A stretch of 64,000 nucleotides of DNA, taken from the NCBI GenBank assembly GCA_020137815.1, contig CM035355.1:5704001-5768000 (forward strand), written 5' to 3'. The translations under genes and the position numbers were made by a program. Below are positions 1 to 64,000 of this stretch, piece by piece. The notes under the pieces were generated by a model. The model saw only the letters and a list, made by a program, of their open reading frames with translations, had not been told where the DNA came from and made no database searches. This stretch comes from Hormiphora californensis (lineage: Eukaryota > Animalia > Ctenophora). Each line of letters starts with the position of its first letter. The stretch's first letter is position 1.

Positions 1-834
1 TGCTCATTTGAATTTTCAACAGCTAACTTACTGCATGACCCGTCAACCTCTATCTGGTCATCAGCACAGTCTACCGAGGAATCAGAGCCTCCAGAGTCCC
101 CGTCCAGAGCTGGGAATTATTATTATTACTGGGAATTCCAGAGCTGGGAAAAGGTGAATTTACAAAGATTGTAACAGTAGACCGTGATATTTTATAGTAG
201 CAAATGTATGTCCAATCAAAACAGGAAACCTGATTTATCGGGAGAATAAACTTCCCCCGATTATATATACTGCAGGCAGCCCGATTTACCGGACAAAACC
301 CTTTTCCCCGAGCATCCCGGTAAATCGGGGTCCCACAGTATTGCTAAACTTACAAAAGGTACTGATGCCAGTGATCAGAAAAGAAAAGATTACAAATGCC
401 CTCATCCGGCACGATCAATATATCAAATATGAATAAAAGTGTGTTTTATCGTGAAGCAAACAGATTTGAATCGTGAAATAGATTCAATGCAGTATACTCG
501 TAGCATCAGATGCTATAAAGGCCACGTGACTGTGAGCTTGTTAGATGCACGGGGAGGGGGAATCAAGAGTAACATGCACTGTTCGTGAACTTGCTTTGAA
601 GTTTCCTTCATCTCACACTTCACAGTCGACGCTCAGCCCTCTCTTTCTCCCTCTCTTTCTTTAAATCGTTTTTTTCTCACAGTGGGAGAACCTCCGATGC
701 AGGTGGCGATGCATGGAATCTGGAGCTTCATATTTAACAAATGGTCATCACATGGCCACATGCTCCTTTATCAAAGTACTCCAGCATCCATGGTTCCGGT
801 ATCGGTACTGAAACTAGTGCATGCTGAAACTTAA

Positions 835-3314
835 CCCTTTGAGGGCGATAGGTCATATATGACACGGTCCATTCTAGACCGTCTGGAAGGCGCTACATGA
901 TGTCTAGGTGGCTAATTTTTTGTCACAGGCTAGTTTTAGGGATTTTGAACCCAAAACCACGTCCAAATCTGCTAGGAAAATCGAAGAAATCTTTTTATGG
1001 CCCTTCTCGGGAGGCTAATTTAGGCCTTTTTTTAAAAACCCCTCTCAAATTTTTGTTTTTGAGGGGCACAAATAATCCTTTGAAGGGATAAAACTACTTG
1101 ACATAACAAATCGAATGCAAAAAACCGCATCAAAAAATATTGAAAATTGAATGAGTTATTAACGTTTTAGTCGTTGTATCATATATGACTCTATCGTCCG
1201 TAAGGGAATTCTAGTAACAAATGTCATTTGTGCAAAAGTATGGGTCCAATAGTCAAATTTTATGCTTTGAGGCAGTCTATAGCTATAATTTCTACAATCT
1301 GGAACGGTTTTTACTAGAAAAATACCCCAAATTCTACATTTTGTATCATATATGACTCTATCGTCCCAATTGGTAAATTCTCCAAAAACATCCATAACTC
1401 GGGCTAGAAAAGGAGCTAAGAGTCAAATCAGGGCACTAAACTGTGTAGAATCATCGCATTAGTGGGGGTAGAGCACATATTTAGGTCGCTATTTTGCCCC
1501 CTAATTGAGATAATTGGATAATTAGCCAATTATGTGTCCCGCGCATGCTAATAAATGAAACTTTGCTTTGAGAAGGAGTTATGAGGCAAATGGGGGCACT
1601 AAAATGTGTAGAATCATCACATTAGTGGGGTTAGAGCACATATTTAGGTCTCTATCTGGACCCCTAATTGAGATAATTGGATAATTAGCTAATTAGTTGC
1701 CTTCCAGCGCTAAAAAATTAAATTTGGCGGAGTATACAAGACAAATGGGGGCACTAAAATGTGTAAAATCGTCGCCTTAGTGGGGGCAGAGCACATAGCT
1801 GAGTTTCTATTTCCGCTCCTAATTGAGATAATTGGATAATTAGCTAATTGACGGTTGCATAATGCCCCCTTTTCACCATATACCGTGGTTTCTGGCTAAT
1901 CCTGAGCTCTTTTGTTCAATCTAAGGATCTTTTGGCATCCCTTTACCCAATTTGTATCACCTTTGACTCGTTTTACACACTAATATAGCACTCTATACAA
2001 CCCTGGACACCGCCTTCAGCTCTTTAGAATCCTCTTGCTTAATCCTAGACCTCTCATAATTTCGAGATCCATACACCTTCCTAACCGATTTTTTTGGGAT
2101 ATCCTATTGCTCCTACAAGACGTTCAACCCCTAATGTACTACAGTTTCCCATTTTATTATTGGACACACAGTTTAGATTCCCCATACATTATTTCTCATC
2201 ATCACTCTCACAATCTCATTTGCCACTAAGGAAACTTCTCGTGAACTCCATCGGAAATAAAGATGATCTGTAGAAGGCGTTTAGTATGGTGTATGAGAGG
2301 TCTAGCTAGGAGTAGGATGAAGCAAGGGGGTTGTACAGAGCTGAAGTCGGCGTCTAGGGTTGTAAAGAGTGCTATATTATTGTGTAAAACGAGTCAAAGG
2401 TGATACAAATTGGGTAAAGGGATGCCAAAAGATCCTTAGATTGAACAAAAGAGCTCAGGATTAGCCAGAAACCACGGTATATGGTGAAAAGGGGGCATTA
2501 TGCAACCGTCAATTAGCTAATTATCCAATTATCTCAATTAGGAGCGGGAATAGAAACTCAGCTATGTGCTCTGCCCCCACTAAGGCGACGATTTTACACA
2601 TTTTAGTGCCCCCATTTGTCTTGTATACTCGGCCAAATTTAATTTTTTAGCGCTGGAGGGCAACTAATTAGCTAATTATCCAATTATTTCAATTAGGGGT
2701 CCAGATAGAGACCTAAATATGTGCTCTAACCCCACTAATGTGTTGATTCTACACATTTTAGTGCCCCCATTTGCCTCATAACTCCTTCTCAAAGCAAAGT
2801 TTCATTTATTAGCATGCGTGGGACACATAATTGGCTAATTATCCAATTATCTCAATTAGGGGGCAAGATAGCGACCTAAATATGTGCTCTACCCCCACTA
2901 ATGCGATGATTCTACACAGTTTAGTGCCCTGATTTGACTCTTAGCTCCTTTTCTAGCCCGAGTTATGGATGTTTTTGGAGAATTTACCAATTGGGACGAT
3001 AGAGTCATATATGATACAAAATGTAGAATTTGGGGTATTTTTCTAGTAAAAACCGTTCAAGATTGTAGAAATTATAGCTATAGACTGCCTCAAAGCATAA
3101 AATTTGACTATTGGACCCATACTTTTGCACAAATGACATTTGTTACTAGAATTCCCTTACGGACGATAGAGTCATATATGACACAGTGGGCCCAGCAAAA
3201 ACTACATGTCGAAACTTCAAATTTCTTTTTCGAGGTAGTTTGTGGTAATAATATCTACTTATAAACGAAAAATTAGAAAAGTCTATCGAGCCAATCCTTC
3301 TCGCCCTTAAAGGG
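835..3314. mobile_element. Non-autonomous piggyBac-type DNA transposon with long internal inverted repeats
   Basis: TTAA at 831-834 and 3315-3318. Termini CCCTTTGAGGGCGA / TCGCCCTTAAAGGG (14-bp TIR, 1 mismatch). Internal inverted arms ~1178-2022 and ~2336-3182. Repeated subterminal motif GATAGAGTCATATATGA. No transposase ORF. Confidence 0.85.
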
Positions 3315-4522
3315 TTAATAGCATGATCGAAAAAATCGATGGTCCTTATAAGCTACCACAAGTGGTGGTTTCTATCTGCCATCGAGTTCGAGTTAAAAGT
3401 TCGCCAGGCAGGCACGCCGTGAGGTACAAGATTTATCTTTTCGAGAAGATAGATCTTAGATAAATCTTAGCTGCTATCTCACTTTCTTTCTCAGACAATA
3501 ACATTTAATCCTGAACAGATCTCATCATTGATATACTCTATTCAGGCAACAAAAAAAATTCAAAAATATTTAGTTTTACCTTTTGTTATGCATCATCGAA
3601 GAGTGAGATACTTCTCCACCTAGTTGCAGCCCACAGAGAAATTCGGTTCCAAAACATTGGTATCGCAGTAACTTATACTTATCTATTGGATATCAAGTTA
3701 AATCAATGCAATTGGAAGGGCTATCAACCAGGCAGAGCGGCCTGACCCTAATCTCATTTCTTCAAATAGGGAGCGGGAGAGAACTGCGGCTGGTGTGAGC
3801 TTACGTGAGCTGACCGACATGCGTCTATCTAGTTAGTCTTCCGCCTGTGCAGTCACGGGTTTTAGCAAACACTTCCCGTGAGCTCCCCGTGCGTGGGTCC
3901 GAGACGGTTAGCCCGCCGAATGGACAGACTGCGTTGCATGGCAAGGTCAGAGCATTGGCCTGAAAACTCAACAAGGAGTCTACGGTTCGGGCTTGGACTA
4001 GCCGATTAGAAACTAGAAAGCTAACCGTTTCTTGTGGACCTCCTGTGAACTATTTTCATCAAGACTAGAAACTCTTGGCAAATAGCACCATCATGGCATC
4101 AGCACCTTCAATAGTGTACCATAAAAAAGTTCAAGAGTACGCCGCATCCACTATCCAGAAGAGACCACTCCAAGACCATTCCATTATTCCAATGCCCGAA
4201 TACCGAATGCCCTCCCTACCGACCATTCGGCAAGGTAGCATGTAAAGTCACCCACTTTTTTGGCACATGAACGTACGTGCACGAGCGGTTTTTATCTATA
4301 ACTCAACCATTTCTTGGCCAAATTGCTTCATATTGGGCTCGTTGGCAAGAGCTCTTTCCACAAAGCTCAAGAAAATAAAAATCGGTGCAAAAATGGCGGA
4401 GTTTTGGGACAAAATGTGCGTTTTAAGGCATTTCGCGCCATAGCTCCACCATTTCTTCTTTTTTCCCGCCATTTCTTCACTATTTTGCGATTACATACTA
4501 TAGTGGGAGACACTACTTGTGT

Positions 4523-4830
4523 TCAGCATTCTTCGATTTTTTGCTGGGGCCTGGGTTTCTGCAACATTAGTGAAGGAGTTAGTGCTGACAAAGCGTAGCA
4601 CTCTGCGGCTGGGCTGTTCGCGAATAGGTTCCCCAGTCTGGCTAGCTTATCAATGAACGCTCTTCCGACAGCTCCAAATGGCACCAAAAAGAGATTTGGT
4701 GACCATGTGCTAATTGTTGGAGCTAGGGTGTTAAACTTCTGATACAACTCTTCTGCATTTAGTTCTCCCCAGCAATTTGCTTGACAAAACGCAGGCAGTT
4801 CCGGTGGTGGCGGGTTTGCAGGAATACACT
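4523..4830 (-). pseudogene. Fragment of a CRE-clade non-LTR retrotransposon ORF (region N-terminal to RT)
   Basis: Translation WSPNLFLVPFGAVGRAFIDKLARLGNLFANSPAAECYALSALTPSLMLQKP resembles, from memory, the pre-RT block NLFxVPxGxxGxxFIxEL...LLLQKP of metazoan CRE-like elements. Truncated, no RT. Confidence 0.5.
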
Positions 4831-5708
4831 GTGAACACAGGATTTTGCATGGCTCTGGGATTACAGCCAGCTCTGTTGATGTCTGGGGTTCGCTTGGGAC
4901 ACACAAAAGTGAACGACAAGAGGGCGCGATTATAATCTGGGTGCCTTGCGGCGTGTTTACAGGTGCGCGCTGCCAAAAAAGTACACCTAAAACCACTTAG
5001 ACCAACTTTTTTCAAACGGCTATAGCCGTGCAACCACATGGCCGATTTGAGTAAACTAAACGGTATCTGATAGAGAATCGATAGCCCTAACCGACAACCA
5101 CAAACAAAACTCTAACCCGACCCTAACAACAGCCCTAACCCGTCTCGACCGCCAAAATCGATGAATTGTTAGCAATACTGGTGCGGGGGCGCTGCGCACT
5201 TTGGTGCCCTTGATTTCTTTTCTACTTGTTTCCGGGGGCGGTTTTTGCCGTGTATCGAATTTGTCCTGGGCTGTATTTGTGCGGGTGCAGAGTGGACCCG
5301 GAAATGGCCGATTTCTCCGTCGCGGTGCCCGCGGTGAATTTTTTTGGTGGTTGTGGGGACCCATTGGGGTGCCCTGGAGGTGGAGTCGCTTTTGGATCAA
5401 TTAGTTCCATTTCACAACGTCATATGACTGGCCTATTAGCTCACTCACTTTGTTTTATCATCCTATCTTTCACCCTTACTCCTCACTCATCGTTTGACTT
5501 AGCTTCACCCCCATTCCTTCAGTATTTATTTTTTAAGCGTTAATATTTTTACTCTTTAACTTATTCTTCTCTTATCACTTTAATCACACTTTAATTTATT
5601 CTTATCTTATCACTTTAATCTCAATTTAATTTAATTAATTAACTTTAATCACTATTTTATACGTTTTATACGTTTTATATTTTATAAGGCTATCTAGTAC
5701 ATAGTATA

Positions 5709-5742
<34 letters not shown>

Positions 5743-6088
5743 TCAAGTTTTGTATACCGCCACAGACACGACAGGGCCAGACAAGTCAAACTGTATCTGA
5801 CACTGACGAGCTTCAGAGCGGTATACCTAACGCAGAAAAGATCCTTATATTCTTACACACTTTGGAAAAAACTCACTCCTAATTGAAGATATACTAAAAA
5901 TATAACTGGTCACATAACTTTCAAAAAACTGATAAGATGAAAAAATTACAGACTTTATTAAATAAAGGGGACAAAGCCAACAACCCACACTTATCAGCAG
6001 CTCAACAATACTGACAAAAAAGCCCTAAGTGAAAATGGTGAGCACGCCCAAGACCGCCTACTGACAGATGGGGAGTCCGGTGAACAAC

Positions 6089-9000
6089 TCAGACGCCACA
6101 CCGGGAGTCTTCAGGAGTAGTTGCTGGGAACGCTTCAAGGAAAAGTCTGGTCTTCAACTTAGATTTGAACAACTCAATGGGGTGTACAGATCTCAGGTCC
6201 AAAGGCAAGGAGTTCCAAACTGTCGGTAGAAACACCGAAACCCTCCTCCTCCTCAGTTTAGAGTTTGCATTAACGCTCGAGAGTTTAGGATATTTCAGTT
6301 TATAGAAGTCAATCACTGAATTCGCTCTCGTTGGTCTCATATCCAGAATATCCTCATCTCTAGGGACCAGTTCTTGTAAATACTCCGGAGCAGTTCCACG
6401 TACAATTTTGTACGCCAACAGGCAGGCCTTGAAGGTCAGTCTCTGCTGTATTGGGAGGATATGAGCTTCCTTGAAATACTCATCATAGCTATCCTGATGT
6501 CCTCGCAAGTTATAGATGAACCGTACGCAGGAGTTCAGAACCTTTTGAAGGTTGTTCAGAATCCGTTTAGGAAGTCCAAAGTACAGGATATTACAGTAGT
6601 CTATCTTTGATATGACTAATTGCTTCACAAGAAGAATCCGTGTGCTATTATCCAAACACTTATTGAGTTGCCATAGGTTCTTGAGTTGCAGTCCACATTG
6701 TCTCTTAACATTGTTCACCTGCCTCTCCAGGGTAAGATGCTCATCCAAAAGTATTCCTAGAGTCTTCCCTGTGCTTCCTCTGCATTCCATAGGCTGCAAG
6801 CACTGTGTCACCCCAAATCTGATTTCCGGATCGAATACCATCTTCTCAAGAGAGCTTGATTTTCCAAGAAGAACAAACTCAGTCTTACTCTCATTACATT
6901 TGAGCCAATGTTGCACCATCCAGTTCTTAATAGAAGTGAGGCACTCCTCAATACTATTCTTCGTACCTTTCCACCCTTCACTATCCGTTGGGACAAGTCC
7001 AACATATAACTGGGAATCATCGGCATACAGCTTTATCATCAGACCATATGGTCTAGCAATATCCTGTAGCTCCTCAATGTACAACAGGAACAGTACAGGA
7101 CCCAACAAAGATCCCTGTGGTACTCCACAAATGAGAGCGATGACCTCCGAGAGTTCACCATTGACATTTACTCTGTAACTCCTGGAACTCAGATAACTCT
7201 TAAACCATCCAAGAGCACTTCCCTTCACACCAAACCTCACCTCCAGCACCTCCATCAGCTTCTCGTGATCAACGGTATCAAAAGCTGCGCTCATGTCCAA
7301 GAGCATGAGTGCCGCCACTTTTCCAGAATCAAGTTCTCTCAGCAAGTCATCAAACATTCCAGCCAGAAGAGTTTCGCAGCTATGACCAGTTCGGTAGCCC
7401 GACTGATTGGCATTCAGTAAGTCATTTTTCTGTAGGTAGTCATTCATTTGAATCAATACCACCTTTTCCAAGACCTTTGAAACAAATGCAATGTTTGAGA
7501 CTGGGCGATAATTGGCCAGAAGATCCCTATCTCCATTCGGATTCTTTATCGTTGGCATGACAACTGCTCTCTGCAGGGGCTCAGGTACTGAAGCTCTGCA
7601 CAATGACTTGTTAATGATAGTCGTTAAAGCAGGTGCCAACTCCTCTAGACAATCCTTCACCAGCCACGTTGGAACTGGATCTAGATCACACGACTTAGAT
7701 GACATCTGCTTCACAATGTGAACAAGATCTTTCTGCGAGATCTCTTTAAACTGACTCAGTTCACAGTCAGGCCTCGATGAACCACCACTTCCTGTTCCTC
7801 TTACATCTTCACCACTCAAACCACTTCCAGTTCCTCTTACAACTTCACCACTCACCCCACTTCCGGTTCCACTTACATCTTCACCACTCACTCCACTTCC
7901 GGTTCCACTTACATCTTCACTACTCACACTCCTACTTCCGGATCCACTTACATCTTCATCTCTCACACCTCCACTTCCAGTTCCACTTACATCTTCACCA
8001 CTCACACTACCACTTCCAGTTCCACTTACATCCTCACTACCTCGACCTTCCTCATGACCACTACATCCAGCCTCTTGCTCTTCGAGTACAGCTGACCGTA
8101 TCCTATCAATCTTTCCAGAGAAAAACTGTGCAAAGTTATCAGCAAGCCTCTTGTCAGATAGTCCACTCGGTAGTAGTGTCTCTTTCTTCCCAAGGAGTCG
8201 ACTTAGCACTTTCTGAAGTCCAGCAGGATCATCCTTTACATCCTCCAGCTTCCTCTTTACGTAATCCATTCTAGCTTCTTTGTCAATCCTCTCAAACTGT
8301 CGTTGGAGTTCCCTGTACCGTGCTTTCGTTAGCCCTGTTTTATTCTTCTCCCACGCTCTCTCCGCCTTCCTTCTCTCCCGCAGGGTGTCTCGAACATCCT
8401 GTCTCTCTCTCCAGGGCCTGAAGTTCTTCACCGATTTCCTTCTTTTAGTCGGGACAAATCTCTCTACAGCCTCCTTCAAAGCCCTATCATACAGATACAA
8501 AGCCTCTTCTGGTGTTACGTCATCTGGAATTTCCAAACACATATCCCTCAGCCCACTCCGAAAGACCTCTACATCCACAGCCTTAAAATCATGGTATACA
8601 CTCATCCTCTCTCTGGAAACATATCTTCCTTCAGAAGCTAACTTAACCTCCGCCATTACCAGATAGTGATCTGACATCGTGCCATCTGGAAATATCCTCA
8701 GGTTCCCCAACTTACTGACCATGTCACGCTGACAGATAATTAAATCCAGTGTTCCTCCTTGAAGATGAGTAGGCAATAGCGGCACATTCTGAACAAAGTC
8801 AAACGAGTCCAGAAGGTTGAGGAGTTTCTTCGCGTAGAAGTTACTGGAGTCTTGTACTTGGAAATTAAAATCGCCCATAATCAGTGGACTTCCAGTTTTC
8901 ATCAGAAGGTCAGAGAGGTAGTCATTGAACTCATCCAGAAAGTTAGCCTCAGTAAACCTTGCTTTACCGTTATAAGGTGGCCTGTAAACATTGCACAGTC

Positions 9001-9409
9001 GCACCAGATCATCCTCTCCGCCAACCAACACTTCCTGTACTTGGAAGGTCTTAAACTTATACTTCACCGGTGCCAACTTCACCATCACTCCATCTCGATA
9101 AAGTACCCCAATTCCTCCACCAGACCTCTCATTCCTCGGGCTCGAGTAAATGTTCCAACCATTCTCCTTAATCTCCTGTATCTTCGCAGTGTCTGTTAAC
9201 TTCAGGTAAGTTTCTTGGACAAGACACACATCGCATGCCTTCTCCTCCAAGTGAGTGAGCACTCCAGCAGTCTTATTCATTATAGAATGAACATTTAGTG
9301 TCCCAATCCTCCAAGTCGTCTTCTCCTCAACTCCTCCATGGCCCTCGTCCGATAACCGTTTTTTGCCTCTTTCTTCACTCCACTTGTCTTCTCCATAAGC
9401 TTTGTTCTC
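6089..9409 (-). CDS. LINE ORF2: apurinic endonuclease plus reverse transcriptase
   Basis: APE motifs RIGTLNVHSIMNK, LVQET, GGGIG, NVYRPP, MGDFN, TLDLI, SDH. RT motifs YRPVSN, QSGYR, LDMSAAFDTVDH, GVPQGSLLGP, YADD. First ATG is at 9280, but the frame is open back to 9409 and motif I lies upstream of that ATG. Confidence 0.93.
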   Translation of the reverse strand, partial: ENKAYGEDKWSEERGKKRLSDEGHGGVEEKTTWRIGTLNVHSIMNKTAGVLTHLEEKACDVCLVQETYLKLTDTAKIQEIKENGWNIYSSPRNERSGGGIGVLYRDGVMVKLAPVKYKFKTFQVQEVLVGGEDDLVRLCNVYRPPYNGKARFTEANFLDEFNDYLSDLLMKTGSPLIMGDFNFQVQDSSNFYAKKLLNLLDSFDFVQNVPLLPTHLQGGTLDLIICQRDMVSKLGNLRIFPDGTMSDHYLVMAEVKLASEGRYVSRERMSVYHDFKAVDVEVFRSGLRDMCLEIPDDVTPEEALYLYDRALKEAVERFVPTKRRKSVKNFRPWRERQDVRDTLRERRKAERAWEKNKTGLTKARYRELQRQFERIDKEARMDYVKRKLEDVKDDPAGLQKVLSRLLGKKETLLPSGLSDKRLADNFAQFFSGKIDRIRSAVLEEQEAGCSGHEEGRGSEDVSGTGSGSVSGEDVSGTGSGGVRDEDVSGSGSRSVSSEDVSGTGSGVSGEDVSGTGSGVSGEVVRGTGSGLSGEDVRGTGSGGSSRPDCELSQFKEISQKDLVHIVKQMSSKSCDLDPVPTWLVKDCLEELAPALTTIINKSLCRASVPEPLQRAVVMPTIKNPNGDRDLLANYRPVSNIAFVSKVLEKVVLIQMNDYLQKNDLLNANQSGYRTGHSCETLLAGMFDDLLRELDSGKVAALMLLDMSAAFDTVDHEKLMEVLEVRFGVKGSALGWFKSYLSSRSYRVNVNGELSEVIALICGVPQGSLLGPVLFLLYIEELQDIARPYGLMIKLYADDSQLYVGLVPTDSEGWKGTKNSIEECLTSIKNWMVQHWLKCNESKTEFVLLGKSSSLEKMVFDPEIRFGVTQCLQPMECRGSTGKTLGILLDEHLTLERQVNNVKRQCGLQLKNLWQLNKCLDNSTRILLVKQLVISKIDYCNILYFGLPKRILNNLQKVLNSCVRFIYNLRGHQDSYDEYFKEAHILPIQQRLTFKACLLAYKIVRGTAPEYLQELVPRDEDILDMRPTRANSVIDFYKLKYPKLSSVNANSKLRRRRVSVFLPTVWNSLPLDLRSVHPIELFKSKLKTRLFLEAFPATTPEDSRCGV
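7770..8070 (-). repeat. In-frame Gly/Ser-rich minisatellite (VSGEDVSGTGSG-like) in the ORF2 EN-RT linker
   Basis: About 7-8 degenerate 36-42-bp units that keep the ORF open. Confidence 0.85.
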
Positions 9410-10587
9410 TCATTAATGTAGAATGGACACAGAGTACTGGATGCAAGATGTGACCTAGCATGTCTCCTGTCCTCTCTGCCATTACTCTTCTGACAGTTAA
9501 CACAGTTCATCTTCCCTGTATCATTCCTCCTCTTGTGACCACAACTCCGAGTCTCATGATCTCCAGCACAGAAAGCACACACCGCATCTCCATCCTTCTT
9601 TGTACATCTGATCGACCCTGCTACATGTCCAAACTCCTGACAGTGAAAACACTGTACCACATGATATCTGTCCCTGACTGAATACTGTCTCAACTTCAGG
9701 AATACCTTGTCTCCTCTCTGGGCGATCACATTCCTTATTTCTGGAGTTACCTGGAGAACTGCAAACCTTCCAGTGGGATTCATATGAACCACTTTCACTT
9801 TTCCACCCTGATCCACCAGCTTCTTAATTTCCTCATTCTTTCCACTAGTTATCTCCGAGATTAACGTATCCTTGTCAAGCAAGTCCTGCCCAAGATCACC
9901 AATTGAAATTCTTGGGTCAAGGAGCGATTTCGTCTCTGTGACCATCTGAACCTCCTGACCAAGTGCTGGTGGCAAAACATTATTGGCTTCCTGAAGTTGG
10001 TCCTCATTCTGGAATGACAGCCGCACACTACCTTTGTTCACTACCGCATTCAACACAGGAACTCCTTTCAAAGCTTTTTCCACTTGGGGTTTTACAACTT
10101 CCGTCCACTGCGTCTTTGGACAGACCGGGGCAGTACCTTCAGCATCACAGTTGTCCAACCTTATATCAACATACCTCCTCACAGGCGCAACCGGACCTTC
10201 ATCTTCTACAACCTCTTCCTTTCTTCCACGCAGCTCACTCACCTTGTCTTCTACCTTCTGCTCAACCACCGCAAGTAACTCCATCTTCAGACTCTCAAAG
10301 CTTTCCTTCAGTACATCCGCTACACTCCCCACCAGGGACGTGTCCAATACGGAACTAACACCACTATCAAATCTCACCCTCGGGTTGTCTGGAATCAAGG
10401 AATAAGCAGCACAGAGAAGTTCCCAGGCATTGTCTTTGTTGAACGAAGGAGCATCCCCACCTACCCGAAGACGATCCAAGACATGCTCACCACTACACCT
10501 ATTATAAGTCAGAGCTTTAAGAGCTCTATCAAACTCATCTTTACTCGTTATCTCTACGTCATTAATTCTCATAGTCATACTGTTCAT
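9295..10587 (-). CDS. LINE ORF1, gag-like nucleic-acid-binding protein with zinc knuckles
   Basis: 430 aa. CFHCQEFGHVAGSIRC, CAFCAGDHETRSC and CVNC...H...C knuckles near the C-terminus; probable coiled coil upstream. Confidence 0.9.
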   Translation of the reverse strand: MNSMTMRINDVEITSKDEFDRALKALTYNRCSGEHVLDRLRVGGDAPSFNKDNAWELLCAAYSLIPDNPRVRFDSGVSSVLDTSLVGSVADVLKESFESLKMELLAVVEQKVEDKVSELRGRKEEVVEDEGPVAPVRRYVDIRLDNCDAEGTAPVCPKTQWTEVVKPQVEKALKGVPVLNAVVNKGSVRLSFQNEDQLQEANNVLPPALGQEVQMVTETKSLLDPRISIGDLGQDLLDKDTLISEITSGKNEEIKKLVDQGGKVKVVHMNPTGRFAVLQVTPEIRNVIAQRGDKVFLKLRQYSVRDRYHVVQCFHCQEFGHVAGSIRCTKKDGDAVCAFCAGDHETRSCGHKRRNDTGKMNCVNCQKSNGREDRRHARSHLASSTLCPFYINERTKLMEKTSGVKKEAKNGYRTRAMEELRRRRLGGLGH

Positions 10588-10750
10588 CCTAAAACACCTG
10601 GCTCACACTCCTGGACAGAGATTAACACTATCCCCAAAACTCAAATAACGTTCACAAAAAAGCCCAAGTGAAAGAGATTTGCGTTACTCAAAGATATCGG
10701 AGAATAGTAAATTAACTCTGACACGGATCGAATCGATTATAAGCGGAACA

Positions 10751-10785
10751 CTCAAATTAATTTGTTTAAAGTAGTGTTGAAAAGT
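10751..10785 (-). other. Spliced-leader (SL) exon relic at the LINE 5' end
   Basis: Minus strand reads ACTTTTCAACACTACTTTAAACAAATTAATTTGAG, matching the ctenophore SL as I recall it (...CAACACTACTTTAAACAAATTAATTTGAG). Near-identical copy at 58269-58303. Confidence 0.78.
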
Positions 10786-11276
10786 ATATATATATATATA
10801 TATATAAGTATATATATATATATATTCTAGTACATAGTGCTAATCTACTTATCTATATAATCGAGAATCTTTATGATAATCCTATTTTGCTCACAAAAAG
10901 GAGTGTGTGTATGTTGATTTTGCCAATGTATACAATATAGATTTAATAATAATAATAATAGCAATGGAAGGCACCCAGATTTTAACGTTTTCCGAACCAA
11001 AGAAGCTTCTGCAGAATTCTGAAAACCCCGTACCGGCCCCGTTTTCTAATTCGGTTGCGCGTTACGCAGAGCAGTGCACACACAATTTCCTCGCGCGTTG
11101 ATGGTGTTTCCAATTGGTATATTTCCTCGATACCCCCCTCTGTAAAACACGATTTGCAACAACCGGTAGTACTACCGTCTACTTCTAGTATTACCAATGT
11201 CAGTCGGCCAGTGGCAGGGGAAATAATTGATACTTACTATTTAATTATCGAATAACGAGAAATGACTCATTCATTA

Positions 11277-11553
11277 GGGTCACCACACACCAAAGTTAAA
11301 ATTAAAATTAAAATTTTAATTTTAAACCCGCACACACCAGCGACCGTTAAAATTTCTCTCCCCATTCTAAAAGTAACAATCTCACGCACGATTTTGACGG
11401 TCGCGTTGGATGATAAAATTTTAACACGCCGTTAAAATCGCGCGCGAGATTGTTACTTTTAGAATGGGGGAGAGAAATTTTAACGGCCGCTGGTGTGTGC
11501 GGGTTTAAAATCAAAATTTTAATTTTAATTTTAACTTCGGTGTGTGGTGACCC
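11277..11553. mobile_element. Palindromic MITE, PIF/Harbinger-like
   Basis: GGGTCACCACACACC...GGTGTGTGGTGACCC, ~120-bp arms, TTA duplicated on both sides (11274-11276, 11554-11556). Confidence 0.85.
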
Positions 11554-12111
11554 TTATTAAAATTCAATTACAAATTAGCGTGGGAAACTGACAGCGCATC
11601 AATGTCACTCACTATACGATCACACTCGCACGTGCGTTTGAGCCGCGCACTGAGTAGATTATTCCATATACGGCACGGGCGAGCAGAACTGTGGCCTCGA
11701 CTGATCCCTGACTTCTAGTTCTTTCATTTGAACTTGTATTGGCTTTTTTGTTAGACCGGAAACGAGAGTTTGCCGTGCCTCTATATATATATACTCATTC
11801 AGAAATGTTAGGGCCGTTATTTGGGTTCGAGGTTAGGGGTTAGGGTAAAGGTAAGGGTTAGATATACTTATAGAGTCCTCCTTGGGTTTAGACTTTAGAT
11901 ATAGAGTTCTCCTACCGCCGCTGTAATTTTTGGATTCTAGTCGGTACCACGCATACTATTTAGTTAATGATGTAATATACTGTATAGACAATGACATGTA
12001 GAGCTTGTACTACATGTCTCACAATATCAATATCAATATAACTATTTAAGAGAGACTACAATGAGGTCTTGTGTGTTATACTTTGTCTGGCCCCATTGTG
12101 TGACGTATCAC

Positions 12112-12142
<31 letters not shown>

Positions 12143-12663
12143 GTATTGTTTAGGTACACACACGCACACACGTGTCATTTTGTGTAAAAACACACACACT
12201 TGTTTGGTAATATCATCATCATCACCCATGATGTGCCCCCCCATTTGATCGGTTGTTGCGGTTTGTGGCCTAATTTGTGGCAATTTGTGCTGTGTTTCTG
12301 GCTCAATGTTGTTAGCTTGTTAGTTGTCATTCCCTGTCAGCAGAATGCTTTACCGCTCTCCTTACTCCGCAATTGAAAGGGTCAAAAAAAGGGTCAGCAC
12401 GATGCACTGAGTTCCAGAGTTCTACAATATACAACCATCCATTATTTCTTGAGTTGTAGAATATCACAATTGTTGAATAAGCTGTTGCAATGCTTGAACT
12501 ACGGTTATACATGTCAACATGAACAGTTTGTGGTTATTTCATGTGTATAACAGGCAGGAGGAATATCTCTGACATCAACAGCTGTGTAACTGGAAAGTCA
12601 GGAATATCTCCGACATGTAATGGATCTGTTATCAGATACATTTCGACTTTATTTCCTGTCGGG

Positions 12664-12772
12664 CAGGAACCGACCAAATCAGGAAATACTGGTCCCTGAT
12701 TGGCTGATAACCAGTCACGTGACCTAAATAACGAGTTATGATTGGTTGTTTACTTGTTTCGGTCGGTTCCTG
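12664..12772 (+). mobile_element. 109-bp hAT-like MITE (CAGGAACCGACC...GGTCGGTTCCTG), copy 1 of 6
   Basis: 12-bp TIR; 8-bp TSD CTGTCGGG/CTATCGGG. Confidence 0.85.
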
Positions 12773-12994
12773 CTATCGGGCGTGTGTTTCTGACTTTGAG
12801 CAGCTCAGTGTGAGGTATATGAGGATGTACTACCTAACTTTCCCACCACACCTACCAGTCTTTAGTCTTTCTACAGCTAGTATACTTGACTATAACTAGC
12901 TTTCTGTAGACAGAGGTGGAGGAAAGAGAAGAAAGAGAATAGGAGATTAAGGAGACAACGGTACAGAAGGCGGCGTGCAGCAGGGAGGAGAGAG

Positions 12995-15352
12995 GTGATG
13001 AAGGCTAGAGTAGAGGAAATCTCCAAGTCGGTGGTTAGAAATTTGTCATCCCAAGAGATCCCGGATGAGGTCTATTTGTTTTTAGACAAGGGCCTTAACT
13101 TTGTGGAGGCGAAGTCGGTCAACAAACAGGACCTGCTGTTTGACACTAAGGACTTCCTCCGAAAGTTGGCATGGAAAGGTTTCTTTTTCCACAACACGAC
13201 AGATCTGGAGTTAGAGCCTAGGACGGATGGCGGTAACAACCGGCCGGACCTACATATTCCCTCAAGGAGCCATCCAGATTTTTCACACCCAGCCTTGGAT
13301 GATGTCCGGACGAGACTACTAGGCTATGTCAAAAATCTGGATAGCATACCGGCTAAACGGAACACCACTAATGCCGAGCGCCAAGGGAAGAATTGGCTCC
13401 TGAAAAAGGTTAGGGACGAGGTACTCTTTGTCACTAAAGCTGATAAAGGAGGGGCCACCCTGATACTTGATTATGACGTGGTCCTGGACACAATCCAGGA
13501 GGCCCTGAATGATGCGAGCGTTTTCGAAAGATTGGACTGCACAGTGGACGAGCATATGACTTTAACCACCAACTTGGTCAAAGATACTGTCCGGACAGAG
13601 CATGCCGCTGGTAGGATAGACAATTCGAATAAGAAGCTGATCACAGGGTTAAATGAGCGAGACAACATGGTAACTTCACCGGTGTTCCGCACGTCTATTC
13701 CTTATGTGTATCCCCTCTTTAAGATACATAAACTGAAACTGGAGGAAATAGAAAACCACGTCACACCCCCAGCGAGACTGGTCCACGCCACGAGACAAGG
13801 ACCGTTCTATAGACTGGAAAAATGGTTGGCACCAGAACTCTCGGAGCTAAGCCGCATGTACTGTGGAGAGGAGTTCATTTTAGATTCGGACCACCTACTC
13901 GGGCAGATAGATGAAATTGGAGGTGATTTAACAACGGGGACACGCCTCTTCACACTTGATGTTATTGCATTGTACCCCAGTATTGACCCTTCCCTAGCCC
14001 TAGAAGCTCTCGATGACGCTTTGAGGGTGTGCAGAACACCGCACAAGGTGGCGACTACGGTGAGAAACTTTACAGTTTTGATACTGAGGGAGTCATTTGT
14101 CACATTCGAGGGATCAGTGTACAAAGGCGTGAGAGGAATTCCAACGGGAAATTGTATTTCCCGCCAGATTGCAGATATAACGCTCCATTACCTTCTTTTC
14201 ATCAAACTGCCAGGCGCGATTCCTAAACAGGTTACATTTTGGAGACGTTTCATAGATGACGTTTTGGGTTTTTGGAGGGGAACAGAAAGGTCCTTTAGTG
14301 TATACATTGACCGTTTAAACTCCATGACGGCACCGCTCGGAATCGTTTTCGGAGATTCCCAAATAGGGACTGAAGTTAACTACCTGGACATCAAGTTCAA
14401 TCTCAGTAACACGGGCTTGGACTATACTTTGTTTAGGAAGGAGACTGATGCACGCCTCTATCTGAAGACAGACAGTTTCCATCCCCAACATGTCTTCAGA
14501 TCTGTTGTAATGTCCCAGATGATTCGAGTTGTTAACCGGAATTCTAGACCCTCACCTCTGAAAAGAGATTTAGACCAACTTAAGAGGGACTTGATGAGGA
14601 GTGGTCATGAGGAAGTGCTCCTGGAGGAAATGGAGCCCTTGGCGAAACGGAGGGCGACCGGTGAGGTAAGGATGGACAAACATGGTAAGGAGGAGGGTCA
14701 GACTTTGATATTCAGCACCCTCTACTATGAGGAGGTAGATGAACTTCGGGCCTTGGTGAGGGACTGTCAGACCAGTATCGACCTGGTGACAGGTACTAAA
14801 ACCCGGGTGATCATAGCACTCAGAAAAGGCCCTACTATTGGTAGCGAAATAGTTAGGAATAGGGCTATGAGCGTAAGTGAGGACACTCTGCACCAAATGT
14901 CAGTAGCTCCTCCGAACCAAAAGTGCGGTGGCAAGGGCTGTAAGACTTGCCCACTTATGTTTGAGGATCCTAAATCAGTGACGGTTAACGGCTCTCCTAC
15001 CAGATTGGACATGAGGTTAACATGCAAAGCAGCGGGGGTGATTTATGTCGCTAAATGTACAATTTGTGAGGAATGTTACTTTGGACAGACCCACTCACCC
15101 TTCCATATCCGGATAAACGGACACCGCTCGAAATTCAAAACCACCGGACTCGAATTTGAGCAAAGTGCTTTAGCGTACCACATGTTCCTAAAACACCGTA
15201 GCGCTAATAAGGACGATTTCACCATTAGCAATTTTAAAGTTGGTATTGTGAAGAGTGGTCGCGCAACCGATCTCGATAGATTGGAAGAGGGTTATATTGA
15301 CTCGTATGGAACTAGGTTGCAGGGTCTTAATCGTATCGCGGTCGTTCGTTAA
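12995..15352 (+). CDS. PLE reverse transcriptase plus GIY-YIG endonuclease
   Basis: KADKG, LFTLDVIALYPSI, GIPTGNCISRQIAD, WRRFIDD. Cys linker CGGKGCKTC (Neptune-like). VIYVAKCTICEECYFGQT...RINGH, H..KH, C-terminal GLN. Frame is open upstream into an Arg-rich stretch. Confidence 0.92.
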   Translation: MMKARVEEISKSVVRNLSSQEIPDEVYLFLDKGLNFVEAKSVNKQDLLFDTKDFLRKLAWKGFFFHNTTDLELEPRTDGGNNRPDLHIPSRSHPDFSHPALDDVRTRLLGYVKNLDSIPAKRNTTNAERQGKNWLLKKVRDEVLFVTKADKGGATLILDYDVVLDTIQEALNDASVFERLDCTVDEHMTLTTNLVKDTVRTEHAAGRIDNSNKKLITGLNERDNMVTSPVFRTSIPYVYPLFKIHKLKLEEIENHVTPPARLVHATRQGPFYRLEKWLAPELSELSRMYCGEEFILDSDHLLGQIDEIGGDLTTGTRLFTLDVIALYPSIDPSLALEALDDALRVCRTPHKVATTVRNFTVLILRESFVTFEGSVYKGVRGIPTGNCISRQIADITLHYLLFIKLPGAIPKQVTFWRRFIDDVLGFWRGTERSFSVYIDRLNSMTAPLGIVFGDSQIGTEVNYLDIKFNLSNTGLDYTLFRKETDARLYLKTDSFHPQHVFRSVVMSQMIRVVNRNSRPSPLKRDLDQLKRDLMRSGHEEVLLEEMEPLAKRRATGEVRMDKHGKEEGQTLIFSTLYYEEVDELRALVRDCQTSIDLVTGTKTRVIIALRKGPTIGSEIVRNRAMSVSEDTLHQMSVAPPNQKCGGKGCKTCPLMFEDPKSVTVNGSPTRLDMRLTCKAAGVIYVAKCTICEECYFGQTHSPFHIRINGHRSKFKTTGLEFEQSALAYHMFLKHRSANKDDFTISNFKVGIVKSGRATDLDRLEEGYIDSYGTRLQGLNRIAVVR

Positions 15353-15465
15353 TTTTTGGTCTGGGACGTCTCCCGAGTTTTTATCTTTGGCCTGTTTCAT
15401 TTTTTCTATATTTTTTTTCGCGTCGTTTTAGTTTTATCGTGTGTTTTCTAACATTTATCGTTGTA

Positions 15466-15511
15466 GGGATGTTACTGATGATGATTTAATATCGAAAGTG
15501 CTTTAACGCCC
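15466..15511 (+). ncRNA. Minimal type I hammerhead ribozyme (PLE-type)
   Basis: GGGATGTTA-CTGATGA-tGATttaatATC-GAAA-GTGC-TT-TAACGCCCC. Stem I GGGATGTTA/TAACGCCCC, short stem II, near-palindromic stem III AAGTGCTT. Confidence 0.72.
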
Positions 15512-15580
15512 CCAAATCTACTGTGTGTTCCTTCGACTCCAAACCATTTCATATCTTAGCTTTCTGTTCACTTCCCCCAC

Positions 15581-16085
<505 letters not shown>

Positions 16086-16427
16086 CCTTTTCTAACCCCG
16101 CTCTATCTAACAGCTCCAGCTTGCTCTCTAATCCAGCAGCTCTTGAAGTCTTGAAGCTTATTCACAGTTTAGTTTTGTACGTTGATTTTTAGCTTCTAGT
16201 TCTCTGTTTGTCCATGGAATTATCATCATGGGTTAGCCATGTTAGCGATGTTAGCGATGTTAGCGATGTTAGCTATGTTATTTGTTTTATAACAGATACA
16301 TATTTTGTTAGGTGAACGTACAGGCGCATCATGATTATTAAATTGTCTCCCCTAATTATTAATGTTTAATTAATTAGCAGTAATGAATATCAGATAAGAT
16401 CAGATACAGATAATTAATCCTTGTAAT

Positions 16428-17419
16428 ATGGGATTCCTATTCAGACTCGCATTAACCTGTAAGTTTAGGCCCCATCCCCTCCCCCTAAACTTAAGGGGAT
16501 GGGGCCACATTTGCGATTGCCAGCGCAGTGATTGTACTGCTATATGGTTATTGGTTGTGATAGTATTACCCAATACAATTACTAATTACTAATTACTAAC
16601 CACTCACTACTTCCTCAGTTGGTTTGGTTTGTGTGGCATGGGGAGCATGTCCAGCAGGCTCCTTCCAGAGAGACGGGCAATGCCGTAAGTGTAGTTTATC
16701 ACAACACCCAGTTCGAGAAAGTATCTCGATATTATCTCCCGTCGATATGATTATCTCGATATGATTTTAACCAATGAATTATCCCCCCCCCTTGCTCAGT
16801 ACAATGCCCCGCCGGTTACTATGGTAACGGGGTGACGTGTCTAGCGTGTCCTCTGAACAGTTACAGCGCAACAGCAGGGTCAACAGAATGTACAGAGTGT
16901 ACGGGAGACAAACAGACCCTGGAGAAAGCGTCTACAGATGCTACACAGTGTGTAGGTAGGTGTCAGAACTCAAGTGCTGGAAGAGTAATCTGCTACTGCA
17001 GTTATCCCTTAGTCACACGATAAGTTACACAATTTTAGTAGCACGGCTAGTCCAAGACAAGTTTTTAATCGTGGGTTCATGTTTTCTAGATTTGTGTGAG
17101 ATACCCGGGACATCAAGCAGCAGCTACAGACAGGTTACCGACAATGGAATCTTCACTGTCACTGAGGTACAAAGTGTTAACTTAGTGGTAACCATGGTAA
17201 CACTAAATGATAAATTAATGGTAACCATGGTAACACATTCTGGATCATATTGATGCCATCCCTAACACGTACTGCACCCATGCTTCCAGGGTGACCGTGT
17301 TGCAGTAGGTATAAAGGTGCTGTTTGTGTGTGATGCGGGGTACAAAGTGGATAACACGGATGCCACAACCAAGGAGATGACGTGTGCCACTGACCTGGAG
17401 CTACCAACATACTGCATCC
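16428..17419 (+). CDS. Host gene exons 1-5: signal peptide, GCC2/GCC3 (ephrin-receptor-like Cys-rich) repeat, Sushi-like domain
   Basis: CPAGYYGNGVTCLACPLNSYSATAGSTECTECTGDKQTLEKASTDATQC; VLFVCDAGYKV. Confidence 0.75.
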
Positions 17420-20400
17420 GTGAGTTTTTCAGCTGCTGTAAAGATTTAATTCTGGTCGTGGTTTAGATATAACTGTATTTTGGACTAATCTCGATTCTCG
17501 GAAGTTACTGGATTAGATTGGTTTAACCATTCCGAAGGTCACGGAGGAATACTGCTTAGTCCATAACTCTGAGCATAAAACTCTCTTCCTCCATTATAAA
17601 ATGACAATGTCACTTTTATTAATGTGGCTATTTAGGTTTAACTACAAGTGTAAAACTCAACAGTAAGTATGGACCATCGGGTCGCTATATTCGTCTGTGT
17701 GACATCGCAGTTTCTACTCTATCATTCTACCAACAGAGAGCGCGTCTAAAGAGCTAAACTTATCTTCTGTTATATTCATCTCTGGAATAATCACGTCTTT
17801 AAATCGATTGAATAATATGAAGAATCGATTTGCTATAATATCTTGTTTTTTGTAGAAGGCCTAAAAACCCAAATTTTATTTATTTATTTTGAACACTACA
17901 TCGTAACAAGCATGCTATTAGAGTCCCAAAAAACATAGGTGCACCCCCCACGGACCCAAGGTGAACCCAGGGGGACCCTCTCAAGTTGGGGCCCAGTTGG
18001 GGTCCCCTTGTAAACGCGCTTGTACTCCTTGAAATGCTAACAATATGATCCTCTCTGAAATTTGAAGTTTTGGGTAAAATTATCTTTGTGTTTCAGGTGA
18101 ATACATAATCTTTCTTGTCTCTGTATTCTGGTAATTTTTCTCCTAGTTTTGATAGGCTTAAATAATAATTGATGAGAAAAATTATGAAATATACTAAAAC
18201 ACAAGGATCATTTCTATCCTAAATTTTATATTTGAGAGAGGATCATATTGTTAGCATTTCAAGGAGTACAATCGCGTTTACAAGTGGACCCCAAATGGGC
18301 CCCAACTTGAGGGGCTCCCCCTGGGCTCACCTAGGGTCCATGTGGCGTGGGCCTATGTTTTTTGGGACTCCAATAGCATGCTTGATACGATGGAGTGTTC
18401 AAAATATATAAATAAAATTTGGGTTTTTAGGCCCTTTAACTCTATCAGTCACCATCGGTCAAGTGAGAGTTACTACAGTCGGTCTCTCAATTTCAAGCTT
18501 CTGCAATTAAACACCTATAATTATCTCTTTTAGGCATAAATGCAGCAACTCCTTCATAAACACATCATATCTTCTGGCAGTTAATCCTTCATAAACTCAC
18601 CGTACCTTCCACGATTTTTGCTCCTTCATAAACATATCTTATCATCTGATATTTGCTCCTTCATAAACATTAACACCAACTACCTACAGGTCTGGAGGCT
18701 AGTAAGAATGGCGAGGGGTACCTAGTTGAGGGCACTGACAAGACTTTAGACGTTGAGTGTCGAGTTTACCCCGCTACACAGACCACCTACTCCTCTGTCT
18801 ATTTCTTTAAAGACCAACAACTAGCAGCCGATCCAGGTAGCATTCACAAATTCCATGTGTTACTTTCGCTTGTAGGGCAGTACAAATCACTCATTCGAAG
18901 CCACTAGTTCCTATCAAATCACCCCAAGCTGATTCATAACATGTAATGTAGTCCTCTAAAAAGAGCTAAAGGGTCCCTTAACCGGTCGGGCTTCTTCTCA
19001 CCTGCCCCTCTTTCCCTACACAGAGGTGGACCTGGTTGAGGTTGGTGGAGTGACTGAGTACAAGAGCGCTACAAGGACGGTATCAGATGCGGGGGTCTGG
19101 GAGTGTGTCCTAGGAAATACCTACTCTGCCTCTGTAAATCTACCTGTCACTGCTGCCAGCATTGCTTCACTAAGTAAGTAAAGTACCGACCTTGGGTCAG
19201 TTAAGTAGTAAGTGAGTAAAGTTCTGCACGTTTATTAATTACATTTTACACTTTGTGACTAGATCCCACTAACCCACTTCCCTCCTACAGCACTATCTCT
19301 GGAGAAAGAGTCTGACATTCCAACACCCCTAACCACCAGTTATACCATCTCCTGTGTCACAGAATATCTGAAAACCATGGCTCTACCCTCCATGTCGCTC
19401 CTTCTCAACGACAAAGCTGTCTCCTCCCTGTCGTCTAGCATTGGGGATGGGACCTACAGTGTCGCTAAAACCTACAGCGGGGTTGGAGTTACAGCAGCCA
19501 TAGCAGGAGAGTACTCGTAAGTTTAATAGATCTGGGATGACTCTGAAGTTCATCACCCTCACTGTCACCCTAACTGACGATACCGTATCGGACCACGATT
19601 TATCGGGATGATCGGGGGAATTTTCCCGTTAAATACTAGGGGTCCGTGGTGAACTGCTGTTTGTAAATTTAATAAATATAGGCCCCGGGCGCTTGCCAGC
19701 GCTATGATGTACAAGAGCACATGAGTTGCTGGTGTGTGAGAGTGTTTCCTACTGATGATATGCTGGTAGTCTGGGTTTGTTTGTTCGTTAGTCAGTAGAG
19801 AGTGAGGTATCAGAGTGTGAAATATAGAGAGTGAGTAGAGCTCTACTCATCATCAACAACATCATCAACATCATCAACAACATCATCATCATTCTCGGAT
19901 CTCTATAGAGATCCGAGAATGATGATGATGTTGTTGGGGAGAGATCAATATACTTAAAGCATTCACCAACAACCTGAATATTGAGTAGCTGTTGGTATAT
20001 TAGGAGAGATTGTTGTCTTAACTAGGAGAGAGGGGGAGAGTGGGCGAGGCATATAGGAGAGATTGTTATCTTAACTAGGAGAGAGGGGGAGAGTGGGCGA
20101 GGCATATAGGAGAGATTGTTATCTTAACTAGGAGAGAAGGGGGGAGTGGGCGAGGTTGTTGGTATTATAGGAGAGATTGTTATCTTAACTAGGAGAGAGA
20201 GAAGGGGGGAGTGGGCGAGGCAGAAATAGAAATACAGTTGATAAATATAGATAGTCGATAGAGAGAGCAAAATAGTACAGCTATGTACTAAGTAAACATT
20301 ACAAAGTGGTAGCAATTATTTATTTACCAATTTGAAGTGTGATCATATCTGTATGATCAGTATGAAACTGAAAATGATCAAGCCTTATTTCCAATTTTAT

Positions 20401-23400
20401 TGTTTCGGATGTCTAGCTGAGGTACAGCTACCTTATTATAACTCTCCTTCTTCTCTATACAGATGTGAGGTAGACTGGGAGATAACTGATGGAGCAGGGA
20501 TCCAATCAGAGGACACACAAACCATTGTGGAGTTTTTTGGTAAGTTTAGAGAGCCCTGGGAGTCATATTGAACCCTGTGCTCTCTGTGAAGCTAAAGAGA
20601 TATGTGAGCAGAGATCGCACCATAGTGCACTAGGGGTGCCAATATGCTACAATATACAGTTCTAACACACCTTGTTCTTCACAGATTTTAAGTCGGAGTA
20701 CCCCGGTCGTGTTGGTGATAGTGGATCACCAACCTTATTGGCAAAGGGGGACGCAGTTATCACTCTATCCTGTGAAACGTTCCCTATATCAGGTACATTC
20801 ATATTGTGGCATAGCTTAATCGGCCCAACTTCCCCTTTAGCCTTCCGGGCGGTCCGGCTTCCAGCTCAGCTTACTACCCTTTCCCGTTTCTACCCTTTTA
20901 GAATAAACCTCTAACCACTTACCCACTATAATATCCCATATTAGGAGGCACCCAGCCGGAGGTCTACTTCCATGTTGACAGTGTAAAGGAGGCTAACCCC
21001 TCAACGACCCACATAATCACTGTCAGTAAGGAGACAACAGAAGTGTTCTGTACAGCAACTCTCCTTCGCCATGTCACCTATAACCTCCAAAACAGTCACC
21101 GTTACACGAACAGGTGAGTTTGTTAGAATTTATACCTCAGGAATGTCTCAAGAATCTAAGAAACTTTGCCACTTTGACCTCCTAATCTCTGAGAAACTTT
21201 GCCACTTTGACCTCCTAATCTCTAAGAAACTTTCCCACTTTTACCCACCTATAAATCTCTAAGAAACTTTCCCACTTTGACCCATCTTATCTCTAAGAAA
21301 CTTTCCCACTTTGAACCTCCTCATCTCTAAGAAACTTTCCCACTTTGACCCAACTAATCTCTAAAAAAATTCCCACTTTGACCCTCCTTATCTCTAAGAA
21401 ACTTTCTCCATTTTGACCCTCCTTATCTCTAAGAAACTTTCCCACTTTGACCCTCCTTATCTCTAAGAAACTTTCCCACTTTGAACCTCCTTATCTCTAA
21501 GAAACTTTCCCACTTTGACCCTCCTTATCTCTAAGAAACTTTCCCACTTTGACCCTCCTTATCTCTAAGAAACTTTCCCACTTTGACCCTCCTTATCTCT
21601 AAGAAACTTTCCCACTTTGACCCTCCTTATCTCTAAGAAACTTTCCCACTTTGACCCTCCTTATCTCTAAGAAACTTTCCCACTTTGACCCTCCTTATCT
21701 CTAAGAAACTTTCCCACTTTGAACCTCCTTATCTCTAAGAAACTTTCCCACTTTGACCCTCCTTATCTCTAAGAAACTTTCCCACTTTGACCCTCCTTAT
21801 CTCTAAGAAACTTTCCCACTTTGAACCTCCTCATCTTTAAGAAACTTTCCCACTTTGACCCTCCTTATCTCTAGGAAACTTTCCAACTTTGACCTCCTTA
21901 TCTCTAAGAAACTTTCCCACTTTGAACCTTCTCATCTTTAAGAAACTTTCCCACTTTGACCCTCCTTATCTCTAAGAAACTTTCCCACTTTGACCCTCCT
22001 TATCTCTAAGAAACTTTCCCACTTTGAACCTCCTTATCTCTAAGAAACTTTCCCACTTTGAACCTCCTTATCTCTATTTAACTTTCCCACTTTGAACCTC
22101 CTTATCTCTAAGAAACTTTCCCATTTTGACCCTCCTTATCTCTAAGAAACTTTCCCACTTTGACCCTCCTTATCTTTAAGAAACTTTCCCATTTGAACCT
22201 CCTTATCTCTAAGAAACTTTCCCACTTTGACTCTCCTTATCTCTAAGAAACTTTCCCACTTTGAACCTCCTTATCTCTAAGAAACTTTCCCACTTTGACC
22301 CTCCTTATCTCTAAGAAACTTTCCCATTTGAACCTCCTTATCTCTAAGAAACTTTCTCACTTTCACCCTCCTTATCTCTAAGAAACTTTCCCACTTTGAC
22401 CCTCCTTATCTCTAAGAAACTTTCCCACTTTGAACCTCCTTATCTCTAAGAAATTTTCCCACTTTGACTCTCCTTATCTCTAAGAAACTTTCCCACTTTG
22501 ACCCTCCTTATCTCTAAGAAATTTTCCCACTTTGCAACCCTCCTTATCTCTAAGAAACTTCCCACTTTGACCCTCCTTATCTCTAAGAAACTTTCCCACT
22601 TTGAACCTCCTTATCTCTAAGAAACTTTCCCATTTTGACCCTCCTTATCTCTAAGAAACTTTCCCATTTTGACCCTCCTTATCTCTAAGAAACTTTCCCA
22701 ATTTGACCCTCCTTATCTCTAAGAAACTTTCCCACTTTGACCCTCCTTATCTCTAAGAAACTTTCTCACTTTGACCCTCCTTATCTTTAAGAAACTTTCC
22801 CATTTGAACCTCCTTATCTCTAAGAAACTTTCCCACTTTGACTCTCCTTATCTCTAAGAAACTTTTCCACTTTGACTCTCCTTATCTCTAAAAAACTTTC
22901 CCACTTTGAACCTCCTTATCTCTAAGAAACTTTCCCACTTTGACCCTCCTTATCTCTAAGAAACTTTCCCACTTTGACCCTCCTTATCTCTAAGAAACGT
23001 TCTCACTTTGACCCTCCTTATCTTTAAGAAACTTTCCCATTTGAACCTCCTTATCTCTAAGAAACTTTCCCAATTTGACCCTCCTTATCTCTAAGAAACT
23101 TTCCCACTTTGACCCTCCTTATCTCTAAGAAACTTTCTCACTTTGACCCTCCTTATCTCTAAGAAACTTTCCCACTTTGAACCTCCTTATCTCTAAGAAA
23201 TTTTCCCACTTTGACTCTCCTTATCTCTAAGAAACTTTCCCACTTTGACCCTCCTTATCTCTAAGAAACTTTCCCACTTTGAACCTCCTTTTCTCTAAGA
23301 AACTTTCCCACTTTGACCCTCCTTATCTCTAAGAAACTTTCCCACTTTGAACCTCCTTATCTCTAAGAAACTTTCCCACTTTGACCCTCCTTATCTCTAA

Positions 23401-26400
23401 GAAACTTTCCCACTTTGACCCTCCTTATCTCTATGAAACTTTTCCATTTTTACCCTCCTTATCTCTATGAAACTTTTCCATTTTTACCCTCCTTATCTTT
23501 AAGAAACTTTCCCACTTTGAACCTCCTTATCTCTAAGAAACTTTCCCACTTTGACCCTCCTTATCTCTAAGAAACTTTCCCACTTTGACCCTCCTTATCT
23601 CTAAGAAACTTTCCCACTTTGAACCTCCTTATCTCTTAGAAACTTTCCCACTTTGACCCTCCTTATCTCTAAGAAACTTTCCCACTTTAGCCCTCCTTAT
23701 CTCTAAGAAACTTTCCCACTTTGACCCTCCTTATCTCTAAGAAACTTTCCCACTTTGACCCTCCTTATCTCTAAGATACTTTCCCACTTTGAACATCCTT
23801 ATCTCTAAGAAACTTTCCCACTTTGACCCTCCTTATCTCTAAGAAACTTTCCCACTTTGACCCTCCTTATCTCTAAGAAACTTTCCCACTTTTACCCTCC
23901 TTATCTCTAAGAAACTTTCCCAATTTGACCCTCCTTATCTCTAAGAAACTTTCCTACTTTGACCCTCCTTATCTCTAAGATACTTTCCCACTTTGAACAT
24001 CCTTATCTCTAAGAAACTTTCCCACTTTGACCCTCCTTATCTCTAAGAAACTTTCCCACTTTGACCCTCCTTATCTCTAAGAAACTTTCCCACTTTGACC
24101 CTCCTTATCTCTAAGAAACTTTCCCACTTTGACCCTCCTTATCTCTAAGAAACTTTCCTACTTTGACCCTCCTTATCTCTAAGATACTTTCCCACTTTGA
24201 ACATCCTTATCTCTAAGAAACTTTCCCACTTTGACCCTCCTTATCTCTAAGAAACTTTCCCACTTTGACCCTCCTTATCTCTAAGAAACTTTCCCACTTT
24301 GACCCACGTAATCTCTAAGAAACTTCCCTACTTTGATTGGCAGGATATTTACAACCTTGGTGTACCTTTCTGAATCTATAGGCAGTGTCGGACTTATTTT
24401 CATGATCCAGCTCTGTCTGGACAGAACCCTTTTACCTCCGCAAACAATCCTCCGCAAACAATCCCAATCATGGTTTATATGTTGCCATGGGTAATACTAG
24501 TTTCCATCTCATGTATCTTCATCAGATGGTGCGGTGTCTATCAACCCCTCTCAGCCGGACAGTGCAATAGTGGGTACCCCTGGTGGTGAGATAACCATAA
24601 CATGCTCCGTTGCAGCAGGATCCTCTGAACAGGTTAGACATAATTTGTGTGACAATTCCCATGTTCACAGTTAACAGTTGTAGTATGTACATGTTAATAT
24701 CAAATAGATAGAGATGAATTTAGAAGTATAGAATTGTTAGGGTGCGGGGGTGAAATAAATATAGAAATAAAGGTATAGTAGGCCGAGGGGGTTGTTGTTG
24801 TTTCATATTGAGGGGAGCCGGAGGGGGGGGGGGTGAAACAATTCACCTTGACTTGATGATATTAACAGAGCTCAATTTCCCGTTTTCAGGCGGTGTTGGA
24901 TCTGTATGAGGACGGTTCTACCACATTCACCACTCTAACTAGCACACTTACCGATGGTGTTGCCCTCTTTAAAGGTATGTGTTTTGATGTTATTGTATCA
25001 AATCTCATCCTTGATGGGATGAGTACCGGTATAAGCAGGAAAACTCAATGTCATCATAAATCCGCCACACAATCTCTGCTCGTATGCAGTACTCCATTGC
25101 TGTCGTCAATTTTCTTTTTAAATTCATCCCCTTGTCATTACATATTTAACTTTTCTGATCCTATAATGATTTTACCACCTGCAGCAGAGGCCCAGAAAGT
25201 TATTCATTTTGTCGGAATCAAATTGTTACTGAGAATGGCACGTGCAGATTGACTGATAGTCCGCCCCCAATACCAATCATTTTGTGATTAAGTCCTAACA
25301 ATTACAAAATATAGCCGAATTCCTGGACTAATATCATGGGGCCTATCTCTCTCCCATTGACTTACTTTTCATTTGAGGACCTGTATTTTTATGACATGTG
25401 TCACAAATCCAGTCACCTGGTACACACCTCTATTCTTTTTGAATATGCACATGTCACTAACTCTAAGATCGCAAGGCCCCGGGCCAATCGAGCATTCTCT
25501 CTCCCTTTGTCCCTCTCTCACTCTCTCCCTGCCCCCTCCCCGATCCCTTTCACCTACAATGCTCCAGGTGGTTTAATGACAATGAACATCATGCATCAGC
25601 TAGAGGTCTTGCGACTGCATTTAGGGCCCTACGGCTATAAGGTCAACTATTTAATAGTCAGTTGCTATAACAGTGCCTCCAAGACATGTGTCTTCCCCGT
25701 CCCTTCTCGCTATTGGCCCCTTCCTCGTCCCTAACTCACTATAATTATTATAGTAGTCAATACTATGGTGCCTAGCGAGTTACAACTCGCTATAATAGGC
25801 CCCATAGGTCTTGTTTGACCCTCTCTCTAATTGAGGGTAAGAACATATATCAACTAGGCCCCGTGATAGTACATACTGAGAGTTTTTGAGAGGAGTTGGA
25901 TTGTGTGAGTTTCGCAGTAACTAAATCGTGATCCTCGCATATATAATGCAACATGTGGTCGAGCTATAAAGGCCGAGTGAGAGTGAGAATTGAATCATGA
26001 GAGGGAGTGAGAAGTGGAGAAGTCAGCTTTTTTCCCCTTTGTTCATATTTTGTCCGTTTGTGATAAATTTAGCCAAAGATGCGATGATGTGGTTATAATT
26101 TACGGTAAATAGGGCCCAACTATTAGTACGGACTCATGGGATAATATTCCTGTAATTAACTTAGTTGATGATTACTTGACCTCCTTTGCTCCCTTGCCCC
26201 CAACACTGTAAGATTGCGTTACAGCGTGACCTGAGAGTGGCATCTCCTAATTATGAGAATATGTAATTCCCTTTGTTGTACTTGTACCCCCAGAGACGCT
26301 CTATTGATCCCTCCATGAGATGCTATATTGAACTTATGATCCAGCTATGTAGTGTTTTGATCCCTTAATTTTGAACATGTGCCCAAATCATCCCAAATAT

Positions 26401-29400
26401 AGTTTCACTCTGTATACCACTATTATTCCTTAGCTCAAAGCAAATTACAGAAAAGATCAAAACTCAGACCCCATGGAATCCTTTCTCCCTCGTGGTGCTG
26501 AAACCAGTCCCAACTATGGAGGGGGACCTCCCTTCAACATCACTGACATACAAGGCACCCCGGTAGAGATCACTATCACAGTCCTCTCCCTCCTCGCTGT
26601 CTCAGTCGGGATCCCATCCTGTGCCCTCCAGATCGCCTACATCCTAGTTGGGGCAAAGGAGAAGTTCGGGCTGGGAACTAAGATTTACCTGGCGATATGT
26701 GTGACAGATGTAGTGATCCTGGTCTTCTACCTTCCCATAACCTCCAGTTTCCTGGCTGGCAGAGAGCCCCTGATGTTCCAGAATGTGTACTTCTGTGATG
26801 CCTGGGGAATGGCCTGGTTCACCCTTGTTCGAGTATCGATATTCCTTATCGCCCTGCTCAGTGTTACCCGGACCTTGTCTCTCCTGTCCCCATTCTCCAA
26901 ACCACCCAGCTCGAGACGGATCGTGGCGATTATTATCTTCTACACAGTGTGCCTGATGTTCCAGTCCACTGCTCCTATCTGGTACTTCTCTAACGATTAC
27001 AGTTACTTCTGGCAGGCAGTTCACTGCCAACCCATCCTCAGACAAAGCTCCTTCTTCAATCTCTTTACCTACGTTCTGGAGATCATCGCACCACTCTTTG
27101 TAGTGTCTGTCAGCTGTGCGGTGTCCATGTTTGCCCTCCGAAAAGGGGGCCAGGGTAAGAGTCCGGTGGCGGGTGGAGGTCAGAAGAATGGTCGGGCAAC
27201 CGTGACCATCCTCCTTCTAACTGGAATCTACATCTTCTTCAACACTCCCTTGGTCCTCTTTAACGTGCTCGGTCTTCTGGTCATGAATTTCGAGTGTGCT
27301 GATTGGTTTAGAGTGTTCTTCCATACCCAAGCCTACATTTACGTGTATCTTATGGTGAATGTGGTTAGTATTCCACTTAATGCCACTGCTAATGCCATTC
27401 TGTGGGTCGGCAGGTCTGCCGCAATGAGGAACTGGGTACGGGGCCTCATCACAGGGTGGATCAAACTGTGAACAGACACTGATAGTTGGTCAGAGTGCCA
27501 CCAAACACATGCAGTAATGAATTACTGATCTTTTTTCTCCTCTGAAAATCATAATTTCAAACTTCAAAGGATGAAAAACAGCTAAGGAATGGCTGGAATT
27601 ACCTATAATTATTGGACTGTTTCGGCTATCTGGACAGCAAAGACCCTGATTATGTGTTCTTGTTTATTTTTGTTAAAATTGTATTTATCTTCTTTCTTTT
27701 TAACAAAATGAGCTGTGTGTTGTCATATCAAACCATGACTCCAATTTCAGTAGCCACTAACCATAATATTGGTACCATATTTCTAGAAACCATGGTAACT
27801 AAACTTTATGTATTTTCAGTAACCATGGTAACTAAATCTCTCTTATTTTCAGTTACTGTCAATACACAGGAGAGATGGGCAAGGTGTGGGGTGTTCGTAT
27901 CGTCCCACAAACAGTTCCTTTACTCAGCCGCCAAACGAATATTCTTCAGACGTAAGTAACCATGGTAACCACATGTGTACACATGGTAGCTACATTAGTA
28001 ACCATGGTAACCACATTAGTAACCAGCGTCACCATATCATTAACTAACCAACTTCCCCACGATCAGAGGTTGAACTGGAGCCCTCTCGTTTGACTCTTCT
28101 TGCTGGACAGTCCAGTGAGTTGAAACTGAAGGTTTATGGAGACACCAGTACCCTGACCCTCTCCAACAAGCAGCTAACTACCGTCAAAAACACTGTCAAA
28201 TCAACGGATTGGTAAGAAAGTATATGTTTAGAATATCCCAGGAACCGACCGAATCAGGCAATACTGGTCCCTGATTGGCTGATAACCAGTCACGTGACCT
28301 AAATAACGAGTTCTGATTGGTTGTTTACTTGTTTCGGTCGGTTCCTGCTCACCGGGCGGAACGGAGAGGATCAATTTTCGCATAGTTTAGCCCATGTTTA
28401 CTTGTAATGATATTACCCCCCCCCCCCCCATTAGATTGACTTATTGTTACCCCCGGTCCCCCCCCCCCCCCATTAGATTGACTAATTGTTACCCCCGGTC
28501 CCCCCTTCACCAGGTTGACTTATTATGATATCGATTTGAATAATGCTGATACATCCTGGAATGGAACCCTCTCTGCCGAGATATTGTACACTGATGACAA
28601 GGAACTGATCACCAAAACATCCCTCACTTACATCACAGGTAACAACATCCCTCACTTACATCACAGGTACATATAATCATCTCTGATCATAGGTATGTAG
28701 GTCACCTTGAGATCACATTACATGTGTAGAACCACCTCGATCGAGATCACATTACAGGTAGAATCACAAACAAAATCGAGTATCAATTAATTAATTGAGA
28801 CCACTCATAACCCTCTCCCCTCTATTTCAGATGTCCGTGTCACATCATACTCAGAAAACATCGCTGAGGGTAAAGAAATCATCCTGACGTGTGCCCACTC
28901 TACCCCCACTGATTACAACGCACCCACCGTGACCTGGCTCTTCTCCAAAACCGAGGATGGGGCAACTACAGAACTGAAGAACGCAGATACAAACGGTATG
29001 GGGAGAGAGCTGATCAGTGATTCCTGGCTAGACTGTAAAGGGAGGGTTAGAACATAACAAGATCAGTGATGGACAATCAATCAATGATAAAGTTTGAAAT
29101 TTATTCAGCTGTTGTTCTTATCCCCTTGCCTACGTTGCAGGCTCCTCCCACACAGAGCTGGGCACGAATTCCCCAACTGACCCCCAACTTGTCCTCAATT
29201 TACCCCCCCCCCCCCTCTTCTTTAGACAGGGTTACCATGGTAACCAAACCCCTTTCTTTAGTGACGATAACGAATGGGAGAGATACCTCTAAACTCCTGG
29301 TTTCTGGAGTGTACGACCCCCGGTCTGGGTTCTACTCCTGTTCTGTTGTGTTCAATGATGCTGATGGAAAGGTTGCATTTTACAAGACCAGCACCACCCG

Positions 29401-32400
29401 ACAAAATGTCGTTGGGGAAGGTGAGTTTTAGACAAAATGTCGTTGGGGAAGGTGAGTTTTAGACAAAACGTTGTGGGGGGAGGTGAGTTTTAGACACATC
29501 TGTCTAACACTTTAGAGCCGTACTTCGGGCTTGCTTCTAAATTCAAGTGACTCGATATGATGATATCAATACCAACACTATTAGATCGGATCTAATAGTG
29601 TTGGTAATCTAATAGATCCCCTCTTTTGACTTGTCCACTCTCTAACTCAACTCCCTTTCAGCCTACTTTGGTGATCTGGAGGAGACAATGTCCACTCTCT
29701 AACTCAACCCTTTTCAGCCTACTTTGGTGATCTGGAGGAGACAATGTCCACTCTCTAACTCAACCCTTTTCAGCCTACTTTGGTGATCTGGAGGAGACAA
29801 TGTCCACTCTCTAACTCAACCCTTTTCAGCCTACTTTGGTGATCTCGAGGAGACAATGTCACAGAAGATTGGAGACTCCAAAACATTTACCTGTGACGTT
29901 ACGTATGGCCGGCCCACTGGGAACATCCAGAACCCTACAATCGGAGTTCAGTGCCTTTATGCAGGTGATTATTTTGCTCATTTTCTGTCTACAAACAATC
30001 TGTTGTTTCGTTCACACTTTGCCTTGTTCGATCCTCTCTCTCTCCGTCAAGAGTCAAAACTTTTGACTTTCAATGTTTCCCTCTTTTTAAAGAAACTGAC
30101 AACATTGTCCTCCCAACAGGAGACACGGAGACCTGGAACACTAAAGGAGAGAGACAGACCAGTTCGAGTGAGAGAAAGTTTGTTGAAACGTTCTCTGTCG
30201 AGTTCATTGAGGAGATGAACAACCAAGATTGCAGGTTAGTTCACATCTAGATGTATAGTACAGTGGTAAGCGGACTCTAGTGCTAAAATCTGTACCTCTA
30301 TACTCGTTTAGTCGTTTAGAAGTGTTAGGGCTGTTATTTGGGTTCGAGGTTAGGGGTTAGTGTAAAGGTTAGGGTTAGTTAAATAGTCCTCCTTGGGTTT
30401 AGATGTAGAGTCCGTTAGCACTAGAGTCCGCCCACCGTAGTACAGTGTATAATAGTGGTTGCTATTACAATATGATTCTGTTTGTACATGTTAGGTTACA
30501 TGGCGCTCCAAATTATGAACCAAATTTGGCCAAACTCCAAAGATTACAGTTTCTATTTCTCATTTCCCATTTTCCATTTTCCAGGTGTTTCGGAAAGTTT
30601 GCTACCAGTGAAGGTGCCCTAACTTCCTCCAACTCTTACATCATCTCATCCCCTCTGACCCGGGTCTACGCATACAGTAAGAGCTCGAACCTGACGACTA
30701 TTGCATTGATGTTATCACATAATTTATTGTTAACCATAAATTGATTGTTAATTAATATTTCAGCACCCCATCTCAAGAGACCATGAGTCTCTTACTCTCC
30801 CAGGGGAGAGAAAGGGACTCAGCGCCATAGTTACCACATACCCGGGTTGGTATGGAGGTTTGCTTAGCGTATCCCATGGTTTAGTGACAAACAAACAAAC
30901 AAACAAACCCCATCTCAAACCATATCTCCTACTTTCAGAGGTTTTCATCGTGTCAGTCGAGGACCATTTTGCAATGATAGGACACGGTGTGACAATGCAG
31001 TGTGGGGCTAACGGTTTAAACCCGGATAACTCACAGAACATCCAATGGTATGTGCAGTTGCTATGGTAACTATGCTGGGTTGCTATGGTAACTATGCTGG
31101 GTTGCTATGGTAACTATGCTGGGTTGCTATGGTAACATGATTAGCTGTGTAACTGCATGGTAACATGACTCATTCTTCAGGAAGGGACCGGGTGATAACG
31201 CCCTAACAGATGGGAACAACGGGGTGGTAATCACTGCAGCACCAGTTATTGAAGGTAGGATCCGTTTCCCAAATAGTTAGAGCATACAAATTTGATATTT
31301 GTAACAAATTATATAATAGTTGTTTCCATGGAAATGATAACATCTTATCTCCTACTTGTAACACTATTCCCGGAACCACCACACATCGTTTATAACTTAT
31401 AAGTATATCTGACACTATGCTGTCTCGCCTGTTCGGTGAGACTTGGCTGTGTGACTGTTTACAGTCCCAGATGAGCGGCCCAAACCAAACCCAACCCCCT
31501 CCTGTGCAGGTGTGTACAAGTCTACGATAGTAGTTCCTAATCTGAATGCAGATTCAGAGGGAACATACGCCTGTTATGTCAACTACGGTACTGACAAGCT
31601 CCTTCAACAAACCTTCAATGTCTACATACTTCGTAAGTGGCATATTAAAACCCAAAGCTGTTTCAACTTGCGTTTTGTGAAATTTCCCAATGGCATCATT
31701 GATGATATAGACACTTCAAATTGCTGTTGATATGAGCAAGGAATTCATTAATAGTAATAACATATCTCTCTCTCTCCCTATGTTTAGGTATCCACCAGTA
31801 CAACACTGATACCCGCTACGAAATGGTTGATGATTCAAATGTGAAGATTACCTGCAAGGTATGTTGGGTTAACATGGTTTACATGGGGTTAACAATGTTT
31901 GACATGGGCTTACATGGAGTTAACATGGTTTACATGGGGTTAACATCGGTTAACATGGGTCTAACATGGGGGTTAACCTGGTTTATAGCTAAACATGGTT
32001 AACATGATTTGTGGCGCTGGGCGCACCTCCATGTGTAATATTCTGCACAGGTCAGTAAGATAAGTGATAAAATCCCCACTGTTACTTGGACCCACGATGG
32101 AGAGAAATCAACTTGTGACGTGGCAAACTCAGCTACTGAAGGTAGGAAAGCACTATAATCACTGCCCAACACTGTATACTAAAGCTTTATCTCAGTTCGG
32201 GAACACTCTAAACATTTACCCGGTAAATTTTACCGCTCCGAATTATTTCCCATCTACAGCCAGTAAGTCTAACTAAACCCCTTCTTTCCAGGCAACCAAG
32301 TGACATGTGTGAAGACTATTACCATCCAATCTGATCCCCTGACCACATTCATCAACTGTCACCTTGTGTACGAAAACCAGGCTCTGCTAAGGGGTCAGGA

Positions 32401-35400
32401 GGAGCAGAGTCAGAACTTGACCATTGTCACACAGAAAGTATGGAGTGAGCAGAAAAAGGTAAATACATTGTGACACAGAAAGTATGGAGTAAGCAGAAAA
32501 AGGTAAACACATTTTGTTAGTTCTGTGTGGACTGTGGGAGTGTGGACAGAGTGTGATCTAGGGGGTAAAATCCTGTTGGTAAGAGAGGTACTGGTATATT
32601 TTATGCAGATTGTAGGTAGTAGTATAGGTACACGTGTCTCTCAATGCTGCTCCTAGTTCCAGAGTTATACCCATGATTATAGACAAGGGCGTTATAGCAC
32701 ATGCTGCTTCCATGGTTCCATGATACGCAGATGTAGCTGCTATAAAGTAAGGGTGCACAGCTGCACATGATGGTGGTCTGAATACCAGATCTTTTCAGCC
32801 TCGTTACCGCTGAATATGCAACTCAATTACCTAGGTCCTCTCTTCTTGAGTCTCACCATGTCCTCTCTAATCCACTACTCTTTTGACTCAATCACACTCT
32901 CTCTGGTCTAGTGGTCTACATGTCCCCTCCAGTACCAACATATCTCGTGTTTACCTTGTTTAATGTCCCCTCTAATCCAATACTCTTTTCACTCAATACT
33001 CACACTCTCTCTGGTCTGTAAATTGTCCGGTAACTGACCCTCTCTCTCTAGCACTAACTCTCCGGTAACTGACCCTCTCTCTCTAGCCCTAACTGACTAG
33101 GACTCTCTATAGTCTCTAGGCTAGAGAGTTAGAGACTCAAGTCCTAACTGTTCATGTCACGTATGGTAGGAGCCACATAAGATCCAGGAAGTTTATATAA
33201 CGAGTCGGTGTTGGGAAATATTGAAAACGTATTTCTTTGTAAGATTGTTTGACGTTAGAACCTGTTTAATATAAATCATACCCTATTTCACCTGCAATTT
33301 CATTTCAGGTGAACGTTGTGAAAGGCAGCTCCCCTGAGTACACTTGTTATGGGAGTGGAAACAGAGCAACAATGAACGCTAAGATAAACTACGATGGCAG
33401 TGAAAATGTAAGTGATATATTATGGAAATGGTAACTGATCTCTGAATATACCTATTTCAAATCTAACTTCCTTGATTCAATTAAATTCTTAACTTATTAA
33501 CTAGCCAATATATCTCTGATTAGCCGGAGGAAAGTTCCAATGTGGAGGGTGAGCAGTATGTGAAGAAGTTCAAGTTTGTTCTAACCAACATTGCAAAGGA
33601 GGCTGATTACCAGTGTACCGTGAATTTTGATACCACCGCCTCCTCAACAGTGGCCTTGGAAGTCAATATGATGGGTAAGCTTAACAATTAACATCAGGAA
33701 CCGACCGAATCAGGAAATACTGGTCCCTGATTGGCTGATAACCAGTCACGTGACCTAAATAACGAGTTCTGATTGGTTGTTTACTTGTTTCGGTCGGTTC
33801 CTACTTAACATGATATCATTAACCTGTAGACCCCTTTCGTCACCATGGAAACGACAGATCCTCGTTTTGTAGTAGGTTCCAGGAAATATCGCAATTGATA
33901 TATAGACCTGAATTAACCTCTCTCAGCTGTGTCCCATGCTGTCTTTGCGTGATCCCTGCAACCTGGGTCTTGGCTCCATTAGTATATAGAATGATCATAA
34001 TATATCTCATATATATATCTCATAATACCTCATATATATATATATCTCACCCAATAAAGTATTAAAATGGTTCAAACATAAACAGTGTTGTAAGTGTAAG
34101 GAATTGTCAGGCGAAGATTTTGGGTGCAAAATTGACGTTCCAAGTCTTACCAATCGTCATATATATTCGTCAACAAGAATGTATCCATAGTGCCGTGTTT
34201 CCCTGCCTTCAACTTCAGATCAGGTTCATGTGATCTATATCAGGAACCGACCGACACAAGTAAACAACCAATCAGAACTCGTTATTTAGGTCACGTGACT
34301 GGTTATCAGCCAATCAGGGACCAGTATTTCCTGATTCGGTCGGTTCCTGCTTTAAATGGAAATCATTCCATTTTGATTTGATTTTAACTAGTGTTGGCAG
34401 CTATAATAATTAGTAGAGTACTTTGACCGTGGAGTACTGTTAAGGCAGTAAATGGTTGACCTCATTGAATAAATAATGACTAATCATTTGTCCTGTAAAG
34501 CTCGGACAGTAAATATTTGTTGAGCATCGTCGTCCTCGAGTAATAATAATGATAATAATAATTTATTATCACTATTATTACTAGTAAACGACGATGCTCA
34601 ACAAATATTTACTGTCCGAGCTTTACAGGACAAATGATTAGTCATTATTTATTCAATGAGGTCAACCATTTACTGCCTTAACAGTACTCCACGATCAAAG
34701 TAAAGCCCAATTTATCCGCCAAATGAGCTGATTAATACGGGGCATCACGCGACGGGGATATAGGTTCACACATTTTAGTGAGGTACATATCATTAGCTCT
34801 GGCGCTCCTTAAACCCAACCATCCTGATCCTACTACGAACACCCATTTCCATTATCAACATGAAGCTGTTGATTGTCCTCTGTGCAACTCTCCTAGTGAC
34901 TGCCCACTGTGCTTGTTCCTCGCACCTTGGTTTGTTCGAAAACATCGGAGGACGATCCATAGACCTGACGGAGGATACCCCAAAACTCAGTACCATTGGC
35001 TTTGACGACAAGGCTTTCTTTATTTGGGCATTTTGTGGAAGATGGGAGTGCTTTATACACGAGAAATACATGGGTCATAGCATCGTCGCAGAACCTGGAA
35101 AGATGGTATCAGTGGGCGTGTACAGCAACATGATAAGCTCGTGCAGGAGGAGCTAGTGCCTTAGGGCTGGTGGAAACGGATGGAGTGAGCAGTGAATTGC
35201 CCTTCTTGACATTTATACAGGGGGGGGGGGCTAGAGGGGGCTGAGATTTTGGCCAACATTGCATGATACTGACTTTTTCGCCCAAAAAAGGACATCTTCT
35301 CCCCCCCCCCCCCCCCCCCCCTGGAGAAAAATTATTCCGCCATGCACTAAAAATGTTTAAATTTATTCTTTCTTCAAAAATGTGTTTGCATTATTTTGTA

Positions 35401-38400
35401 TAATATTATGGAGCCTAGTCATGACCCAAAATCGCAGGTCACGCAAAGACAGTGGGACACCCTGTTATAATAGTGCCTCCGGGCAATATACCATTCCATG
35501 ACTCCATATTATTTTATTGGGTATCTTCACTTGAACTGGAATGATTCTCACATTTTAGGGGGGCCCCATTTTACAGCTTGAAACTATAAACTCTGATTCT
35601 CACTCCCTCCATTTTACAGCTCTAACGAAACAACCCGCTACGACGTCCTATAAAACCATTGGGTTTGAGTTTTCTTTTACCTGCGCCTTCAACCTGTTGG
35701 GGGAGAAAACTACAGCTAAGGTATGACACACGTGACACGTGTAACTGCAACTGTAACTGTAATATGACACACGTGTAACTGTAACTGTAACTGTAATATG
35801 ACACACGTGTAACTGTAACACGTGTAACTTTAATAGCTGATCATGCTCTCAGAAGTAGTACAGAACATGAGGGAAACAATCTTGAAAATCGCCAGATGAT
35901 TGCAGTTTATGCAATCTGTTCTTTTTCTCAACAATTTCCGAATTTCCATAACAGATTTCCTGTTCAACAATTTCCCATTTCCACACTTTATGGCGGCGCC
36001 ATACCCCAATTTGATTCTCGCTCAGATGGGGTCGCGGCGCCAGACAGATTCCACAACAGATGTCCTGCTCAACAATTTCCCAATTCCAGATTTCATGGTC
36101 GGGTGGAGAGGGCACAGACTCATCCCTATTTGAGTACTACGACACGGAGGGGGAGAGCGTCTCGGTGCTGACCCTAAAACCAGTGACAAAATCCATGAAC
36201 CTGGATTATTACACTTGCACAGTGGACATCCAGGGAAGCGATGGAGATCAGCCCCTCACGGGAGTTGGGCAGTTTGTTGTAAATTGTGAGTATATTATCA
36301 TGAATAGCTTCACCAACTGAATTCGGAATGATCGATTAACTGGATAAATCCCCCCTAAGGAGTCTGGTAAATTGAGGCCATGTATCTGTCGTACTATAAT
36401 TGTATCCCCCTCCCTTCAGATGTGTCGGTGGACAAGACACAGTGGTATGGTGTCAAGGACCAAACAATCAGGGTACCCTGTAAGGCAACTGGGCCCTCTA
36501 ACAAAGTCTCCGAAACAGCCTGGACAGGACCCTATGATCCCAGCAAGAGGCCCAACATACAACGGGACTCTTTTAACAGTGATACTTTCTCGTGAGTATA
36601 TCACCACACCAGGAACCGACCGAAACAGGAAATACTGGTCCCTGATTGGCTGACAACAAGTCACGTGACCTAAATAACGAGTTCTGATTGATTGTTTACT
36701 TGTTTCGGTCGGTTCCTGCACCACACATTGATCTTGGTTACGAAATATAACCCCTCCATTATTATAGAGGTCGCGTCGCGTCGCGGCATTTGCGTGCTGG
36801 CAAGGGAGGGGTAAACTTCGTTACCACAATATTATCCAAGCTTCTCTTGGTGTATCTTGCAACTACGGGGTCCATGACTCACCTAATATAGGCTGGTATA
36901 ATACTGATACTATACTGATATCCTCCCTTTCCCTCAGGCAAGTAACAAGTATGGTTGAATCCCTCAAGGATTCAGTGTCGGGAGACTACAACTGCTCAGC
37001 TCCATACGAGAACCCCCACCACACGAGTGCTAATATCGTTGTACTGAGTAAGTAACAGTCAGACAATATTTGTCCGGAGCCACCGACCGGCTGGTCTGAA
37101 CGCAATATCGTTTAGAATCAAAACGGGGTCTGATAGTGCAAAACTGCAACACGCCTCCCATAAACTCAATACACCCGAACCCCCCAACCGCCCTAACAAA
37201 CTCGCCAAAATACCCCCCGCCGGCCCGCCGCTAGACCATAACCCACTTTACCCCCGGCCGCTAGACCATATAACCCACTTTACCCCCGCCCCCCACGCCC
37301 CTAACACACTATACCCGCCCCACGCCCCTAACAAACTATACCCCGCCCCCCACGCCCCTAACAAACTATACCCCGCCCCACGCCCCTAACACACTATACC
37401 CCGCCCCACGCCCCTAACAAACTATACCCCGCAGAGATCGAGGAGGACCCAGATCCGATCCAATATAAAAGGACGGGTCAGGTGGCTACATTGGCTTGTG
37501 CGGGATCAGCTCCCACCTCAGAGATGACACCCAGTTTCACCTGGCGGTATGACGGAGAAATTAATACCGGGTAAGTAGTGCATTACTGCAATAGTAAGCT
37601 GTAATTACCTAATTAGTAATTAGTATATTATGTAGTTAGTTAGTACATGATGGAGAAATTAAAACCGGGTAAGTGCATTAGTATACTTACCTAGTTAGTG
37701 TATTAGTTCGTAAGTGCATTAGTATACTTACCACCCAGATATTGTATTATGTGAGTTAGCAATCAGTGCATATATATTACCTTATTTTATCTGTATTTAA
37801 CATTTATTTAACTTGATCATATACCATCACGCACATGTTCCATACATACCCTCTCTCTACCCCTTCTACTCCCACCTTTTAGTTATATGACAATAATATT
37901 ATTGTTAAATACTTTCTAATTTGAATCTTGAATCTTGAATTTGAATCTACAGACGACAGAAAACGTGCCAGACTCAATACAACCCTCTGAAGAGTGGGAC
38001 CATCCCTAAATCTGTGGAGTCCTCTGGGAGATCTGTCATTGAGCACGAAGTTGTTGCAGCCGACCATCTCAGGTATAACAGTTTGTTGGATGAGGGATGA
38101 GACAATTGGTTCCTGTCAGGCTCTCTTATGAGAATAAAGGGCCAATATCAAGAATATGCTCTGACAGATTGGTGATATAAGATATATCTGATCACCTCAG
38201 ATGTAATGCTCTGTCTGATATATATCAGATTGAGCACAGCTTCGTTAATACACGCGTTTTTTATACACGACTCTCCATGATAAACAATAAACATGTAATT
38301 CTCCATACACAGGTCCATAAACTGTGAGATGTCATGGTCTGGTAGCGACGCTGATGGTTCTCTCACTACCTCATCAGCCCTTATCGTCAGAACTTTCATT

Positions 38401-41400
38401 GTATCTAATGGTGTGGAGGAGGAGAGTGGGGTTAAAACACCGGTAGGTACACTAGGGGCCGGGGGGGGGGCTTTCGTGTCATGCAGGGGTGGGGTAGCCT
38501 TGTTTTGTTAAAACCCGGGGGGAGCTGCAGGGTTGAGCAAGGCAAGGGTAGGCGGGGAAATAACATTTTGGGAACTTGGAATCAAACTAATTACGGTTCG
38601 GTGACAAGAAGGATGGTTATTGAAACTTCGTTAATTGATTCGTTAATTGATTGATTATTCGAGTAGATAACAGTTATTTTACAAATTAAAAACACTTTAA
38701 AACTTGATAACCGCTGAGTTGCCATATTTTTTAACGGTTGCCGTGGCAACTGAAACGGTAACTATGAGGACTAAATTAGTAAAATTATCATTATAATCAT
38801 TATGTTGTTCTATAGATCTACGCAGTTGAAGGGCAGGACGGTACGATTAGCTGCAGGGTGTACGGACCAAATGATATGGAGATATTGTGGTATAAGAATG
38901 GGACAGAACTGTCAAAGGGTGCTGAATACCAACTAACAATGGTACTAGAGCGGCCATTTTTAATATGCCATTAAATATGCATTTTAGCTTATCTTTCTAC
39001 ATTCTATCATGTTAGCTCTACATTTTTTTACTCCTATATAGTAGTGATTTATCTTAACATGTTCCAAAGGTTGCGTACGACAGCGAGTGTTACTATACCG
39101 AGTCAGTGCTAACAATAAAGAGTACAACTAACGCGAGTGAAGGGAATTACAGTTGTGGCGTTGCTGCTACTAATAACAGTGAGCAGATGGAAATGTATTT
39201 TGAGTTGAAGGTACGTCCCACCACTTCTTCAATTCCCACCGGCCACCAATTACAGTGCTCTATCGGGATCTTGGTAATGAAATTATCCCTCCGCGAAAGC
39301 CCAATAATAGGGTCGACTTCGTAACCAAATCGGGATCCCCGATAGCTGTGCGGTGCCCAATATCACGTGCTAAAATATATCAAGTATTCAACACTCAAAC
39401 ATTAAAGTTAAAACATTGACCCGATTCTCAAACCCATCATGTGTGTGATGCGTCACACATGACGTCACACGATGACGTCACACGTCGTCATGACGACCGG
39501 CCCTATATTTGCAGGTGTACCGGCTGGTTGAGTTCCAATTCCGAGTTACATCAGCAACTACTGAGGCGGAGGCAAGTAGCCCTGAGGTGACCCAATTCAG
39601 TTCAACGTCCCTGGCGTGTACTGCTAGTTACGGAGGAGGGACGTTCTCCTTCATTCGGATCAACGCGAAAGGGGAGAGGGAGAAGCAGTCCAGTAATTAT
39701 GAAGTTGAAACTGATGATGGAGTAAGTTGTCTAAACAAATTTCTCTCCTAGGAGCAAACACTTTACTAGGAGCTCCTACTGAATTTGTTGCTCCTTTATA
39801 AAACTTTTTATCATCCAGGTAGCAGCTGGTTGGAATATTAATTCGTTTGAAGAGGGAGATGTTGGAACGTACGAGTGTAGCGTTGCTTGGGACATAGGAA
39901 CACCAAATGCGGAGAGCTTTGCTCTTACCATCCGTATGGTACGTAGTGGTACAGTTATCAACGTGCTCCTTCATAAAAACACTCACCCAACTGCTCCTTC
40001 ATAAAATTAATCACTTCCCCAGGTATGCCAAAAACCAGATGTTCTTAACGGGATTCTCATCACGGATAACCCTGACACCAACTACATCAAGGCTGGTGAA
40101 TCTGGTGTGCTGAGTTGTGAGGGTGGGTACACTATTAGTGGAGAGAGTGCGGTAACATGTAACGATGAGGGCAACCTGGAGCCGGCAGGGGGTAGCAATT
40201 TAGGGTTGGGAACATGTGAGGAAGTGCCGGAGAAGCGGTGTTCTGTACTTCCCGTACCTACCGGCGGAACTATACTGTGTGAAAAAGAGAGCAACGGCAA
40301 TCTTGTGTGCCACGTGGAATGCTTTGATGGTGAGTCTTGGAGTTACCATGGTTAATTAGTTACAATTCCATGGTTACCATAGTTACCATTAACAATGATC
40401 CAAATGTTCAGTAAAAAAGTTATTTTTAAACACATTACTACACAGGGTACCAGATCTCTGCGTCCGGACAGGAGTACACTTGTACTAAGGGTAGTGGACA
40501 GAATTGGGATCATGTAACGGCGGACAACCCAACTGGAAAAACTGCAATCTGTAACAGTAAGTAGCTGATGTAAAATATATTTTATAGGGTTGAACTATTT
40601 TGGGTGATACACTTTAAAACACGATTTATATAACACCGCACACACCCAGGGCCCTGCAGGGGTCCCACACAGCAGTTGCTGCAGCTAAGAGACCATTATA
40701 TTCCTGTTGCCTACTAAAGTAGTAGTCACTTCAGAAATAGAAATTGCTTTTTAGAAAGGATGACAACTTTTTTTTGTTCCTCTAAAACCCTTCCTATTTT
40801 CTTCAGAGATCACACCCCGAAACTTTGTCTACTCCTTTGATGGTGGATCCTGTCCCACGTGCCCCACGGATGGCTCATGTAACGCCGCCTTCTCCTCCTT
40901 CTCTTGTTCCGGCGGTGAAATCAAGGTTTCCTCGACCCTGGACGACAGCGGCACTCAGTCAGCCCTGAGCAACCTAAACAGAAAGCGCCGACAAACCCGT
41001 GCTATTAGTCTCACCATGACAAGTGCGAGTTGTCCAGATGGATCCGAGTTGAGTGGTGGGGTGTGTGTCCAGTGCAGTGCGGGGTATTATATTGCTAATA
41101 ATACCTGTGTCAAGGCCGAGAGAGGGTTCTATACTGCGTCAGCGGGGATGCTGGAGACTACTGCATGTCCGGAAGGAACGAGCACTGTCGGGCCTGGAGC
41201 TAGCTCTATCAGCGAATGTATAGGTACGTGTGTGAAATCTGTTTTCTGATTCATGTAAAACTCTGTCACATGAAACCAGAAACATCCCCTAGATAGACTC
41301 CCTCTAGCTGGGAAATGATTTCCCAACCCCCCACTACATTAACCCCTCCCTCTCTCTCTCCAGAGGTGTGTAAAGTGACCCAGATCGACAGGGGTTCCAC

Positions 41401-44400
41401 CTACCCTCCGGCGGGGTATGTCATCCCCGCAGGGACCTCTGTTACCCTCTCCTGTAATGGTGATTACCAGTTGGAGTATAAACAAGATAATGTGGTGGAA
41501 TGTGCTGCAGAGCTACCCGGGTGCTACTCCACGTGAGTACTGTGTGATTCAGTGAGATCATGGTAACTGAATTCCCTTTGATCCAGCTCAAAATATCCGG
41601 AACTATTTGCATGTTTTCATGTTGTGTAACACTGTGTAACACTGTAACCTGTATGCTATAACAGGTGTACTCTGGCAAGTGTCCCGTCCGCGATATGGGA
41701 TGGTAACCTGAACAGAGTTGAAGCAGAGGGCGAGGTCATGAATCAAGGCAGTGGTCTCGATGCCCTCTGTAAAGGAGAGGGTGTTAATTGTCCTGTAAGT
41801 ATAATGGTGATCATGATTTTATCATATCAATCATGCTTGAAGTGGGGGCCACTGTGGGACCTCCGAACTGGTCATATCAATCATATGATCTTGATATAAT
41901 ACAGGATGGGCAACGGTGGTTCGTCAGGGGTTTATAACATTGTTTAACACCTCTCTCCCTCTCTTAACAGCCGGGTGGTTCCCCAGTGGTTCGTCAGGGG
42001 TTTATAACATTGTTTAACACCTCTCTCCCTCTCTCTTTACAGTCGGGTGGTTCCCCCGTGGTTCGTCAGGGGTTTATAACATTGTTTAACACCTCTCTCC
42101 CTCTCTTAACAGCCGGGTGGTTCCCGGCCGTGGTTCGTCAGGGGTTTATAACATTGTTTAACACCTCTCTCCCTCTCTCTTTACAGTCGGGTGGTTCCCC
42201 CGTGGTTCGTCAGGGGTTTATAACATTGTTTAACACCTCTCTCCCTCTCTTTACAGTCGGGTAGTGTCCCGGCCGTGGTTCGTCAGGGGTTTATAACATT
42301 GTTTAACACCTCTCTCCCTCTCTTTACAGTCGGGTAGTGTCCCGGCCGTGGTTCGTCAGGGGTTTATAACATTGTTTAACACCTCTCTCCCTCTCTTTAC
42401 AGTCGGGTAGTGTCCCGGCCATGGTTCGTCAGGGGTTTATAACATTGTTTAACACCTCTCTCCCTCTCTCTTTACAGTCGGGTGGTTCCCCGGTGGTTCG
42501 TCAGGGGTTTATAACATTGTTTAACACCTCTCTCCCTCTCTTAACAGCCGGGTGGTTCCCCCGTGGTTCGTCACGGATTCCCAATGACAGCTATATGTGA
42601 CGATAAAAAGGCATTTGACCAAGAGGGTACCACTGACCAGATATTGTACTGTCAGGATGGCAAGGCGCCTACTTATAAGGAGTGCCCTTGTACGTGAATA
42701 TGACTTGACTTGACTTCACTTTTCTACAACTTCAAAACTCCCATCTCAACCATTCCGATCCCAACTACTCTCTCCTCTAACCCGGCCCGATCATCCCCCC
42801 TCTCCAACTCCTCTCCTCTCCTCTAACCCGGCCCCATCATCCCCCCTACCCAACTACTCTCTCCTCTCCCCCGGCCCCATCATTCCCCTCTTCTCTCTCC
42901 GCTCAGATTGTGCAGCGGGTTGTACTGATGAGGAGTGGCAATGTCATCCCCTTCCCATCACCCCCCTTCCCCCCTTCCAACTCCTCTCTTCTCTCCTCAT
43001 CTCCGGCCCCATCATCCCCTCTTTCCAACCCCTTTTTCCAACCCCTCTTTCCAACCCCTCTTCTCTCTCCTAACAGACTGTGCAGCGGGTTGTACTAATG
43101 AGGAGTGGCAGTGTCAGGGGGACTGTGCATGTATTGCCCTGACCCAGAGGTGTGATGGTGTATCTGATTGTACTACCGTAGACGATGCTTCCCTGTCAGA
43201 CGAATATGACTGTCCCTACAAAAGTAACATTATATCCTGTAGACCCCTCTTCGTTACCATGATAACATGGCAACGGGGGCGTCCAACCTTTTCACTTTGT
43301 AATCTCTACATACATGTGGTACCGTTGTTTTGGTGATATAAAAGTTAGGTAGATTTTATAGGGCTAAGAGTCTCATCGTTAGCTCTGAACATTGTAACAA
43401 AATCAACAAGTTAATTTAGCTTTTTTCCTGCAGAAGGGACTCCTACTGGAGTTCAGTTTGACCACTGGCACGACCCCTCTGGATCTAGTGTCCAGCCCAT
43501 CAGAAAGACGTACAAGCAGGCCAATGACTGGGAGTCCTTCAGTGCTTGTCTTTCCTTCCAGACATCCTACACTGGCACCCAGGCAATCTTCTCCTACAAG
43601 TAGGTGTACAAGTCATCTTTTCCAACAAGTAGGTGTCCAAATCATCTTCTCCAACAAGTAGGTGTCCAAGTCATCTCTTAAAATAGTTGTCCAGTATGGG
43701 ATGAGGGACAGTGGCTGGGATCATGGGGACTTGTTTCTTCTACAGGGTGGAATAGCTGGGAACTCTTGGGAGTCCCGGGGTTTATTATAATCTGGCAAGT
43801 ATATCCAGTTTTGGAAGGCTCTATAACCCCCCCCCCCTTTCCCTACTCAGTGGTATGATATCTCTGTTCGTGACGAATGGCTACCTCTCTGCTCAGTTCC
43901 AATTCTCATCCTCCATACCTCCTACCGTGTTTACAAACACTACAGTGCTCGTCAATGATGCTCAATACCACAGGTATAATTATAGGTCACGTTAGCAGTT
44001 CTACATAATATGTTACTATGGCAACCACCATGAAGTATGATTAACAGATGGTCTAAAATCTTGACAAGTTAAACAAAAACAAGTTAAAACAAAACAACCC
44101 CATCTCCTCATTTTAGGGTTTGTCTCTCCTGGGCGTCCTCGGGTGGAGCCCTGAGTATTAGACTTGATTCAAAGGACAAAATATATGATATCATATCCTC
44201 TGACATGAAGACTTGGCCGTTATCCGATCAGAAGTTGGGGGCAGGTGATGTTACTCTCTTCTTGGGATCAGATGGAACGGGCGGGAACACATTCCATGGA
44301 TTTGTAAAGGACATGGTAAGTGGTGCAGAACGGCCCTATTCAGCATAGTGATCAGCACTGAGTAGCCCCAGGTTCTTCGTAACTGCCATTAGTCATACCA

Positions 44401-47400
44401 TCAAGCAGCCTCAATTTCTCTTTTTAACTCATCAAATTATAATACTCCAACCATATATTGCAACGGCCAGCGGCAATTCCAATTATACTCCCACTACTCC
44501 CTCCCCTTCACAGTCAGTGATCCAGAAGAACTCCCCCTCCCTAATTTGTCTTTCTAACTCCCTCTCCCCTTCACAGTCAGTGCTCCAGAAGAACTCCCCC
44601 TCCCCAATTTGTCTTTCTAACTCCCCTCCCCTTCACAGTCAGTGCTCCAGAAGTTCCTCTCTGCAGAGGATCTAGAAAACTACTTCGACTCCTGTATGTA
44701 TCCAGCTGCCAATAGCACCCGGGTATTCTGGAAGAACATTCTGGACCTGGCGGGGGACCACGAGACCATGGAATACAATGATGGGAGCTGTAGTAATTTG
44801 GAATATAACCCTGTTTGTGATGTAAGTAGGGAGTTGTTGTAGTAGTGTGGAATACACCCCTGTGTGTGATGTAAGTAGGGAGTTGTAGTAATGTGGAATA
44901 CACCCCTGTAGGGAGTTGTAGTGATTTGGAATATAACCCTAGGAATTAAACAGACGGGAATTAAACAAACAAGCAGTGCTGAAAGACGTTCAATCCAAAT
45001 CTATAGATGTATTTTAACCTGTCCTGAACATTATTTAACACTCCTCATAGTTAGGGGATTTTAGTAAAAAAAGGGCCAAGTTTTCAGCAAAATTTTTAAC
45101 AAGCTAATTTCTTCACCAATAGGTCCGGATAGGTGTCTAGTATCACCAAAAAAAAGTACACGATAATCGGAAGTGCGCACACGCGCTGAGCGCGCAAGAA
45201 GTAAACACATGTAAATACATGTATTTCTAGCCTGGCACGAAAACCCAAAAACCATCTTAGGAGACGAGTAGAGAAAAAATCAAGGGCACTAGATTGTGTA
45301 GCGTCCTCGCATTAGTGGGGGTAGGTGCTGGAATTAAGTCTCTATCTCATCTGGTTAATTAGATAATTGGATAATTAGATATGCACATAACCGTATTTTG
45401 GCTATATGGCTATAGCCACTTAGGAATGGTTTAGAGACTTTTCATTGGTGCCATTTTGTTCAGAAAAAAATTTCAATCTAAGAGTTGTGGAAAAATTTAG
45501 AGCCTATCTCTTACCGTTTTGGCGTTATTTGCAGTCAAAGAAGGCCAATTAACTAATTTTTTGGCATTTTCGGCTGATTTGGCATACTTTGACACGGCGT
45601 GCCTGGTGAAATTTTAACACGACCTAGCATGCAACGGGAAACCACCACTTGTACGTGGTAGCTGAGGGTCTACAGAATGGCGCTACGGTGCGGGAAAAAA
45701 AAGTCCATGCCCTAAAATCGTTTTTTTTACTTTTATTTGATTTGGGTCAAAATTGGCTATATTAAACGTGGTCCCGAAAAATCCATAATGACTTAGCACA
45801 CGAAATATGTCACCCCTACTTATTTTTGCACGTAGAATCGATTGCCGTTGAAGTCGAATCTCTAAAATGACTGTAAAATGGTCAAAAGTTGATTTTTTAC
45901 CATTTTTTGGAGGTTTTTGGCCCCTAAACCATTGAAAACGTTGAGATAGGGATTTGAAACTAGTGCCAATCGTTAAAATGGTCATTTTTCTACCAAGAAC
46001 CAAGTTTTCGTGTATATCCGATTTATGGTTAGATTTGGGCAAATTGTTGAAATCTGCCAAGTAGGAGAACCGTAACTTGATTTTCTTGTTTTTTGAATTT
46101 TGGCATTTTTGACAAACTTCTGATTGAAATGGTCAATCGGGACCATGCTTAAGTTGTTTATGGGACAATTTTCGACTAAAATCCAAGATTTCATACCAAT
46201 CCAATAACAGATCGTTGATTTATAGAAAATTTAAGTAGGCAAAACGGTGAAAATGACAACTTTTCTTGCTTATTTTCACCGTTTTGCCTACTTAAATTTT
46301 CTATAAATCAACGATCTGTTATTGGATTGGTATGAAATCTTGGATTTAGTCGAAAATTGTCCCATAAACAACTTAAGCATGGTCCCGATTGACCATTTCA
46401 ATCAGAAGTTTGTCAAAAATGCCAAAATTCAAAAAACAAGAAAATCAAGTTACGGTTCTCCTACTTGGCAGATTTCAACAATTTGCCCAAATCTAACCAT
46501 AAATCGGATATACACGAAAACTTGGTTCTTGGTAGAAAAATGACCATTTTAACGATTGGCACTAGTTTCAAATCCCTATCTCAACGTTTTCAATGGTTTA
46601 GGGGCCAAAAACCTCCAAAAAATGGTAAAAAATCAACTTTTGACCATTTTACAGTCATTTTAGAGATTCGACTTCAACGGCAATCGATTCTACGTGCAAA
46701 AATAAGTAGGGGTGACATATTTCGTGTGCTAAGTCATTATGGATTTTTCGGGACCACGTTTAATATAGCCAATTTTGACCCAAATCAAATAAAAGTAAAA
46801 AAACGATTTTAGGGCATGGACTTTTTTTTCCCGCACCGTAGCGCCATTCTGTAGACCCTCAGCTACCACGTACAAGTGGTGGTTTCCCGTTGCATGCTAG
46901 GTCGTGTTAAAATTTCACCAGGCACGCCGTGTTGACTGCAAATAACGCCAAAACGGTAAGAGATAGGCTCTAAATTTTTCCACAACTCTTAGATTGAAAT
47001 TTTTTTCTGAACAAAATGGCACCAATGAAAAGTCTCTAAACCATTCCTAAGTGGCTATAGCCATATAGCCAAAATACGGTTATGCGCATATCTAATTATC
47101 CAATTATCTAATTAACCAGATGAGATAGAGACTTAATTCCAGCACCTACCCCCACTAATGCGAGGACGCTACACAATCTAGTGCCCTTGATTTTTTCTCT
47201 ACTCGTCTCCTAAGATGGTTTTTGGGTTTTCGTGCCAGGCTAGAAATACATGTATTTACATGGGTTTACTTCTTGCGCGCTCAGAGCGTGTGCGCACTTC
47301 CGATTATCGTGTACTTTTTTTTGGTGATACTAGACACCTATCCGGACCTATTGGTGAAGAAATTAGCTTGTTAAAAATTTTGCTGAAAACTTGGCCCTTT

Positions 47401-50400
47401 TTTTACTAAAATTCCCTAACTATCACCAGAAAACATCATTTAAGGTTTGTACAACACCTCTGACACTACTCCCCTCTCCAGAAAATGTGTGCAGCGTCCA
47501 AGTACCAGTGCAAGAAAACCTGTGACTGTGTCAACTCGTGGCAGGTGTGTGATCTGTTCACTCAGCACTGTATAGACAATAGTGATGAAGAATACTGCAA
47601 ACCAAGTGATGGGTTCTACACTTCTTACAGCGAACAGCTTACCTACGAAACAAGGTAATAAATTTGGTAATGCAATTACCCCTCTGTTATTATTGCAATA
47701 AAGGGGTGACTTCGTAACCAAGTAATAACTTGACAAGCTATTTGGTGGCTTCGCGGGCTTCGTCTTACCGCACGCTATGTGCAGGAGTTATTAGGGTGAC
47801 TGCGTCACCAAACAAGCTATGTAGTGTTAGAATGAGGGTCCGTTGCTATAGAGTCCGTTTCTATGAGGGTCCGTTAGTCTTTACTATGGAGTCCGTTAGT
47901 ACTATGGAGTCCGTTTCTATGAGGGGCTGTTACTATAGAGTCCGTTACTATAATAGAGTCCGTTACAATATGTATTATACCGCCTGGGCCAAAAAAAACG
48001 TGGGGTACGCCGAGCCTCATATCTACCAAATCGTAACTTTTATCACTCTGATATTTTGACACAATTTTTGTATACCTACTCATTCGAGGAATCCGGAGTT
48101 TCAATTCCTAAAACTTCAAAATTCATTAATGAACTCAATTTTTCATTTTTCGGGTTTTTCGAGGTTTTCTCTTGTTTATATTCAATTTTATTCTTATAAA
48201 TGACCGCCATGCAATAGAACAACTAACAACAAATGGCAATCTGCATTTTTATTAAAATTGAATCAAGTTTAGTGGGTGAAATAAACAATATAAAACTGTT
48301 CATTTTTACCGGAAATCGATTTTGACCCGTTTTGACGAGAAATAGGTAATTTCAGGCGCTAAAAATTGGTAAGGCCATTGCACTTGATCAATGTTGATAT
48401 TAGCCGGAATTTTAGCTCTCTATCTCAAAGTTCATTTTTCCGACTGGAATGAATCCTGAATGAACTTGAAAACAGGAATGCTTTTTCAAACCGGAATTTC
48501 ACAGTCGTCTTTGGGTATCGATTTCCTTTCAAACGCGACTAATTTTAGCTCAATTGGACCACCACAAGAGACACAGTGGCTAGTTTTCTAACCCTAGGTC
48601 TGGTCATGTGACCCCCATTGAGACGCTAGTGTCATTACGAAGTGCCAATAAGCAGGTGTAACGGTCGAGTATCACGTATCACATCTGCTAATGAGGACGG
48701 TGTACCGATACAGCGTCCGTTAGAATGTAAGTTCTCTTGCTAACACGTCATAATTTGATGGGGATCACATGACATTGACCCAACCTAGGCTTGGTAAACT
48801 GGTCACTGTGATTCTTGTGGTGATCCAATTAAGCTCAAACTGGTCGCGTTCGAAAGAAAATCGATAGCCAAACAAATTTGTGAAACTTTGGTACCGAAAT
48901 ATGGTCCAATTTTGATGTTCATTCAATGTTCATTCGGGCGAAAAAAATGAACTTTTATCTAGAGGGCTGAAACTCCGGATTCCTCGAATGAGTACCCATA
49001 CAAATATTGTGTCAAAATATCAGAGTGATGGAAGTTAAGAATTGGGAGATATGAGGCTCGGCGTACCCCACGTTTTTTTTGGCCCAGGCGGTAGTATCCC
49101 AACACTTATTCTACTCATGTCCCTCCTCCAGCTTCCCTATAACATTTGCGATGTTTTCTTCCCCCTCCTGCTGGTCCGTTTCTTTTCTCAATCTGTATAA
49201 TCTTCGTTTCCTGGGTGCTCCTCCGCTGCAGTCCTCTGATTCTTTCACCAGTCTTTCATCACGATCACCTCCTAGTGGCTCGAATGGTATTATGTCATCA
49301 CTGCATTCATCTTCCATGGGGGGTATAATTTCAGGATCGGATATAATTTCAGGATCGGGTATAATTTCAGGATCGGATATAATTTCAGGATCGGGTATAA
49401 TTTCAGGATCGGGTATAATTTCAGGATCGGGTATAATTTCAGGATCGGATATAATTTCAGGATCGGGTATAATTTCAGGATCGGATATGATTTCAGGATC
49501 GGGTATAATTTCAGGATCGGGTATAATTTCAGGATCGGATATAATTTCAGGATCGGGTATAATTTCAGGATCGGGTATGATGTCATCATCTTTCAGTGTT
49601 CTGGGTATTGCCACAGCACTGATTTCTGCCTCATCTAACTTCACCGAGGTACACCTCTTAGTAACAGGACTGCCACTCGATCCTGCAGCGTTTTCAGACC
49701 TTTTAGTAACAGGACTGCCACTCGATCCTGCAGCGTTTTCAGACCTCTTAGTAACAGGACTACCACTAGATCCTGCAGCGTTTTCAGACCTCTTAGTACC
49801 AGGAATGCCACTCGATCCTGCAGCGTTTTCAGACCTCTTAGTACCAGCACCAATAACAGTATCAGACCTCTTGGTACCAGGCATAACGACATTGTTACCG
49901 GATCTCCTCCCACTACTGGACCCACTGGACTCTCTCCTCCCACTAATCCCACTGGACCCCTGCAGTCTCGCCATCTCAATCTCCATAGTATCAACCGGCC
50001 CTGACTGCCTCCTGTGTGGCAAACTCGGACAAACTCTAGCGCACAATTTGCGAACTAAGAACCTCCCCTTTTTCAACATGTCGCTGTATATAAGCGGGTT
50101 TAAGACCGAGTTAACGGGGAGGACTATGACGGAGATGTAACCGTAGGTTGATGTGGCATCCAACACCCCTCCCAGATGCAGACAACAGATCACACAAAAT
50201 GGAACCCAGGAGAGGAAATCCGTTCCGATTATCAGGCTTACCTTCCGGTCGATTTTCTGTTGCCGCTTCACAAGTTTCTCCAGATGCACCGCCCGTGAGT
50301 TTGGGCCACCACCTCCACCAGCTGCCCTCCTGCTCCGAACCTGGAACTGTGCCAAACTCCTGCTACTCTGCAACCGGATTGCCGTGTAACACCCAGCGAT

Positions 50401-53400
50401 GACCCCCATACACATCAGGTTAATGGTCATCAGGAGAGCCGCTAGGGGCATCTGGGGATCAGATGGCGTCACGAGGTACTTGAACATGCAGACACCCGCG
50501 TTGCCATAGAAACTAACCGTTGAACTCATGGCATCCCACTCGTAGTATTGGTTGGTGAACATGCCCTGGATCAGAAGTACAAGGTTGTCCCACCTCAGGT
50601 CTTCTGTACTCTGATGGATTCTCCCATAGTACCCTTCGATAACCCGCATGTGTTCCCGTTTAGAGACTACCCCGGTGAAGAATCGAACTGCGGGGTCCCA
50701 AACCTTACCATTCACAAACGTCTCGTCAAGGACTTTGACAATCGGCACCACCGCAATGAGGACTGCGCTGCTGAGGATGAAGCTGATGATAACCAACATT
50801 TTCAAGATCCGTTTCAGGTTAACATCCCGGGCCTCCCGAAGTCCCCCGCATACCCTTATCGCACGGGTGACACTCAGCACTGTCATGGCGAAGATGGAGA
50901 TTTCCGTGGCCGTAGTGTTTAGGACACCCAGGGCTGTGCACATCTTCCCGGATAGCCAGGACATTCGGAGGGAGCAGAAGGAATCACCAAACACGAACTG
51001 GTCGTATAGTGATAGGACGAGGAGGTAGATTCCCGTGACGAGGTCACCCAGGGAGATCACACAAATCAGGATGGTGTTTTCGAATCCTATCATGGATTTG
51101 ATTTTCCAAAGCTTCATCAGGTTTTTCCGGATGGACATGGAGTTGAGAAGGGTCGCTACTGTCCCGAAAAGTATAGCACATACTTTTAGCACTTTTGATT
51201 CCAGAAGTTCTTTTCCGCATTTCTCATTGCACTCGTCAGACAGGTCACCACAGTCAAACTGGCCATCGCACACGGAAGAAATGGCCACAAACCGCCGTCC
51301 GTCAGAGCACTCAAAGTTATTCTCACATCCCCTTTCGTCGGTTCCATTTCTGCAGTTGGAGACGAGGTCGCACACCACACCGTAGGGAACACAATCACCA
51401 TCTCCACATTGAAAAACCTCCTGGGTGTACTCTCCCCTGTTCGGCAGGGCAAAAGTCAGTTGACCCGATTCGTGGATGGTATAGACTCGATTCCAGAACT
51501 TCCCTGTACAACTGTTATGTGGAACAGACGTGGTTAGATCAAGGGGGCATGAGGCGTCAATACAGCCGTCCAGACAAGCTGCTAGGATGAATGCATAGCC
51601 GTATAAATGCCGACATGATTGTTTGCGTTTTGGAAGCGTCACCATGGCTACCGATTCCAGCCCAAATGTGGTTCCCTCCCTCTTCAGTCCGGTCTTTGTC
51701 GTACAGCCTCCCATCTCCCGTTGAAGATTCTCCAATCCTGGCTGACAGAAACCCATGGCGATGGTCTTCTTCTTGTTGCCCCGGGTAACGGGACTCTGTT
51801 TAGGTTCCCATCCACATATCTGGTTTTCCCTGTGACACGTGTCCCTTCCATCGCACATCTGATCCTCCGCTATGTAGGGAGCACCGCCGAACTGGCACAC
51901 AAATACATCTTGACAGAGGGTAGTTTTTGTAACGACCCTGCTAGTTCGATCATCACCGCACCTCTTCCACAGACCCTCTCTCTCATCTTCTCCCCCTTGA
52001 CAGTCCTCCACTCCATCTCCCACCCAGTTGAGGGGTATTTTTAGAGGTTTCACCCCGGTAACAGGACGGTACTTTCTCAAACAAACCTGCAGGAGAACAA
52101 TCAGAGATAAATATAGTTATACGCCTACGGTGGGTTCAATTTATCCCAGGTTTGACCAACCTAGGCGATGTTATCCCAGGTTTGACACACACTGAAACTT
52201 AAAGTCATGTACCAGTGTCCAATGTCCATAGTTTAGTAATGGAAAGTCTCGATATAGTTAATACATACCTGATAGAGAGAAACTCGGCAGTTATCTTCAT
52301 CCTCCCCATAAGTGCAATCCTCCCTCCCATCGCACAGCTGATGTTTATGGATCAAACAAGCGGGGGAAACTGCAACACACAGCTTGTCCATGGAGTCATC
52401 ACATAGACCCTTAAAAAAGGGCTTGCAGACGATGGAAGATGATACACTAGATGGAAATCCGTCTATCGGGCACACAACCCCCACCCTTCTGGGGTCGGAA
52501 CAGTTGGTCTGATCACGGAAATCCTCGCAGTAGGGCATGTACAGGTACGGCCCCTCGGCGAAGGACTGGTAATCTACCGTCAGGGATTTGACAACTTGGG
52601 CTCTTGTTCGAATCTCTGCACACCTGAATGACAATTATGATATGCGTTACAACAAATTCACAATTTGAATCGGGATTATACACTTTCTAAACTTCTCAAA
52701 CAATTAAAAGATAAAATGTTTGAGTACCCTAAAAGGAACCGACCGACACAAGTAATCAACCAATCAGAACTCGGTATTTAGGTCATGTGACTGGTTATCA
52801 GCCAATCAGGGACCAGTATTTCCTGATTCGGTCGGTTCTTGCCTAAAATAATAGGCGCTTCTTACCTGACATAATCAAATATTGGTAGTTGAACGAGTGT
52901 CATATTATAGCTCCGTTTGTGATAGGAACTCAAACATTTCGGATAGTTCGTAAATTTCAAACATTCGTCTTTTGTTAGCATGCAACTCTCTTCTATAATA
53001 GGAATGAGGTTAATTGCAAAAAATTCAAATCCCGATTCATCGGAACCCCGATTTACCACGCATCATCCCGGTACCTAAATCAGGGTCCGACTGTATTTAG
53101 TTTTTTTTTTATGTAGATGAGATGCTAGAAAATTTACACGAGGCTCGATACAAAATGTTAATATAATTATCCGGCTCACCCAAATAACTAGTATGATCCC
53201 GTGCAGTACAAGAAAAGAGAGGTCGTATATATTTTCGATTTCTACACGTCTTCCCATACCGGAATCCCCCACAATACTTTTCGTCGTCGCACCTGGAATA
53301 CGAAAAGAACAATTATAAATGCAGCCAATAAGTTTCAGTTTCAATTAACACATTTGCTGTGTTCTCGCTAGGAGATTTTCCTCCCTAAGATTTGACATGC

Positions 53401-56400
53401 TCCTTGTCTGTCAGCTCTCACACCGGGCCGAAGGCCCGGTGCGAGCTTACGCGAGCCCGAAGGCGCTTAAGTGCCGATAGACAGACTGCGTAGCATGGCA
53501 ACCTAAGATATTCCCATTTGCACTGTTGGGAAAGAAAATCATTCCACCCACCTTAAGAAATCGCATTTTCCATCGCATATTGAGCTTTTTGATGCCAGTT
53601 CCATTCCCGGCATCTCCAGTTTTCCGGGAGCGCCGATGGCGGAGGAGGAACACGTTATATTGTCAATGCAAACCGCGTTCAGCACCATACATAGGTCCTC
53701 TCTTGTCATAGGGTAATACTTCGGATCCTGCGGGTTGGTTGGTTGGTTGGTGAGAGCGGTTGGTGCTGTTGTTACCCTAGTGTTGAGGGCTAACGGTTGA
53801 CCATGTAAAGCTTCCCATTTATGGGATTTGCCACCGCTGGCGGGTTTATATTTGATTACCACTGGGATGTCGAGTTGCCGTGAGGCGTCTCAGTGGGTTT
53901 GAGGTGATTTTGGTGAGGACCGGGGCCACCCCATGAAAGGTGAAGAAAAGGAAGAGTGGCCCAGTTTGTAACGTTAGAGAGAGAGATGACAGAGGAGGAG
54001 ATATAGAGAACACGAGTATGAGATAACTTCTTGGAGAGAGTAAGAGTAGGTTTTTAATTATTATTGAGCTTGGAGCGACCCTTTGAAGGGTGGTCTGGAG
54101 CACTATATGTGTCAGGGCGTAGCCGTTTTAGGGCTGGCTGGTTGGGCCGAGGCCAGGGAAATAGGGAGAAAGGTGAGTTGTAAAGGGGGAATCGATCCTG
54201 CGGGGTGATGATTTGATAACCCCAAGTCACTAATAAACCAATTCCTACTTACGGAAAACATCCCACATGGCCTAATACCACACACGGCTGCGCCGGGCTC
54301 ACTGAGTGTATCTATACTCGCTGGATGAGGATTGAATCCACAATACTCAAAATAATCCCAGTTGTTCGGGCATTCTTTATCGAAACTGCAATAAAATGGT
54401 GGAAATTATTTTTTCCCCGCCCGGGTGAAGGCCGAAGGCCTTCACCCGGATGCCTTTTGCAAAAAGGCATACGGGGTTTAGAAATCTAAACGGATATAGT
54501 GACTATGAGTAGCAAGTCAGCTCTCTTGTCCCGTTTCTGGTTGCGAGGGGCAGCATGTAGCAACTAGAGCCGCGCACACAACAACAACCTGCTCCTTCAT
54601 AAACCACTTCTTTGACACGTTTTCAGGAAATGTGTGGCGCGCAATTCCGCAATGTGGCACGCAATTTAGTGCTACTAAAACACAAGGATTTGTTCTATAC
54701 TGTTTGCGTGATTTAAAAATGATCCGAAATGTCTGTCCCGCCTTCGTGTTAGAAATGAAACGTTGGCGGGGAAACATAGCATTATGAAACATAATGCATT
54801 TATTCTTGTTTCGAGTAATATCATGTCATTCAGGCACGCAGTTAGCGGTTATATTTCACGTGTCCGGGACATAACTAGAAACAATTAGTAAATTTACCTC
54901 CAATTGTTCGTGTTTATATCGAGTCGGGCAGTGAAATGTGTCTTGGAGCCCAAGCACTGAAAATCTTTAACAATTTCCTGTCCCTCTTGCTTTGAATCAC
55001 AAAGCCGGGCAAGAAATCCGCCAAATTCCCCAATTGGACAGTCCTCCCAATGCTTTATAAGCATTCCCTCTGAAACAGTGTGGCCAATTAGTGTGACCAA
55101 AGGGTTACCAAAGTGTTACCATATTTGGAACACTTTGGGTAGATTTTGTAGAGCCCCCGCAAGCAGGGTCCAGGGGCTGCAAGCCCCGGTGGGGGTCAAG
55201 GGGGCGAAAATTTGGGGTTTTTGAGGGCAATTTTGTCAATTTGAGACAGTTTTAGACTCTAAAACGCAATTATCAAACTGTTCCATCAAGCTGATCGAGT
55301 ATTTTCTGTGTTTAATGTGTGAAGAATTGATAATTAAGAAAGCAGGAAACCTTTAAGGACCTTAAAGGTTGACAAGATACCTAAAATTTTTCAGGAGTAT
55401 TTTTCAGGAGCATTTTTTAAATTTTTTATATCTCTAAAGTTTATAACATACCTTGTGGTAGAACGTACACCGAGCACTCAGCAACCCGGACATGCTTATA
55501 TTTATTATCATAATCATTTTCATATACAGGATACAGGTGATTTACATTCTCTTCTTCTGTCCACGGACCGCTCTCCACACGTATTTTGCTGCCCAAGACA
55601 TCACACGGCAAGCTGTATATCCCTGTACTTTTATTGACTTGTTGGAGGGTTCCGACGTGGTGTTTCTGCTCGGCGCTGTCTACCACATACACTCTTGCAC
55701 CCTCCATCAGTACACCATAGGTTCTGATGTCGTTAAAAGTATCCCCATAGCCATCATCGCCGAAAATAACCAGAACCACCATTGTAACTTGGATGTCAAT
55801 GTAAGAGAACGTCATTCAGGAGCCATGATTCAGGGTCAGTCGTGTGAGCTTCTGCAGTAGTCGACCAGAGTTTGTCGATACTATGATAAGCAGGAGTGGC
55901 GTCGGTGTGTGTACTACTAAGGGTCGCAGAGAACGGCGTGACCACTTGTATAGGTTCTGAAAATTGTTAAGTTTGAAAAATAACATCAGAAAATACCAAA
56001 AATATACCCTGCAACTATGCCAAAAACTGACAACTTCAAAAAATCCGACTTTAGATCGCCCGAAAGATTGATCTGCGAAAGATTGATATACCACCCTCCC
56101 TTCTTCGCAGGTCGGGTTGTATATGGTGTAGCGAATCACCCTAGCGGGTGACCCGCTACATATAAACCCGGGTTCATTGATTATACAACATACCTTGTGG
56201 TTGAACATGCACATAGCACTCTGCAACCCGGACATGCTTATATTTATCATCATCTCCATAATCTCCAGGTTCATATAGGTGATTTACATTTTCTTCTTCT
56301 GTCCACGGACCGCTCTCCACACGTATCTTGTTGCCCAAGACATCACATGGCCATATGTATAACATCCTTTCATTTTCATTGACTCGGACCGTTCCGACGT

Positions 56401-59400
56401 GGTGTTTATTCTCGGCGCTATCTACCACATAAACTCTTGCACCCTCCATCAGTTCACCATAGGTACTTTTGTCGCTCGTAATAATCCCATCGGGATTCTC
56501 AACGGCGAAAAGAAGGATAGTCACCATGGTAACTTGGATGTCAATGTAAGAGAATGTTATCAGGAGCCATGAGTCAGGGTCAGTTGGGTGAGCTTCTGCA
56601 GTAGTCCCCCATGATTGGTCGATACTTTTATAAGCAGTACGGTTGCTAAGCGTACTACTAAGGGTCGCAGATAACGGCGTGATCAGTAGTACAGGTCCTG
56701 AAAATTGTAAAGTTTGAAACAACAAAGTCTTGACGATTTTTTTCAAATGCTATTTTGGAAAACCGATTTGTCAATTGTTCATCCTACTTTATTTTTTATT
56801 CTATGAGCACGGCCACAGTGTCAGGCGACTCAATGATAAAAATAATGATAGTTATAGTAGATGTTTTCATTATATTAGCTTACCTGTATCATTCGAATAA
56901 GTATCATTCGAATTAGTATCATTCGAATTAGTATCATTCGAATTAGTATCATTCGAATTAGTAGAATGAATAGAATCTGTATGTCGTGAAACAAACAAGA
57001 GAACCAGAATCATTGAACTCATATTTTTCTTCTTGGGTTTGAGCAACTCATGTTGATGGACTGCATTTTACATTTTACAGTTTACTAAACAAAAAGTGTA
57101 GATATGTTAAATAATGCTGCATGCCCGAAAGGGGGTCTTTGAGAGGTCTTTGAAGTTTTTGAAGCCTGAATTAAAGTTGAATGGTTTGAAGTAAAATGGA
57201 GATTGATGGAATCTTAATTAACCTTTCGCTAACTTGAGTAAGAGCTACCGCGTCAGAACTTTGCCTCGCTAATTCTTGATTCGCCCCGCGAATTTCCGGT
57301 GAATCCAGGTATTTGCCGCGTTTTTACAAGAAAGCAAACTTGCGGGGCGAATCAAGAATTAGCATTTAGCAAGGCAAATCCGCCTTAATTCCTTACGACG
57401 AGCTAAGTTGGAAAAAACTTGGCTGCATAGCGGCCCAACCCCGCTCACAAGGGGGGGGGGGCGACGTACCCAAGGAAAAAACATGTCATAGTAGGAAAGG
57501 CTAGTGTAACTACCTCCTACACAATAAGCGGTAAGAATTACAATCCGGAGATCGAGAGGAGGCGTATGCCACAAAATACAAATATTTCCTGTTCAGAAAA
57601 TGGGGAAAATAGACTGAATCTCAGGTTCACTGTTCACGGTCTGAGAGAGACCTGAGGTCTCGTGGCTACATTCTTGGCTGTTCCCTAAAAATTTCTCTGA
57701 AATCTCAGGCAATAGCCGTGACAGCTGAACCTGAGATTCAGGCACGACTGTTTCCCCCAATAACGGACGAGAACAAAAATGCTCCTTGAAAATCAGAGTC
57801 TGAATATTTGGATATTTCATCGGTCAGCATATATACTGGTATAATTATATATAAGTATATATGCAGTCGGACACCGATATACCGGGCAACGATTTTATTC
57901 TCCCGAGGATCCCGGTAAATCGGGGCCCGACTGTATGTCCGAAAGAGCTTTCTTTTCCGGAGAGAAAGACTCCTAAGTACCTCAAATTATGTCTCTATTG
58001 TGATATGTAGATCAGCTACCGCGGCTTTAAAATGAGAAGCTGGTTACCCACTATCCTCCCCATATTATCCCCCTCCAATAGATCAATGGAGCGATCACTG
58101 TTATACCGAATCAATAAGTTGACCAATCGGCTGTTTTTGAGTCGCATATTAATAGTTCTGATACAATGAAATAGTGTTTATTTAGGACTGCAGACGACTC
58201 GGAGATTTTATTTCAGGAAAACTTAATCGGGACGGGTTCGACGTCATCATCAGCTCTACTAATTTCAAACTTTTCAACACTACTTTGAACAAATTAATTT
58301 GAGCTGATGATGACGTAAACTTTGAAACCGTCCCGATTATGTTTTCCTGAAAGTGAAATAAAATCTCCAAGTCGTCTGCAGTCCTAAATTATTAATATTT
58401 CATTGTATCACTGTTATACCCGTACTTGCTTGAGTGGATCCCTTAATTACTGGTTAGTATTTTCTGTATCCGCTAATCCTGTGAGAGTGAAGAAATTTGA
58501 GGTTTTGACTCGAGTCTTGATCCTCTTCGCTACAGGGAAATGGGATGTTGTGAGGCCAGGGGAAAAGAAATTGTTAATTGAAGGTTGCTACTCAAGCCCT
58601 TTCTGGAGTCGCCTACAGACCCCGCTTTGATTCTCAAGCATGCGAAAGTCGGCCAGACAGCTCGAGCCGGACCAATTTTTGATTGCTCGAGTAATATTTC
58701 TCGAATTCTTCGCTAGAAGGGTAGCCTGACAATGAAAGATGCCTTTGAAAGCATATCCTTTGTGTCATAAATCATATGTAAATATACTGATTCTTGCACA
58801 AAGGAGCCGACGTAAGATTTGCCGCTATTATTATTTTGGAGCTCCCTAAGTTCCGAACAATAGATTTTTGGAAAATACGGCAGAAATGGGAGCAAAAGGA
58901 TAATTAGGAAGGGATTCTACGAAAATGACGCAACCTGTTAGCATGTGTTGTAATAGGGAGGAGGGGAGCCGGGAGCGGGGGGGGGAGCCGGGAGCGGCGG
59001 TCAACCGGCAGCTAGTTAAGTTATAATCGGGGTCCGGTAAATCGGGGTGGGACTGTCTCTTACCTTTTCTTGTCCTCGTGTAGTTTAGTAAGGAGATAAT
59101 CTCGTCTGTTGACAACATCGAACTTTCTCAAAATCAGCTCCTCCTCCTCCACCTTCTCATCAAGGGATTTTATCGTTTCTATGGAGACAATTTGTTTTTT
59201 TAATTGGGATAATTAACTACAAGGGCCCAATTAATATGGCAATGTTTGGTGCAATTACTATCTTTGAACTAGAGTTGTGTCATAAACGGATACTCCCTCC
59301 CCTTTTCAGTTTGTCTAGGTCATGTGTTAAACCCCCTCTCCCCTTCAGTTTGGCAAAGTGTACAGTGCTGGGCGGTAGTTTGGCGTCTATTGATAGTGTC

Positions 59401-62103
59401 TACGAGAACACGGTGACGTACGGTACCCTTTCTATTGAGGCCATCAGGACTGCTTGGATAGGTAAGAGTTGTGTGGCTCACACTGTAAGGGTTCAATAGA
59501 TCAATAGCAAGGTAATAGCTGGATCTTATTACAGCTACCAATCCTACTTTCAAGGCCACACCGCTTTATTCGGACACCAGTTTAACTGCACTGATCTCCT
59601 AACCACCTCTCTCCCTATATTAACCACCTGATCCCCTAACTACCTCTCTCCCTATAGGAACGAAGGTAGATGGTGGGGATACATCTGATACCTGGATCTC
59701 CGGGAACAAGAAAAGTAGCTACGCAATCTCCCACTACACCGACCCTTATAAGGGCAGTGCCAATATTGGGCTAAAGAACGACGGAGATTGGCTGGCTGTG
59801 TATGGACTCTTCTCTGACAACCTTCCCCTGCTTTGCAAAACGAAGGTACGATCCAATCAGAGCTGCCAGGATTTGAAGTTATAGCCCTGCGAGCCAATCA
59901 GAGCTGCCAGGATTTCAAAATTCAGCCCTGTGATTGGACATTGTTTTTAGTAACTCCCCCCTCCATTGGTAATGAAATAAAAGGGTATGCAATAAAACGG
60001 GTGACTTCGTAACTCCCCCCTCCCCAACCTATAATAGGGAGCCATGATAGTCCGACTGAACACAACACTGATAAGTGAAGAGGACTGGAAGTGTGATAGC
60101 CACTACATTCTTGCGGAGGAACGGATAACGGAACGGGCCCGAAGTGTCCTGGCATCACACGCTGCTCACAAGGGCTGGCCAAGAGAAGAGTCTTGGGCGT
60201 GGTCAAAAAGTAGTTCGGAGTGCAAGGTAAGTAGAATAGACTACCTGAAGATTTTGGAAACTAATCCCGATAATCCGATATTATCGACGGCCTAGTCAAG
60301 TTGCCTACCATGAACCACCAGTACCTATAACACACCATTCCCATCTCTCCCTCCCCAGTACCTGGCAGAGGATCCCTTCCTAAACACCACACCCCCCCCC
60401 CCCCCGACCACTAAACTATCTAACACCCCATCTCCCTCCCCAGTACCTGACACCCCCTCTCCCTCCCCAGTACCTGACACCCCCTCTCCCTCCCCAGTAC
60501 CTGACACCCCATCTCCCTCCCCAGTACCTGACACCCCCTCTCCCTCCCCAGTACCTGACACCCCATCTCCCTCCCCAGTACCTGACACCCCATCTCCCTC
60601 CCCAGTACCTGACACCCCCTCTCCCTCCCCAGTACCTGACACCCCATCTCCCTCCCCAGTACCTGACACCCCATCTCCCTCCCCAGTACCTGACACCCCA
60701 TCTCCCTCCCCAGTACCTGACACCCCCTCTCCCTCCCCAGTACCTGGCAGAAGACCCCTCCCTGAACACCCCACCCCAATCTCTCCCCAGTACTAAAAAC
60801 CCCATATCTCCCTCCAGTACCTGGCAGAAGACCCCTCCCTGAACACGCCAGGAGGAGCATGTCACCCCCCCCCCCCCCCCCGACCACTAGACTATCTAAC
60901 ACCCCCTCTCCCTCCCCAGTACCTGGCAGAAGACCCCTCCCTGAACACCCCATCCCCCCAGTACCTGACACCCCCATCCCTCCCCAGTACCTGACACCCC
61001 AGTATCTAACACCCCCTATCCCTCCCTCCCCAGTACCTAACACCCCAGTATCTAACACCCCCTATCCCTCCAGTACCTGGCAGAAGACCCCTCCCTGAAC
61101 ACGCCAGGAGGAGCATGTCACACCCCCCCCCCCCCCCCCCGACCACTAGACTATCTAACACCCCCTCTCCCTCCCCAGCACCTGGCAGAAGACCCCTCCC
61201 TGAACACCCCATCCCCCCAGTACCTGACACCCCCATCCCTCCCCAGTACCTGACACCCCAATCTCTCCCCAGTACTAAAAACCCCATATCCCCAGTACCT
61301 GGCAGAAGACCCCTCCCTGAACCCCACCCAATCCCCCAACCAGTACTAACACCCCATATCTCCAGTACCTGGCAGAAGACCCCTCCCTGAACCCCACCCA
61401 ATCCCCCAACCAGTACTAACACCCCATATCTCCAGTATCTGGCAGAAGACCCCTCCCTGAACACCCCAGGAGGAGCCTGTCAGGTGGTGTGGAATGCTGC
61501 CTCACTGTGTGGACAACAGTTAGAGTTAGAACACGTTACCGAGGCTGTCTTCAGTGGACTGTCTAACAGCTTTTTTGTTTGGGACGAACCTGACACATTT
61601 ACTAGTAAGTTGAATTGTTTGGGACGAACCTGACACATTTACTAGTAAGTTGAGTCGACACTGTGTCTAGTAAGAATAAGTGTGCCTATTGCCCAATGCC
61701 CATCCCCAGAAAGCACCTCCAATCTTTCTTTCTTGCAGATGCTACAATAGCTACCCCCCCCCCTCTCTTCCCTGCAGATTCAGATATTGCTAACCCCCCT
61801 CTCTCTTCCCTGCAGATGCTACAATAGGTAACCCCCTCCCCTCTCTTCCCTGCAGATTCAGATATATTGCTAACCCCCCTCTCTTTAGATTCGGAGGAGT
61901 TGTCTAGGAGTTGCTAACCCCCCCCCCTCTCTCTCTCTCCCCTGCAGATTCGGAGGAGTTGTCGGTGTGTTTCAGCATGAAATCAGCAGCTTCCACTGGT
62001 ACCATCCTACAATACAGTACTACTGTGTTGGGCATCACGGACACCTTCTACCAGAATGAGATACTGGTGTTTGTATCTAGGAAGGAAAATCATGAACCAC
62101 TTG
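16428..62103 (+). CDS. Giant multi-exon secreted/surface mosaic protein (SP-GCC2/3-Sushi-~15xIg-Sushi-RKRR-GCC-Sushi-LDLa-pentraxin-LDLa-CTLD-pentraxin...), 3' end outside window
   Basis: Manually chained GT-AG exons with matching phases: 16428-16458, 16619-16684, 16800-16955, 17090-17166, 17290-17419, 18690-18836, 19024-19173, 19291-19516, 20463-20539, 20685-20792, 20945-21113 (apparent +1 indel), 24526-24632, 24890-24974, 27853-27951, 28067-28211, 28514-28638, 28831-28995, 29262-29420, 29830-29964, 30120-30234, 30585-30676, 30939-31047, 31181-31254, 31510-31632, 31788-31858, 32051-32141, 32292-32458, 33309-33407, 33524-33674, 35620-35720, 36090-36285, 36420-36591, 36938-37047, 37435-37570, 37953-38072, 38313-38442, 38816-38941, 39070-39210, 39515-39721, 39819-39938, 40023-40329, 40446-40556, 40807-41223, 41364-41532, 41665-41794, 42548-42689, 43077-43223, 43434-43599, 43851-43973, 44117-44315, 44639-44821, 47482-47654, 59349-59461, 59658-59845, 60038-60226, 61436-61604, 61948-62103. 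N-terminus MGFLFRLALTFGLVCVAWG-ACPAG. Confidence 0.75.
17856..18435. mobile_element. MITE with long (~200 bp) imperfect TIRs
   Basis: AGGCCTAAAAACCCAAATTTTATTT ... AAATAAAATTTGGGTTTTTAGGCC; intronic. Confidence 0.75.
18690..39938 (+). CDS. Host gene exons 6-40: about 15 tandem Ig-like domains
   Basis: Recurring B-strand Cys, C-strand Trp and DxGxYxC motifs: DAGVWECV, SGFYSCSV, DSEGTYACYV, SGDYNCSA, EGQDGTISCRVYG..ILWYKNG..SEGNYSCG, DVGTYECSV. Confidence 0.75.
20010..20220. repeat. ~55-bp tandem repeat
   Basis: Unit ...GGAGAGATTGTTATCTTAACTAGGAGAGAGGGGGAGAGTGGGCGAGG..., about 4 copies. Confidence 0.8.
21150..24335. repeat. 34-bp satellite array (~90 copies) in intron 11
   Basis: Unit TTGACCCTCCTTATCTCTAAGAAACTTTCCCACT, directly abutting, no spacers. 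Confidence 0.97.
26473..27471 (+). CDS. Intronless rhodopsin-class (class A) 7TM GPCR nested in intron 13
   Basis: 332 aa, seven hydrophobic segments. TM2 LAICVTD, ECL1/TM3 FCDAW, SVTRT in place of DRY, ECL2 Cys, TM6 FNTP, TM7 PLNATANAILW. Confidence 0.88.
   Translation: MESFLPRGAETSPNYGGGPPFNITDIQGTPVEITITVLSLLAVSVGIPSCALQIAYILVGAKEKFGLGTKIYLAICVTDVVILVFYLPITSSFLAGREPLMFQNVYFCDAWGMAWFTLVRVSIFLIALLSVTRTLSLLSPFSKPPSSRRIVAIIIFYTVCLMFQSTAPIWYFSNDYSYFWQAVHCQPILRQSSFFNLFTYVLEIIAPLFVVSVSCAVSMFALRKGGQGKSPVAGGGQKNGRATVTILLLTGIYIFFNTPLVLFNVLGLLVMNFECADWFRVFFHTQAYIYVYLMVNVVSIPLNATANAILWVGRSAAMRNWVRGLITGWIKL
28239..28347 (+). mobile_element. 109-bp hAT-like MITE, copy 2
   Basis: Same family as 12664-12772. 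Confidence 0.85.
29631..29860 (+). repeat. 56-bp tandem repeat x4 spanning a 3' splice site
   Basis: Acceptor AGs end at 29661, 29717, 29773 and 29829; only the last opens into the Ig exon. Confidence 0.9.
30261..30437. mobile_element. TA-flanked MITE with TTAGGG-like interior
   Basis: CAGTGGTAAGCGGACTCTAGTGCTA ... TAGCACTAGAGTCCGCCCACCG; related interior at ~11800-11920. Confidence 0.65.
33695..33803 (+). mobile_element. 109-bp hAT-like MITE, copy 3
   Basis: TSD ATTAACAT/CTTAACAT. Confidence 0.85.
34241..34349 (-). mobile_element. 109-bp hAT-like MITE, copy 4
   Basis: Reverse orientation of the same family. Confidence 0.85.
34419..34702. mobile_element. Near-perfect 284-bp palindrome (TA-flanked MITE or foldback)
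   Basis: TACTTTGACCGTGGAGTACTGTTAAGG... / ...CCTTAACAGTACTCCACGATCAAAGTA. Confidence 0.8.
34860..35156 (+). CDS. Small secreted beta/gamma-crystallin-domain protein (98 aa), intronless, nested in intron 29
   Basis: Signal peptide MKLLIVLCATLLVTAHC. Greek-key pattern LFE..GGRSIDLTEDTPKLSTIGFDDK....GRWECFIHEKYMG....EPG.....NMISSCR. Confidence 0.72.
   Translation: MKLLIVLCATLLVTAHCACSSHLGLFENIGGRSIDLTEDTPKLSTIGFDDKAFFIWAFCGRWECFIHEKYMGHSIVAEPGKMVSVGVYSNMISSCRRS
36610..36718 (+). mobile_element. 109-bp hAT-like MITE, copy 5
   Basis: Perfect 8-bp TSD CACCACAC. Confidence 0.9.
37220..37434 (+). repeat. C-rich minisatellite (CCCACGCCCCTAACAAACTATACCCCG) ending at an acceptor
   Basis: About 5 copies, each with a CTAAC branch-point-like motif. 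Confidence 0.8.
40023..42689 (+). CDS. Host gene exons 41-46: Sushi domains, RKRR furin site, GCC2/3 repeat
   Basis: CQKPDVLNG..LSCEGGYTISGESAVTC; LNRKRRQTR; CVQCSAGYY..ACPEGTSTVGPGASSISEC; VTLSCNGDYQL. Confidence 0.75.
41915..42572 (+). repeat. ~70-75-bp tandem repeat x9 spanning a 3' splice site
   Basis: Unit GTGGTTCGTCAGGGGTTTATAACATTGTTTAACACCTCTCTCCCTCTCTTWACAG|YCGGGT; the last copy opens exon 42548-42689. Confidence 0.9.
43077..47654 (+). CDS. Host gene exons 47-52: LDLa, pentraxin/LamG domain, LDLa
   Basis: WQCQGDCACIALTQRCDGVSDC..SDEYDC; pentraxin signature HRVCLSWASS across an exon junction; YQCKKTCDCVNSWQVCD..C.DNSDEEYC. Confidence 0.78.
45047..47423. mobile_element. 2.4-kb near-perfect palindromic (foldback) non-autonomous DNA element
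   Basis: ~1.2-kb arms, ~17-bp spacer near 46255-46271, TA on both sides, ~55-bp deletion in the right arm. Mirror-image ORFs only. Confidence 0.88.
47980..49091. mobile_element. Non-autonomous Tc1/mariner-like element
   Basis: TA TSD. TIR CCGCCTGGGCCAAAAAAAACGTGGGGTACGCCGAGCCTCATATCT (Tc1-like end) extending >100 bp; internal inverted similarity. Confidence 0.85.
49111..57022 (-). CDS. Antisense nested GPCR: signal peptide, NDT repeats, 2 putative galactose-binding/discoidin-like domains, Cys-rich region, LDLa repeats, class-A 7TM (GRL101/RXFP-like TM core, no LRR), repetitive tail
   Basis: Ten phase-consistent exons: 57022-56884, 56697-56194, 55956-55452 (1-nt insertion), 55069-54898, 54385-54253, 53727-53552, 53292-53180, 52992-52866, 52623-52269, 52086-49111. 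LDLa motifs CDGKCDFLRCDDE, CDGREDC.YGEDE, CDLVSNCRNGTDE, CDGQFDCGDLSDE. TM motifs SLGDLVTGIYL, FYGNAGVC, TDFLSWVPF, LPVNSVLNPLIY. Confidence 0.8.
49320..49580 (-). repeat. Coding 18-bp repeat (PEIIPD/PEIISD) x~14 in the GPCR tail
   Basis: Tandem ATAATTTCAGGATCGGRT units. Confidence 0.92.
49655..49880 (-). repeat. Coding 45-bp repeat (VTKRSENAAGSSGSP) in the GPCR tail
   Basis: Four or more Ser/Thr-rich units. Confidence 0.88.
52733..52841 (-). mobile_element. 109-bp hAT-like MITE, copy 6
   Basis: Same family, in an intron of the GPCR gene. Confidence 0.8.
54409..54811 (+). mobile_element. Helentron-associated non-autonomous element (HINE/DINE-1-like)
   Basis: T-run start, subTIR TTTCCCCGCC / GGCGGGGAAA, two 5' hairpins, 3' stem-loop GCATTATG-AAA-CATAATGC, T-rich end, no TSD. 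Confidence 0.72.
57864..57934. mobile_element. Tiny MITE (CAGTCGGAC.CCGAT.TACCGG...CCGGTAAATCGGGG.CCGACTG)
   Basis: Short TIRs; related degenerate copies near 270-340, 19585-19645 and 53040-53095. Confidence 0.6.
58185..58384. mobile_element. 200-bp TA-flanked MITE whose loop is a spliced-leader sequence
   Basis: GGACTGCAGACGACT..GAGATTTTATTTC / GAAATAAAATCTC..AGTCGTCTGCAGTCC; loop 58261-58303 reads AATTTCAAACTTTTCAACACTACTTTGAACAAATTAATTTGAG. Confidence 0.78.
59349..62103 (+). CDS. Host gene exons 53-57: C-type lectin domain and start of a second pentraxin domain
   Basis: AKCTVLGGSLASIDSVYEN..AWIG..DGDW..PLLCK; EELSVCFSMKS..GTILQYS. Phase 2 matches the donor at 47654. Confidence 0.72.
60318..61470 (+). 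repeat. Complex C-rich array built from copies of the downstream 3' splice site
   Basis: 27-bp unit CCAGTACCTGACACCCCMTCTCCCTCC plus several CCAG|TACCTGGCAGAAGACCCCTCCCTGAAC copies of the start of exon 61436. Confidence 0.88.
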
Positions 62104-62202
62104 GTATGTTGATTTTTTAAGTTGTTCGACAGTTTGTATGTTTCGGATGCAATGAATGTGACTAAAAAACAGATTGGTTAACTTATAAGTTATGGTTAAC
62201 TA

Positions 62203-64000
62203 TTTTTTCCCCGCCCGGGTGAAGGCCGAAGGCCTTCACCCGGATGCCTTTTGCAAAAAGGCATACGGGGTTTGGCAGGTCGGTAGAACTTCGACAGAAT
62301 TTAGGGTAGGTCAATTTAGGGTAGGTCTGAATTTAGGGTAGGTCTGAATTTAGGGTAGGTCTGAATTTAGGGTAGGTCTGAATTTAGGGTAGGTCTGAAT
62401 TTAGGGTAGGTCTGAATTTAGGGTAGGTCTGAATTTAGGGTAGGTGAATTTAGGGTAGGTCTGAATTTAGGGTAGGTCTGAATTTAGGGTAGGTCTGAAT
62501 TTAGGGTAGGTGAATTTAGGGTAGGTCTGAATTTAGGGTAGGTCCGTAACGTATCGTTTATCAAAGCATTGCAATTCGATATTAGGTTCTGATTAGGTCG
62601 CTGAACCGCGTCCCGTATCTCGTATCAACTCATTTCAATTCGATCTTAGTCACCGATTAGGTCGCTGAACCACTTCCCGTATCTCGTATCAACTCATTTC
62701 AATTCGAGGTTAGACACAAATTAGGTCCCTGAACTGCGTCCCGTATCTCGTATCAACTCATTTCAATTCGATCTTAGTCACCGATTAGGTCGCTGAACCA
62801 CGTCCCGTATCTCGTATCAACTCATTGAAATTCGAGGTTAGACACAAATTAGGTCCCTGAACTGCGTCCCGTATCTCGTATCAACTCATTTCAATTCGAT
62901 CTTAGTCACCGATTAGGTCGCTGAACCACGTCCCGTATCTCGTATCAACTCATTGAAATTCGAGGTTAGACACAAATTAGGTCCCTGAACTGCGTCCCGT
63001 ATCTCGTATCAACTCATTTCAATTCGATCTTAGTCACCGATTAGGTCGCTGAACCACGTCCCGTATCTCGTATCAACTCATTGAAATTCGAGGTTAGACA
63101 CAAATTAGGTCCCTGAACCGCGTCCCGTATCTCGTATCAACTCATTTCAATTCGATCTTTGTCACCGATTAGGTCGCTGAACCGCGTCCCATATCTCGTA
63201 TCAACTCATTGGAATTCGAGGTTAGACACAAATGAGATGGCAAACGAATTGTTTTTTTTCTTTCTTAAACAGGTTTCAACTCAGGATGGAACTCTTAAAG
63301 TCTACGTGCAAAACTAATAATTTCATTTGATGCAATACGGAACACAGTATACCGACCTAACTCAGTTCACCTACTTTAAGTAGTACTTAGTCTCGGTGAC
63401 TAAGATCGAATTGAAATGAGTTGATACGAGATACGGGACGCGGTTCAGGGACCTAATTTGTGTCTAACCTCGAATTTCAATGAGTTGATACGAGATACGG
63501 GACGTGGTTCAGCGACCTAATCGGTGACTAAGATCGAATTGAAATGAGTTGATACGAGCTACGGGACGCGGTTCAGCGACCTAATCAGAACCTAATGTCG
63601 AATTGCAATGCTTTAATAAACGATACGTTACGGACCTACCCTAAATTCAGACCTACCCTAAATTCAGACCTACCCTAAATGCACCTACCCTAAATTCAGA
63701 CCTACCCTAAATTCAGACCTACCCTAAATTCAGACCTACCCTAAATTGACCTACCCTAAATTCTGTCGAAGTTCTACCGACCTGCCGCAACATGTAGCAA
63801 CTAGAGCCGCGCACACAACAACAACCTGCTCCTTCATAAACCACTTCATTGACACGTTTTCAGGAAATGTGTGGCACGCAATTCCGCAATGTGGCGCGCA
63901 ATTTAGTGCTACTAAAACACAAGGATTTGTTCTATACTGTTTGCGTGATTTATAAATCATCCGAAATGTCTGTCCCGCCTTCGTGTTAGAAATGAAACGT
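62203..64000 (+). mobile_element. Second HINE copy (runs off the window) with an internal foldback tandem-repeat module
   Basis: First ~70 bp identical to 54409 onward; 63787-64000 matches 54550-54763. Confidence 0.78.
62274..63786. repeat. Inverted module of 17-bp (GAATTTAGGGTAGGTCT) and ~64-bp/128-bp tandem repeats
   Basis: Ends GGCAGGTCGGTAGAACTTCGACAG / CTGTCGAAGTTCTACCGACCTGCC; copy numbers differ between the arms. Confidence 0.88.

Follow-up and report, generated by a model that had tools for sequence, protein, structure and literature searches.

A LINE in Hormiphora californensis and its relatives begin with spliced-leader exons and were probably copied from trans-spliced RNA

Introduction

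With each round of copying a LINE has to restore its 5′ end, for which two solutions are known: an internal promoter, or co-transcription with a ribozyme. NeSL-1, SLACS, CRE1/2 and CZAR, non-LTR elements of the RLE type, insert into spliced-leader (SL) RNA genes, and the element described here is like them in being a non-LTR element that adjoins leader sequence. The 2010 Hydra genome paper reportedly described CR1 retrotransposition as assisted by trans-splicing. In Hydra, full-length CR1 RNA carries a leader, and about 30% of TE Iso-Seq reads have one (PMC12220107; 10.1101/2024.03.13.584568). The likeness to our case is that of a CR1/L2-group LINE in an animal with SL trans-splicing; the available parts of those papers, however, concern RNA in another phylum and contain no genomic 5′ leaders and no test of the leader against an element tree or of the acceptor.

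In parasitic flatworms, 597 loci hold a partial leader beside LINE or LTR elements, and the available part of the report suggests that they are integrated trans-spliced transcripts (PMC12582326). These loci resemble ours in that a genomic partial leader adjoins a retrotransposon, but in that part they form a side remark on discarded loci, with no family-wide 5′ anatomy and no renewing cycle. In dinoflagellate retrogenes, as far as the available parts of two papers describe them, 5′-shortened genomic relics of DinoSL tag reverse-transcribed mRNA and stack in tandem, up to eight at a time, and re-splicing at the AG within a relic has been discussed (PMC5585692, PMC12014239). There too a shortened leader heads a reverse-transcribed copy, but the dinoflagellate copies are passive host genes with tandem relics, whereas the copy reported here is an autonomous element with ORF1 and ORF2 intact and a single leader in a fixed register.

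In Hormiphora californensis, the leader is found on 56% of Iso-Seq reads; the available part of the same paper states that more than half of transcripts start with AG, counts 718 genomic leader copies in Hormiphora and 491 in Mnemiopsis, and describes a Mnemiopsis leader that shares its ending with the Hormiphora leader (PMC8527503). Here we analyzed a 64,000-nt stretch of the H. californensis genome (the window), in which a preliminary description had pointed to a LINE headed by a putative SL exon and had assumed the arrangement to be new. The arrangement is less novel than that assumption had it, because SL-headed retrocopies are known as dinoflagellate retrogenes and suggested for flatworm LINEs, and Hydra CR1 has leader-bearing transcripts. 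The literature that we searched, to which Repbase and most subscription papers did not belong, holds no report of leader-headed LINEs in ctenophores or of leaders that cross an element tree, and the available parts of PMC4989455, PMC11067881 and PMC12460157 hold nothing on leader-headed LINEs.

Results and Discussion

A two-ORF LINE with a leader at its 5′ end

By ORF and domain criteria, the element in the window is an intact two-ORF APE/RT LINE of the CR1/L2 group (Table 1), and we take the C-terminal motif of its ORF2 to resemble that of L2/CR1 elements. ORF2 matches PF03372/PF14529 at 6–208 and PF00078 at 582–807, an N-terminal APE endonuclease and a reverse transcriptase (RT); LINE-1 ORF2p is its best match among solved structures, and no RNase H family was found in it at E ≤ 0.001. 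Three Gag-knuckle-like Cys/His clusters in ORF1 (residues 313–328, 337–349 and 362–387), of the kind expected in a two-ORF APE-type LINE, are invariant in the ORF1 alignment, and zf-CCHC matches in the family are weak (E ≤ 0.1 in 10 of 31 members). The 3′ tail is a short repeat, TTA in the window element and TTTCA or TTCC in relatives. A gene model of Pleurobrachia bachei matches ORF1 with 87% identity over 47% of its length, and DNA runs of two organisms contain many variants of the family, from one end of the element to the other. Depth along the element, which is not copy number, declines toward the 5′ end in runs X2 and X10. Between the APE and RT of ORF2 lies a Ser/Gly-rich insert, an in-frame 36-nt tandem repeat (7785–8041) whose length differs in the relative L002.

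Table 1. Positions of the window element, its putative target-site duplications (TSDs) and the two leader copies
Feature	Position	Strand	Remarks
TSD candidate 2, 5′ copy	10826–10838	−	13 nt
TSD candidate 1, 5′ copy	10783–10798	−	16 nt, (TA)n-ACT; shares 3 nt with the start of the leader
Spliced-leader exon, nt 10–44 of the published pleurobrachiid leader	10751–10785	−	35 nt; followed by TG, not by a GT donor
5′ UTR	10588–10750	−	163 nt, without ATG; first AG at +32
ORF1	9295–10587	−	430 aa; ATG at 10587
ORF2	6089–9280	−	1063 aa; APE endonuclease and reverse transcriptase, YADD at 752
3′ UTR	5741–6088	−	5.1 kb ending at the tail are 90% identical to L002
(TTA)n tail	5717–5740	−	short-repeat 3′ tail
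TSD candidate 1, 3′ copy	5703–5718	−	16 nt
TSD candidate 2, 3′ copy	5693–5705	−	13 nt
Second leader copy	58263–58303	+	41 nt, one mismatch; no GT after it, no LINE behind it

The 35-nt string that the preliminary description had placed at 10785–10751 (−), 163 nt upstream of the ORF1 ATG, is present, and its identification there as the ctenophore SL proved right: compared by eye with the printed 44-nt leader of H. californensis, it matches nt 10–44 exactly and lacks the first 9 nt (PMC8527503). A 5′-shortened leader forms the first bases of the reverse-transcribed copy, the feature by which SL relics are recognized. The last 28 nt of the leader match the window twice at up to 3 mismatches, and none of 100 shuffles gave any match. 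The same string had been reported to recur at 58269–58303; it does recur, with one mismatch and over a longer extent (41 nt, 58263–58303). No leader piece of at least 12 nt occurs elsewhere in the 64 kb, and one 10-nt match at 39732 was taken as chance. We considered and rejected an SL RNA gene, as the window copies are followed by TG (LINE) and CT (second copy) and have no GT donor. Across the family, GT directly follows the leader in 6 of 22 elements, the sisters of which mostly have GA. An Rfam search of the window gave no match, and Rfam may lack the ctenophore SL.

The leader had also been described as lying directly against the TSD. This applies to candidate 1, with an overlap of 3 nt, and not to candidate 2, which would leave 40 nt of extra (AT)n-rich sequence before the leader, so that the TSD is ambiguous. 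L002, which is 90% identical, has a pure TTA tail, and the (TA)n at the 3′ junction in the window is therefore more likely to be target sequence; this favors candidate 1. The seven relative contigs with inspected tails yielded no matching TSDs, as is expected for collapsed assemblies.

Leaders at the 5′ ends of related elements

An alignment of 31 ORF1 proteins, that of the window element and 30 of 48 database matches, was used as query, and 35 related loci were fetched from metagenome contigs. Such contigs follow majority paths and may miss rare master copies, and where a leader is collapsed, the flank they show may stem from a different leader copy. Of the 35 loci, 21 extend to the start of the 5′ UTR, and a leader is there in every one, as an AT-rich run ending in TTGAG, 98–210 nt upstream of the ORF1 ATG; the contig of L023 begins with the last 6 nt of the leader only. 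Nine loci, placed by alignment or open frame, begin inside the UTR or ORF1 (L005, L007, L009, L014, L016, L018, L027, L031 and L033). Three others (L019, L025 and L032) are 5′-truncated within ORF1, are preceded by unrelated DNA and have no leader; L025 and L024 are 98% identical from base 671 of L025 onward. The remaining two are distant, at 25–27% identity, and without a leader (L034 and L035), and since 1.3 kb upstream of L034 is present, the absence of a leader there counts against the main reading proposed below. ORF1 relatives were found in none of 21 candidate stretches in GTDB genomes and none of 12 in viral contigs, where the leader pattern likewise had no match.

The window-type leader occurs in six relatives and the window element, at lengths of 28, 35, 40, 41, 41, 42 and 43 nt (the last two counted by eye against the printed leader) and with differing flanks. 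The expectation that relatives would start with variably shortened leaders after unrelated flanks was thus borne out, and none of the 21 loci that reach the UTR start lacks a leader or shares another 5′ extension. The other relatives carry other leader types, which share their start, a CTAC-like core and their end, in keeping with the ending common to the Mnemiopsis and Hormiphora leaders; these were called leaders by position and likeness, the window type alone having been checked against print. Among 11 upstream flanks long enough to test (67–305 nt), none showed similarity to another and none held a second relic, so the leaders are single. The last 15 nt of the leader occur once per element in 21 of 21 tested and never at the 3′ end. 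Immediately downstream, the first UTR bases of the window element are conserved in relatives with 60% ORF1 identity, and in five elements, with ORF1 identities as low as 58%, the leader is followed by the same 6 UTR bases.

In the contigs compared, the phenomenon is real and clade-wide, and the template of these copies was very likely a trans-spliced RNA. It is very unlikely that the leader was instead added at insertion, either by RNA ligation, for which U6-L1 chimeras are a precedent, or by a jump of the RT to SL RNA or a leader-capped mRNA as template. Such addition would yield host-type leaders, and leader-bearing RNA is abundant (56% of Iso-Seq reads in the available part of PMC8527503), but the join always falls at the last AG of the exon, with no piece of SL intron or mRNA, the same UTR base is joined in the five elements just mentioned, and the three ORF1-truncated copies have no leader.

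An insertion preference is extremely unlikely to account for the pattern. If the element inserted just behind dispersed genomic leader copies, in a loose NeSL/SLACS-like manner, the leader would be target; many such copies exist (718 in H. californensis, in the available part of PMC8527503), and the window itself holds one without a LINE. The element has an APE endonuclease, however, not an RLE, its truncated copies have no leader, and the leader's single occurrence per element, with none at the 3′ end, does not fit a target. Neither TSD candidate is leader sequence beyond 3 nt, in agreement with the earlier view that the leader is not part of the target. The distinction drawn there from NeSL, SLACS and CRE elements is likewise upheld by the N-terminal APE, the two ORFs, the dispersed sites, the unshared flanks and the absence of a 3′ leader.

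Some details of these 5′ ends are recorded here as observations. The leader is kept from its 5′ AG on in L006:6–48, L020:131–178, L022:10–59 and L026:321–367 (approximate starts), and the initial G of the published leader is absent in all four; given that AG opens more than half of transcripts, A may be the first base of the true leader. The branch-point motif of textbooks, TACTAAC, occurs about 25 nt before the last AG in the leader type of L021:1–51, L026:321–367 and L029:264–308 and is absent in the other 19. Two loci look mosaic, each being either a recombinant or an assembly chimera: L015:1–460 combines the leader and UTR of L017 with ORF1/ORF2 near L011, and L023:1–400 has an ORF1 near L017 with a different UTR.

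Leader types and element phylogeny

Leader and element relationships were compared pairwise, with L023 left out because only 6 nt of its leader are present. Window-type elements have 40–42 identical leader bases, followed by 0–10 exact bases after the junction and an ORF1 identity of 44–63%. L021 and L026, from one assembly, have 45 nt of leader in common at an ORF1 identity of 37%, and L024 and L028 have 41 nt of another leader type in common at 38%. In the ORF1 and ORF2 trees, the latter drawn without L001, L003 and L004, L021+L024 and L026+L028 are sisters with 99–100 support, so that the two sister pairs carry crossed leader types. Clades by leader type were rejected by an ORF1 AU test on 13 of the 22 rows, 9 being left out (p-AU 9e-9 and 4e-5), and by an ORF2 AU test on the first 300 aa of 20 rows (p-AU 4e-5 and 5e-77); the groups were defined by leader sequence, at a time when the first ORF1 tree was already known. 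L012 and L020 are 95% identical in the first 60 UTR bases and 80% identical in the last 25 leader bases. All seven window-type elements fall in a single clade, and the crossed pattern therefore rests on five contigs.

As the leader does not follow the element tree, it appears to be renewed from outside the element. The simplest reading of these trees would be that the same element lineages live in several hosts, each host writing its own leader. Two leader types were found within one assembly twice (L010/L011 and L012/L017), which weakens the case for one leader per host.

The last AG of the leader as a candidate acceptor

In all 22 elements, the UTR has its first AG between +21 and +37. In 15 representatives, the first 20 nt hold no AG, against an expectation of 20.0 from whole UTRs or of 6.6–9.4 when those 20 nt are shuffled (P ≤ 0.0006; P ≤ 0.005 with 10 representatives), with the reservations that this test was chosen after seeing the data and that the rows are related. 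The opposite-strand control, CT, is not depleted after the junction (23 vs 22.8 expected); GG is also scarce there (1 vs 13.7 expected). Further into the UTR, AG clusters at +21 to +40 (28 in the 15 representatives; 10730–10711 (−) in the window), with 7 at +41 to +60.

Because the outron is lost from a new copy, the leader can be renewed in a cycle only if the copy itself contains an acceptor. Were this acceptor upstream of the leader, relics would stack, and the 11 flanks hold none; were it downstream, erosion of the UTR would be expected, and none is seen. The last AG of the leader remains. We had considered a pyrimidine tract with a YAG acceptor about 30 nt downstream, and rejected it because the first 30 nt are not consistently pyrimidine-rich (0.40–0.80) and because use of such a YAG would bring about the erosion just mentioned. 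On this reasoning, a self-renewing acceptor at the last AG is likely. The earlier suggestion that each insertion rebuilds its own acceptor from the leader is thus partly sustained: the fixed register, the lack of tandem relics and the 20 AG-free nucleotides speak for it, and the candidate acceptor itself, GAG in 22 of 22 elements, speaks against it when set beside the UUNYAG of flatworm trans-splice acceptors, a flatworm consensus that may not be that of ctenophores (available part of PMC12582326).

The GAG problem would not arise if the acceptor in use lay elsewhere. A minority of hidden master elements might have a promoter, an outron and an ordinary YAG acceptor, with most of the RNA from these masters undergoing trans-splicing and the resulting leader-headed copies being dead ends. 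Host-type leaders, their fixed register, single leaders and the AG-free zone would follow without a GAG acceptor, the zone being expected also if the acceptor were used only in the masters; metagenome contigs would under-sample such masters, and the flatworm loci with a leader and a LINE are read only as integrated trans-spliced transcripts (available part of PMC12582326). We nevertheless regard this as unlikely. None of the 21 loci that reach the UTR start has a non-leader extension, the ORFs are open in the window copy and in most leader-headed contigs, and unspliced RNA would have to be the sole means by which the lineage persisted throughout the clade.

The leader DNA might alternatively be an inherited internal promoter or start site, occasionally refreshed by trans-splicing or gene conversion. 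Nematode SL RNA genes have a promoter element inside the leader, and the four relatives whose leader is kept from the 5′ AG on (L006, L020, L022 and L026) would fit, as would the GAG, which this explanation need not accommodate. A promoter role has also been proposed for DinoSL relics (available parts of PMC5585692 and PMC12014239). As the sole explanation it is quite unlikely: identical leaders of 41–45 nt at 37–38% ORF1 identity, together with differing leaders in sisters, could arise only if host leaders were copied often, 5′ leader bases are missing from most copies, and the 20 AG-free nucleotides are left unexplained. An internal promoter can, however, coexist with a self-renewing acceptor, as a source of transcription.

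Transcript evidence

In one run of a poly(A) metatranscriptome, the leader bin had a depth of 110.6 and the neighboring bins were empty. In one contig the leader is followed by 255 unrelated letters, the structure expected of a host mRNA that bears a leader. Coverage in this run was confined to the leader, a single piece of ORF1 and parts of the 3′ half, and no contig lay over the 5′ UTR or most of ORF1. With the 5′ UTR itself uncovered, no contig in that run joins the leader to the element UTR, so that we infer trans-splicing of the element RNA from DNA.

A proposed retrotransposition cycle

Our main reading is that the clade probably copies itself from SL-trans-spliced RNA and reuses the last AG of the genomic leader as trans-splice acceptor. 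A full-length copy consists, as observed, of a flank, a shortened leader, the 5′ UTR, ORF1, ORF2 and a microsatellite tail. Transcription would begin upstream of the end of the leader, by read-through or at a weak start in the flank or leader, and in the transcript an AT-rich stretch free of AG would lead up to a final AG, with no competing AG in the next 20 nt. The spliceosome would then exchange everything up to that AG for a complete, capped host leader. LINE ORF2p is known to reverse-transcribe RNA at the new site and often to stop short of the 5′ end, and in this family such stops would leave the 28–43 nt of leader. The leader of the new copy would end in the same AG again, so that the 5′ end would neither erode nor grow and the leader would follow the host, not the element.

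A wider picture is offered tentatively, as we give it less than an even chance. An old ctenophore LINE clade might be without a promoter and live on read-through, its leader a self-renewing GAG acceptor guarded by an AG-free zone and its 5′ end re-capped by the spliceosome in each cycle; the leaders would then record the current SL of the host and would help account for the hundreds of leader copies dispersed through ctenophore genomes.

If the cycle holds, re-splicing by the host at the leader that the element itself carries would add a third to the two solutions known for restoring a LINE 5′ end, and one visible across a clade. It would offer an origin for part of the 718 Hormiphora and 491 Mnemiopsis genomic leader copies, with the warning that genomic leader copies are not all SL RNA genes. 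For environmental DNA, element leaders might serve as a way to read host leaders.

The second leader copy and other features of the window

The second leader copy fills the loop of a MITE-like inverted repeat of about 250 bp (58159–58410, 77% identity between arms 58159–58256 and 58301–58410), the right arm of which starts with the last 3 nt of the leader. This repeat is possibly a mobile carrier of leader copies.

A 784-aa ORF at 12998–15352 (+) looks Penelope-like by eye, with an RT and a C-terminal GIY-YIG-like part; it has no Pfam match at 0.001 and, as follows from the search for leader pieces of at least 12 nt, no leader upstream. Two long ORFs belong to the rhodopsin-family GPCRs, at 26473–27471 (+) and 49111–51858 (−), the second with LDL-A domains and a repetitive tail. 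Large fold-back repeats (878-nt arms and nested 492/459-nt arms) and a long 34-nt satellite occupy 1175–3185, 45047–47423 and 21133–24500, and a high-depth repeat lies just upstream of the LINE at 10849–11000.
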